From: Catajapyx aquilonaris
Lineage: Eukaryota
Direction: 5' to 3'
Length of the DNA stretch: 64,000 nt
Assembly: GCA_000934665.2 (NCBI GenBank)
Contig: JYFJ02001718.1
Location: 1 to 64,000, forward strand
Below the pieces are notes generated by a model. That model searched no databases. It saw nothing but the letters and a program-made list of their open reading frames with translations, and was not told the DNA's origin. Each line of letters starts with the position of its first letter. The stretch's first letter is position 1. A program made the translations under genes and the position numbers. Of the stretch, positions 1-64,000 are shown one piece after another.

Positions 1-196
1 TGCGACCCTTCTTTTGTGTGGGGAGGGAGGGATCGAGTGTCTCCTCTTTCGGCTAGAGTTGGAACTCGAAGAAGTCCGGATTTTCTTTATCCCCGTCTTA
101 AATCACCGGACTTGAGTCAGGCATAATCCGGAGTAGCCATCGGCGCGGAGGGAACCGTCCCACTGTCGCCAAATAAATGAATCATCTGCATGTTAA

Positions 197-611
197 AGGG
201 ACACTCCACTCAAAAAACAAGTTTGGCTCTAAAAATCGGGCAAAAAATCCTGAATCCGACGGTGCAATTCGTTTTTCGCCACGCGGAACGGTAATCCCAG
301 GGCGAGATGTCAAAGTATGTCGTCTGCTAATGATCCGTGCTGCCACGCGGGGAACAGGGGAACTGGAGGGCTACACCGCTCTGGGATAGGCCTAAGCGCG
401 GGGGCAGGCGGGAGCAGCCCTACAGTTCCCAAGGTCCCGAGGGCGTCGCTGGCGGATGGCCAGCTTCTAGCGCACTATTTGAATTTCCCCACTTTGACCC
501 CTCGTCCTGGGATTACCGTTCCGCGTAGCGAAAAACGGATTGCACCTTCGGATTCTGGATTTTTTGCGCGATTGTTAGAGCCAAACTTGTTTTTTTGAGT
601 GGAGTGTCCCT
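197..611. mobile_element. Non-autonomous TIR element (MITE) with TTAA target-site duplication; Kolobok-like termini
   Basis: Left end TTAA|AGGGACACTCCACTCAAAAAACAAGTTTGGCTCTAA... is the reverse complement of right end ...TTAGAGCCAAACTTGTTTTTTTGAGTGGAGTGTCCCT|TTAA. Imperfect TIR of ~110 bp; TTAA at 193-196 and 612-615. RR...YY termini with a TTAA TSD fit Kolobok rather than piggyBac (inference). Confidence 0.85.
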
Positions 612-639
612 TTAAAATAGGTGCTTTTCAAACCCTGCA

Positions 640-806
640 CGGAAAAGTAACTTGGTAACTTTCGTTACAAAGTTACTGTTTAAAGGTAACTAGTTACAAG
701 TACTAGTTACTTGTGCACAAAAGTAACGAAGTTACCGGGAAAAGTACTCAAAAAGTAACTAGTTACTAGTAACGCGTTATTTCTACTCAGTTACTACCCA
801 ACTCTG
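640..806. mobile_element. GTAAC/GTTAC-rich terminus of a non-autonomous DNA transposon (other end not in window)
   Basis: Dense AGTAAC/GTTACT subterminal repeats ending ...AGTTACTACCCAACTCTG (rc CAGAGTTGGGTAGTAACT), resembling hAT-type MITE ends. Confidence 0.5.
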
Positions 807-891
807 AAAATTATGATCACAAACATTAACTGTCGGCTGTATTTAAAAAATGCCAATTTGAGCATGTTTGATGAGCAATGGTTCATTGCAG

Positions 892-3800
892 GTGCACAAA
901 TTTTGTGACCATGACAATCATGTCAACGAAGCTCCCAACCCGCACAGCAACTTGTGTGGTGGAAAGAGTGTGTGGGAGGTCATAACCAGCCATGAGGACT
1001 TTGCCAATGGAATGTAAGTTATCATGTTTGTTATTTGAACAATTTTCCTTAATGGAGTGATATTGATGTGAGAAAGGGGTCATGTGCCTTCATTTGTAAA
1101 GGAAATCCTGTCCACATCACTGTAATCCTTGTCACAATAATTGCTATCAGGGAACAACGATATCAGTTGCACACAATAATTCTTTTATTCATTACATTGA
1201 ATGATAATAATAGTTAAAATGATACGCGTCAATAACACTTGTACTTTTTCTCCTTCAGAAATCCTCCAACACATGCATTGAACACAACACCTACTTTCAC
1301 CATAGTAAAGCAGCGTTCACCTCGTTATGTTTTAGTCTTGGATGTTTCTGACACCGAGGAAGAAAAAGTGAGTTCCTGTCATTTTTGGTTATGTTGACAT
1401 TATTTTCTAATAATTATCTTTTCAGAAGAGAAGTCTCATTCTAAATGGTGCTATACGACGATGGATAAAAAATGATGTTGCTCATCAAAAAAAAGTGACT
1501 CTAGGCATTGTTACATACAGGTAACATAAATGGCAGTCATTGTCACTATACCCACATGCTGTACTTACACATCAATCATAACATATTTCCATGAACAAGC
1601 ATTAGTAAAATATAACATTTGGTCTTCATATTCTGACAAATTAATTACACATTTAATATTAACATGTGCCATTTTATTTGCAGCCAAAACAGTTCAATTG
1701 TTGCAAACCTCACTCTGGTGAATTCAGATACTTATTCAGACCTTATGAATCGAGTACCTTCAAGTACCGATGTACATGATGACCAACGATGCATATCATG
1801 TGGTATAGAAACAGCACTGAAGGTGACTTTCAGGAGTTTTGACAGAGTATAAAATAATAATTAAAACTATTTATTTTGTTTTACACAGATGTTAGGCTCA
1901 GAAGGAATCATCATCTTGATATCTTCAGGCCCTCAAAATGCAGGTAGACCCATGACAGACCTGTTACCTCAACTTAAACGTTCAAATACTCGGCTAGTCA
2001 CAGTCTCGTTTGGGTTAGCAAATTGATACTCACACGTTATTAATAATGTTAGAAAATAATGAGCTACACCTCTTTGCTTTCTTGCACAGAAAGGAGGCAG
2101 ATACTCGACTGACGAACATGTCTGTATCCACAAACGCAAGGAGCTTCTTGGCAACAGGATATATAAGTCTGCACGGTGCACTGGAGAGTACCCTGGTGTA
2201 TTACGCACAACTGGATGCTTACAAACGGCCTATTGTGGTAGGTGTAACATGTACATGCAAAATTTTAACAAAATAATTCTGGTAATAATTTTGAAGTGTA
2301 AGTAATTATACACTGGGAAGTTGATAAATGTTCATGATTAATCCACACATGATGTTTCAGAAATTACGTTTAATTGTCATTAACTTGTTGCCTGACCCTT
2401 TCAGATAGAGGAACGGGAATATCAAAATCTTAGCCGAGAATTGCTCACTGGAACCTTTGGGATTGACGACAGCATTGGAACTAACTTATCCGTGGAAATT
2501 GCATACAGCAGACGAGATTACATTAGCGACATCATAATTACTGGGCCAGATGCACCAGTGTATTCAGGAGTCGACAAGAATATAAAGTGGGATGATGAAG
2601 TGAATGTTACCTCGTTGCGTCTGATCACAGCCAGTGTAAGCTATTGACAAATATCAGAAATGCAGAACAATAATATTAGAGTCTCAATATTCAGATTTAG
2701 ACTCAAAAAGTCCTTATCACATCAGTTTCTTTGTATGTGTCAAGAAGTCAATTGCATCAACTAAATGTGACTCTGATTATTCTGCAAAGGTCTTGTTAAG
2801 AGCATAAGTTATGTACAACTATTACATCCACAGCCTGGACTCTGGAGGTACTTTATAGTAGTAGGGAAAGTGACGGAGGATGAAAGTGATTACGTCGCAC
2901 TGTCTGTGAAGGCAAAACCTCGTGATTCACTGCAGCTTCCATTGGAGATTGACTGCAACGTGATAACAGAAACTGACTATGTGAATCCTGAAATTACACG
3001 TGTCAAAATTGTGGCAAAGATCACTCAGGCCGATCTTCCGGTCATTAATGCCCATGCCAAGTGAGTAAGGTACATTTTAAGACCATTAATAGTTTTATGA
3101 GCTTCAATTTGTTTGCATAATAAATATACAACAATGTGGTCCTTCCAGAGGTGTGGTAACACAAGCAGAATCAAACCAGCCAGTAAAGCTTCATCTGTGG
3201 GATAACGGATCAGGAGCAGATCTGGTCAAAAACGATGGTGTTTATTCTGGATACCTGACTGAATTTGAGGTCAACGGGTTGTACTCGGTCAAGTGTGAAG
3301 CATGGAATCACAAGGATGGAAAAATTAATGCTTATGTCAACAAGGGTATTCCTGGAAGAAGTAAGTCTGGGACACAGTCAGAAGTCAAGCATCAATGTTG
3401 TCAACAATTAATTTGGGTTTCAGGTGAGCCGTTTTGCTTCGGAAGTGAGTTTCCAGTGGGAGAAAATCTTGAACCATTGCATGCTTTCAACCGGACTGTA
3501 CCTGGTGGCACCTTTTTGGTAAGTCTACCAGGTGACTATTTTTATTTGTACTGAAAATGTTGACTCAACAATGCTACTGTGCCAAGGTTATGTTATCATT
3601 GCCCTAGATTGTGATGAAATATTTCCACATGTGTGAATTGCCTTTATCACACATGTAGGATGTTGCATAATCGGTTCAACCATCAGTTTTGTTATTTGAA
3701 CTTTGCCTCACTCTGATTGGAAAATCCCAGTGACAATGACCAAGATGCAAAGGCAATGAGAACAGTTTGAAGCATCACTTAAAATGTTGTTTATTTGTAT

Positions 3801-4582
3801 GTAGGTGAACGGCAGCAAATCAACCACCACTGACTTCCTGCCTCCTAACCGCATATCCGACCTATCTGCTAAAATTGTTGGCAACAGTGTTGAACTCCAC
3901 TGGACCGCTCCTGGAGATGAACTGGACATTGGACAAGGTACAAATCCTGTCACCAAGCTAATATGACCTAAAAGCAAGCCCGGCGTATTATTTTACATTT
4001 CCAGCACTCAAGTATGAGATCAAGTACTCCAGCAACTTCTTGTCCATCCGAGACCATTTTGAGGGTCCTGACAACCACAGGGTGGTCCATACTGAAAAGC
4101 CTTCAATGGCTGGGAGGCCAGAAGTGCTGGAAGTTGACGGTCTCCACACCTTCCAGAGTGCAACAAGTCGTGTGTGCTACATGGCCATCACAGCTCAAGA
4201 TGAGCAAAACCACACATCTCCAGTATCCAACATAGCCACTGTGGTCCTTCCTATCTCCTTCGTTCCATTCCTGACTACAACCCCTGATGGCTTGACCACC
4301 ACTGAGGATTACTACGATGATTACTTTAACATGGATGGACTCAATGAAGGAGAAGCTCTTGGGCTGTCTCTTGGGGTTGTCGTTGGGGTCATTGTGCTGG
4401 CACTTATCTTTGCCTTTATAGTGGTCAGGAAGAAGAGTGCGACCAAGTTCAGGCAGAGGTTCAGGGCCACAGCCTACTACCATGGAGGACCTCAGGACAA
4501 CAACCTGATCATGCCGTCCTGGAAGACTGACTACATTTTCACTATCAATGGAAGCTACGATGGAACCGACACTATTGTATGA
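892..4582 (+). CDS. CLCA-family protein 1 (5'-partial, multi-exon): Cys-rich end of metalloprotease domain, vWA, beta-rich, FNIII-like, C-terminal TM and cytoplasmic tail
   Basis: Spliced exons give FCDHDNHVNEAPNPHSNLCGGKSVWEVI, RYVLVLDVSDT, CISCGI, LWDNGSGADLVKNDGVYSGY, PPNRISDL, WTAPGDELDIG and TM ALGLSLGVVVGVIVLALIFAFIVV-RKK; stop at 4580-4582. Signal peptide and HExxH exons lie upstream of the window. Confidence 0.9.
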
Positions 4583-5014
4583 CTCTGCATGTGCATAAAT
4601 ATAATACAGATATTTATTTGTCACTTTATTTATCATGCGTTTTAATTCATCTCGAATATGCCATGTCCAATTATTCAAGTGTGGTTGTGGCATGTTCCAA
4701 GTGCTGCTTTACAAGTGGTTGCAACGCATATTAAACTGTCCCCATTGCGAAAATCTGAGCACTTATGTAATCAAGTAAATCATTTCGAGTCACCATGCTC
4801 ATTTTAATTGCACCAACAGTCAGTGCAATTTTTTTCATCCTAGTTCTCTTCCTGACCCTCTAATGTGTTCGGGGTCAGTGATAATGAAGCCTGCTTCTGG
4901 AGTGCCTCATGCTGCACTTGTCTAAACTGACCAAAAAAAAAAGTAATGCGAAATATATTGCACATAGACCGGAAAAAGAGTTTGCAGTTGGTGCCACGGC
5001 CTCAGTAGTTCGAG

Positions 5015-8000
5015 ATGCTGCTCTTTCCACTTGCTCTTTTATTGTCCAATTGGGCAGCAGCTGTGGTCATCAGGCACAACGGATATGAAGATATCCTCGT
5101 GGGGATATCACCTCAAGTCAAAGAAGATCCGCATCTACTAGAATCAATCAAGGTATAGCTATCTAAGGTTGTAGATTGTATAGCCTATAGTGGCCGTTAG
5201 TTAATTGAGATTATGATCTGTTCAGAGGTTGTTTGAAAGTGGAAGCTCATTGTTGTACCAAGCGACACGAAGAAGGGCTTATTTCAAGGAGGTCACCGTT
5301 GTAATACCTTCTTCCTGGACCAACACACCTGTGGACGACCTGACGGACACCGTGTTTGACGTAAGTCTTATTTGGTCTGTCAAAAAAAGGTTCTGACACT
5401 TCAGAACTCTATCAAGGTAAAAATTCTGTTGCAAATCGACATACTTTGACATGCTGTTGATTTGTTGTAGGATTCGGACATACGAGTGAATTACCCAGGT
5501 CACGTACATGACAATCCTCACACCTTGCAAACCAGAGGTTGTGGCCAACCAGGTGACCACATACACCTTCCAACCTCCTTCCTGTTATCAAACGAGTCTA
5601 ATTACGGCGATCCAGGTAATTACCAGCAACCTGTAAACCATCAGTCGGATATTAACCACTTAAAATATTACGCAGCCAAAGTACTGGTCCATGAATGGGC
5701 TCACTTGCGGTACGGAGTTTTCGACGAGTACGGAATTCCGGGTGACCTGCTTCATCCGTACTTCTTCAGGAGAGGTGGACACAACAAGAATGACAAAAAG
5801 GCTCCTAAGCTTGTGTTCAACATCTGTGCAGCCAGGGACGTACCAGGAAAATTATGGTAAGTGTCCCAATACTTTTTATAACACACGGTACATACTCTTG
5901 ACACACACACAGGGACGAGACAACAGGTCTGTCGTGTAGAACCGACCCTGAGACTGATCTTCCGGATGAAAACTGCAGATTCTCTCCAGCTGACAACAAC
6001 ATACAAGTTTCTCTCATGTCATATCCGCACCTTGAATCAGTAAGTTGTTGCATAGCCAAAACATTAAAAAAACATTAATTCAGGCATCATTTTTCTGCGA
6101 CGATACCGGCGAACATCGACACGATTCAAAAGCACCGACCAAACACAACATTTTGTGCAGCGGAAGAAGCACCTGGGATGTCATCAGAAGCAACGAAGAT
6201 TTTTCAGGCGGAAGGTTTGTCATTTTTTTCTGTGCATAATTAACTCACTATCGCAATTTTATTTGTTTCTAAGGCGAGGTCCCTAATTATATTCGTAATG
6301 ACCTCGCGGTTCTTTTCCGGTTTAGATTATTTTTGCACAGAGTTGAACGACATGATTTTTACAGAAACGAGCCAGCCGATATTGCAGACACCAAGCCTCA
6401 CTTTAAGGTCATTCAGACGGGGTCACCACGATTTGTGCTGGTCATGGACATGGCTGGAAAAAGCCAGGTAAAATCACGAAAATTTATTTAAGCATATGCA
6501 CTATAATCATAACTTATTTTAGGCTGAAATTAACAACCTGAGAATGATTGTGGCTCGATGGGTTTCATACGAGCTTCCACGTAATATGCTACTGAGCATA
6601 ATCGAATTCAGGTAACACTTAGTTAAGTACTGATCAATTATTTTAGAGATAATTGGGAAAATTTTCAGCCGAACTGCAGTGAACATATTGCCTTTGACAC
6701 CAATCCAAGGTCGTCAATGGAACCCGTTAAAAAATTACATCGAGTACCCTCGTCATACTCGAAAATCCAGATGCATCGGATGCGGTCTGAACGAAGCTAT
6801 GAAGGTGTGTAAATAATTATTGTGAAGTAATTAGCAAAATTGCATATTCGCAAATTTTCAGATGCTTGAGAATGAAGGCGTTATCATCCTAGTCACAGAC
6901 GGATCTGAAACTCAAAAGCCGTTCATTTATGACGTCAAACCTAAAGTGATCAGCGCTAGAACTCGAGTGGTTTCTATCTCCATAACGTAAATAGTTTCGC
7001 TGTACATTTACGTAGCAAGATAATTTGTAACATTTTTTTTGTACCGCAGGGAATTGGCTGACCACCAGGTTGACCAGCTGGCTGACAAAACAAATGGCGT
7101 CAAAATATTTGCCAAAGAATTGCGCGACTTACCACAAGTACTGTCAAATCTGGGCGTATACAGAAGTCTAAGCGCATTAAAAAATCCAGAGAGTCTGGTA
7201 AATATTCATGAAAACATTGCCACTAGACACACCAGGCAACCCACATTGGTTTATGTTTCAACTAGAAGTCATGTGGGTTGCGATACATGTCTAGGTACAT
7301 CCTAATGTTTCTAGACATAACCCATGGGTTATCTTGCAGCTTTTTGAAGAGCAATACACGCAGTTTGGTATCTACACCGGCGAGTTTGTGGTTGACATCT
7401 CGACCGCAAGCTTCACTTTTCAAATCAGTCACAGCAGGAAGCAGGTCATAAATCAGGTGGCACTTCACAGTCCTTACGACAACAACTATAGCCTGGAAGA
7501 TGCAGGGACAGACACAGACAACGGTGTGACACTGATCAAACCCAAAAGAGCCGAGGTCGGTTCATAAGTATAGTATTTGGCAAGAGTTCAAACTGTCACT
7601 TTGTCTTTGTTATGTATGTATAGCAAGGGATGTGGACATTTTACATCCGGCTGGAGGAGATGACACCGGAAGACTATGTCCTGGTGTCAGTCAAGGCCGA
7701 AGTTGATCCCAAGGAAGCGATCAAGACGCGGTGTTGGATCAGTCCTCATTTAGAGACAGTTGACCCCGAGGTCGAGAGGGTGTCCATTTTTGCCCAATTG
7801 GAGCAACGAGGCGAGCCTGTCATCGGGGCCAAAGTCATGTACGCTCACCTGCTGCTGTGTTAACAACTGTTGCACAATTATTAACTAACGAGCTAAATGA
7901 AATATCGCCAATTATTTTGGATTGAATTTGCATTGATGCAACCGGGCGCAATGAGCAATTTTCATTTAAAAAAATATATATCAATTTTCCTGTTAGGGCT

Positions 8001-9018
8001 CAGGTGACCCAGCCCGGACCGGTGACCAGGTCGCTTCAGATTGACCTCTGGGACAATGGGGCTGGAGCTGACATTACCCGCAATGATGGTGTGTACTCCA
8101 GGTATTTGACCAACTACAACGGTCCTGGTCATTACAAGGTGAGATGTCGAGCCTGGAATGACGGTCATGCTACGATCAGCACTGACTTTTTGTCATCAGG
8201 AGTGCTTCCTAGGAATCCAGGTGTGCCAGTTAATTTATCATATAAATAATATTTCAACTGTTATAATAATTCCATCGCATAATTATTAGGACTTCTGAGT
8301 CCAAAGCAACGAATCTTCAACGGTACCAGCTTCACATCAGACGTGCATAACTTCACAAGGGAGTCAATTGCCGGATCCTTCAAGGTCAGCATCCAATTAA
8401 TGGGTTCACATGTATCGCGTCTAATTAACGTGAAATGTAGGTCAGCCGCGTAATGCCGCGTCGGGACACCCTGCCGCCGTACCCGGTAACGGACCTGACA
8501 GGTCGCATTGTGTCCAGGCCGATAGACAGCGTGACAGGAAAGAAGCGAAGGACATTTCAGCTCAGATGGACAGCACCTGGAGATGACCTGGACAAAGGAC
8601 GAGGTCTATTATTTTGTTTTATTGCTTTTATTATTAATTAATAACCTAATTAGGGTGTAATGCTAACGTGGCCATTCCAGCCAGCCATTACATGCTGAAA
8701 ATCGCGACCAACTTCAACGACCTTTCTGGCTCGGACTTCCTGACCCGAGTGACCACAGTGACCGAAAGAGACCTCCTAGAAGGCTCGTTAGTCCCATTGG
8801 TTTCGGGTCAGGTTCAAGAGGTCACACTGAATCCGAAACGGCTGGACCTGAAGGCCAACGTGGTGTTTTACTTCGCGATAAAGGCCATGGATGACTCCGG
8901 CAACATCAGCGACCTTTCCAACGTCATGTCAATGACCATTGCCAAGGCCAGGGACACTAAGAAGAAGAAGAAGAAGCAAAATAAGAACAGAAAGGGCAAG
9001 AAAAGCAAACGACTGTAA
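5015..9018 (+). CDS. CLCA-family protein 2 (multi-exon); no TM, polybasic C-terminus
   Basis: Signal peptide MLLFPLALLLSNWAAA then VVIRHNGYEDILVGISPQVKEDP; GCGQPG; HEWAHLRYGVFDEY (5690-5704); LWDNGAGADITRNDGVYSRY; WTAPGDDLDKG; ends ARDTKKKKKKQNKNRKGKKSKRL*; AATAAA about 20 nt after the stop. Confidence 0.92.
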
Positions 9019-9412
9019 TCATTTGTCACGCTCTAGAATAAATACACATTTTTTTTTTTTGCAACACGTTATTTTTGAGGGCATGAAAAAGGGTTGTTAT
9101 GGCGACGCAATTAGATCGCGATATGGGCTGTGCTCGTAAACACGAGTGTGTGCCAAAGTTCAAACGAAACGTGAGCACATACTCCGCCAGTCAGCTTCAC
9201 GTGTAGGTCGGAATTGGAGGAGAATGCGAGGTCCTCCCTAGTAAGTTGCTTCTGGCTCATCCTTAGGACCCTCAATTGGCTCAAGTGCTCTGGAACCAGA
9301 CTACTTTATATAGAGGAAGAAGAAAGACAAGGGTAGGAGGAGAAGGAGGAATCTTCTTCAGATCCCAAAGTGGTTTTTCGCACTTTAAGACAGTGCAGAG
9401 ACTCAACACCAT

Positions 9413-12400
9413 ATGGTTTGTAAGTGGGTTGTGGGTGTGGTCTTTTGGTCGTCGGTTCTGTCGATACGATTCGAGCGGAATGGGTACGAGGACTTGGTGA
9501 TTGGAATTTCGCCGGAAGTCAAGGAAAACCATGAGCTTGTGGATGCCTTGAAGGTCAGTACAGTCTAAGCACGATTTTTTTTTGGCTTATTAGTGCATAA
9601 TTTTATTTTAAAGGAACTAGTGATAAATGCGAGCCGATTGCTGTACATAGCCACGAGGCAGAGGTCATACTTCAGGGAGGTCAAAATATTAATACCGTCG
9701 TCATGGAGCCATATCGGAACAGATGACGGTTACGTGTATGAGGTAATAAATTACATGCGGTTTGGCTACTTATAACTTTGCAAAAACCATATCCTGCTGA
9801 TTACTAATTTACAGGATTCGCACATACGGATTGCTTCCAGGGAGCGATCACATGATCCATTCACGTTACAAACTAAAGGTTGTGGTGAGCCTGCCGATTA
9901 TATTATTCTGACGCCTGAATTCCTTCTGAAACACAAAGGATCACATGTGGACATTGGTATGCATCTGACTCATGACTTGCAATATAAAAGCCAAGTTTCA
10001 TTTTTATCTAGAGAGTTTATCATGCACATTTCACTGCTTAATGTTTAGATAACTTCTACTTTTTTTTAAATGTTAATTTCCTCGGCTCTGACATATGGCA
10101 GTATCAAGTTGTTCTGATTATGTTGCAGCCAAGCGGTTCGTCCATGAATGGGCGCGATTGAGATACGGAGTTTTTGAGGAGATGGGTGTCTCTTGGGACA
10201 CAAGATATCCGCTTTATTACATCCGGAATTACTATACTTCCAGAGGCCTAGAAGCAAGACCTACTTGGAACGTATGCTCGCCCAAAGATATATCAGGACA
10301 TTCCAGGTACAGAAAATGATTACAATTTCTGTTTGGACAGCTGCTGACTAATGGATTTATATATAATCAGGAACAAAATCACAGGAAAAGAATGTGATAT
10401 TGATCCAAGCAAAGGAATTCCGGATGAAAACTGCGAATTTTATCCAGACCCAAATTTGCGAATAAATGCGTCACTAATGGCGTTCACTAACGTAGAATCG
10501 GTCAGTACATTTCATACATCAGTGCGTTAAACAACTCATAACTTACAGTGGATTTATTATTGATTTACTCCTACGTATATGACTCAAGGGTTACCTTTTG
10601 TAATCACAGGTGCATTTATTTTGTGATAACACGTTTGAAAATGGACATGTGATAGAGGCTCCTACCAGGCACAATGTAATGTGTGGTGGAAAAAGCACGT
10701 GGGATGTGATTACCCAGCATGTGGACTTTGCAAATGGACAGTGAGTGTTTTTAAGTTTATGTAAATGCGGGCTCAATTAATTAGTGTCTATTTATAATAA
10801 TTCCCAAAACAGTAATTTAGCGAGGGAGGTGTCGAGCACAGTGCCTGTGTTCAGCATTGTGCAGACGACAAAGCTTCGCATTGTGCTGGTTGTTGACATA
10901 TCTGGCAGCATGGTGGAGCAGGTACAGCCTTGTAACACCAAATTATGATGGTACCAACAGCCCTCATTAATCAAACATTTTCAGGACAAAATAGGACGAT
11001 TACGCTCATCTTTAGTGTGGTGGATCAAAAATGAAGTGCCAGATGGAGCCGAATTAGGAATAGTCACATTCAGGTAGCCTACTTCATTATTGAATTGAAT
11101 TCATTAATATAATCTATAGTTCATGAAATATTCATTGCCATGTAGTACACATATGTCAATTGACTAAACTTAACGAAAATGTCAAGGTCGAGACAATTTA
11201 ATTTTGACATATTTTTATAGCGATTACACAGAAGTCCTGGCAACCCTTAGCCCAATTAATCCAGACACGAGATCTCAACTGTATAAACTACTGCCAAAAG
11301 AAGCCGTCCATTCGGCGGTCACTTGTATCGGTTGTGCTGTACAAGTGGCTCAGAAGGTATAATTGTGGTTATGAAATGAGGCATAAATGCCGACAAGACT
11401 TTCTTTTAAGTGACTGCAATTTTTTTTCTTCTTCGTCTCATGATATAAAAAAATAGATGCTTAGAAGAGGAGGAGTTATGGTGCTAGTCACAGACGGAGT
11501 GGAAAATAAGTGGCCTTACATTTCAGAAGTGACTCAAGCTTCTGTGGAATCAAAGTGCCGTGTTTTTTCCATCACTTTTACGTAAGTGAAGTTAGATTTG
11601 AGTACTGCATACTTTTGATATCTAATGAGGGTTGTGTTGTGCTTAAGGGATGAGCCACACTCAAGCATAGACGCATTATCAGAGGCCACTGGAGGGAGAT
11701 CCTTTTACGTCAAAAATGCAGCTGATATATTCAAAGCGCTTTGGTCCATAGGGAAATACATGTGGAGACAACCCCAATCTGTAGTAAATATCACCAAATT
11801 TAATATTCTAATTTTTAAAAAAGCAAAATTCACAATTTGACAAATTTTTGCAGCTAGTTGTAAGCGAATTTACGAATTCCGGGCAGCACAACGAGGAATT
11901 TTATGTGGACGAAGACACCAAGGACAACTTAGTGATTCAAATGGTATACAGCAGGAAGGAATATATTAGTGATGCGTATGCCTTAAGCCCATTTTGGAAA
12001 GGAGGTAATATGTACCTGCTTCAAAGGGATCCAAGCAACAATCTGGCCACGATTCATCCAGACATTGCTGAAGTGAGTGTAAACATGCACGTCATGCAAT
12101 AATAATATTTTTTTTATATAAATGGTATGAAGCCCAAATAAGTTCAATTTTCCTAACATTTCAGACAGGAAGCTGGACATTTCGGGCTGAGTTGGATCAA
12201 AAATCAAAGGACGATTATGCACTAATTATCGTGAAACAAGTGTCAAACAAATTGACATATCGCACTAGTGCATCGTGCTGGTTGAGTACAAAGAGAGTCG
12301 ACCCTACAAAAGACAAGCTAGTCATATTTGCTCAAGTAACGAGAGGCGAAGAACCTGTGATAGGATGTGAAGTCTGGTGAGTTACACTTGTCTTGTTCAA

Positions 12401-13429
12401 AAAAAAAATCATTAATTAAACGGATTTCCATTCATGTCAGGGCAAGAGTGATGCCGCCGGATGGTGACGTGATTAATCTTCATCTGCTTGATAATGGCGC
12501 GGGCGCTGATGTGACGCAACACGACGGGATTTACTCCAGGTTTTTTACAAAGTTCAGCAAGAAGGGGATATATCATGTGGATTGTTCCGTCAGAAAAAAC
12601 AAGCCCGCATTTTACGACAGGTTTTCCGCCAAATCAAGTACTAGTCAGCATTCAAATCTGGAAAAAGACATGCATTTCATACGATTTGAGTCAGCAGGGA
12701 ATTTTCAGGTATTGCTTTTTTCTGTCGCAGAGCATTGTTCAGGAAATGTGATGCATTATTTTACAGTGTACAAAGGAGGTTGACGAATCCGAAGACATTT
12801 TTCCTCCAAGCCGAGTGACCGACTTGTCAGTCAACATTGTGATGTCGCCTCGAGAATCAAATTTTACCAACTACACATTGAAAATTGAGTGGACTGCTAC
12901 AGGAGGTGACCTCGATGACGGACAAGGTAGGTCAAAATCTACAAGACATTATTTTACACAATGTAAAAACCTTAAAATATCAGCCTACAGGTACACCCTT
13001 AAGATGTCAACTGACTTCATCAGACTTCAAAAACATTTCGAAGCTCATCCTAACCTGACCTTGATATCGGATGACCACATTTTGGAAGGATCTCTGGAGC
13101 CTCTGAGATCGGGAGAGCAACAAGTGATAGTGTTGGATGGTGATGTGTTGGAATTAAAGCCATACACGATTTATTTCTTCGGACTAAAATCTTTTGATGA
13201 GAGAGGACACGACAGTGGAATTTCCAACGTGGCTTCTGTGGTCATAATTCCCGATGCTTTTAAGACTCTGGTTCAGGGACATGATCCCAGCAAAAACTCG
13301 ACCCATCCCTGGGGATTAGTTACAGGGCTGGTAATCGGATTTACACTTCTAATGACATTTACGGCGGCTGGTGTAATTTATTATCGGCGTAAAAAAAGAC
13401 GACGGCCTAAACCATACTGGCGAAGATAA
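9413..13429 (+). CDS. CLCA-family protein 3 (multi-exon); HExxH changed to HEWAR, TM-anchored
   Basis: MVCKWVVGVVFWSSVLS-IRFERNGYEDLVIGISPEVKEN; HEWARLRYGVFEE (10143-10157); vWA IVLVVDISGSM; LLDNGAGADVTQHDGIYSRF; TM WGLVTGLVIGFTLLMTFTAAGVIYY-RRKKRRR; AATAAA at the stop. Confidence 0.9.
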
Positions 13430-13520
13430 ATAAAAGTTCTTTCCAATCAACCAGTGTCATTTTTTTGCGGTCAGGAATTTCCTCTAGCTTTCATCCTTCA
13501 TGTAGATTAAGATACAACGA

Positions 13521-13816
13521 ATGTCCCATCAGCACCGGTACGTTGTGCATATTTTGTATGCAGAGTCAAATGTCCGCTGTTCTTGCAGGTTCCTCGCATT
13601 GTCAATCCTCAAGAAACAAAGGTCAGCATTGTTGCCGAAGTACAACTAAGGAAGTTCTCCAGTTCTCAGAGCTGATGTCAGGCATATTGTTTCTATTAAT
13701 AGTGCGCATTTAATTGGACATTAATTGGCTAATAGCCAAGGTGTCTAGGCCAGTGTTCCTGGACCTTTACGACACTGGAGTCGGAGCCGAAAGCGATGGT
13801 GTGTACACCAGGTACT
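13521..13816 (+). pseudogene. Decayed CLCA fragment, copy of CLCA-4 segment 16772-17098
   Basis: Near-identity to CLCA-4 exons and introns (GTCAATCCTCAAGAAACAAAGGTCAGCATTGTTGCCGAAGT; FLDLYDTGVGA..DGVYTRY), with 1-nt insertions, internal deletions and a mutated splice donor. Confidence 0.85.
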
Positions 13817-14080
13817 GTCATGTAATTTTAACCAACATTTTTATGTATTTATGGCATAATTTTTACATGCTCATAAACCGTACTGAAACGTCTCGAATGT
13901 CATTTTGTGCGGTTAGATATTTCCTGTAGCCTCACCCCCATCAACAGATTAAGATTTAAAAATATAATGTGAGCATCGGACTCATGACAGGATTTTCCTG
14001 TTTGTCAAACCAGATATATGCATTCAAAATTTGGTGATTTTATATCACTCTTGTGCGTGCTCTTGTGGGATCATTCGACA

Positions 14081-17000
14081 ATGGCTGCACGTCTGATCGT
14101 GGCCATCTCTGCCACGATTTGCATACAAACTTGTTTCGGCGCCAGTGTTCTTCACATTAGAGACAACGGATACGAGAATGTATTGGTTGGAATTTCGCCT
14201 GATGTACCGGAGGACCCACAAATCATCGACTCCATCAAGGTATGTTCATGCCCTGTCACTTTGCCACGGTCAAGTAATTTCAATAATAATTAACAGGAGC
14301 TGTTTGTGAATTCGAGCGCCTTTTTGCATCGGGCTATGCGCGGAAGAGCATACTTCAAGGATGTGAAAATTTTGATTCCTAAAACCTGGACTCAGTCCAA
14401 GCATGACGTAGAAACTGATGATGTCTACGAGGTGAGACCTTGGTTTAAAAAACAAATCCGAATAAAATGTGAGTAAAAAATTAATCCCAATTTTTCAGGA
14501 CAGTCATATCAGAATCGATGTTCCGAATGAGCTTCACGGAGACATTCCTTATGCCAAGCAAACTAGAGGATGTGGAGAGCCTGGTGACTTCATTCACCTC
14601 ACACCTTCGTTTCTTCTAGAATTGAAGGACAAAACATGGGAAAATTTTGGCGACCCAGGTAACGTGTCAATCACAATATGGTTTTGCAGAGTAATTAATT
14701 TTTTTGATTACAGCAAAGGTGCTGGTGCATGAATGGGCCCACTTGAGATACGGAGTGTTCGACGAACACGGTTACCCTGAAGACGAACACTACCCATTTT
14801 TCTATAGAAGTAGTTCTGGAAAAATATTGCCCACTTCATGTGCCAACAAACCAGTGGACGGATACAGATGGTATGTTCAAAGTGACGGGTAGTCTTACAA
14901 TATTTTTCAGTCGATTAGAGCAATATTATTTCACTAAAATTCAACACGCCATTTTCCTGCTGACTTCTAAGAAACGTCTACTGAATTAAAATGCCGTTAT
15001 CTATTTAAAGGGACAAGAACACGTACGGCACATGCAACATAGACCGAGAAACGGGTCTTCCAGATAAAAACTGCTACTTCAGTCCTTTCGAAGAAAGTGA
15101 TGCCCACAGTTCCATCATGTCCTTCTCTTTCCTAGAAACGGTATATTCCACAGCGTTTCCTTCAGAGGCCACATAATCATCATGATGATTATTATTAACC
15201 GTTTCAGGTGGACACATTTTGTGACGACACTAGGGAAAATAGACACAATGCGGAGGCGCCGACCAAACAAAATGTGTTGTGCAATTACAGAAGCACGTGG
15301 GATGTCATTACGAGCAATCCTGATTTCCGAAACAACAGGTAGGTGTGACTTTTCGCATGTTTGCAAAGAGATGATGCTAATCAGATTGCATAAACTTGTC
15401 AAGAAATCCGCCTGCGAACATCTCCAACACGGCGCCCACGTTCACGGTGATTCGGAAGGAAAACCCGAGATTTGTGTTGGTGGCTGATATTTCGTCCAGC
15501 ATGCAAGGGGTATTGTTACGTAATAATTTTAAAAAGTAATTAGAAACATGTACTATAGCAGGGTCTTAACTATACACGTATATTTGTATGAAGGATCGAA
15601 TTGAACGCCTGGCGCACACATCTAGAAATTGGATCAAGTATGACCTGCCAGATGACACCTTGTTAGGAATAGTCCAGTTTGGGTAATTAATCTTATAGAG
15701 AGTGCAAATATTTTTTGACAATATTTGTGATAATTATGTACACGTAATTATTTCCAGAACATCCGCTCAGATAGTTGCTGGAATGACTCGAGTGACAGCA
15801 TCAAGCAGGCCAAGGCTTATCAACCTGGTTCCTAGCACAGTGTCGGGCAGTACTTGTATCGGATGTGGGATGGAAATGGCCAGAAGTGTAAGCATAATAA
15901 TTGTCCGGCGCAATTAGTACTGTGTACTAATTAAAATGTATACAGTTGCTCAAAAAAGGAGGAACCATTCTATTGATCACTGATGGTGGAGAGAACGAGT
16001 CCCCAAGGATTGCTGACGTGGTGGACAATTTGGTTCGAGCTGACATACGTGTGATCACGCTTGCTTTTACGTAAGTTAACCGAAGAAGTTGGTTAACATT
16101 TTGAACTATATTTATTTTGGAATTGTTTAGAGACGCTGCTGACAGCAAAATTGAGGATTTGGCTGAGAGGACCAAGGGGTTGAGTTTTTTTGTGAAAAAC
16201 TACCAGGACTTCTCTCAGGCTTTTAAAGCTTCCACAACAAGCCAGTCTGGAGTGTCTGTTGGAGAGCGAGATGTCATCGTAATAAATTTTTTATTACATT
16301 TTAGTATGATTATAGTGCTGTTAGTTGTTACACACTATCCATTTAATACCGGTAATGTTTTTTGGCAGTTGTACGACGAACAAATTACGAAATCAACCGT
16401 TTTTGATGATCAATTCGTTGTCGATGGTTCCACAGGGAAAGATTTTGTCTTCCAAGTTGACTTTAGGAGAAAAGAGTTTGTAACACACTTTGCACTGATT
16501 TCTCCTTCCGGAATGCGATTTACACCATCAAACGCCAATTACGACAGTCTGGGAGCATACAGGATCATGCAAAGTCAGGCCGAGGTTTGCTGTAAATATT
16601 TTTAAAAGCAATATATGTATATGTTATTTTAAACTGCACATTTCTTTTTTAAAGGTTGGACAGTGGAATTTCACAATCATCCTGTCGTCTGCACAATCTA
16701 ACGACTTTGCCAGAATCTCAGTCAAAGCAAAACCAAGAAACTCCACATTTATCTCGCAGTTAATTCACACCAAATGCTCCATCAGCACAGGTACGTTATT
16801 TAGCATATTTTGGATGCTTTTATCCTAACTCGTTTGCGCAGGTTCCTCGCCTGTCAATCCTCAAGAAACAAAGGTCAGCATTGTTGCCGAAGTGCAACAA
16901 GGAAGCTCTCCAGTTTTAGGAGCTGACGTCAGGTACATTGTTTCTACTGATGATGCTGAATGAATTTAATTTGACAATACTTTTTGTGGTTCAGAGCTAA

Positions 17001-18168
17001 GGTGTCCAGACCGGACAAACCTCCTGTTTTCCTGGACCTGTACGACACCGGAGTCGGAGCTGACATCACAGCCAACGACGGTGTGTACACCAGGTACTTC
17101 ACAGACTACACCCGGAAGGGACGTTACTCAGTCCAATGCCTGGTGAGCAACACCGGAAGAGCCAGGGTCAGGAAGGGCTTCCTGGCCTCCACCGTCTTTC
17201 CCAGGAAACCAGGCAAGTCATACAAACCTCACTAAAAAACGATTATTTAATAGTTATGTAACATGATTGGTACAGCATTGTTGGAAAACGTGTGCTGCGG
17301 AAATCAGGAAGTTTTGGACTCGATTCCAATAGAGGCGTTCACACGACAGTCGACAGCAGGGTCATTTCAGGTTAGACCTTTATTTATTTATTCACTGCCC
17401 CGTATAGTTAATTTTACATGAAACATAAGAGAATAATGTATTTTCCGATGCAGGTGTCGGTTGACATCCCGCCGGACGTGGACTTCTTTCCGCCTGGACG
17501 AGTGACGGACCTGACTGTGTCTGTTGTCCACGTGGAAAACCGGACAGTGGCCATTTCGCTGAACAACCTGGATTCCTCAATTTCATCAATGTATACCTTC
17601 AAAATGACTTGGACGTCGCCTGGAGACGATCTGGACCAAGGGACAGGTAGTGTCTACAACATATTTGGATAAACATATTTCTAACATATTTTTTTGTACA
17701 GTTTATAGATATGTCGTGAAAGTGTCGAAACATCTAGAAGCATTGAAGTACGATCACGAGAACATCACAATTGTGACAGAAGATGACCTTCTGGAAGGTT
17801 CTCTGACCCCATCCGAAGCTGGAGATGTTCATTCGATAGTCCTAAACAGGACGTCCATGGAGTTTGAAACGGATGTCACTTATTTTTTCGGATTGGTGTC
17901 ATTCGACGATGGTGACCTTTTCAGCGACCTGTCCAACACACCTTTCGCATATTTTCCAAGCCAGATAGAACCAGAACCAGCACCAGAACCAGAACAACAC
18001 TATGTCCTGGTATGGATCTCCCAAAATACAATACTATTTGGGATCTATGTCACTACATTAATTCTGGCCACTATAGTGATAACTCTAGCCATAATTATGT
18101 ACCGCAGAAGGTCCCATACAGGCCGGATGGTGATGTACAAAAAGCATCAGGACACAATCAAAATGTAA
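14081..18168 (+). CDS. CLCA-family protein 4 (multi-exon), canonical architecture with TM
   Basis: MAARLIVAISATICIQTCFG-ASVLHIRDNGYENVLVGISPDVPEDP; HEWAHLRYGVFDEH (14728-14742); MIDAS FVLVADISSSM; CIGCGM; LYDTGVGADITANDGVYTRY; TM ILFGIYVTTLILATIVITLAIIMY-RRR; AATAAA at the stop. Confidence 0.93.
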
Positions 18169-18453
18169 TAAAAATTATTATATCTTCAAAATGTATATCT
18201 TGGAAATAAAAATGAGTCGCAATATGTTGTGGCCGGATGTATTTGAAGAAGTGTAGGAGTTTTCTCTCCTGAAGTTGACCTCGGAGTGCTGATATCTGAA
18301 GTTCTCTTCCGCTCCGAGTACACGTCATATTTTTTAGTAGGTCTCTATATGGTGATTATTTCACCGGAAGTTTTACCCCCCCCTATATATTAGAGTAAAC
18401 GCGTCCAGAGTTGGGTCCATTTGTTTGTTGGGAACCACTTTTTATATACAGTC

Positions 18454-21400
18454 ATGACCTCCAGAGGAAGGTTCCAGGCGTTGGTGTTGTTAGCCCTCTG
18501 TGGCCGGTGGTGTTCAGGCTCAGGGATTGTTCAGATCAAGAACAATGGATACGAAGGTGTGATTGTTGCAATATCGCCAAATGTGGATGAAGACCAAGCG
18601 ATCATCAGAGGAATTGAGGTAAGTTTTGCAGTGATTTGAGGCAATGATCTTCATACAAGGAAAATGGCAGATTATTATTCTCTCTAATAATCGGGTTTGA
18701 AATTAGGCTGCATCAGTTCATTCCTGGTAAGAACAGCCGTACGTATATTTCTGTAATATCTTATGCACATGCCATGAGTGGAATTATTATGTCAAGTTAA
18801 AGTTGGGTTCGTGAAGTTCTGATCTCATTCTGACGAAATGGGCGCACATATATCCTTCCTGTTCCTCCCTCGAGTTGGGGACATCCTCAGTTCCTGTTTA
18901 CAACCGACTTGATAAACTGAGTGTCAACATCAATGCGATTAAAGGCCATCTTTTAAAGCACAATTCACGTGATGCTGTTGGTTCCAAACTATAATTGTCT
19001 GTATGAAATGTAACGACCTGCTTCCATCATTTTGCTTCCAGACGTTGTTTACTGGCGCCAGCTCCTTTTTGTATCGAGCCACTCGCAATAGGGCCTTCTT
19101 CAGTGATATCAAGATATTAATTCCGTCAAACTGGACCAAAACCAGGGTCGATAAACACACGGATGATCTATACGAGGTATGACATAAATTACACGCTTGA
19201 TGGAAGAAACTGGAGCGTGATCTACTTATAAAAACCCTTATCCTTTTGGGCTTGACAGGATTCTCATTTTCGAATTGAGAACGAGGACATTGTTCCATAT
19301 ACTCAGCAAACCAGGGGATGCGGAGAGGAAGGTGATTTTGTACAAATGTCCAAAACTTTCCTGATGGATTTATCTGGAAAAACTACTGTGGACTATGGAA
19401 ATCCTGGTACGCAACTACTAAATAAATTATAGGAAACGCTTCTTCGTGCAAGTTGCTTTTTCAGAAAAGTAATTTTTACTGTTCTGACTTTTGTTATCAG
19501 CTAAGGTCATAGTTCATGAATGGGCACATTTACGTTACGGAGTATTTGACGAACATGGTGTACCTGGAGACTCCAAATATCCATTCATGTACCGAAAAGG
19601 CAGCGGAGAAGTTGGTGTCAACTCATGCTCAACTAAAACACTGAACGGAACTACCTGGTGAGAATAATAATACAAGCCTATTATAATATTATATTTAATA
19701 TTATAAAAAAATAATAATTTATTATCAGGGACCACACCACAGGAGATGATTGCAAAGTGGATTCGACTGGATTACCTGATAACAACTGCTTGTTTTACCC
19801 GAACCCGGACAACGACGTTCACACTTCGCTGATGTCATTTTCCTTTATCGAATCAGTAAGTCGACGGGAAACTGTGGGGAGAGAAAGTAAACCTCAAGTT
19901 TTCCGTTCGGGAAAACGCATAACCGAACTTTATATTTAGCACATTATTATGTAACATTTTTCCGGTACGCAGGTGGACACATTTTGCGACGACACCCCTG
20001 CAAACATGCACCAATGGGAGGCACCGAACAAGCACAATTTACTGTGCAATTACAGGAGCACTTGGGACGTCATAAGCAGCCATCAAGATTTCGCACGTGG
20101 CAACAACCGTCCTGCAAATATACAAAATGTCAGGCCCATATTCACCGTGGTTCAAGCAGACACAGCTAGGTTCGTCCTAGTGGCGGACATTTCCAGCAGC
20201 ATGAACGACGATGTGAGCTTTTAACATATGTCGAGAGTGTAATACGGACAATGCATGGAAATAAAACGCTTTTGTTTTGTTTGACTTGCAGCAAAAAATT
20301 GACCGGTTGTATAGAGCTGCACGGAGGTGGATCAAATATGAGCTTCCAGATGGTGTTTCATTGGGCATTGTCCAGTTCAGGTACGGATTTTTGTTAATAA
20401 CTGAAATTAATTTCATAAACTTCGATCGTGTCCTACAGTACATCAGCTCGGATTGTGTCTCCGATCATCAGAGTGGACAGCACCTCCAGAGAACTTCTGA
20501 TGAACATGGTACCGCACACAGCTGAAGGAAATACCTGCATAGGCTGTGCACTGGAACTGGCAAAGAGTGTAAGAACTTTTATCATTTTAAACTGCGTTTA
20601 TTATTAACAGTCGTTTAACACTTGTGATGCACTAGATGCTGAAAAATGGAGGAGTTATCTTGCTGATTAGCGACGGAATGGAAAACGAAGCGCCGTACAT
20701 GGACGACATAACTCCGTCCTATGTCGGTACCGGTGTACGAGTCGTCAGCGTTGCGTTCACGTAAGTACTTATCTCTTTTCAACAAACGTGGGCCTCAGAC
20801 TGTCCACAAAGTTACATAGTCCTCACATAGATGGAGCATTCTCCCTCTCTGCACACTCCCGCCACTCTATGCGGAGAAAATTGGTACTCTCACCTCGGAC
20901 AAACAAATGGAAAAAAGAGACAGAACCGATTTTTTATGTAATGGTTAGTCCTACGTACGCAGTCATATAATCTGGTTTAATTTGTGTAGTGACCAAGCTG
21001 ACCCTAAAATTGAACGACTGGCCGAACTTACCAATGGTAAGAGCTACTTTGTGCGTGATTACCAGGAACTATCACAGGCTCTGATTGGATCCGAGACATT
21101 CCAACCAGCTGGCCTACAACAAGAGAAAGAACTATCGGTAAGATTCAGGTTGCTGGAGCGAACAATCTCCATATTCTCCCCCCCATTTGCATAAATATGA
21201 AATTAATGCGGCATGAATTTCTCAGCTGTACGAGAAGCAGTTTACCGGTATCGGCTCTCAGTACGGAACCTTCGCAGTGGACGACACGACAGGACGAGAC
21301 TTCGTGTTTCAAGTGGACTACAGCGAAAGGGCGTACATCGGATCGTTGCGTCTGTACAGTCCGGCTGGGAGGACATACTCGGAGGCCGATGTCCACTGGG

Positions 21401-22956
21401 ACACAGATGGTCATGTTGGACAAATCAACGAGCCATTGGCACAGGTATGCAATCAGTGACGCGTAACATACTGTGTAACAATGCGATTAAAACATTTCCT
21501 GTACATCGTATAGGTGGGACCGTGGAGATTTACTCTTGGATTGAACCAAAGAGGAGACAAGAACTTTGCGGTTGTGACAGTGAAGACAAAAGCGAGGGAA
21601 CATACGACTGAGCCAATCTACACCAAGTGCTGGATAAGTTCAGGCAAGTCTTCCCTAATGTTTTTTTTGTGAATTAATTGTTATTAAAGTACTGCAAGTA
21701 ACCATGAAATTGCGCAGGTTCGTCTGCAGATCCGCGTAGCAAAAAGGTGGTCATTTTTGGAGAAGTTAAACAAGGAAATAAGCCAGTGATTGGAGCCCAT
21801 GTTCAGTAAGTATTTTTGATGTAAATACCAATATATTTGTTACTTTATGTCTTACTTATTTTGTTATTAGAGCTCTGGTGACACGTCCAGAGGAAGCCCC
21901 AGTGACAATAAAACTGCTGGACAACGGTGCAGGAGCTGACATAACTAGAAACGACGGTATATACTCTCGGTACTTCACTGCTTTTACTAAGAAAGGTCGC
22001 TACGGAGTTCAGTGTCAGGTTTGGAACGAAGGAACAGCGACTCTTGATATCGGATTTCACGGGTCAAAGGTCCTTCCGAGGAGGCCTGAACTGATCAACC
22101 AAATGACCTCTGGTGACAATGGCTCCAATAGTTCTCAGGAATTGGGAGTTTTTACCAGGCACGCAACTGCTGGATCATTCCAGGTGATTGACGTTCAATT
22201 TTGTTGTAGGTGGTGTTGCAAACCTTCAGCAGTCAGTCTCATGTATGGTAATTGCATATGTTTCTCCGTTTCAGATTACTGAAGATATTGATACTGATCA
22301 AGACACGATGCCCCCTAGTCGGATTACTGACCTTGACGTGAGAATGGTCAGTGTTAAGGAGAGATTCCAGTACAACTTGAATGGTGAGAGCATACAACAA
22401 ACACTGATGCTGTCCTGGACATCCACAGGCGACGATTATGACGAAGGAAGAGGTGAGCACTGTTTGTTATACAGTTGTTAGGCGCATGGTGACACTTGCC
22501 TTAATTGCAGCTGACACTCTGGTACTGAAAATGTCGACCAATATCAGCCAACTGAGATACTACTTCCACAATCCGTCGCCTGAATTGGTCGAAATCACCG
22601 ACAACTCTCTATGGGAAGGTTCGCTGTCACCAATGGAAGGAGGCACCGTCCATGCAGTCACACTTAACCCGGACGTTCTGAACATATCTGTCAACACAGA
22701 GTACTATTTTGCTCTGAAGGCTTACGACGAAACCAGACAAGAAAGTCCTTTGTCTAACATCCCCAGAGGTTGGATCCAATGGCAAAAAGAACTGCCGGAG
22801 TCCAAATCATTTTCAAGTCTGCACTACGTCATAATCATCGTGGCAGCGGTGTGTCTTCTCCTAATGATAGCGATCATCTTGCTTTTCTACATGATCAGAA
22901 ACAAACAGCAGTCTGACAGCCTGACTGTCCTACAGTACAAACCCAACAAAGTGTGA
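18454..22956 (+). CDS. CLCA-family protein 5 (multi-exon), canonical architecture with TM
   Basis: MTSRGRFQALVLLALCGRWCSG-SGIVQIKNNGYEGVIVAISPNVDED; HEWAHLRYGVFDEH (19515-19529); MIDAS FVLVADISSSM; LLDNGAGADITRNDGIYSRY; TM YVIIIVAAVCLLLMIAIILLFYMI; AATAAA at 22975. Confidence 0.93.
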
Positions 22957-23114
22957 CAATGTACCTACAAACCAAATAAATCCGCGATTTAAGACAGTGT
23001 GCTTTTTTCTTCCTTCAATCCGGCCGAACATAATACAGGATGTGACGCATTCTCAGCTGCCAAAGGGGGGAAAAATGTGTCAAGGAAGCCAGAAAGTCGT
23101 GGTCAGAAGTCGAC

Positions 23115-26100
23115 ATGTCAGGGCTGAGATTGGTGCTCATCATTTTGGTTGTCACTTGGAAGTGTTCTGCTATCGACATACGCGATGGAGGATATGTCGA
23201 TGTTGTGCTGGAAATTTCATCCGAAGTTAAGGAAGATCCAAAACTCATCGAGAGAATACAGGTACGTTGATGCAAATTTACTATGGCTCAATAATTGCAG
23301 AAATTAATTGCATTACATGTTAATGAGAGGCAATGTGCTGCTATTTATAAGACTAACAAACAGTGTTGTCTAACCAGCTGGATAAATCCTATCGTTCCAC
23401 ATATGAAAACGCTGATTTGATTAGCCTCTATAGGCGTAAAATTTTTAATTGAAGAACATATTAATTTGCAGATTTTTATTGTCGAATAGGAATTGCTGAC
23501 GAACACCAGTCACTTCCTATTCCAAGCTATGCGAGGTACCGCATATTTCAAGGAGGTTAAAATTGCGATTCCTTCCAACTGGAGCATGACAGCATCGGTT
23601 ACAGAATCACCAGACGTCGGGTACCGAGTAAGTTTACCATATTCATCAAGTCGAGTCGTTACACGTGTTATCTCTTGACATTGAAGAAAGGTCCCCCGGG
23701 GCCGAGTTATTTTCCTCACCATGCAGGAAAACCATAAAGATAAATAATCATCTTTTTATAGCATGCAGATGTACGGATTATTCAGGACTCCGATAGTTCC
23801 TTGGCTCCTTACACACGTCATACCAAAGGCTGTGGTGAATCTGGAGAATATATTGTCCTCGCCACTTCCTTCCTCCAAGGCCTGGCACATGACACTCCGA
23901 GACACTTCGGAGATCCAGGTATCACATGACAAGATCTATAACATCGCCCGGATATGTATAATAATGATGAATTATTTTGAAGGCAAGGTGATGGTTCACG
24001 AATGGGCTCACTTTCGGTACGGAGTTTTCGACGAGGTTGGTGACCCAAATGACCCAAGATTTCCTCCACATTATGTCAATGACCAAGGACAAGTGGTGCC
24101 TACTGTATGCTCTGTCCATGAAATGAAAGGGCGATATCTGGAAATGCTAACCGGACAGATGTTTGTACCTGACGAGGTGCAAAACACATCAGCGTCAATC
24201 ATGTCTTATCCATATTTCGCGACGTCGTTTTGCGATGACACGGACGAAAATCGGCACAACAAGGAAGCTCCCACGGCTCAGAACTATTTCTGCGGAAATC
24301 GGAGCGTCTGGGATGTAATCAGAGGCCACCCAGACTTTCAGGGCAAAAAGTGAGCCATTAATTTGAAAACCTTCACTTGGAAAATGATCAGAGTCACACA
24401 TTTTTATGCCAAGAATTTTTCTCTAGTAAAATGAGTGATCCCACCATAAATCACTTCATGACTGCTCTTCACTTGAATAGTGATTAAACATATCGGCGCT
24501 CAAATTTTACTGCATTTTTTTTTCTCCAGAAGCATTACTGTACATCCAGAACAGACCAGGTTCGTAATAGTAAAATCTCAAGCAAGTGATTCACCATGGC
24601 CAAGAAACAATGAACGTGACTTCACACTTAATGTGTTACCAAGAAATCCAGGTATGCAAAGCAGGAGGTGAGAGTACTTTATGCACATATGCTAACCATT
24701 AAATATTTGCATGGAAGCTCTACTATACAACAAATCGGACAGCACTGCGAAGAAATTGGTCGATATTCTGGAGGAAAATCGGCGAAGAGTGAGCTCTACA
24801 TAAATGACATATGCGTGCACCTTATTGTGTAGATTAATTTTTACAATTATTTTTTTATTTCAGCAATATGCAACTACAGTCCTTTCTGAGCTCGAATCTA
24901 GTACATTTACCGAGCAATTTACCGCAAATGAAATCTGGGAAAACGAGATGACAGAAAACACGATTCCTGCTGAGAGCGACATTGGCAATGCGAAAAGTGA
25001 AATTGCATCCAGCACTTGGGCCACACACAAAGGTGACGAGGTCACGCAAATTATGGCCAGAAACCAGACGCCAGCGAATTCCGAAACCAGCAGTGTCTGG
25101 GTAACGACCCCACAGTACATGTCGTTTAATGGTACCGACACAACGACTCCGGACCAGACAGACAGCAGCGTACAACATTACAATGATTCGGATTACACGG
25201 TGAGCATATCGGGTGTACATATGAAATATTCATGCCAAGTGCTGCCGGTAATAACTGACGTCATTGTTATTCAGGAAATAACTACACCAGTGGGTACTTC
25301 AATTATTACGACAGAGAGTGATGAGTCAGATGTTGAAGGCGGCACGTGGAAGTACAACACGACACACACGGTACAGCCGGTATATTATTGTTGGCGAGCA
25401 ATAAATATTGAGGCAGTTTACTGTTTCAGATGACACCTGATATTACAGCTCATGAAGCAACCACGGCTGAAACTATTCCTAGCACTACATGTCGACTAGA
25501 TCATGTGACAACAGTAATTTTACAATATAAATTAACCTTTTATATAATTTAATAAATGTAGTCTGATATTACAAAACATAACGATACCAAATTGTTTCAG
25601 GTACTACAAGAAACATCTACTGTTCAACTAGACCATCACACGATAGAGGTGATTACGAAATAATTGCAGCAATTTCAGCAATACCTTTCTACTGTATAAT
25701 TTTAGCAAGTGATGCAAACTGTAACATAACTCGTTTGTTGTTGATATGAAGGCTGGCTATAATTTCAGGTGAAACCCGACACAACCACTGAGGGTCACAC
25801 AACAGAGGTGATTATAAATGCCAAATGGTGCAATGGTTGACATTCTGATGGCGTCACACACTCTATAAAAAGAGATAAATCTGATCCTTTTTCCTTGGCT
25901 TGTCGTTTTGTGCAAGTCAACACTTGATAAAAGATTGGCCAAACTTATTTTCAGACACAGGAAACAACCACTGTTCACACGTTGTTGGAGCTGACAGTCA
26001 CCGATCTCAAGGCCTCTGTGTCAGCATGCTCCATGACCCACGCCGGAAGATGGGATTTTAAGATGACCCTGACCTGGACACTTCCAAAAACCATCAAGGG

Positions 26101-26527
26101 ACTCAAATATTACTTGCTGGTGTCGACAGAACCAACAATAATCATCAACAAATCGCCGAAAATGATCGTGAAAGAAAACGAAACCGGATTCGGACACATG
26201 CCCACAAACCACGTCCTGGTACTGGATTCCTCCAGGTTCGACCTGTCAGCAAACACGGATTATTTCGTCGCTGTACAAGCCGTGGATGACCACGGTGTGT
26301 TTGGAGGATTGTCCAACGTGGTCGAGGTCAACGTCAGGTGCAAAGATCAAGAAGACGATTCGGTTATAGACATTCTCAGCAAGTTCCAGGTGCTGATCAT
26401 CGTTGTTCTATCGGTGGTGCTGGTTCTTGGAATAATTTGCGCATTTCTTATGTGCTATCTGTATCGTAAAAAAGTGACAAGCATGAGAAAAGGCACTTAC
26501 AATGTGATGTTGCAAGAAATTGCATAG
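23115..26527 (+). CDS. CLCA-family protein 6: metalloprotease domain - Ser/Thr-rich stalk - FNIII-like - TM; lacks vWA and beta-rich domains
   Basis: MSGLRLVLIILVVTWKCSA-IDIRDGGYVDVVLEISSEVKEDP; HEWAHFRYGVFDE (23997-24011). Exons 24530-24651, 24718-24788, 24864-25199, 25275-25370, 25430-25513, 25601-25648, 25769-25807 and 25955-26527 join in frame with GT-AG sites. Final exon has VTDL..LTWT..YFVAVQAVDD..GLSNV and TM VLIIVVLSVVLVLGIICAFLMCYLY-RKK. Confidence 0.82.
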
Positions 26528-27228
26528 ATAACTGATACGGACTCCCAGAATTTAATATCTGAAGATACGACAGTCATGCCTTATAGACATTACGGCTCTT
26601 TATCGATTGACGTTATTTCCTACCAAGAATGTTATCTGTGCCAAAGTTCACAAAAGGAAAGGCTCAGAAATGAGGCAAAAAAAAATCGTAAACAGACACC
26701 TTTATTTTTGTAACTACATTTCCTGTTCCTGATTTGTGCTTTTTGTACGCTTTTGCATCTTTATCTCGTGTCAATGTAGCGATAACATTTATTTCAATTC
26801 GACCATTTCAACTTGCAAGCTTGTAGCTTTGCACTATAACTATGTAAACCGCAAGTACCGTATGCTCCATGTTTCCAAAGTACTTGACCTGTCTATTTTA
26901 AAAACAACCCAGACTAAACGACGCAGGTACACTTATCACAGTCTGATAAAACAAACGCTTCAACCAGCACGAAAAAATATGGGTGTTACCTCTCAGTAAA
27001 GACAATGGAGAAATAAACGCATCAGTTCAATAACACGCCTATACATTACGTCACCCATCACAGGGTGTCAATTTTCTTCGAGTTTGCGCCTTTGGAGTCT
27101 CGATCCTCTCTCGCTTTTTCCCACCCCATGTACTTCAACTACTCCCCTCCCGCCCCCACACCTGCTACCAGTCTATCTAGAGTTGAATATTAGCAGTTTG
27201 CTAGCCCGAGGCGTGAGAGGCGGCTGCA

Positions 27229-30200
27229 ATGCGCCTCTTGTTGCTGCGACCATGGCTGGCCCTGGTGGTGGCCACGTGTGTGTCCTCCGCCAGTATTACC
27301 ATCAAGGACAATGGATACGACAACTTGCTGGTTGCCATTTCTCCAAGTGTGCCCGAGGATTCGCACCTGTTGGACCTGATCAAGGTAAGAGGTCAATTGC
27401 ATTTAATAAAAAAAAGAGGCCGACCTTGAAAACAATGCAGGGTATTTGACAGTGCGACTATTTTTGCGTGTAGAGGACCTTATAGTGAGACGGGGGAGAC
27501 TATAATTAGAGCGGTTACGCAAGTTTTGTTTTTGGGACTTCCTACTTCAAAGGCACTTGTACGCATAGACTATGAATGGTTCAAGTAGTTGTTTTTTTTC
27601 GTTGCGAATTTTGTGCACCGGATTTGCAACATTGCCGCTGTTTTTATGAGTGCTTAAGAATGATGGTAAAAGCGGTTTCGGGGTCGTTCAACGCGCGACA
27701 TGTTCAGGTTTTCAGGTACGAGTGAAATTGCGAAAAAAGTTACACATTTTTTTTTGCAGAGTTTCAGTGCGGATGTGAGAGCAATTGAAATCTATTTGTG
27801 TGTGGAAAAATGTGTTTGCAATATTTAAAATTATGCAATTTCCAAATATGACATGTTCAGGTTTTCAGGCGCGAGGAGTGAAATTGCAATTTTTTTTGCA
27901 CGGTTTCAGTGCGGTTTTTAAAGCAATGGAAATCCCATTTTTATGTGGAAAATATCTTTGCAATATTAAAAATTATACAGTTTCCAAATTTGAGGTTATA
28001 CACTGAAGCGATTGCAAATTATGTAGGAATTGCCCGAAATGTTGCGAATATTTTTGTAATGAATCTGCGAAATGGATGACCTGAATATATAAGGTAATTC
28101 CCCGTTGGCGACGCGCCTGACTCAGCTCAGGTTCTTCGAAACCTTGAATAGCTTTCCGATTATCTGCAGCACACTACCGAGTATATTTAGAACAAAATTT
28201 GCAAAACAGGTTTGAACATCTAGGAGCAAAAATGTCTCATTACAATTATTATGCAAAAATCATTTCAGTTTTCATATTATTGCAATTGATTTTTTAAATT
28301 GGTCTAGTTATATTGATTCAAATAGTTTTCATAATATTTGAAAATTGTGTATGTCAGGAAAAGTGATTTATTACATTAATGTTTCAGACCAAACTGTCGC
28401 CATTAGAGGCTTCCATATATAAAATTAAAACCGCCTTCATACATCAATGTCTGTTTCAAGGCCCGTATTTCGAGCACCGTTTCGCAAACACGCGCCAAAA
28501 CGTCCTTGCACTTTATATTCGGTGTGACACGGCTTAAGCTTGACCTCGCATATAAACATGACACCTAATTTTTTTCTGTTGTTCACTCTCTTCCTCTCTG
28601 TGATGCAATAACAGGAGCTGATGGTGAACGCCAGCGAATCTTTGTTTACCCTCACACGTCGCCGGGTCTTCTTCAGGGACATCAAGATCCTGATCCCACC
28701 CACTTGGACCAAAATTAAGCCCGAAGCGTACAGTAGAGAGATATACGAGGTAAATCTCTCAAAAAGTACGGCGCACCTGACAAGGTCATACCTAAATTAA
28801 ATATTTTTTGGGGGGATGACAACTTCCGGAGCGCCATTTATTTTTTTGGGAAGACTTGTAGGAAATGGAAATACATTTTAATTAATTTATCAATATTATT
28901 AGGATGCAGAGATCCGAGTTGACCAGCCACATCTGAATGACCCGAATGACCTGCCCTACACGCAACAGCCTCGAGGTTGCGGAGAGCCTGGTGACTTCAT
29001 AAGACTTTCTTCTTCTTTCATACGCAAGGCCCACTCTCCACCGGACGCTGATTACAAAAACGCAGGTCAGGAGGTCACCACCTTCGATTCATTGTGCTTT
29101 TGTAGCCAAAAATAGGCACAATCGGCCATCTGCGACTTTAAGTACATTGTCAACAATTTCGCGGCTAATCGGAACCCATGGGGAGCGACCCGTTTCACTT
29201 TGGCCTTTTTTTTGTGTGTACTATTTGTTGTAAGCGATAAGATTACAAGCCTTTCGATAAGATGACATGAAAGGCTTTCCGATGCTGGTTACGTAAAAAG
29301 TGCATGGGGGTTGCAGACCACGTAATTTCCATAAACGAAATTGTGAAGGTCGCGGAATTTGTATTTCCGCAAGTTCTGTATAAGAAGGCGGAAGCTTTGG
29401 TGCATCACACGTGTACAGTTGACATCTAGGGCAAACAGAGATAGCAAAAAAATAATCATGATAACAATAGTTAATACTTTTGATATAACCATTAAAAGTA
29501 GCTGTTACTAATTATGGCACATGATAGGCAAGCTTGCTCTTTCTCTATACGTATCGAGTACGATCATATTCTTCATATGAGTAAAAGATGCGGAAGCTTG
29601 CTTCTTAAGTGTACAGAAGCTGTTATTATTTGGAGTAACTGTTGCTTGTTGAGCCGTGACGCATCCCAGTATAAATAGGCGTGTACTCATTAGCGCCTCT
29701 TGAAGTGTGAACTTAAATTGGGCTTGAAATAAGGGATGATTTTACGAGCAGTTTGCATATGTTATACACGCGTGCGTCTTATCTTACGATTAAGATTGCT
29801 GAATGTTTAATTACATCCTTGGATTCTGGTCTTAAATTATGTCACACGTTCCAGCCTTTTATCCTTGGATGTTTTTCAAGCAGCTACACCGATACGCAAT
29901 TTTGGGTTTTATGGCTTCTGTTTGGCCTTGCAGGTAAATCTTTGGTGCATGAATGGTCACACTTCCGTTGGGGCGTTTTTGAAGAGTATGGAATCTTCGA
30001 TGATGAACAACACCCTGGGTTTTACAAGTCAATGTCGTACGAGGTCGAACCAGAAGCTGAGTACGAAATTGTGCCAACCACATGCACCAAAGATAATCTA
30101 CGCGGAAAGCTCTAGTAAGTACTCTTCAATTATTTTTTAGCTAACGACGGTATTACTACATGTTGAATATTTACATTGAAGCGACGCAATCACTTACGAG

Positions 30201-33126
30201 ACATGCAAAATGGATCCGGTGACCAATCTTCCGGATAAGAACTGCTGGTTTCAACCTGATGAGACTGTTAACGTACCTTCTTCCATCATGTCGTACACCC
30301 AGTTGGACTCGGTATGTACCCAGCTGTACCATCACATCAGTAACTGCTGATTCATACAATTCTACAGGAGAACTACTTTTGCGACGACACTGACGAACGC
30401 AAGCACAACACCATCGCACCGACCAAACACAATGCCCGTTGCGGCCACAAGAGCGTCTGGGAGGTGATCATGAAGCATTCAGACTTTGCCAACAACAGCA
30501 ACCCGCCGATGGACACGTCGTCGGCACCGGAAAAGCCAAAGTTCAGGATCATCCAGACTGAGAAGCCCAGGTTCGTACTAGTGGCCGACACCTCGATGAG
30601 CATGAACGAGCACAAGAAGATGGACCGGTTGGCACAGGCTGCAAGAAGGTGGATCAAGTACGAGCTGTTGGACGGTGTGGTGTTGGGGATTGTGTCCTTC
30701 AGTAACTATGCGACCATCGTGGCTGAGATGACCACTGTGACTAAGGACACCAGGCAGTTGCTGATGGACAAAGTTCCTCGTGCTACTGACGATTGGACCT
30801 GCATCGGATGCGGATTGAGGAAAGCACAGAGTATGTTGGTCCAAGGCGGTACGATCGTGCTGATCACAGACGGAATCGAGAACAAGAAGCCGAACATCGA
30901 GGATGTTCAGGAAGAGCTGATCCTGTCCAACATAAGGGTCATCACCATTGCATACAGCGACGATGCTGACCCGAAGATCAACATGCTAGCGGTGGCCACT
31001 CAGGGAAAGAGCTTCTTCGTCAACGACTTCCAAGGACTGTCCGATGCATTCAAGGCATCTGAGACGTACCAGGCTGCGTTGGCGTCCAAAGATCGCGAGG
31101 CTATGGTAAGTTGTGCGGTACTTCCAGGAGAAAATGCATGTTTACGGCCTCACGATTTGGTCGTGCGACCGAGACTCAAATCGTGAGGGCGTAAACAGAC
31201 CTTTAGGTCTACCAGACGTGAAGCTCAAAATAGCCTTCCAAGAGAGGTGCTCCTATCTCTATCTCACGAAACTGTCTTGGGAGGCTATTTTGAACTTCAG
31301 GTCTGCTGGAAGTGACTGTATAGTTCTATAGTATACAAGTGATGCCAATAATGTGTCTTACCACAGCTATTCGAGACATACTACAAGTCACCGAACGGCA
31401 ACCACTTCGGAAGCTTCTCTGTCGACTTCAGCACCGGTCGAGACTTCGTGTTTCAAATAGACTACAGTCGAATCACGTACGTCAAGTCGTTCGACCTAGT
31501 GTCGCCAACAAAGAGACATTACTTCTTAAAGGACGCGGAGTGGGACAGACCAGGACATGTGTATTTCATCAGGTTGCCTATGGCAGAGGTACAGCTTTTA
31601 GCAATAATGCTTCGTGAACATTGTCTTAACATTGTTGACAAATCCGCAGGTTGGTACGTGGCAGTACAGCGTACAGTTCGAGGTAAAAGACCACCTGGAC
31701 TTCGCTGTCGTGTCGGTCAAAGCCAAACGGAGAGCACTGGATACCGAGCCAATACAGACCATGTGTTCTATCAGCACGGGTGCCCAGGACATCAACCCTG
31801 AGGACGAAAAGGTGGTCATATTCGCCAAGGTCAGCCAGGGGTCCAGGCCCGTGCTTGGCGCCAAAGTCAGGTGAGTAACGTACAGCCATACCGAGATAAT
31901 CGTAGTACATGACAATGCAATTGCAGGGCTGAAGTGACCCGACCTGGCAACAGGACAGAACCGGTTATAATTCCGCTTTGGGACAACGGTGTTGGAGCAG
32001 ATGTCACCCGCAATGACGGTATATACTCGAGGTACTTTACGTCGTACGGCGACGAAGGTTACTACGCAGTTTCATGTCAAGTATGGAGCGACGGAGCTGC
32101 CTTTGTCGGCGGAGGATTCTTAGGAGCCAGAATGCTCCCAATTGTACCAGGTCAGTTTTATGATTCGTATTAATGTATGAAAAATTATAACTTGTCCAAA
32201 TTATAGCCAAAGCCGCTCCTCAACCAAAGATTCAGCTATCAAACTTCACCCGGTACGCACCTGCAGGAAGCTTCAGGGTGATGAACCACACTCAGGAAAA
32301 GGACATTTTACCACCAAGTCGCATCGCAGATCTAGTCGCAAACGAAGTCGTCTTGGAAGACAAGCAAACTGCATTTAGATTGGAATGGACCGCATCTGGA
32401 TCTGATCTGGATCAAGGAACGGGTTAGTTTTAGGCTGATCTGATGACGGCTGATCTTTTCTATGCGACGAAATAAGTGGCGGGAGTCAAGTTCAGAGAGC
32501 GCGGCCAAATGGGTGGCCAACGAACGTTATTGTGGCTTTGCCACGGACTACCTATTCGGACACGCTCATTGAACTACCTCCATCCCCGACTCTTGCCACC
32601 GTCTTTGTCGCGTAGGAAAGATCAACCGAGTTTTGATATATTTGGCAAATTTTAAGCTCTAATTACATGTATGTTTGTCCACACAGCCGAGTCACACTTG
32701 CTGCACTATGCACCTAGCCAGCATTCGCTTCTAAACTCATTCAATGTCCAAAGAGAGGTGTCCGAAATGGATTTGACCGAAGGATCACTCGTCCCGTTGG
32801 AATCTGGACAGAAACAGTTGGTCACACTGAACTCGACGTCGCTTCACTTCGAACCAAACGTGATGTACTACTTCGCAATAAAAGCAGTGGACGACAGCAA
32901 CCTTGAGAGCGAGATGTCCAACGTGGCTTCGGCCGTAAGACGTCCCAAGTTGTTGCATCTGGTATCGGTCCAGGAGGATGTGACGACAGACAAGGCCATG
33001 GTGTTGACCATCGTCCTGGTCGCGGTCGGGACCATGTTGTTGCTTGTTATGATTGTAAGCGTGGCCGTATACTTTTACAAGAGCCCGCGAAGGCGATTCT
33101 GGAGGGTTCCAACAAACGACGCTTAA
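27229..33126 (+). CDS. CLCA-family protein 7 (multi-exon), canonical architecture with TM; vWA in one large exon
   Basis: MRLLLLRPWLALVVATCVSS-ASITIKDNGYDNLLVAISPSVPED; HEWSHFRWGVFEEY (29948-29962); MIDAS FVLVADTSMSM; CIGCGL; LWDNGVGADVTRNDGIYSRY; TM MVLTIVLVAVGTMLLLVMIVSVAVYFY. Confidence 0.93.
27698..27993. repeat. Two-copy ~150-bp direct repeat in CLCA-7 intron 1
   Basis: Units start GACATGTTCAGGTTTTCAGG at 27698 and 27850 and share GTTTCAGTGCGG...TTTGCAATATT.AAAATTAT..TTTCCAAAT. Confidence 0.8.
31139..31305. repeat. Two adjacent fold-back hairpins in a CLCA-7 intron
   Basis: 31139-31197 TGTTTACGGCCTCACGATTTG...CAAATCGTGAGGGCGTAAACA; 31213-31305 CAGACGTGAAGCTCAAAATAGCCTTCCAAGAGAG...CTGTCTTGGGAGGCTATTTTGAACTTCAGGTCTG. 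Confidence 0.8.
32447..32628. mobile_element. Palindromic MITE-like element in last CLCA-7 intron
   Basis: CGGCTGATCTTTTCTATGCGACGAAATAAGTGGCGGGAGTC...AGTTCAGAGAGCG pairs with CGCTCATTGAACT...GACTCTTGCCACCGTCTTTGTCGCGTAGGAAAGATCAACCG. Confidence 0.7.
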
Positions 33127-33228
33127 AACTATTTGTATTTTTTATATTATATACATATTAAAAATGTTTTATTGTTTGCCAATTTTTCCCATCATCATTT
33201 ATCAAAGTCTCAAAACCTATGATGGCCG

Positions 33229-33911
33229 CAATGTAAACAAATGCCCTGATTGGCTCATAGTCCAAAATGGCCGATGGCCGCAGTTTGATTGGCTGGAAAT
33301 CCAACGTGACCGTATTGTAAACAAATGCCCTGATTGGCTCAGAGTGCAAAATGGCCGATGGGCGTTGTCTGATTGGCTGGTAATCCAACATGACCGTATT
33401 GTAAACAAATGCTCTGATTGGCTCAGAGTCCAAAATGGCCGATGGCCGCTGTTTGATTGGTTGGAAATCCAACATGACCATATTGTAAACAAAGGCCCTG
33501 ATTGGCTCATAGTCCAAAATGGCCGATGGCCGCTGTTTGATTGGCTGGTAATCCAACATGACCGTATTGTAAACAAATGCCCTGATTGGCTCATAGTCCA
33601 AAATGGCCGATGGCCGTTGTCTGATTGGCTGGTAATCCAACACGACCGTATTGTAAACACATGCCCTGATTGGCTCATAGTCCAAAATGGCCGAAGGCCG
33701 TTGTCTGATTGGCTGGTAATCCAACATGGCCGTATTGTAAACAAATGCCCTGATTGGCTCATAGTCCAAAATGGCCGATGGCCGTTGTCTGATTGGCTGG
33801 TAATCCAACATGACCGTATTGTAAACAAATTCCATGATTGGCTCATAGTCCAAAATGGCCGATGGCCGTTGTCTGATTGGCTGGAAATCCAACATGACCG
33901 TATTGTAAACA
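33229..33911. repeat. 84-bp minisatellite, 8 full copies plus partial
   Basis: Unit TATTGTAAACAAATGCCCTGATTGGCTCATAGTCCAAAATGGCCGATGGCCGTTGTCTGATTGGCTGGTAATCCAACATGACCG with register 33229, 33313, 33397, 33481, 33565, 33649, 33733, 33817, 33901. Confidence 0.97.
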
Positions 33912-34237
33912 GACGCTCTCATTGGGCCTGGACCAGTGCGGGATTTCCGCGTGTCCAATGTGCGATGCGTCGATGAGGCACCTCCTTTCATGTGGCAAGC
34001 TGCGATCATGGTAACACGTAAATCAACGTATGCTTCAACTCCGCTAACAGATGCGTGATTGGCCAGATTACTTTGTATCGTATCCTCAGACGTCTTTTTA
34101 CAAGTCAGTTATACTATCCTTTATGGCCATAAGGCCAATATAGCCTACATTTTTCAACTACTGTACAATAGGAACTCAAATTTAAATCTGGCATAATTAT
34201 GGCCTACTCGTACCTCTAGAGAAGTATTTTTTTAAAT

Positions 34238-34440
34238 GAGCGCAACCGAGTGCGCAACGCAGTTCGCGCAAATTGTTGAGGCGGTAACATGTGACCAATT
34301 TTTGCGACGCTGCCAAGGCTCTGGAACGAACCTTACAGGCTACCGGTGGTAATTTGACCCCCTGAGGACGAATAACTGTGACAACGGTGTTGTCGGAACA
34401 ATGGACTTGCGCAAGTGTGGGTGCGCACTCGGTTGCACTC
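34238..34440. mobile_element. MITE-like element with ~20-bp TIRs
   Basis: GAGCGCAACCGAGTGCGCA at 34238 versus TGCGCACTCGGTTGCACTC ending 34440, flanked by T-run and A-run. Confidence 0.65.
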
Positions 34441-34923
34441 GTAAAAAAATTAATGAATACAACCGCAACACTACAACACTCCTGAGGTTATCTGCCAGTT
34501 ATACTATATTTGATTTGATAATGATTACCGTATTATTATCAATGGCTAAGTGTGTTTGTTTGTTTGTTTGTCCAGGTTTGGTTACCACAGCAGCGGGTTT
34601 CCCCCGGAACAAAAGATGATTTAATTTGTTTTAAATCGTTTTATAGTAGCCCTTGGCTACGAGATAAATTATGTTCAGTACCCAATGATTTTATGAGTAA
34701 AAGTCAACAAAGTCATATTTGCCGCCATGTTGCACCTGGCAACAATGATATGATCAAATTCATACAATTTACTATTTCAGCGACACGAATATTACTAGAA
34801 AAATTAATACTACTTTTTAGAGTAATTAAATATATTTAGTGTCATCATAATTAGTGGGCCTGGCAACCCTGCTTGAATTCGAATTTGGTGACAGTTGAGC
34901 ATCGTCTGGCTTTCAGATCCAAG

Positions 34924-36321
34924 ATGGCGCGTTCTTTTGTGAAGTTCACTCCTCACAAAGTGAGCAAAATCAGGTGGAGACCGGCCTCAGAAGAAAGGTT
35001 CCTGGGATCAGACGTGTTCCTGACAGGATCATGGGGAAGCAAGGTTCGAAGAAGAAAAAAAAAACTGGGCATAAAATAAGCAGGGTTCAAAATGAAGGAA
35101 GGAAAACAACAATGCACATGTTCTAATGTTCCTTTTTTTATCCAGGCGAATGAGCTGAAGTTATGGCAGTTCCAGCAGGAGGATTTGGCAGGAAAAGGGT
35201 TCAGACCGGTCGGTTTGGACACTGTTACGCAGCAGGCTGATTTCATGGACATAAAGTTCATAGACGGGGATCGCTTCTTGACCGCTAGTTCGGACGGAAG
35301 TGTACAGTTGTACGCAATCAAGTCGGCCGGACTGCCCCTTAACGCATCATGGAAGTTCAAGTCGCTGCGAACATGGACAGGGGTTCACAAAAAGTACCAA
35401 CAGTCTCTCCGAAGCCGTTTGTACAATACTAATTAACAAACTTTCAGGTACAAACAGCTGCCGTGCACTGCGGTGACTAATTTCGAGGAGGAAATTGCAA
35501 CTGTTGGGGAAGACGGCAGAATAGTGTTTCTCAATCCGACGAGACAAGAGCCATTGCGGTCCATCGGTAATGAGCATAGTTCGTTAATTACTGGGGCTAG
35601 ACTATATAATTATATTTACAGATAAAGGCGAGAGCGGTTGGCTGACATGCGTTTGCTACTTGAAGCACAACGAGTTGGTGGTGGCCAACTTGCGCGGTCA
35701 GCTCAAAGTGTATGACCTGCTCACCGCATGCGATAAGCCCTCTGCAATATTCACCTACGCTGAAGACAAGGTACTGCGGTAATTAACCTGTTAACACCAA
35801 TTACATCCGAAATCCTTGCAGATGGTGGGCATAACCTGCCTTGCACAGCATCCAACCCAGCCCCACATTGTTGCGACAGGATCGGAGGAAGGGACACTGG
35901 GCATATGGGACGTCCGGAAGGAGAAGTATCCTGTCACATTACTCAAGGGACATACATCAGAAGGTACACTGTACAGTTCATCCGCAATATGTTGGATAAT
36001 TGACCCCCTTTTTCTGCAGTCCGTGAGCTGAAGTTCCATCCGTTGAACCCGGACCACCTGTTCACTTGCTCATTCGGAGGGGAGACCTGGCAGTGGAATG
36101 GCGCACCCAAGTCTAGAGCCGGCGGCACATCACAGCCGCTGGAGGCACCCGTTGAAACACTCTGGCTCAGCGGGAGTCTGGCTCAAGGACGTGTTGAAAC
36201 CAGGGCTGCACTGCCTGACTCGCACTTGGCCATCAACACACTGGACATATGCCAGTCCAGTCTCATTTGCGGCGGAGACAATGCAGCCATATTCCTCTCG
36301 CATGATCTAGAAGTGTATTGA
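34924..36321 (+). CDS. Nup43: Nucleoporin Nup43 (WD40 repeat), 6 coding exons
   Basis: N-terminus MARSFVKFTPHKVSKIRWRP...FLTGSW matches the Nup43 KISKxRWRP...F.TGSW signature; TVGEDGRI, HPTQPHIVATGSEEG, FHPLNPDHLFTCS, LICGGDNAAIF. Confidence 0.9.
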
Positions 36322-37283
36322 GTGCCAGCCTTTTTGGGGACCGAAGTTTGCGCAACTGTGCAATGTTTGTACTGCCATTTTTTTATTTTTTTTACATGTT
36401 CCGGGCACATTTTGTGAATTAAAAACATTGATTCAACACTCCTTTTTTGTGTCATTTGTTGTTAAATTTACAGCTGGTTTTGTTGAAGAAGAGTCGTGAC
36501 CGGGTAAGGATGATCCATCATGGAAATGAGCAATTTTGCACAATTAATATTGTACTGTACACGGTACGACTTCATGCGATGATATGCGGATGATCTCACA
36601 AAATTAAAACTATATTTAAATATGGACGAAATTCCATTAATGTTTGTAGCTGAATGTTCCTTGATCATTTAATGACTCATAAAAATATTTAATTTTGATT
36701 AGTTTGCCACTGTTGCTGTTTGCCAAAACAATTTTTTCATAAATTTCAAAAGATGGCGCCAACAAGAAAGCGGCGTGAAGCGGCGTGCCATGTTTAATTT
36801 TCCTGCAGCGACGGCGAAACATAAAGAGCATAATTTTAACAACATATTGCGCCTACATAAATTTAATATTTTAAAAAGTAATAATAAACGTCATTAAATT
36901 ACAATTGTTTAATAAAAGGATCCAACCGGAAATGAAAATTCCAGTTCGATCCACCTTCCGAGTCATGTACACCTCCTAATTAATTGCATCAATCCTAATT
37001 AATCGCAATAATATGCACCTAATCCGCATTAAAAATCGTCCTTTATTTAATAACATGGAATCCACCTCAGATTAGATATGTACACGAGCCGAAATCGTGA
37101 TTCATGTGGACGTGACATAAGGCTCGTTCCTTTTTGTCTCTCTCTCTTTTTGGTGTGTTCCAAAAGGAGATCTGTCCTTTTTTTGTCCACCTAAATCGAC
37201 CGTGTTAGGCCCTCGAAAGGCCTTTCCCTCCTCATCGTTTAACCACAGTTGGACCAGCCAAGTCGGGTTAGACATCAGTAAAT

Positions 37284-39367
37284 ATGCCGAAGAACAAGGG
37301 TGAGCATAAATTGCTATAAATATGCTATTGTTTCGAAAGCCTACTTTTGTAGGCTTGGAACATATGGTTCTGTTGGGGTGAAGCTAATGTATGAGTGTAA
37401 ACTGGGTTATTTTATCTCCTTTATAGGTAAGGGAGGTAAAAACAGGAGAAGGGGGAAGAACGAGAATGAGACGGAGAAGCGTGAGCTTGTCTTCAAGGAA
37501 GATGGACAGGGTAGGTTTGCGGTGCAGGTTTGACGAGAGAGTGCTGTTGATTAACGGCCAACTTTGTATTTTCAGAATATGCACAAGTGACCAAGATGCT
37601 TGGAAATGGCCGCCTGGAAGCAATGTGCTTTGATGGAATTAAGCGTCTCTGCCACATCCGAGGGAAGCTGCGAAAGAAGGTAATGTTGCGTACAGTCGAA
37701 ATTGAACAACGACACATTTTCTGCCTTGTTGTGCCCAACTATTATAGTAAGGGTAAGCTAACATATGGGTTTTGGGAGGTGGCTTATGTCCTTGGCAACC
37801 ATAATTAGCCCCGCCCCCTACCAGTCGACCAATCAGGATTCGATTTCAAAGGAGATGTTCTAAAACCTCAAGAATGAGATGAGCTTGTTTACACTAGAGC
37901 AGTTGGTAACCTACAGTACTACATGAGGCGCAAACATTAGATTTTTGCGTCTCTATCTGTTTGGGGCGTTGCCAAGGCTGGCGGCCATTTTGAAGTGTGT
38001 GGAACGCCAACGAGGTATAAATAGGGTACAGGCAAAAATAGGGTCTGCCATCTTTGATTCGCCGTGTTCTTGCCTTTCCTGCCATGTAGCTGCCATGGCC
38101 GCCACAATCACCAAAGATGGCGGACCCTATTTTTGCCTGTACCCTATTTATACCTCGTTGGCGTTCCACACACTTCAAAATGGCCGCCAGCCTGGGCAAC
38201 GTCCCAAACAGAGACGCGAACATCGAAGGCGCCGACAGAAGTTTGCGCCTCTTATGTAGTATGTAGTAGCTCCCTGGTAGGGACAAGCTAACTTAAGAGT
38301 TTTGGGAGGTGGCTTGTGTCATTGGCAACCGTAATTAGCCCCTCCCCCTACCAGTTGACCAATCAGGATTTGATTTCGAAGGAGATGGGCTTTATGTCCT
38401 AAAGCTTCAAGAATGAGATGAGTTTGTTTACACTAATGCAATTGATAACCCAGTAGGGGGGGGGAATAATTCCCTACCAATTGTTCTAAATTCCATACAA
38501 AAAACTCAGCAGGGGGCGTGGCTAATTATGGTTGCCAAGGACACAAGCCACCTCCCAATACCCATGTTAGCTTACCCCTACTATAGAGATTGCGAGGGAT
38601 TGTTTTTTCGTTTTTTAATAATAATATTTGGGTCGTGCAATGGAAGGCGACAACGATGCAATATTCATGCAAGGTTCACTGCTCTCTCCCGTGTGGTGTT
38701 GCAATGCATTTTATGCAATAGCTGAGATAAAAATAGAGCTACTGCACATCTGCCAATTGATATAAAAAGGATACTAAAGAAGTGTTGTCATTAGTGTATT
38801 TCCTCACATTCATGGCTGATGGTTTTTCTGTTCTGAAAAAGTGGCATTCAGCGTTTGATTAAAATGGAACTGAAGCTAGGTAACGATCACAGTTATAAGA
38901 AATACGAAGCTGTTTGAAATGCTGCTCTACGTACACACGACACAATGTGACTTTGTTTTGTTGCTTCAAAGGTGTGGATCAACCAAGGCGACATAATCTT
39001 GGTTGGACTCCGAGACTACCAGGACACCAAGGCAGATGTTATCCTCAAATACACGCCAGATGAGGCCCGCAACCTGAAGTCATACGGAGAGTTCCCAGAT
39101 TCCGGTAATGATCATTGCAATACTAAAAATTGGTGTCACACTTGGGCCAAAACTAATCCCTAATCTCTTTTCAGTGAAAATCAACGAGACTGTCACTTTC
39201 GTGGACGATGGCATGGATGATGACATTGAGTTTGACGAGATGAGCGAAGAGAGCGATGAAAACATTGATGACGTAAGTATTGCAGCATATTAGTAAACGT
39301 TCCTGAGACTTGGGTGATTATGGCAGCATGCTGATTACTTATTTGATTTTTTCCATTTCAGATCTAG
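37284..39367 (+). CDS. eIF1A: Eukaryotic translation initiation factor 1A; exons 37284-37299, 37427-37510, 37576-37679, 38972-39104, 39175-39272, 39362-39367
   Basis: [110 protein letters not shown]...DENIDDI*; all GT-AG. Confidence 0.98.
37743..38585. mobile_element. MITE with ~75-bp TIRs and internal direct repeat, in eIF1A intron 3
   Basis: TATAGTAAGGGTAAGCTAACATATGGGTTTTGGGAGGTGGCTTATGTCCTTGGCAACCATAATTAGCC versus GGCTAATTATGGTTGCCAAGGACACAAGCCACCTCCCAATACCCATGTTAGCTTACCCCTACTATA; left ~170 bp repeated directly at ~38277-38455. Confidence 0.85.
37917..38261. mobile_element. Nested long palindromic (fold-back) element
   Basis: Arms 37956-38056 and 38112-38212 are reverse complements with about 3 mismatches; outer TACTACAT/ATGTAGTA and GAGGCGCAAAC/GTTTGCGCCTC also pair. 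Confidence 0.9.
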
Positions 39368-40212
39368 CCAGACTCATGGCATGTACATAGCTGGGTGGAC
39401 GCAAGTGAAAATATCTGCCCACAAAATTCTTTTGCAGGCAAAGCTTGTTCGATCTTGGCTATCGTGAAACTTGATGTTTCTTTTGGGTTCAGGTGATGAT
39501 TGGCTCCGTAACTAATTCAAATTCTTTTGGTTGTACTACCCGTGATTAAAAGGCCTGCATTGTCGATTAAATTTTTTTTAAATGTTGCTTACATTGTGAT
39601 GTTTGTACAGTATATTATTATTTTCCCCCTTATTCTTCGGGCAATTAATTGTTATTAATGTACAGGCTGAGTATTTATATAAAACTGGTGTCGGGTTGAG
39701 TTGTCTTTCTTCCTTTGAATGCTGAAAGAGAACTGAAGTGGATGGTTTATTATGGCCGGAATTTTTTAGACCTTGTACGGTCCGTTTATAGCCAGAAATT
39801 TAATATTATTCTAATTTCTTTTAAAAAGTTAGTTTCCATCATGCAGTGTAGTGCTTCTGTGGCCAACATTGTTAGTGAAGAGAAACATTTGTATGTTGTT
39901 GGAAGCCGTAGTATTTCGTGTGAACTCTCGCACTAAAAATGTCATAAGTGAGCAGCAGCTGCAATTGCAGTGATGACATTATTGCGACACCCTGTACATG
40001 ACACTTGCATATGTCTCGACTTACATGCAATGTTGGCTGATTAGAAAGGTACGAATTTTTTTTTTGTGATCAAGAATCACGTACCACTTTTCTTAATGTT
40101 TGTTTGAATCATAGTTCAGACATGGTTTTCTTAGCGTAGCTATTCCTAGATCTAGTGACTCGTTTGCATTATACCTTGTGAGATTGTAGAACGATTTTTT
40201 GATTAAAAAAAC

Positions 40213-41375
40213 ATGAAAAGACCAAAATATCATGGTGCATATTTCAAGCCTACTCACGCAAAGACAGGCGTAATGGTTAACCACACCACTGAAGACTTGT
40301 GTGCAAGGTACACCTTCAGCCTTTAATTTACGTTTAATACGAGGATGTAACCATTTACAGTTGACTTAATTATATTGCAGTTACCTTTCTTAGGATGTTG
40401 CCAATCTTCAAGGTAAGTCATTTGTTGTATTCGCAACTATTGTTGGTACATCCAGAATTTTAACAATATCCTAATTATTCCAGGAGGTGCTTGTGCTAGA
40501 CGCCTTCGTGTTAGATGCTGCTTCTACTTTGACGAGTATGCGGTTGTCTTTCAGAAGCTTATTAAACTAACGGCATGTACGTTAAATACCAATGCTGGCG
40601 CAATGATTTTTACAGTTGGATATTGTGGATTAAAAATTACCATATCATAAATTCACAATTGTACCAGCGCACTTTACACTTAAGGTAAGGTCCTTTCAAA
40701 TGGAGTAATACTATGGAGAACCATGATTTTGGATGTATGCATTTCATTAGTTATGCTAGATTTTGCGAATCATATGCAGCTTTAAATTTTTTTTGCTATT
40801 AAGCCTAATAGAAGCATTTTAAAAGCCACCTAAGGTTGCTAACACCTGCAGCGATTATTTTATGTAGGGGAAGATTGATAAATTGCGAACCTCAGAACCA
40901 TACCTTTCCCTGCTGTGCAAGAAATCAGCTAACCACATTAACATTTTTCCACATACTTCCAACACCATTACTTGGTACAGTAATGAGGCCACAAGTAAGT
41001 GCAGCAGCCATCATGGTAAACCACGTATACACAAAGTTTCTTGTTTGTAATATTAGAACATGATTTAAGTGAAACCAATGTGACATGTTTAGCAGAGAAA
41101 TCCTGTTGATTCAGCCAGCCATCTGACCCACCAGCCAGTTCACGGACATTAAAACCTGTCGTCAACAGTTGCAGCTGCTCCAATCAAGCCAGGCAGACAA
41201 TGGACCACGGAGGAAATTACCGACATATTTTGTCTGATGAAGATGAAGTGGAGGTGACAACACTGTTAGACCCACAGACAACTCATCTGCAGAAGCAGTA
41301 TGAACTAGCTGGGGACCCACCACGCAACATGGTCAGCAATCCAATGAGTTCCATGAGATGCACAGCTGTGAGTTA
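40213..41375 (+). pseudogene. Possible decayed spliced gene or lncRNA convergent with ELOVL-A; product unidentified
   Basis: Regular GT-AG sites delimit exon-like blocks 40213-40307, 40394-40412, 40484-40535, 40616-40684, 40868-40993 and 41092-41375. One frame runs through with one apparent frameshift (~40640) and one in-frame TGA (~41106). Confidence 0.3.
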
Positions 41376-41654
41376 ATGGGATGGGGTCATAAACCTTTTA
41401 CATACATAACACATGCAACAAGCAGGTGACACTTGAAGTGGCCCTGTAATTCCTTTAAGTTTAATTTTATAAAGTGAAACATCATGGGACATTAGTTGAA
41501 ATCAAGGATTTACTTTTAAATTGTATGTCAATTACACAAAGGAACATAATGTAGAAAAGCGTAGGTGTGAGTGTACTTGAGTTGCGATTATTGGCAATTC
41601 ACTCAAGCTTTTTCCCCCACCATCTGCCAAAATGTGTGATCCTTGCAATGCCAA

Positions 41655-43318
41655 TTATTTCTGCAAGCAAGCGAGATTTATTCCTTTCTGAAAAGCCACT
41701 TTCATTGCCGACTTCTGAAAGCAAATATCAGCACATACTTAGTGAAGTTAAAATTTGATTTACAAATTTCATAAACTGCATTTTCTATATATACCTTCGG
41801 CCCTTTTTCCATGTAAGCCTGCATGTAAAAATTTAAGAAAAGAAGAAATATTGTTGGTCCCAGAATGACTGTAAAGTATTTTATTATTGTTGGATTGGGG
41901 CATCCATTGAAGAGTGTTTGCACCTGATGTAATGTTCCTATGACAAATTGAACCTGTGCGAACAAACAAAACCACTGTATTTGATTACATAACCAAACCT
42001 CATATTTTATGTTTGTGTTACCATTTGCAGTACAGTTAAGTACGGCTTCCACCATAAGAATTTCTTGTATCCTAGTGCAGCTATTAAGTAGTAGGAGTAC
42101 ATCACGACGTGAATGAAGGAGTTTATTAAGACTGCAAATGTCCAATGCCCCACTGAAAATACAAACATACTGGTCCATCTGGGGTCCATTACTTTGACAG
42201 AATTTTGATCATTCTAAAGGCTATTGACCATCACTATCAACCACTGCACAGCACCATATTGACAAAGCAATATAGATTCTCAAGTGAAATGTGAATACAT
42301 TATAATTATTCAGTGGCTCTTATCAAATCACCTATCATATGAAAGTAATCAGGCCAAAGTACTGGGCCACGTCTCGCTGACCACTCGAAAACTAAACTTG
42401 GAAAGCAACTTTAAATGTTGTGTTGTTAATTATGTACATAGCAGCTAAAATTTTTTTTGCACTGAACTCACCTCCAGCGAATCTTGCGACATACCAAATC
42501 CAAAATGGCATTGTTGAATGATGAAAGATGTGAAGAAATGTTACTTGCCTGTAGGTTTTGCGCAGATTGAAGAACACCTGTTTGGATTTTGATGAATCAT
42601 GATAAAATTTTTTTCAACCTTAGGAAATGTGCAGGCTTACCGTATCGAGTAAATCCAAATATTTGGCGAAATAATACCACCCAACTGCTTCCACCATCTG
42701 AAAAAAAACAACAGAAGCTTTATAAATGTTTTAAACTGACTGAGCTATAATGTAAAACACTACCTGCTGCATTAGGTAAAACAAATGCGGTACTTTACCT
42801 TCATAGCTTGCGGGCTCCGTGAGTAATCTGCAGGCTGGCAGGTGAAGCTGTATCCGTTGAACCAACCTCCTTGAACACACTACAAAAAGTGGAAGAAAAT
42901 TTTCAAATTGTGGTCATATCAGTATCAGACTTGCATATTTCAAACGGACACTAACCAAATAGACAATCCAGATGTTGAGAATCACTTGACACATGTTATA
43001 CACCATTAGGACGTTTCTGAGCTGGAAAGGTTTCCTGCCAGTCATGAACCTCGGAAGGAGGTAACACACCAAATAAATGTAAGCCAGTAAGGACCCAACA
43101 ACAATAACGACACTTCCCACCATTGGCAATGACTTGAAGCGAGGGTCTGTAATAGACGGCGGGCAATCATGCACCAAGTAAATTAATTACTATAGGTCAT
43201 ACCAGCACTGCCTGAACCCATGCACTTTTCTACCTTCATATTCATAAAATGCGTAGTGGTATTGTTCAGCCACATAAGCGGCCAAATGAGTATGATTGTT
43301 TAATTCATGGTGGTCCAT
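41655..43318 (-). CDS. ELOVL fatty-acid elongase A (ELOVL1/7-like, 8 coding exons)
   Basis: MDHHELNN...; [68 protein letters not shown] (HxxHH box); INSFIHVVMYSYY; KFLWWKPYLTVLQMVQF; LFLNFYMQAY; ends LACLQK*. Confidence 0.92.
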
Positions 43319-45180
43319 GACGTGGAAGTTTGTAACTTGTGCTGATGACCCAAGGATACTGTGTCGATTCAGGCAGCGGAAAATAGTTTCTTCGGTGCAG
43401 ACTACAGTGAACACCTGCATGAAAAAAAGGCGGTACATGGAATTAAGGGAATAACTCGGCGCATTTGTTATTATCATAATTATACATCTTTGGCTAAAGC
43501 GGTACAGATTAGGTCACTTTATGCTTTATGCTGAGTGGATCCAAAAGTGTACGTTTGCACTGCACCTGTGCACTTGGGTACATGTTTGTTCTTCCATAAC
43601 ATACTTACTGATTTCCACTGAATTACTTCCTTCTCATATAAGGTTATTGGATGGAGTGAATTACTGATGTTCTGTTACAAATGGTGGGTCTTATAATATT
43701 AATTCCTTGTGTCTTACAAGACTCAGAAATGAGAGTGAGGCTTCAGCGACTGGCACTGATCTCTCCTTTTCTCTTCTTGTAAATTATAACCTGATGTTTA
43801 CAAAGTCATTAACTTCTGACAAGGTACTCCTCAGCTGAATTACTATTCCGATTGCAGACATTTGCGTCATACAAAATCAGTTATTGCGTTTGTGGTCGTG
43901 CCATATTTACCGGTTACACAACACCAAACCGTGGTTTGTAATCATCGCTGATATTGATGACGTATATTTTGGAATAAATAAAAGTGTGTCTAAAATGGTA
44001 AAATGGTCAAAAATCAGCAAAATTGCAGAGAACAAGGTGTCTTAGGAAGAAAATAGTTTGAGCGAAGTAATTATTTACTGTAATTTGGATTTTCATGCCG
44101 GATTTTCTGTCTACCTATTTTATTATTATTTTTCTATCAGCGGTTTTTGTTGTTGGATTTCTTGCCCCTTTTTCTGAGGCAACCATGAGCATTACTACAC
44201 TCCAGATAAAGATGCCTCAATTATTTTCTTCTACATGTTGAGAAATTCTTAATATCTCTCTTCGACAGTAGTTACGTAACAACTGATGGAAAAAACACCC
44301 TTGTAATTTCAACAAAAGGTGTTGCACACACCCTACATATCAGCACGATATGTATTTACATAACACATCATACTCATAGCAGGCTCTTAAAATATGTGTC
44401 TGTCCGCAATGGACGCTGAGTGCAGCTGAATCTTGTCTGATGCTGGACTAAAAATCAAGCAGGTCCTAATTTATTTTCAGTCCCAAGCCTACTTTTGGCC
44501 ATGTAATTTTGCAACACCGTAAAAAAAAAGCAATTGTTCGACATTTGAGTTTTATTATTGTTATTTGTCGGCGATGCCCAGCTGAAAAATGAAGATGCGT
44601 GATGATTGTATCACTCTAATTGTGTGTAATTTTGAGACCATTTCTCTCTCTCTCTCCATGCTGCCACACACATTCCCATTTGGCCCCTGCCCTGAAACAC
44701 TGAATTAACATGGTATTTCACAAAGTAACACATCACATGACTTCAAAGTTTTATTTAAGTTGTAGTCTAATTGTGTATGAAATCAATGGAACAAAATAAT
44801 GTAGAGCGGAGGAAGTGTGGATGGTCTTGAGTTGCCATTATTACATACGCAACACAAACCAGGTCCTGACTACTGTCGTCATTAGAATGTAATTAGAATT
44901 GTTGAAATTTTTAAAGGTCAGTATTTGCATTGTTTCATCAGCAGTCATGTTCCTATGACAAGGTTACAGCAGGATAGTCTGTAACTAAGTAATTGTAGTG
45001 GTAAGGTGTGCAAGTTTACAGAGAATAAGAATCAAGAAAAATGACAACTGTATGCCATGCAGAGCATGTCTTCATCCGCAGGAGTGCTGTAAAATTATGA
45101 ACGATTCAATATCTCAGTGGACGGGTTCATACTTTTTCCACCTCCATTTGGCAAAAGTGTTGCGATCCATGCAATTTTCA

Positions 45181-46842
45181 TTATTTCTGCAAGCAAGCGA
45201 GGTTTTTTCCTTGCTCAAAGGCTATTGTAGCCTTATTCTGAAAATAAATATTAGTTGAGAGATAGTGCAATTAAATGCAAATTACAATTTTCATATATGT
45301 TGCATTTGCAATTTACCTTGGCCCTCTTTTCCACGTAAGCCTGCATGTAAAAATTGAGGAAAAAAAGAAGTATAACTGGTCCCAGTGTGATTACCAAGTA
45401 TTTTGCCATTACTGAACTGGGGCAACCATTGAAGAATGTTTGCGCCTGATGTAATGTTCCCAAAACAAACTGAACCTGCGAAAAAAGTCAACAAAAAACT
45501 GTAGAGTTTTTAACAGAACAAACACCCATGTTTACCTTACCATCTGCATGACAGTTAAGTACCGCTTCCACCATAGGAATTTCTTGTATCCTAATGCAGC
45601 TATTAGGTAGTAGGTGTACATCACGACATGAATGAAGGAGTTGATTATAACGAAAAAGGTCCAGTGCCCCACTGAAAACACAATATAAGTAGTTAATCTT
45701 TATACATTGGTCCATCACTTTGAAGGAATTATACATAGTTAAAAATTCTTGCTCTGAACTCACCTCCAGCAAATCTCGCTAGATACCAAATAATGACTGG
45801 CATTAATGCATGATGTGCAATGTGAAGATTTGTCACTTGTCCAAAATTTTTGAGCAAATTGAAGAACACCTGCATGGTTATTAAAAAAATCGTGATCAAA
45901 AATTCAACCTTGGGAAATGTCCAGACCCACCGTGTCCAGTAAATCCAAATATTTGGCAAAATAATACCACCCAATCGCTTGCACCATCTGCAGAGAATGA
46001 AAGATGTAGAGTACATAAAAATTGCAATCTAGCTTAACTGCAATGTAATAAACTTCATGGAATATTGCACAATGCACACTTGGAAAAATCTTATTACGAT
46101 ATCATTGGAAAATACATAATGCACATAATTATACTATTGCAGTAAGATTGTTTCATGTCTTTTTGCATGGCTGTTGAGCTGTACTAGTCTACAAAAGCGA
46201 TGAGAAAAGTTTCCAACCATTTGATCATTATAGAATGCATATTATGGTTCTAATATAATAATCCGCGCAGTGTTATATTCGAGAATAAATATAAATAATA
46301 ACAAATCAGATACCTTCATAGCCTGCGGGCTCCATGAGTTATCTGAAGGCTGGCAAGTGAAGCTGTATCCGTTGAACCAACCACCTTGAATACACTATAG
46401 AAGAAGAGGAAGAAAAGCTCAAATCGTGGTCATATCACCATCATCAGATATTCCCTGAATCCCTTCAAACGGACACTGACCAAATAGATAATCCAGACGT
46501 TCAGAATCACTTGGAACGTATTGTACACTATTAGGACTTTTCTGAGCTGGAAAGGTTTCCTGCCAGTCATGAACCACGGAAGGAGGTAACACACCAAATA
46601 AAAATAAGCCAGTACGCATCCAACTATAATAATGCCACTTTCCATCATCGGCAACGACATGAAACGTACATCTGTAATGGAAAGTGAGCAATATATTATT
46701 CACCAAGTCACAATACCAGGTCATTCCAGCACTGCCCGAGTCCAGGCACTTTTCTACCTTCATTGTCGTAAAATGCATAGTGGTATTGTTGAATCACAAA
46801 CGTGCCCAAATTAGTTTGATTGTTTATTTCTGGATGCTCCAT
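45181..46842 (-). CDS. ELOVL fatty-acid elongase B
   Basis: MEHPEINNQTNLG...; FMTGRKPFQLR; AKYLDLLDT; VFFNLLKNFGQVTNLHIAHHALMP; INSFIHVVMYTYY; KFLWWKRYLTVMQM; ends LACLQK*; splice sites intact. Confidence 0.9.
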
Positions 46843-47844
46843 TACGTGAAGGTCTGCGACTTGTGCGGATGACTCATTCATGTAGAATAATGTAAAGATT
46901 CAGGAGGCGCAAATCACTTTCTTCGGTGTAGACTGCTGTGTATACACCTGCATTAAGAAGCAGTGCCTTTAATATTTACGAAGTAGTGCGTAGAATTATG
47001 GATACAACTGTTGGTCACTTCGTCGTCATCATCATCTTTATCAATAAAATCAGTGTGGGTGCAAAATTGTACAAGTTTGCATGGCACTTGTTCCCATGAA
47101 CTAGAAAACTATCGTAGGCCTACTTCGTAAGCCACATCATGGGTTAACGTGGTTTGATGGCCTGCACTGTTTAAGAAGTTATTACGTGCTGACGCAATAC
47201 ATTATTACAGCTAATTTAATATGAAATTGCCCGGCAAATATAATCCAGAGAAATCATTATGAATATTTGATAAGAATATAGTCCCATCAGAAACTACATA
47301 AACTGAAATGAAGTTTCTCTTGGGGACAGTATATAATGCTATCCGAAGTAAATAATTCTGAAATGTACGAAATTGGTTTACAAATAATTAGAAAAACTTA
47401 TAAATTACAGAGTAACCTAAGAACAATATTGAAGAATGACAAAAAAAATAATAATAATTGGGAAATTGTAAAATAATTATTTGAATAATCTGAAACTGAT
47501 GCCTGAGGTAGACCTACTTACCGAATGTAATAAAATGATCTTGCACTATTGCAGATGACAACAGTAGTGCACATATAAGAGCTGTAACTGAGACTGAGGC
47601 TGCACCCGTGTAATCATGCAACCTTCACTCTTTTTCCAACATATTCTTTTCTCCCTCAAAAAAGCTTTCAATGAAGTAAAACCGTTCATTAATTGGATCT
47701 CCTGTTGATTTCTTAAGTCATGTGGAGCAAAATAGACTATTTCGTCATTTTCTTTTCATGATGCGATGGGTACCTTCATATCGGTTATGGGAATATGTCA
47801 CTTTGCCATATCTAACAGACGGTGAAACATGTGTTTCTAACGAA

Positions 47845-48249
47845 TAGGGAGCTTGCATTCCGTCATAAAGACATGATACTCGGTACACTAGATCTTTGGA
47901 GCCTTCTAAACATATCTGGACATGGGGCCACGATGACTGACCCTGCTGGAGCCCCCTATTCAAATATAAATGCGTGTGGGGTCACCCAGCGTGGCCCCAC
48001 TTCTAAATATGCTCAGAAGTGTGCAAAGAACTAATGTACTCAATTTCATGTTTTTATCACTGAATACAAAGTCCTAAAGGTATGCTGCACCTAATAGATA
48101 TGGCAACCCTGTGAAAGTGACCCCTGGCCCACCTATAGTGAGCCCACGTCAAGATATTCTCAGAAATAAGTCTCAAAAGAATGAGTGTACTAAAAAGTTA
48201 CACACTTTTATCAGCAAATGCAAAGTTAAAACCCTTAGCATCCAGACTA
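47845..48249. mobile_element. Degenerate fold-back element plus adjacent terminal fragment (Academ-like termini, inferred)
   Basis: TGCATTCCGTCATAAAGACATGATACTCGGTACACTAG...CATATCTGGACATGGGGCCACG pairs with CGTGGCCCCACTTCTAAATATG...TAATGTACTCAATTTCATGTTTTTATCACTGAATACA; a second end ...CACTTTTATCAGCAAATGCA...TCCAGACTA; absent from the ELOVL-C unit. Confidence 0.55.
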
Positions 48250-50242
48250 TTTAAAAAAAAATTGAGGAAGAAGGTGAATGTCCATGAAATTTTTTACAGT
48301 TAAATATTTATATAAATATTTTCTAATTGTGATCGATAAAGAAAATTAATGCATTGCTCCAATGCAGTCCAAAAATTTAGAGCTTACGCGTACAACAGTG
48401 ATACTGCGATTTGTGAGGGCGATGTTAAACCTATTGTTGGCTCGCGTGTAAAATATCTAAAATTGTCTATTCACCCTTTCTCCTTAATGCCTATGATATG
48501 AACCAATAACGTTGGTACATCAGAATTGTTAAAAAGTCAATATTATTCCAGAAGGTCATTTTGTATTATGAAATGCGAGGCACTGTTAGTGCCGCTTTTT
48601 CTCGGATGTCATTAAGAATCTTATTAACCAATCATTTGCCGTAAGCTGACGTTACATAAGTTAAACACCAATGGTGTCACAACATAATGTCATTGTGAAT
48701 TACCCTGTACGTACCTGTTTATTCACGTATGTGCATTGTAATAACAACTAATAATATATTCATATCACATCTTTGAACCACATAATGATGACGCAGCATG
48801 TGGAAAGATCTGGAGAATCTGCTTAGATCTATTTTTTTTTCTCCATGAGCTTGGTTCCTCTCAATAAATGCAGAATTTCATTGGATTATATCTGCAGTTT
48901 TTGTTGTTGAACTTTTTGCTTATTTTTCCAACCAAAAAGCATTGCGACACTCAAGATAAAAACACCGTACTCTCTTCCGCTGCTGATAAATACCTGATTG
49001 CATTTCTGCAATAGTTACGTAACAGCTTGTGAAATATTCCCCTCAAAACTTTAAAGAAACAGCACTATGCACAACCGGCGCATATATCCATATTCATTAT
49101 TCTTCATTAATATATTATTACTATTGTTGGTTCATTGTTTCCAACAATCAATGACAAGCAATGGCCGGTCGTAACGCAATTCAGCCCCCTTCCGCTTTGT
49201 GTATTGATTGGTCACATACCCAACACTTCAGATTGCATTGGTTTTTTTTTTTCAGCAAAATCAGTGGAGTGTGTTTGTTATTCAAATAAGGCTATTTTAG
49301 TGATAAAATCATGTCCAATATTGTTTGAAGTGCCTACTACTGACCTTAGAATTTGCACTTAATAATACCAATTTCTTATGGCCACAAAAATGTCCCTGTG
49401 ATTGGTCAATTTTTTGTACCAGTTTTATTTTATTTTCTTCAACTTGGATGAAGGAGGGGTAGACTGACCTGTCAATAAAAAGTTAATGAATATCTTTGAT
49501 AAACAAGGTTTGTAAAGCACTGGATGGGTTGGTGTAACAGTGACTGGGGCTGTTGCTCATACAGACAGAAGAATGATTCCTTCCTCTTGTTATGATTGAC
49601 AGGCCAAAAAAAGGAGATGATGAACCCATTTGTGGGAGGGAGACAATTTTGTTGGGTCCTACACTCCAGATAAAGACGCCTCAATTATTTTCTGTTGATA
49701 AATTCTCAATATCTCTCTTTAACAGTAGTTACATAACAGCTGATGGAAAAAAAGACCCAAGTAACTTGAAAAAAAGGTGTTATGCACACAACATATCAGC
49801 GCAATATGTATTTACATAACACATCATACTCATTGCAGGCTCTTAAAATATATGTCTGTCCCCAATGGACACTGAATGCAGCCGAATCTTGTCTGTTGCT
49901 GAACTTTTGGTTGGTCCCGTGATTTTCCCTCTACAGTATTCTTGTTTCCTACCTGCATAGACTCTAAATATCTGCTGAATTTGAGCCAGGTGTGAAAATT
50001 TCACATCTATGTTTTCTTAGGCGCAAGTAATGTTGGCACGTTGTTAATGAAAAAACCATAACATAAATTACTTCAGGAGATGATTTGTGTACGTACTGTA
50101 TGATGCAGTGTATAATACCCAATTTTCTACACAGGAGACTGCAGTAATAATGCAGAACCTTTTTAACTGTTAATTTGTTGTAAATTACATCTCCTATGAC
50201 CAGTGCCATGGCATGACATTATTGTGAAAATCCCTGTGGGGA

Positions 50243-50595
50243 CAGTACCACTCATAAAGAATGGTACGACTGTATTGTCGAATTGTTTATCCTCAATGTC
50301 CAGCAGTTTTCCCAACCTTTTCTGCTGGACCTCTCGTAACTCGTATAACCCAGCATCCTGATTTTTACATGCAATTTTTAATTACCAAATTGTTCAACCA
50401 GGCACAATGCGTAGGTAAAGATGTGAATTTCTCCCTTAACTACTTTGCCTTGTTTTTTCCTTATATTTTTTTCCTTTATTTTGATTTTCTTTTCCCGGAC
50501 TTCCTTGCGATACTTAAAAAGATGCTCCAGGGACTGGAAACAGGATAACATTCTTTTCATCCATAGAGTCGTACCATTCTTTATTAGTGGTACAG
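50243..50595. mobile_element. Tc1/mariner-type MITE (CAGT-like termini, ~30-bp TIR)
   Basis: CAGTACCACTCATAAAGAATGGTACGACT versus AGTCGTACCATTCTTTATTAGTGGTACAG followed by TA. Confidence 0.7.
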
Positions 50596-51027
50596 TACCT
50601 GTTTAAGCTTTATTCATTTATTGTGTATTACATATTGTTACATATATATGTAATAATGGCAACTCTTGTATATATACAAGACGAAACAGGTCCTAACTAC
50701 TCTTGTCACCAGACTGGAAGAATAATTATTGTTGACATTTCAGAAAGTCATTGTTTGCATTGTTTCATCAGCAGTCATGTTCCTATGAAGGGGTTACAGT
50801 CAGGTTCCAGTGGCATGGTCTGTAACTAATATTGATTGTAGTGGTAAGGTGTGCAAGTTTGCAGAATAAGAAGCAAGAAAAATGACAAGTATATATGTCA
50901 CGGAGAGCATGTCTTCTTCTGAGTGCTGTAAAATTTTTAGCGATTATTAGCATTATCCCAGTGGAGAACGTGTTCATACTTTTTCCACCTCCATTTGCCA
51001 AAAGTGTTGCGCTCCATGGAATTTTGA

Positions 51028-53600
51028 TTATTTCTGCACGATAGCAGGGTTTTTTCCTTGCTCAAAAGCTATTGTCGACATATTCTGAAAGTAAATGTTA
51101 GTTCAGAGATAGTGCAATTAAATGCGAATTACAATTTTCATATATGGAGCATTTGCAATTTACCTTGGCCCTCTTTTCCGCGTAAGCCTGCATGTAAAAA
51201 TTGAAGAAAAAAAGAAATATAATTGGCCCCAGTATGATTACCAAGTATTTTCCCACTAATGAACTGGGACAACCATTGAAGAATGTTTGCGCCTGATGTA
51301 ATGTTCCGAAGACAAACTGAACCTGCGAAAAAAAGACAACGAAAAACCATTGTATTTTTAACAGAACAAACACTTGTGTTTTATGTTTACCTTACCATCT
51401 GCATGAGAGTTAAGTACCGCTTCCACCATAAGAAGTTCTTGTATCCTAGTGCAGCTATTAAGTAGTAGGTGTACATCACGACATGAATGAAGGAGTTTAT
51501 TAAAACTAAAAAGGTCCAGTGCCCCACTGAAAACACAATATAAGTTAATCCTAATACATTGGTCCATCACTTTGAAGGAATTAATACATAGTTAAATATT
51601 CTCGCTCTTAACTTACCTCCAGCAAATCTCGCCATATACCAAACAAAGAATGGCATTGTTGCATGATGTGCAATGTGAAGATTTGTGACTTGTCCAAAAT
51701 TTTTGAGCAAATTGAAGAACACCTGCATGGTTATTTAAAAAATCGTGATCAAAAATTCAACCTTGGGAAATGTCCAGACCCACCGTGTCCAGTAAATCCA
51801 AATATTTGGCAAAATAATACCACCCAATCGCTTGCACCATCTACAGAGAAAAGAAAGATGTAGAGTACATATTATTAAATCGCAATCTAGCTTAACTGCA
51901 ATGTAATAAACTTCATGAAATATTGCACACTGTACACTTGGAAAAATCCAAATATCATCGGAAAATACATAATGCACATACCGTCAAATGGTGGGAGATT
52001 GTGCCACTTTTGGAGGTTTTCCTTGCAAGCAAACCAGAGTAATTGATATTATATCAGAACGAATATTTTACACAACATTGCTGCACATCTCACCTTTCAG
52101 ATCATACGTGAAAATAATTTTTATGTACTAAGGGAGGGGAGATATAAATTCTTTTCTGTGCCACAATTTCACCTTCTCATCATATCTGGACATGGGGCCA
52201 CGATGACCCACCCCACTGTGGGGGGGGGGGGGAGCTTCAATATCCCATTATTATAATTATTCAATTATTGAGCGAAATTGTTTATAAGAACTAAACAATG
52301 AGCACAATGGAATAAGACAACAATAATATATTGTTACAATAATGGGATGTCAATGGACCTTTGAGGCTTTCTAGTCCTTTGTGATTGACGATTTCCGACC
52401 ATGGGTGTCCAATCTCAAATTTCTTCCCTAGGCAGCCCCTACACACCCTAGAGAAGTCTGTCCAGAATTACAGGAAACACCTTGTTGAATCAATACAGTT
52501 CTAATATAATAATAATCAGTGCAGGACGACTAAGGGACGTTAAGTGCAGGGCGTTAAGGGATTCAACCGTGCATTTGGTGAAAAAAGCATGAAATTTGGT
52601 AAGAATGTCCCTGAGAGCATACTCTTCAAATTCAGATATGGCGCCAAGGCCGTTTTCGCCCAGGTGGCCCGTAATTGCGGGTTGGCTACCTTGAAGCGAG
52701 TTAAAAGTCTTTTCTGAGCGTACTATGCCTCTCAGGCGGATATGTGCCAAACAAACGTTGTAGAGAAACATGCACTCTACAAAAAATTTCAAGTACCTTT
52801 TCCACGCACGGTCCGTATTTTCGTAGCTACAGCGACTTGAAAAAGACTTTTCACTCTCTGAAGGGTAGCCAACCCGCAATTACAGGCCTCCAGGGCGAAA
52901 ACTGGCGTGCTGGCGCCATATCTGAATTTGAAGGGTATGCTCTCTGGGACATTTGTAGCAAATTTCATGCTTTTTTCACCAAATGCACGGTTGACCCATT
53001 ATTAGTCCCTTAACGTCCGGACTAAGTGTTATATTCGAGAATAAATATAAATAATAATAAATCAGATACCTTCATAGCTTGCGGGCTCTGTGAATAATCT
53101 GAAGGCTGGCAAGTGAAGCTGTATCCATTGAACCAACCTCCTTGAATGCACTAGAAGAGGAGGAAGAAACATTCAAATCATGGTCATATCACCATCATCA
53201 GATATTCCCTGAATCCCATCAAACGGACACTGACCAAATAGACAATCCAGACGTTCAGAATCACTTGGAACGTATTGTACACTATTAGGACTTTTCTGAG
53301 CTGGAAAGGTTTCCTGCCAGTCATGAACCTCGGAAGGAGGTAACACACCAAATAAATGTAAACCAGCATGGATCCAAAGACAATAATGCCACTTTCCATC
53401 ATCGGCAACGACTTGAAACGTAGGTCTGTAATGGAAAGTGAGCAATATACGTATTATTCACCAAGTAACTATACCAGGTCATACCAGCACTGCCCGAGTC
53501 CAGGCACTTTTCTACCTTCATTGTCGTAAAATGCATAGTGGTATTGTTGAATCACAAACGTGCCCAAATTAGTTCGATTGTTTATTTCTGGATGCTCCAT
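51028..53600 (-). CDS. ELOVL fatty-acid elongase C (recent duplicate of B)
   Basis: MEHPEINNRTNLG...; FMTGRKPFQLR; VTNLHIAHHATMP; INSFIHVVMYTYY; LWWKRYLTLMQM; ends PAIVQK*; intron 3 enlarged by TE insertions. Confidence 0.9.
52517..53024. mobile_element. Long-TIR fold-back element (Academ-like, inferred) in ELOVL-C intron 3
   Basis: ~170-bp inverted arms: CAACCGTGCATTTGGTGAAAAAAGCATGAAATTTG...CCCGTAATTGCGGGTTGGCTACC versus GGTAGCCAACCCGCAATTACAGG...CAAATTTCATGCTTTTTTCACCAAATGCACGGTTG...CGTCCGGACTA; absent from the matching ELOVL-B intron. Confidence 0.8.
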
Positions 53601-53784
53601 TACGTCAAGGTCTGCGACTTGTGCGGATGACTCGTTCATGTAGAATAATGTAAATATTCTGGAGGCGCAAATCACTTTCTTCGGTGTTGACTGCTGTGTA
53701 TACACCTGCATTAAGAAGCAGTGCCTTTAATATCTATGAAGCAGTACGTAGAATTACGGATACAACTGTTGGTCGCTGTGTCGT

Positions 53785-53785
<1 letters not shown>

Positions 53786-53836
<51 letters not shown>
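53786..53836. repeat. (ATC)17 microsatellite
   Basis: Direct reading; the paralogous site at ~47028 has only about 3 copies. Confidence 0.95.
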
Positions 53837-56800
53837 TTTATCAATAAAATCAGTGTGGGTGCAAAATTGTACAAGTTTGCATTGCACTTGTTCTCATGAG
53901 CCGAGAAAATTATTTTCGTTGGCCTGTGACTTAGGCCTACTGTTAGTATAAGCTACACTGGTTAACGTGGTTTGATGGCCTGCACTGCTTAAGAAGATAT
54001 TACGTGCTGATGCAATACATTAATACAGCTAAAATTTAATACGAAATTGCAAGGCAGAGAAGCCATTATCAAAATTCGATAAAAATATAGTTCCATTAAA
54101 AACTGCATAAACTGAGATGAGGTTTCTCTTGGGTGACAGCTAATTATCTATTAGAAGCAAATAACTCTGAGATGAACAAAATTGATTTACAAATAACTAG
54201 AAAAATCTACAATTTACAGAGTATCCTAACAACAATATTGAATAATAACAATAATATAAGATAATTGGGAAATTGTAAAACTTATTATTTTAATAATAAT
54301 AATCTGAACCTGGCTGATCACTCTTGTAGGCCTACTTACCACTTAGCGACTGCAGTAGCCTAATAATACTCTTGCACTATTGCAGATGACAATAATAGTG
54401 CACATATGAGAGCCGTAACTGTGACTGAGGCTGCAACAGTGTAGTCGCATATAGGCGTCTCTCTTTTTCTCACATATTCTTTTCTCCTCCCGAAAGTTTT
54501 TGAGGAAGTAATTATTACACCATTCATCAATCGGATCTACTGTTGATTTCATAAGTCATGTTCAAGCAAAATAGACTATTTCGTAATTTTCTTTTCATGA
54601 TGAAATGGCTACCTCCATATCGTTTATGGGAATTCGTATGTTACGGCATACCTATACTGAATTTTTATCTTGCCTCTTTTAGTATTTGACGTCATCTGAG
54701 CCAATAACGTTGTTACATCAGAATGTTAAAAAAGTCATAATTAATCCAGGTGATTTTTTATTGTGAAATGCAAGGCTGTGTTAGTGTCGCTTTTTCTATA
54801 GGACGTCATTCAGAAGCTTATCAACCAATCATGTATTTGTTGTTGAACTTTTTGCTTATTTCTTCAACCACAAAGCATTACGACACTCAAGATAAAGGCA
54901 CCGTACTCTCTTCCGTTGTTGAGAAATACCTAATGGGACTTCTGTAATATAGTAGTTACATAACAATTAGTGAAAAATTCCCCTCAAAACTTCAAAAAAG
55001 AGCGAAAATTATGCACACCCGTCACACATATCCATATGCATTATTCTTCATTGATATGTTATTATTGTTGGTTCATTGTTTCCAACAATCAATGACAAGC
55101 AATAGCCGGTCGTAACGCAATTTAACCCCCTTCTGCTTTGCGTATTGATTGGTCACATACCCAACACTTCAGATTGCATTGATGTTTTTCAGCAAAATCG
55201 ATGGAGTGTGTTTGTTAATCAAATAAGGCTATTTAGTGATAGAATCATGTCCAATTATTGTTTGAAGTGTGTACTGCTGACCTTAGAATTTGCGCTAATA
55301 ATACCTATTTCATATGGCCACAAAATCATGTGATCGGTCAATTTTTTGTACGTTTTATTTTATTTTCTTCATCAACTTGGATGAAGGATGGGTAGACTGA
55401 CCAATCAATATTAAGTTGGTGAATATCTTTGCAAAATAAGGTTAGTAAAGCACTGGAAGAGTTGGTACTTGGTAGCTATGACTGATGGGGTTGTTGCTCA
55501 TACAATCAGAGAAGAATGATTCCTTCCTCTTGTTCTGATTGACAGGCCAAAAAAGGAGATGATGAACCCATTTGTGGGAGGGAGATTATTTTGGGGATGC
55601 CTGCTCAGGATTGTCGAGATGCAGAGCCAGAAAGGTAGGAGGACTGGACTATAAAATGTTTCATATCATTGCGAAGTGTCCCCCTAAAAGGGCTCTGCCC
55701 CAACAATGGGGTTACTTAAATAAAATAAAATAAAATAAAATATTACAAAGTAGTGTTTATAAAATTGTGATTGCGATGATTATTTGAACTTGTATTTCAT
55801 TATCCCATGCTGGTGATTTGTCACTGTGTATTTTCTTACAAGGAATTTGATGGCACATATGATTTTGTATTCGGTATATGTTGATTTTTTTGCCACGTTA
55901 CAGAATGAAAGCTGTGTTGACCAAACACACGTGTGTGTCCAGATTTGTTCCAGGGACACACCAGATATAAGACGAGATTGCAATGAGAAGGCTCAAAATT
56001 ACCACCCCTTAAAAACCAGTAACAGAATTAGGATTTCTCAAATTTCTTTGCTACAATGTTTTAGTATCAGGATAATGAACATAAACCAAGAATATTATTC
56101 AATATTGGGCACACCATCTGGTACAAATCTGGCTGAACTGACATGGAATGACCCATATAAGAAACATCTAGAGAGGCAGCTACCTGATACAGCAAAACTG
56201 TATGAGCAACATTGCTAAATCAGAGGTATTATGGCAGAAAGTCAGCATGTTTGCAAAAATCTTGCTCACCTTAGTGTACAATATCATAACGAGGTTTTTC
56301 TGTGTTGTTTTACTTGTTCCATTATAATACTAACTTGTAAAATTAAATGCCGTCTGCAATATTATCTTGCACGCTTACAAAATGTTAATGAAGTTTTTCC
56401 CTCTGAGGAAAACAATCTGTATAATATCAGTCCTTGAAACAATTACAGTTTAAAGTCATTACTTTGTGTGTCTCATTGTGATTTTGAACGCTGACGTTTT
56501 TTGACAAAATATTTATGCAACTATTCAGTAAGTTTGACTGCAGCATCCAGCTGTAAACGTAACCTACTATATTACGCAGTTGATTGATTGTGGAAGAACC
56601 ATCATACTTGCCTTTTTTTTCCACTTCCTGGGTTCGCATGTATTGACGTGGGTGATTTCTTTGTAGTATGTGCCAACATTCTTCGGAAACCACAAAATAA
56701 TGATGATTGCGGCAGAAATGAATTATGTTGCTCTTGCCCAACATCCCATTGCAGTATACCACTTAAAATCATCAACTGATTTTTTTTTGTTATGCGATAA

Positions 56801-57132
56801 TTCTGTTTGTGTAATAATTGGATTTGTTCTCCAGTTGCAGGTCAAGTGATACACCATATAAGTCAGGCACTTCAGATCATCATTTGCTTGTTGCAAACTC
56901 TCCGTATGTCTCAGCATCTCCAAGTTGTTGAAATCACTCAACAGTAAGTATGGCTGCAGAGTCATCTTCCAGAAACCTTAATTTCGCCATTAATTTTTGG
57001 TAATGTCTGTAGGAGCGCCATCATATTTGAAAGCTGGCTTATTTTTCATTTTATTTCACTTGGTCAATAAAATTTAATGTAAGTGTCATAATGTCATAAT
57101 GCAAATGTTATTTTTATATTCTTTTAATAGAT

Positions 57133-59056
57133 ATGGGCTACAAAAGTGATGTTGGCGTGGCCAACAGTCCAAGCACTAATGGAACAGCTGGAGTAAAATC
57201 TGAGTAAGAGTAATTATAATTTTACTACTATTACTGGTACTACTAACACAAGAAATGCACTGATAATAAGAATATTGTATTGTACAGGCGCAGTCTATCA
57301 GGAGAAAAGCCCAAAGTGACCTTCACTGGAGTCCTGGATGAAACAGACACGGATGTAACCTCTGAGGTGTTGGAATATGTGGCGAAAGAAGAGGCGGAAA
57401 AGAATTACCCTGTTGAAATTGTGTGGGGGAATGTTTACAAATTTGTGGTTTTGCATATCTTCGCCTTTTGCGGATTGTATAATGTCGTGACAGGAAGGGT
57501 TTCAGGAAAGCATATCCTTGCAAGTAAGTATCTAGAACAACTATGGTGTCCTACTAACTTAATATTCATTGCAAGGTGCACTTTAAATAAAGTAATGGTG
57601 TAATGAGGAGTTTTAGAATCAAAGTTGTGAATCTTGCAATTGACAAATTGATTTCACTTCGCGAAACCCTCCCGCCCTTACATTACAAAAATTGTTAAGC
57701 TACACATAAATCAAATATTTGTTGATGTAGTAAACAATCCATATTCTTCCTACCCTCATCTTGGACCGTAGAGCTTGACAGTGTACCATCAACAATACCC
57801 CATGTTCATAATTATTACGCTTAAAAAGTGTATATGAATTTATTTTAATTAATAACAATGATATTCTCTGCGAAGTTGTCCTATACAGTTTCATGCTCAA
57901 CTTTGGCATCGCTGGAGGAGCGCACAGACTATGGGCCCACAAGGCATACAAAGCGAAACGTGTACTTCAGATCTTCTTGCTCTATCTGCAGACCGCTGCC
58001 GGACAGGTAATGCAGGTCCAATGCAGGTGGGAATGTCAGCACACATGTCCCTTTTGTCTGAATCACCTTTCAGAACTCCCTGTACGATTGGGTTCGGGAT
58101 CACCGTATGCACCACAAGTTCACCGAGACCAATGCAGACCCACACAGCATGAAGAGAGGCTTCTTCTTTGCTCACATGGGTTGGCTCATGTGCAAGAAGC
58201 ATCCGGACCTCAAGGCGAAGGGAAAGATGATTGACATGAGCGACCTGGAGAAAGATCCGATTGTTATGTGGCAACACAGGTTTGTAGGAACCAGGCTTTA
58301 ATTTTTAGAAATGATATTAATTAGTAATTATGTTTGGGTGCTTCGGTGCTACAATTTTATAGTACACTTTAAGGCAGCTACAGTCAGCAATTTATTATAA
58401 TTCCATGATGTTCCAGCATTTCATTCATTTCATTTACAGGAACTATGTGATGCTCTTCTACATCATTGGTCTTGTGATTCCAGTACTAGTATTGAGGGTG
58501 CTCACCCATGAAACGTGGCTATACATTTTCACAGCAACACTAACGAGATATGCAGTGGGACTTCATATTACCTGGCTCATCAACAGCTATGCCCATGCTT
58601 TTGGAGACAGGCCGTATGACAAGTAAGTGGTCTAAGTGTGCATGTGCGACCAATTAAACACTCAACGCATCAGTTATGTGTCGAGTCGAATTTTGAACTC
58701 ATTTCTACCCCTCCAGGGATGTACAGGCTACGAATTCGATATTCATGGGATACTTGGGAGTTGGAGAAGGCTTCCACAACTACCACCACGTGTTTCCATG
58801 GGATTACAGAGCAGCTGAACTTTACTTTTATAAAGGGTCCAATCTGACTGGTCTGATGATCGATGCTTTTGCTAAACTGGGTCTGGCATACGACCTGAAG
58901 ACTGTGGATCAGAACATGATAAAGAACAGGGTTCTGAGAACTGGAGATGGAACTCACCACGTTTGGGGCTGGGGAGACAAGGACATTCCCAAACTCCATG
59001 TCGAGGCTACCATCACACTCAATGGGAAAGAAAGCCAAACCCACAAAAAGGATTGA
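57133..59056 (+). CDS. Acyl-CoA Delta9-type (SCD/desat1 family) fatty-acid desaturase, 6 coding exons
   Basis: IVWGNV; three His boxes GAHRLWAHKAYKA, WVRDHRMHHKFTETNADPHS.KRGFFFAHMGWL and GEGFHNYHHVFPWDYRAAE; HITWLINSYAHAFGDRPYDK; IDAFAKLGLAYDLK..RVLRTGDG. Confidence 0.95.
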
Positions 59057-59711
59057 GATTTAAAAAAAAAAAAATGCAGGATAGCAATATGACCAGGTTA
59101 TTTACCAGCCTTTCATGACTCTCCTTGTTTCCTTTTAAATGTTGACGGTATTCAATATATATATTTTTTTGCATTTTTGTACGTTCACTCATTTGATATG
59201 ATATCATGTCACATGTGCGTGAACGGATTAAAACAGATCAATAAATCTACTTGGTGATGGGCATGTTGATGCAATAAAAACTTGTCCATTACAATGTTTT
59301 TTTTCAATTCTCGGTGAAAATTTCAAGATGGCTAAATATATAAAGTTGCTTGTTGTGTAATTGAATGGCTTTGATTGGAAAGATTACAGTCACATGAGAT
59401 ATTTAACCAAATATGACTTGGAAATAGGGCAGTTTTTAAAGCGGGATTCAGTGATGAGCTTTCTGGTACTTGTGAAATGTCTTCTTTAATAATAATTAAT
59501 CATTATCCTGTATATGCTGATCTATACAAATGGGAATATTGGCGGCAATATCAAATACACTTTGCTATGAAGTCATTATGATTTAATTTATAACAAATTT
59601 TTCTCGGGCATCAGAACTTATCCATCTGCTACAAGTACAGGACAAAACCAATTCCTGCTTGCATGACCTTGAGTAATTGTTCCATCGAATGAACCAAACT
59701 ACATGAAAGTG

Positions 59712-61297
59712 TTATCCTTGCAAGCAAGTGAACTCCTTTATGTGGGATTGTACTTTTGCTATTGACACCTGAAAATAAGTTCAGAAATATATAAACTACA
59801 TGCAATTTTCACTAGAATACTGGAAAATCTGCAATGTATAAGAGTACTTACGCTGCTATTTCTCCTTCCTTTGTAGGCTTGTGAGTAGAAATTATAAAAA
59901 AGCATCAGCAGGCTAGGTCCCAATGGGATGGTCAAAATTCTCGTAAATCTGGGATAGTTGCATTCGTTGAAGAACAATTGATATTCGTGAATAGCCAAGA
60001 TAATGAACTGAGCCTGAAATTAAATAGTTTAATTATGGTAAATATGATCGCCGATTGTAGAAGACAACGTTGTCTTACCATTTGCATAATAGTCAGATAC
60101 TTTTTCCACCACAAGTATTTCTGGTAGCCTAATGCAGCCAGCAAGTAATACATGTACATTACTACGTGGACAAAAGAGTTGCACAGAATCACCAATGTCC
60201 AGTGCCCACCTGTTAATGAAATTAATTGTACCACATGCAACACAGTCACAATATGCATGATAGTATTTTTGTCCAAGGAATATACTTACCACCTATAAAT
60301 CTTATTGTATACCACACGAAAAATGGCATCAACATGTGATGAAACATGTGAAGAAAACTGACTTGCCTGTAACTCTTCCGCAGTACAAAGAATGCCTAGG
60401 GTGTGAAAAATATGTCAGAATGTAGTATACCGTGTCTTTTGAAATACAGATTTAAACCGTACCGTGTCCAACCAATCAACAAACTTGGCAAATAGGTACC
60501 ACCAACATGCATCCAACATCTGAAAACAGGCGTAATTAGTTTAAGAACACTGTTCGACAAGGAAGCATTTGCTCGGGTTATGATGTGTGTTTCAATACAG
60601 AATATACAATACAGAAAATACTTATTGAAACACACATCATAACCCCTAGAAAATGTTTCCTTGTCGAACAGTGGAATTGATCATAAGTACAGATTCATAA
60701 TGCAAGGGTCTGGCATACACAATTAAATATTGACCTTTTTCAAAACTACTTGACCCTGGTAAATAATGGTATAGCATGTACAGTTATTACCGCCATTGCT
60801 TTCGGATTCCTGGAGAAATCTCCTGGTTGGCACCTGAAACTGTATCCATTGAACCATCCTCCTCTGACACACTGCAAATGATCATTTTGTTCTGAACATG
60901 TTTAATCATCCTTTGGACTTCATGTTCTCACCAGGATTATAATCCATATGTTCAAGGCTACTTGAAATGCGTTGTAGGCCATGATGACTCTTTTCATCTG
61001 GAAAGGCTGTCGATCCACCATGAGCTTGGGAAGTGCATAACATGAGAGGAGCAAGTAGCCCAAGGTTGACCACACGATCAGGGAAGTGCTTCCCATCAAG
61101 GGCCACTCCATCATGCGAGGATCTGAAATGTACTGGCCATTGAAGCCTAATAGGTGTCAAAATAAACAATGTGATGCCTACATGGCAGAACACTTACCTC
61201 TATTTTTGTTTATGAGGAAATGGTACTGCCGAGTCATATATGGAACTAAAGAGGTAATATTCTCGCTTGTAATGTCACTCATGATGGCGAAGTTCAT
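59712..61297 (-). CDS. ELOVL fatty-acid elongase D (more divergent paralog)
   Basis: [12 protein letters not shown]...; [102 protein letters not shown]; ends FTCLQG*. Confidence 0.9.
60548..60673. repeat. 126-nt fold-back hairpin in an ELOVL-D intron
   Basis: CACTGTTCGACAAGGAAGCATTT..GGGTTATGATGTGTGTTTCAATA pairs with TATTGAAACACACATCATAACCC..AAATGTTTCCTTGTCGAACAGTG. Confidence 0.85.
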
Positions 61298-63745
61298 GAC
61301 TGTTGAGATTTAAAAATTTATTAGATTTATATGAGCGTATTTGAGCGATCAATATTGAACATTTGTAACGTAAGTCAAGAAACACAATCATTTTTCCGTA
61401 GGTTTGAGTTATGTCGAAGTCCTGTAATATGTTGTCTCTGTATACTCAGCCATCACATTATGGACACAAGCACTGACCACACACTTGGACTACAACGTAA
61501 GTAAATACCACAGAAAAATAATGTTAATAACATGAAAATTCTCACTCTTCAAAATGGTAAAATTGTCGTTTTCATTAGATCAAGCTATGCAAACGACCCT
61601 TTTTCTTACCTTCTGAACTTCCAACAAAATGTTACCAACTGGACCCAGCTATAGGAGCAGTATTGCTCAGCACTGCTCTTGAGCATGATATACTTTGCTG
61701 AACTTATATAACTTATACGAAGCGTGAAAAATTCATACTTTTCTCGTGTTATTATAACTAATTTTTAGTGTAGTTGCAACATTATCCCAGGAATTATTTT
61801 ACTAGGGTCTTTGCGGGTGTGATATGGGCGGGATTGGATGTTTCCTGAGAAAAGTACGTATTTAAAAAAAAAGTTTGCGAAATATGCACTGATAAAGTAC
61901 ACTCAATTGACATCATTTCCATTTGAGAAAATACCATGTGTGACGCAAGGATCAAACTAGTGACCTCAGAAGGGATACATTGTGGCCACCACGTCTTTCC
62001 TGGAATACCCTTGGTTTTGAACCTCGAATAGATATGGGCTTGGTATCATATACATGGGACACTCCTGGGAGTATTTTTTGTTGCTTCAGTAGTAAAGAGC
62101 ATGTCACTGTACAGTGCAAAACGAAGAATATATTAGTAAGTTCGTATAGAGATACAGTAGTGTGCATTTGCAATGGGAACTGACTTACACATAACAGTAG
62201 GCCTACTGTTAAGAAGCAGTAGTAATAATATCCCTGAGACGAGCCTGTGTGAAAGTGACGCTGGAGTTAAGTGTCTGGCACGCAAACAACGAACAATATA
62301 ATTATTATTTCGGTAGAAGGCTTGCATAATTATTATGATGGAAGTTTTCCAGTGTACGCGGAGTCAGAGGTTGGGAAAGGTTATGGGTAGGTTAAATAAA
62401 GGTTACAAATTTATGGCGCAGTAGGAACCGTAGGAATGTGCAATGATTTCTGCAAAGTGCAAATTTTCTAAACAGATCTGTTGGCCACTACATAAGATAA
62501 TATGACTGGTATAAGCTACAATTTTGTAATTTCAGTATATATACACTGTATATCACAGTATTATTGTTCCAAAGTTTTCAGATGTAATGGAACCAAATAA
62601 TATTATCAGTTTCTTGAGAATATATTTTCTCGATTACACAATCATGTTCATGATACCTTCAACAAGTAACACCGTATAAGATTATGCTGTAGCCCTATAT
62701 ATTACGCTACGCATAAAAATCTGTTTGTAAGTTTAGACCTAAATTGAAAGCTGTGTATCATTGCGGCTACGTCGAAATTTGCGATTTTTTTTTGGAAATG
62801 CCATTCAGTCGAGTGACACTTAGTTGGGCATGACATCATAATTTAAAATAAATATTTATGGAGAGAATATATGTACACATATTTCCGCACGTCCTCAATA
62901 ACTTTTAGCAAATTGCATTTAATTGTTATAACTGATACGCAGCAGCTTAATAAGAAGAGGCTTAGTTAAAAATCGCTGAAACATTCACTTCAATTTTGAA
63001 ACACTGCATAGCATGCGAAAGAACAATCGTATACAGGTGCAGACATGGCGTGAGAGGAAAATTCACTGTTATTAAATTACTGGCCGCAATTGCTCTTGAG
63101 CTCTTCAACATGAAATCATTTTAATTGAAATGTTGCGCGTAATTACGTGAATGGCGCCACTTGAAAGAATTTGTTGAAAGAGCTCTGTCTGGGTGTTGAT
63201 AAATGGCGATTGTACTCTCATGACTTACTGTACATGAACAGACATCAGTTGCAGATTAAATATTTTTCGTTCACCTTCTTATACTTGGTACAATAATAAA
63301 TTATGTAACTTATGCCTATTATTAAGTACACATGATAATGGTTTTGAATAGAATCTTTCTGGGGCTATAATATAGCATTAAATATCAGTCCCGAAAAATG
63401 TAAAATAATAATTGCATCATTGTGCAACAAGTTTCTCGGAAGAAAGTTTGGATACGGCTTAAAGGAATGACATTGGACTAGGACAAGTGTTATTAATATT
63501 TCGTACTGAAAAGTATTTTTGCATCTCAGCAGTTCACGCAGGAGAAGATATTAAGTTATATCAAGAGCTATGATAGACCTCTATACCATTTTAAGAGCTT
63601 AATTCCGGGTTCCTATTGTTGTCCTTCGAACACTTAAATATGCAATTATTTTCTCAGACTGGAAGTGACCTTCTTTAAAACATGTCAATTAATTATGACC
63701 TCAGCTTTAAATGACGCAGCACTTTGGAATAATTGTTTTTTTTTG

Positions 63746-63781
63746 TCTGTGTGTATGTATGTGTGTGTGTGTGTTTGTGTG
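63746..63781. repeat. Imperfect (GT)n microsatellite
   Basis: GTCTGTGTGTATGTATGTGTGTGTGTGTGTTTGTGT. Confidence 0.8.
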
Positions 63782-64000
63782 GACTGGCGAATTTTTCTGT
63801 GAAACATACAATATCCAATAAAAGTATTTTGGGATGCGAATTATACAGTATACGGTTTATTATAGATAATTGCATTAAAATATATGTCCATGTAATGACT
63901 AAGGCTGTCACGTCTAAAAATGGAAACAGGCTACTACTTATGATGGAAAATTGATTTCATGATTGACTTTGTCAACTGTATTGTATAGTCAACGCCTCCG

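Follow-up and report, generated by a model that had tools for sequence, protein, structure and literature searches.

A predicted membrane-anchored CLCA metallohydrolase of Catajapyx aquilonaris that lacks the VWA, BSR and ID domains

Introduction

The typical architecture of metazoan CLCA proteins includes, next to the metallohydrolase (MH) domain, a VWA domain with a MIDAS motif, DxSxS (Lenart 2013). The stretch of Catajapyx aquilonaris DNA that we have analysed (contig JYFJ02001718.1 of assembly GCA_000934665.2, positions 1 to 64,000, 64,000 nucleotides in full length, here called the window) carries seven CLCA genes in tandem, and the sixth, CLCA-6 (23115-26527, plus strand), raises the question of whether a CLCA gene can pass directly from the protease domain to the region of the self-cleavage site and still encode a functional protein. 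The original prediction was that an internal deletion had fused the protease domain to the putative cleavage loop and placed it on a mucin-like stalk. Here, we have examined the gene model, the domains that are present and absent, the exon at which the fusion would have occurred, and the relatives of the gene, and we weigh the readings that could account for them.

Results

Gene model and RNA evidence

The CLCA-6 model (Table 1) has an open frame of 725 codons across 12 exons, every intron being canonical GT-AG, with an out-of-frame ATG located 40 nt upstream of the start codon; the frame had been expected to be open throughout, and it is, through 12 exons that include an extra one at 24718-24788. 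The boundaries between exons 1 and 4 are reproduced by spliced alignment guided by a Ciona CLCA, including the exon 1 donor and the exon 2 acceptor (23490), except for the exon 2 donor (23627), which comes from the alignment guided by CLCA-5; exon 1 weakly matches positions 1-30 of the Pfam CLCA profile. The positions and phases of four introns are common to CLCA-6 and its paralogs, the intron after exon 3 is common to all five modelled paralogs, and exon 4 corresponds to three paralog exons fused.

We have treated the sequencing run X1 as RNA because it behaves as such, with 10 of its 11 listed joints skipping GT..AG introns. The X1 contigs confirm three CLCA-6 introns and the donor of exon 6, and their coverage spans 24864-26635, with two contigs on exon 12 (25965-26207 and 26267-26635); the depth on CLCA-6 is low. 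The contigs begin at 24864, which rules out the alternative exon 7 acceptor at 24880, and are preceded there by eight loose letters that equal 24781-24788, after which the genome has GT; these letters point to the extra 71-nt exon, which, together with the exon 7 start at 24864, brings the model to 12 exons and 725 aa. The acceptor of this exon is inferred: out of three AG acceptors that were checked by hand (24718, 24743 and 24753), only 24718 keeps the frame with exon 5, and the resulting phases are the same as those of CLCA-2 exon 8290-8384. No joint for exons 10/11 or 11/12 is among those listed for X1, and no X1 contig lies on 23142-24811, i.e. on exons 2-5 and the link between the 5' and 3' parts, a blank that counts neither way.

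Table 1. Exons and short motifs of the CLCA-6 gene model (window coordinates).
Feature	Coordinates	Strand	Content and evidence
Exon 1	23115..23261	+	Start codon ATG at 23115; signal peptide ~aa 1-19 (hydrophobic N-terminus); CLCA_N/MH domain begins
Exon 2	23490..23627	+	MH domain; Pfam PF08434 27.5 bits (ORF 23490-23675)
Exon 3	23762..23918	+	MH domain; phase 1 end after GDP
Exon 4	23983..24349	+	Active-site helix, GVFDE, SIMSY, FCDD...RHN, FCGNRSVWDVI
HEWAH motif	23997..24011	+	Within exon 4
Exon 5 (fusion exon)	24530..24651	+	Last MH strand SITVH, RFVIV, W...DFTLN, VLPRNP; phase 1 end within Ala311 codon
RFVIV	24558..24572	+	VWA strand beta1, within exon 5
VLPRNP	24633..24650	+	Within exon 5
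Exon 6	24718..24788	+	A311-LLYNKSDSTAKKLVDILEENRRR, P' side of putative cleavage/inhibitory loop
Exon 7	24864..25199	+	Thr/Ser/Glu-rich stalk begins; RNA contig 24864-25198, joined to 25275
Exon 8	25275..25370	+	Stalk; RNA joints 25199/25275 and 25370/25430
Exon 9	25430..25513	+	Stalk; RNA joints 25370/25430 and 25513/25601
Exon 10	25601..25648	+	Stalk mini-exon; acceptor by RNA joint 25513/25601, donor predicted
Exon 11	25769..25807	+	Stalk mini-exon; predicted from frame and GT-AG
Exon 12	25955..26527	+	Stalk end; FnIII-like domain ~25982-26335; TM helix ~26384-26458; 21-aa tail; stop codon 26525-26527
YNVM	26498..26509	+	YxxM/Yxx-hydrophobic motif of the tail

The metallohydrolase head

The Pfam profile PF08434 matches the ORF 23748-24350 with 84.5 bits (E 1.1e-23, cut-off 25.6), and the spliced alignment of CLCA-6 to the Ciona CLCA spans residues 25-295. 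When the zinc motif HEWAHFRYGVFDEV is compared with HExxHxxxGxxDEY, the His, Glu, His, Gly, Asp and Glu are all kept, and the last Tyr of DEY is replaced by Val, the paralogs and Ciona having H, M or I at this position. The segments SIMSY, TVCS, FCDD...RHN, GCGE and FCGNRSVWDVI align with those of all 12 other sequences in our alignment. CLCA-6 also has the Met-turn, the second-zinc Cys/Cys/His ligands and the cysteines whose disulfide connects the betaIV-betaV loop with the alphaC helix, their equivalence to the human residues being by pattern only. The roles of the catalytic and structural MH residues are taken from a cryo-EM preprint on human CLCA1 (10.1101/2025.10.18.683246), and the residues named there are all present, by pattern, in the CLCA-6 alignment. 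In the tree, the CLCA-6 branch measures 0.79 substitutions/site and falls outside the clade of the neighbour genes; that the catalytic and structural residues are all kept in spite of this divergence argues for long purifying selection.

The zinc-binding, Cys-rich domain had been described as intact, which is true of the zinc motif, of the Met-turn and of the ligands of the second zinc. It is not true of the thumb: a disulfide segment of ~19 aa (C...C) is absent from CLCA-6 only, being present in 12/12 other sequences of the 13-sequence alignment. A word-indexed homolog search with exon 4 returned two distant matches only, and searches of solved structures with the ID exon of CLCA-5 and with exon 4 of CLCA-6 returned no CLCA entry.

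The missing middle

While the six paralogs align to the VWA (300-500) and BSR/ID (590-830) regions of the Ciona CLCA, and the BSR and the ID sandwich are present in all six, the alignment of CLCA-6 stops at residue 295. No VWA match to Pfam occurs in the 19 ORFs of the CLCA-6 locus (CLCA-7, for comparison, scores 49.4 bits), and no Pfam family is found on the seven ORFs of its minus strand. Lenient tblastn (E<=10) of the six paralog models against 22960-27300 gives matches with E<0.001 to the MH exons and the FnIII part only; for BSR and ID, no match is obtained at E<=10 in this interval except for an 11-aa match at VLPRNP (E=0.35). Pfam, tblastn and spliced alignment thus concur that the VWA domain and the beta-rich core are missing after the MH domain, as had been predicted, with no VWA, BSR or ID remnant found by these methods on either strand of the locus beyond the short segments of exon 5. 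The sole VWA leftover is the strand beta1, RFVIV, which is followed by KSQAS in place of DxSxS, so that the MIDAS is lost.

Besides the three domains, the alignments show the loss of the disulfide loop of the MH thumb and of the GDDxD calcium loop (GDD) of the FnIII-like domain, which is absent from CLCA-6 in the paralog alignment. According to the preprint, the disulfide-stabilised MH loop of human CLCA1 clamps FnIII-l, and the D778/D779 calcium loop of FnIII-l touches the ID (10.1101/2025.10.18.683246). The losses in CLCA-6 affect only surfaces in contact with the missing domains, a distribution suggestive of adaptation and not of random decay.

The fusion exon and the putative cleavage loop

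Exon 5, which reads ...EQTRFVIVKSQASDS...FTLNVLPRNP, begins like the region before the VWA domain (TRFVIVKSQ) and ends with FTLNVLPRNP and a phase-1 intron, in agreement with the original prediction. Its start in phase 2 is shared with the exon that opens the VWA in CLCA-2, -3 and -4, and its end in phase 1 with the exon that closes the ID in CLCA-2 and CLCA-7. The origin of the exon is most simply read as a deletion that was in frame and ran from exon to exon, and the proposed internal deletion joining the protease domain to the putative cleavage loop is supported, at sequence level, by these phases and by the motif.

Within the first 36 kb, the plus frames contain just two instances of [LIVM]P[RK][NDS]P, one at 8205 (CLCA-2) and one at 24636, each of which is followed by G|GT. 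In CLCA-2, the motif lies within exon 7997-8220, i.e. downstream of the VWA and beta-rich exons, confirming that this paralog reaches VLPRNP and its intron only after them, and the intron that follows has the same position and phase in CLCA-2 and CLCA-7 (VLPRNP/MLPIVP, ID end). At the cleavage site, the protein P0141 reads LPRNL|ALYVPG, Xenopus CLCA1-like proteins LPRSR|ALYIPG and mammalian CLCA2 IPGSH|AMYVPG, as compared with VLPRNP|ALLY in CLCA-6, and the pattern Phi-P-[RK]-x-x-[AG]-[LM] is found in 6/119 ID C-terminal segments and in 0/67 VWA N-terminal segments. The occurrence of LPRxx|ALY at the self-cleavage site of the frog and other CLCAs supports the cleavage-loop idea, with VLPRNP as the probable counterpart of the residues just before that site, although the predicted P1 is a proline (P310), where other CLCAs are described as having a basic or a small residue. 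On residues 270-360, a profile HMM gives ~0 bits whether it is built from the VWA N-terminus or from the ID C-terminus, and the loop assignment consequently rests on the short motif and the intron position.

Stalk, FnIII-like domain and membrane anchor

The stretch of ~200 Ser/Thr/Glu-rich residues with several N-x-S/T sites that had been foreseen is found as a stalk of 210 aa with four such sites (S+T 33%, E 10%, Glu+Asp 16%, P 4%), which is probably glycosylated and disordered. Mucin-like (PTS) domains are long, O-glycosylated, mostly repetitive regions rich in Ser, Thr and Pro; Tandem Repeats Finder (TRF) detects no tandem repeat in the stalk, a likeness being seen between two mini-exons only, and proline is scarce, so that the term "mucin-like" is loose. 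The 20-nt donor regions of exons 10 and 11 are 90% identical and their boundaries are alike; exon 11 is likely a duplicate of exon 10.

The presence of an FnIII-like domain, a TM helix and a GTYNVM tail is likewise corroborated, by tblastn, by structure prediction and by hydropathy. Comparison with the FnIII parts of the paralogs by tblastn gives E values of 6e-5 (CLCA-2), 2e-4 (CLCA-5), 0.001, 0.004 and 0.017; the Pfam fn3 profile scores 17.5 bits on the exon 12 region, under its cut-off. The AF2 model of this region consists of seven strands and a long helix (pLDDT 69.9), and its Foldseek matches are FN3 domains (E 4e-4 to 9e-3, TMq 0.24-0.38). The hydropathy profile places the TM helix at about residues 679-703.

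Comparison with known CLCA proteins

The search for orthologs of CLCA-6 returned none, the best of 571 matches being 43% identical. The architecture had not been recognised as a described one: the joint loss of VWA, BSR and ID occurs in 0/151 relatives that we examined, and in none of the papers that we found, whereas predicted isoforms without a VWA domain do exist in databases. An example is the Tachypleus tridentatus CLCA1-like isoform X2 (P0070, 862 aa), which, like CLCA-6, matches Pfam CLCA_N only, has an FnIII domain, a Ser-rich linker and a TM helix, and retains the first VWA strand (RIVISFDSSGNM) with the remaining VWA gone. P0070, however, is predicted to arise by splicing from a gene of which another isoform, X1 (P0154), has the VWA domain, while the loss in CLCA-6 is genomic; P0070 also keeps BSR, ID and MIDAS, whereas CLCA-6 is without BSR and ID too.

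Human CLCA2, a type I membrane CLCA that is reported to be self-cleaved at residue 708 (PMC10669480), and its mammalian orthologs (P0166, P0168 and P0170) share with CLCA-6 the signal peptide, the HExxH MH domain, the cleavage motif (putative in CLCA-6) followed by A-[LM]-Y, the FnIII-like domain, one C-terminal TM helix and a short tail. In CLCA2, however, the cleavage site is separated from the protease by VWA, BSR and ID, none of which CLCA-6 has, and is joined to FnIII by a short linker, where CLCA-6 has the 210-aa Thr-rich stretch. Human CLCA1, the "CLCAsin" metzincin of the preprint, resembles CLCA-6 by motif in HExxHxxxGxxDE, the Met-turn, the second-zinc Cys/Cys/His pattern, a pair of the Cys125-Cys267 type, and the A-L that occupies P1'-P2' in the active-site-blocking loop, which is putative in CLCA-6. 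Human CLCA1 is secreted and compact, its two fragments being joined by the ID sandwich (10.1101/2025.10.18.683246), whereas CLCA-6 is predicted to be membrane-anchored; missing from it are VWA, BSR and the body of the ID, as well as the disulfide loop of the thumb and the calcium loop of FnIII.

The top match of exon 4 is a decapod protein, P0003 (Penaeus, 135 bits), and two others match with 82 bits (P0014, Panulirus) and 79 bits (P0018, Homarus). All three match Pfam CLCA_N only, have no MIDAS and carry T-x-H-K-x-x-Q-x-R before the beta1 strand, as does CLCA-6; P0014 and P0018 carry VLPRDP, and P0014 has a Thr-rich tract before its hydrophobic C-terminus. Unlike CLCA-6, the decapod proteins keep a VWA-like region of ~200 aa, the ID motifs and the thumb cysteines, and their Thr-rich tract follows FnIII, while that of CLCA-6 precedes it. 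With an identity to CLCA-6 of only 43% (P0003), 44% (P0014) and 43% (P0018), they are not regarded as its orthologs.

Discussion

On balance, we favour the reading that CLCA-6 is genuine and expressed and encodes a type I membrane protein of 725 aa, which arose by deletion and would act as a tethered, self-cut protease. We have observed the anatomy of the sequence, the absence of the middle domains, and the splicing and expression of the 3' half; from there we infer a single transcript, catalysis, cleavage, shedding and glycosylation. The predicted order is signal peptide, a complete MH domain with a trimmed thumb (H153-E154-x-x-H157, D164, E165, Met-turn, second-zinc ligands), a relic of ~40 aa, the ~210-aa stalk, the FnIII-like domain, the TM helix and a short tail. 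The relic would combine the VWA strand beta1 with the residues before the self-cleavage site, VLPRNP310|A311-L-L-Y, left by an in-frame genomic deletion from within the first VWA exon to within the last ID exon, which would have taken ~420 aa (VWA, BSR and the ID sandwich); the Thr-rich mini-exons would have been added later between the cleavage loop and FnIII.

The strongest competitor, which we nevertheless consider unlikely, is that CLCA-6 is a decaying relic, crippled by the deletion and still transcribed, with a product of no selected function. The loss of three domains, of a conserved cysteine pair and of the FnIII calcium loop, the long branch outside the clade of the neighbours, the low RNA depth with no X1 contig on the 5' half, and the reported instability of human MH-only truncations (10.1101/2025.10.18.683246) would all suit such a relic. 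Decay, however, would be hard to reconcile with 725 codons free of stops and frameshifts and with splice sites that are all canonical, with the zinc ligands, the Met-turn and the remaining structural cysteines being kept over ~0.79 substitutions/site, with losses that are limited to the surfaces facing the missing domains, or with the gain of new in-frame mini-exons.

A second alternative divides the locus into two units of transcription: exons 1-4 or 1-5 would form a gene for a truncated secreted protease, and the stalk, FnIII and TM parts would belong to another gene that merely shares its frame. Its attraction is that the X1 contigs cover the gene only from 24864 on, plus eight letters of exon 6; CLCA-5, however, is equally 3'-biased in X1. 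Exon 6 is, moreover, spliced to exon 7 and, with the hand-checked acceptor, keeps both frame and phase with exon 5; read-through at the end of exon 5 runs into a stop six codons past the donor; and the 3' part has no start codon with a signal peptide behind it, a requirement for a type I membrane protein. We regard this division as improbable.

We give equally little credence to the reading of the exon 5 tail as a diverged VWA alpha1-beta2 segment (cf. CLCA-2 ...YELPRNMLLSIIEF), by which the protein would be an MH domain with a VWA stump and no self-cleavage or inhibitory loop. A collinear MAFFT alignment does place the tail there, CLCA-2 has LPRN at that VWA position, and neither of the two profiles is significant. 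We have rejected this placement on intron position and phase and on the distribution of the motif: the intron after VLPRNP matches the one at the ID end in CLCA-2 and CLCA-7, while the paralogs have their VWA intron 7-8 codons further on and in phase 2; the hexapeptide is identical to the ID-end motif of CLCA-2; and LPRxx followed by A-L marks the cleavage site of relatives and none of the 67 VWA N-termini. An assembly artefact, in which VWA/BSR exons of the animal were dropped, is highly improbable: no X1 contig supports the junction within exon 5, but the paralogs (~35-57% identical in protein) are too diverged for collapse, the junction is in frame inside a normal exon with good splice sites, and the flanking sequence from 24781 onward matches the RNA contigs.

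Under the favoured reading of a tethered, self-cut protease, the zinc protease head would be carried at the tip of the stalk, with its own loop filling the S1'/S2' pockets through A311 and L312, much as A695 and L696 are described to do in human CLCA1 (10.1101/2025.10.18.683246). The loop would probably be cut at VLPRNP310|A311. The ID sandwich that glues the CLCA1 fragments being gone, the head would be held by the loop alone and could be shed as a soluble protease of ~33 kDa. MIDAS-dependent VWA functions and VWA-based regulation would be impossible in such a protein. Human CLCA1 truncated at 302 or 478 is reported to be unstable (10.1101/2025.10.18.683246), and an MH head without the ID may consequently be short-lived.

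A comparable layout is known from the ADAMs and the MT-MMPs, which carry a zinc protease head on a type I membrane stalk outside the cell and are kept latent by an intramolecular segment; they belong to another metzincin family and use an N-terminal pro-domain switch, and we know of no sequence relationship to CLCA-6 past the zincin core.

More tentatively, and with considerable doubt, CLCA-6 might be a natural minimal CLCAsin, i.e. a protease head and a self-cut blocking loop on a glycosylated membrane stalk. If so, the loop alone would hold the head after self-cleavage, and cells could present the protease in latent form and let it go when needed; the loop would suffice for CLCA autoinhibition without the ID body, VWA and BSR; and the gene would offer a small, naturally stable MH-only construct, unlike the failed human CLCA1 truncations.

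CLCA proteins are studied for their part in mucus disease and chloride-channel regulation, and the roles of their domains are still debated. In the model proposed in the preprint, the protease is blocked by a loop from the C-terminal part, and VWA, BSR and ID tune the block (10.1101/2025.10.18.683246). If CLCA-6 is a relic, it is of interest only as a case of turnover of a gene family within a tandem array. As a protein with protease, loop, FnIII and anchor, it would be a ready-made test of the loop model, with regard to inhibition by the loop alone, the cutting of the loop and the stability of the head, and it would illustrate how a single exon-to-exon deletion that keeps the frame can remodel a secreted protein of several domains, the contact surfaces being lost and a stalk inserted afterwards.

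The CLCA array and its surroundings

The window is eukaryotic, with short GT-AG introns (44-260 nt, a few being longer). Seven CLCA-like genes are located in tandem on the + strand of its first 34 kb, as revealed by tblastn with the CLCA-6 model and the CLCA relatives of Ciona (P0001) and Dermacentor (P0002), and the Pfam CLCA_N matches on ORF pieces are consistent with this picture; CLCA-6 is the sixth gene of the array. The ATG of CLCA-6 is located only ~155 nt 3' of the CLCA-5 stop codon, a tight spacing for which a very short promoter, a polycistronic transcript or trans-splicing might be responsible. Intron positions vary between the paralogs, which shows active intron loss inside one tandem array: the intron after DFxGG is absent from CLCA-5 and CLCA-7, and two metallohydrolase (MH) introns are absent from CLCA-6, exon 4 of which is a fusion of three paralog exons.

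Coordinates of CLCA-6 and of neighbouring features
Feature	Position	Strand	Remark
Degenerate MIDAS of CLCA-2	6440-6467	+	MDMAGKS
CLCA-5, no intron after DFxGG	19973-20212	+
CLCA-5 stop codon	22954-22956	+	from the model; AATAAA at ~22975
CLCA-5/CLCA-6 interval	22956-23117	+	ATG at 23075, out of frame; pyrimidine tract and AG near 23038
CLCA-6	23115-26527	+	12 exons, 725 codons
Exon 2 donor	23627	+
Exon 4 end	24349	+
Exon 5	24530-24651	+	phase-2 start, phase-1 end
ENRRR, end of exon 6	24774-24788	+	tribasic
CLCA-6 introns confirmed by X1	25199/25275, 25370/25430, 25513/25601	+
CLCA-7 exons joined by X1	27382/28613	+	depth 20
CLCA-7 exon, no intron after DFxGG	30368-31105	+	738 nt; end of MH and whole VWA
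Tandem repeat, directly 3' of last CLCA gene	33232-33925		period 84 nt, 8.3 copies, 93% matches; several open frames on both strands
WD40-repeat and eIF-1A pieces	35795-36028, 37551-37805		beyond the CLCA array
Fatty-acid elongase array (ELO, PF01151)	41705-61193	-	second tandem array, downstream of the CLCA array

The CLCA-6 gene model

The initial model was obtained by reading three frames and joining GT-AG sites into 11 open exons. A custom protein-to-genome aligner, guided by the Ciona CLCA, has recovered exons 1-4 except for the exon 2 donor, which was obtained by spliced alignment with CLCA-5 as guide; the Ciona-guided alignment has given nothing credible beyond the end of exon 4. The public sequencing run X1, which contains a third of the words sampled from the locus, is taken to be RNA-derived: of the 11 contig joints listed, 10 leave out a GT..AG intron. 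One contig starts at 24864 and is preceded by eight unaligned letters that equal 24781-24788, occur once within 22001-27500 and are directly followed by GT; there is thus an extra exon ending at 24788, and the following exon starts at 24864 and not at 24880. Among three upstream AG acceptors checked by hand on the sequence (exon starts 24718, 24743 and 24753), 24718 alone continues the phase-1 end of exon 5 in frame. In its revised form, the model contains no stop, and all of its splice sites are canonical. A separate X1 contig that joins CLCA-7 exons then jumps back 7487 nt (from 28750 to 21264) into a CLCA-5 exon, with 255 unaligned letters at 21323; the probable explanation is a chimera or an undetected paralog in another part of the genome.

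That the locus is a transcribed relic is, in our judgement, unlikely. X1 has no contig on 23142-24811, so that frame, phase and homology are what supports exons 2-5 and the connection of the 5' and 3' halves, and the locus could in principle comprise two transcription units; we consider this improbable, since a separate signal peptide is lacking in the 3' half, in favour of a single transcript from exon 1.

The missing middle domains and the fusion exon

The six other genes of the array have the full family architecture, i.e. an MH and a VWA domain, one rich in beta sheets (BSR), an inhibitory one (ID) and one that is FnIII-like, as seen in spliced alignment to the Ciona CLCA and to the RNA-supported CLCA-5 model, with a TM helix in the paralogs where it has been modelled. 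The metal site of the VWA domain (MIDAS) is DxSxS in CLCA-3, -4, -5 and -7 and degenerate in CLCA-2, which makes it a second gene of the array in which metal binding by the VWA is already being lost. The alignment of CLCA-6 to the Ciona CLCA stops at residue 295. When the six paralog models are searched against 22960-27300 by tblastn (E<=10), the matches below E=0.001 are confined to the exons of the MH domain and to the FnIII region, the sole other notable match being an 11-aa VLPRNP segment against CLCA-2 (E=0.35). Pfam detects no VWA in any of the locus's 19 ORFs. The middle part, ~420 aa by the measure of CLCA-5, is missing from the DNA itself and not just skipped, and a protein so predicted cannot have a MIDAS-dependent VWA function.

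Exon 5 starts at the intron that CLCA-2, -3 and -4 carry after ...DFxGG; its first part codes for SITVH, the final strand of the MH domain, followed by TRFVIV, a match to PRFVLV of the paralogs' first VWA strand, and by KSQAS where DxSxS is expected. Its C-terminal end is W...DFTLNVLPRNP; the last ID exons of CLCA-2 and CLCA-7 end with ...DFLSSGVLPRNP and ...RMLPIVP, respectively, with a phase-1 intron at the matching spot, and the exon that follows ends in phase 0 in both CLCA-2 and CLCA-6. Exon 5 would be exactly accounted for by a deletion that kept the frame, with one end within the first VWA exon and the other within the final exon of the ID.

In the MAFFT alignment, the exon 5 tail falls on helix alpha1 and strand beta2 of the VWA, at YELPRNMLL of CLCA-2, and the tail would then be a VWA stump instead of a cleavage loop; we give this little credence and have rejected the placement, because the paralogs' VWA intron is located 7-8 codons further on and in phase 2, and because the motif Phi-P-[RK]-x-x-[AG]-[LM] is present in 6 of the 119 segments from the C-terminus of the ID and in none of the 67 from the N-terminus of the VWA. 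As neither of the profile HMMs for these two regions scores on the CLCA-6 segment (~0 bits), the assignment of the tail to the end of the ID, on the cleavage-loop side, is good but not proven. That the missing domains are an assembly error is highly improbable.

The putative cleavage loop

In human CLCA1, as described in a cryo-EM preprint (10.1101/2025.10.18.683246), the beta6-beta7 extension of the ID reaches into the active site and is cleaved between G694 and A695; the enzyme is blocked by A695 and L696, which remain in its S1' and S2' pockets. The matching CLCA-6 sequence is VLPRNP310/A311-L-L-Y (the slash marks the putative site), and its resemblance to the LPRxx/ALY sites of its relatives backs the original prediction of a cleavage loop; the phase-1 intron falls within the codon of the putative P1' alanine. 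The preprint describes P1 as basic or small and P2 as small polar; Pro at P1 of CLCA-6 is unusual, and P2 is Asn.

Cleavage-site sequences of database CLCA relatives
Protein	Sequence
P0141	LVLPRNL/ALYVPG
P0115	KQNR/ALYIPG
Xenopus CLCA1-like P0159-P0162	LALPRSR/ALYIPG
Mammalian CLCA2 orthologs	SIPGSH/AMYVPG (Ala at 709)

Ala709 agrees with the cleavage of CLCA2 at residue 708 that has been described (PMC10669480). The tribasic end of exon 6, ~24 residues past the putative self-cleavage site, could, speculatively, be a second processing site of the convertase type.

The protease domain, the stalk and the membrane anchor

Comparison of the MH domain with five paralogs and seven database CLCAs has revealed that CLCA-6 retains HEWAH, GVFDE, the Met-turn SIMSY, TVCS, FCDD...RHN, GCGE and FCGNRSVWDVI, motifs that the preprint ascribes to the two zinc sites (the catalytic one and a second one) and to one disulfide. 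A ~19-aa thumb segment with two cysteines is absent from CLCA-6 alone; the HEWAH/Cys-rich domain, originally considered intact, has thus kept its HEWAH and zinc motifs but lost this segment. The preprint reports that the thumb clamps the FnIII-like domain in human CLCA1, and that the FnIII-like loop with D778/D779 binds calcium and contacts the ID; this loop is GDDxDxG in the paralogs, and CLCA-6 is without it. With both elements absent, surfaces for contact with lost or displaced domains are gone, whereas the catalytic core is kept. In an MH-domain tree with 20 members, for which three rows shorter than 200 aa were excluded, the CLCA-6 branch measures 0.79 substitutions per site and is located, with weak support, outside the clade of CLCA-2, -3, -4, -5 and -7 (SH-aLRT 91); CLCA-6 is an old or fast-evolving copy and no fresh duplicate.

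Residues 335-544 consist of Thr (24%), Ser (9%), Glu (10%) and Pro (4%) among others, with four N-x-S/T sites, and TRF has found no tandem repeat in this region. Mini-exons 10 and 11 resemble each other around their splice sites, with 90% identity over 20 nt at the donor, which suggests local exon duplication. The last exon is similar to the FnIII parts of the paralogs by tblastn and is predicted to fold into a 7-strand sandwich and a long helix (pLDDT 69.9); this model matches FN3 domains in the PDB (E 4e-4 to 9e-3, TMq 0.24-0.38), the top match being POMGNT2, which we take to carry an FN3 domain. A TM helix is predicted at about residues 679-703, followed by a 21-aa tail that includes GTYNVM.

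Comparison with known CLCA architectures

Of the 571 matches to exon 4 in an exhaustive HMMER search, the best 150 were taken and P0002 was added; these 151 proteins were then examined for the domains of the Ciona CLCA with profiles made from them. VWA is present in 125 and absent in 26: 11 are fragments under 410 aa, two are without an MH match, ten have BSR matches (with room too small for a VWA only in P0070 and P0122), and the last three are decapod proteins (P0003, P0014, P0018) with a VWA-like stretch without MIDAS. Pfam is concordant for 14/14 VWA-negatives tested and 4/4 positive controls. P0070, a predicted isoform X2, comes from a horseshoe-crab gene that also has an isoform X1 with VWA, and two mammalian CLCA2 entries, labelled isoforms, likewise have CLCA_N only. 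None of these 151 proteins passes from MH to FnIII without BSR/ID. One typical metazoan CLCA architecture is described by Lenart et al. 2013, and our literature search has found no report of a metazoan CLCA without VWA/BSR; among these 151 proteins and the literature searched, the claim that the architecture is undescribed stands for the direct MH to FnIII passage, but predicted isoforms without VWA are already in databases.

Implications for the CLCA family

The observation of CLCA-6 is confirmed with two corrections, the extra exon ending at 24788 and the loss of the thumb Cys-Cys segment. Its interpretation, i.e. an internal deletion that fused the protease domain to the cleavage loop, is supported at the sequence level by the intron phases, the VLPRNP motif and the lack of middle-domain matches, and is unproven at the transcript and protein level. 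CLCA-6 would be a membrane-tethered CLCA metzincin protease (“CLCAsin”), inhibited by its loop, which can probably cut its own loop and shed its head. According to the preprint, human CLCA1 cut at 302 or 478 is unstable, which is a caution for this reading and, at the same time, the reason why a naturally trimmed version would be useful.
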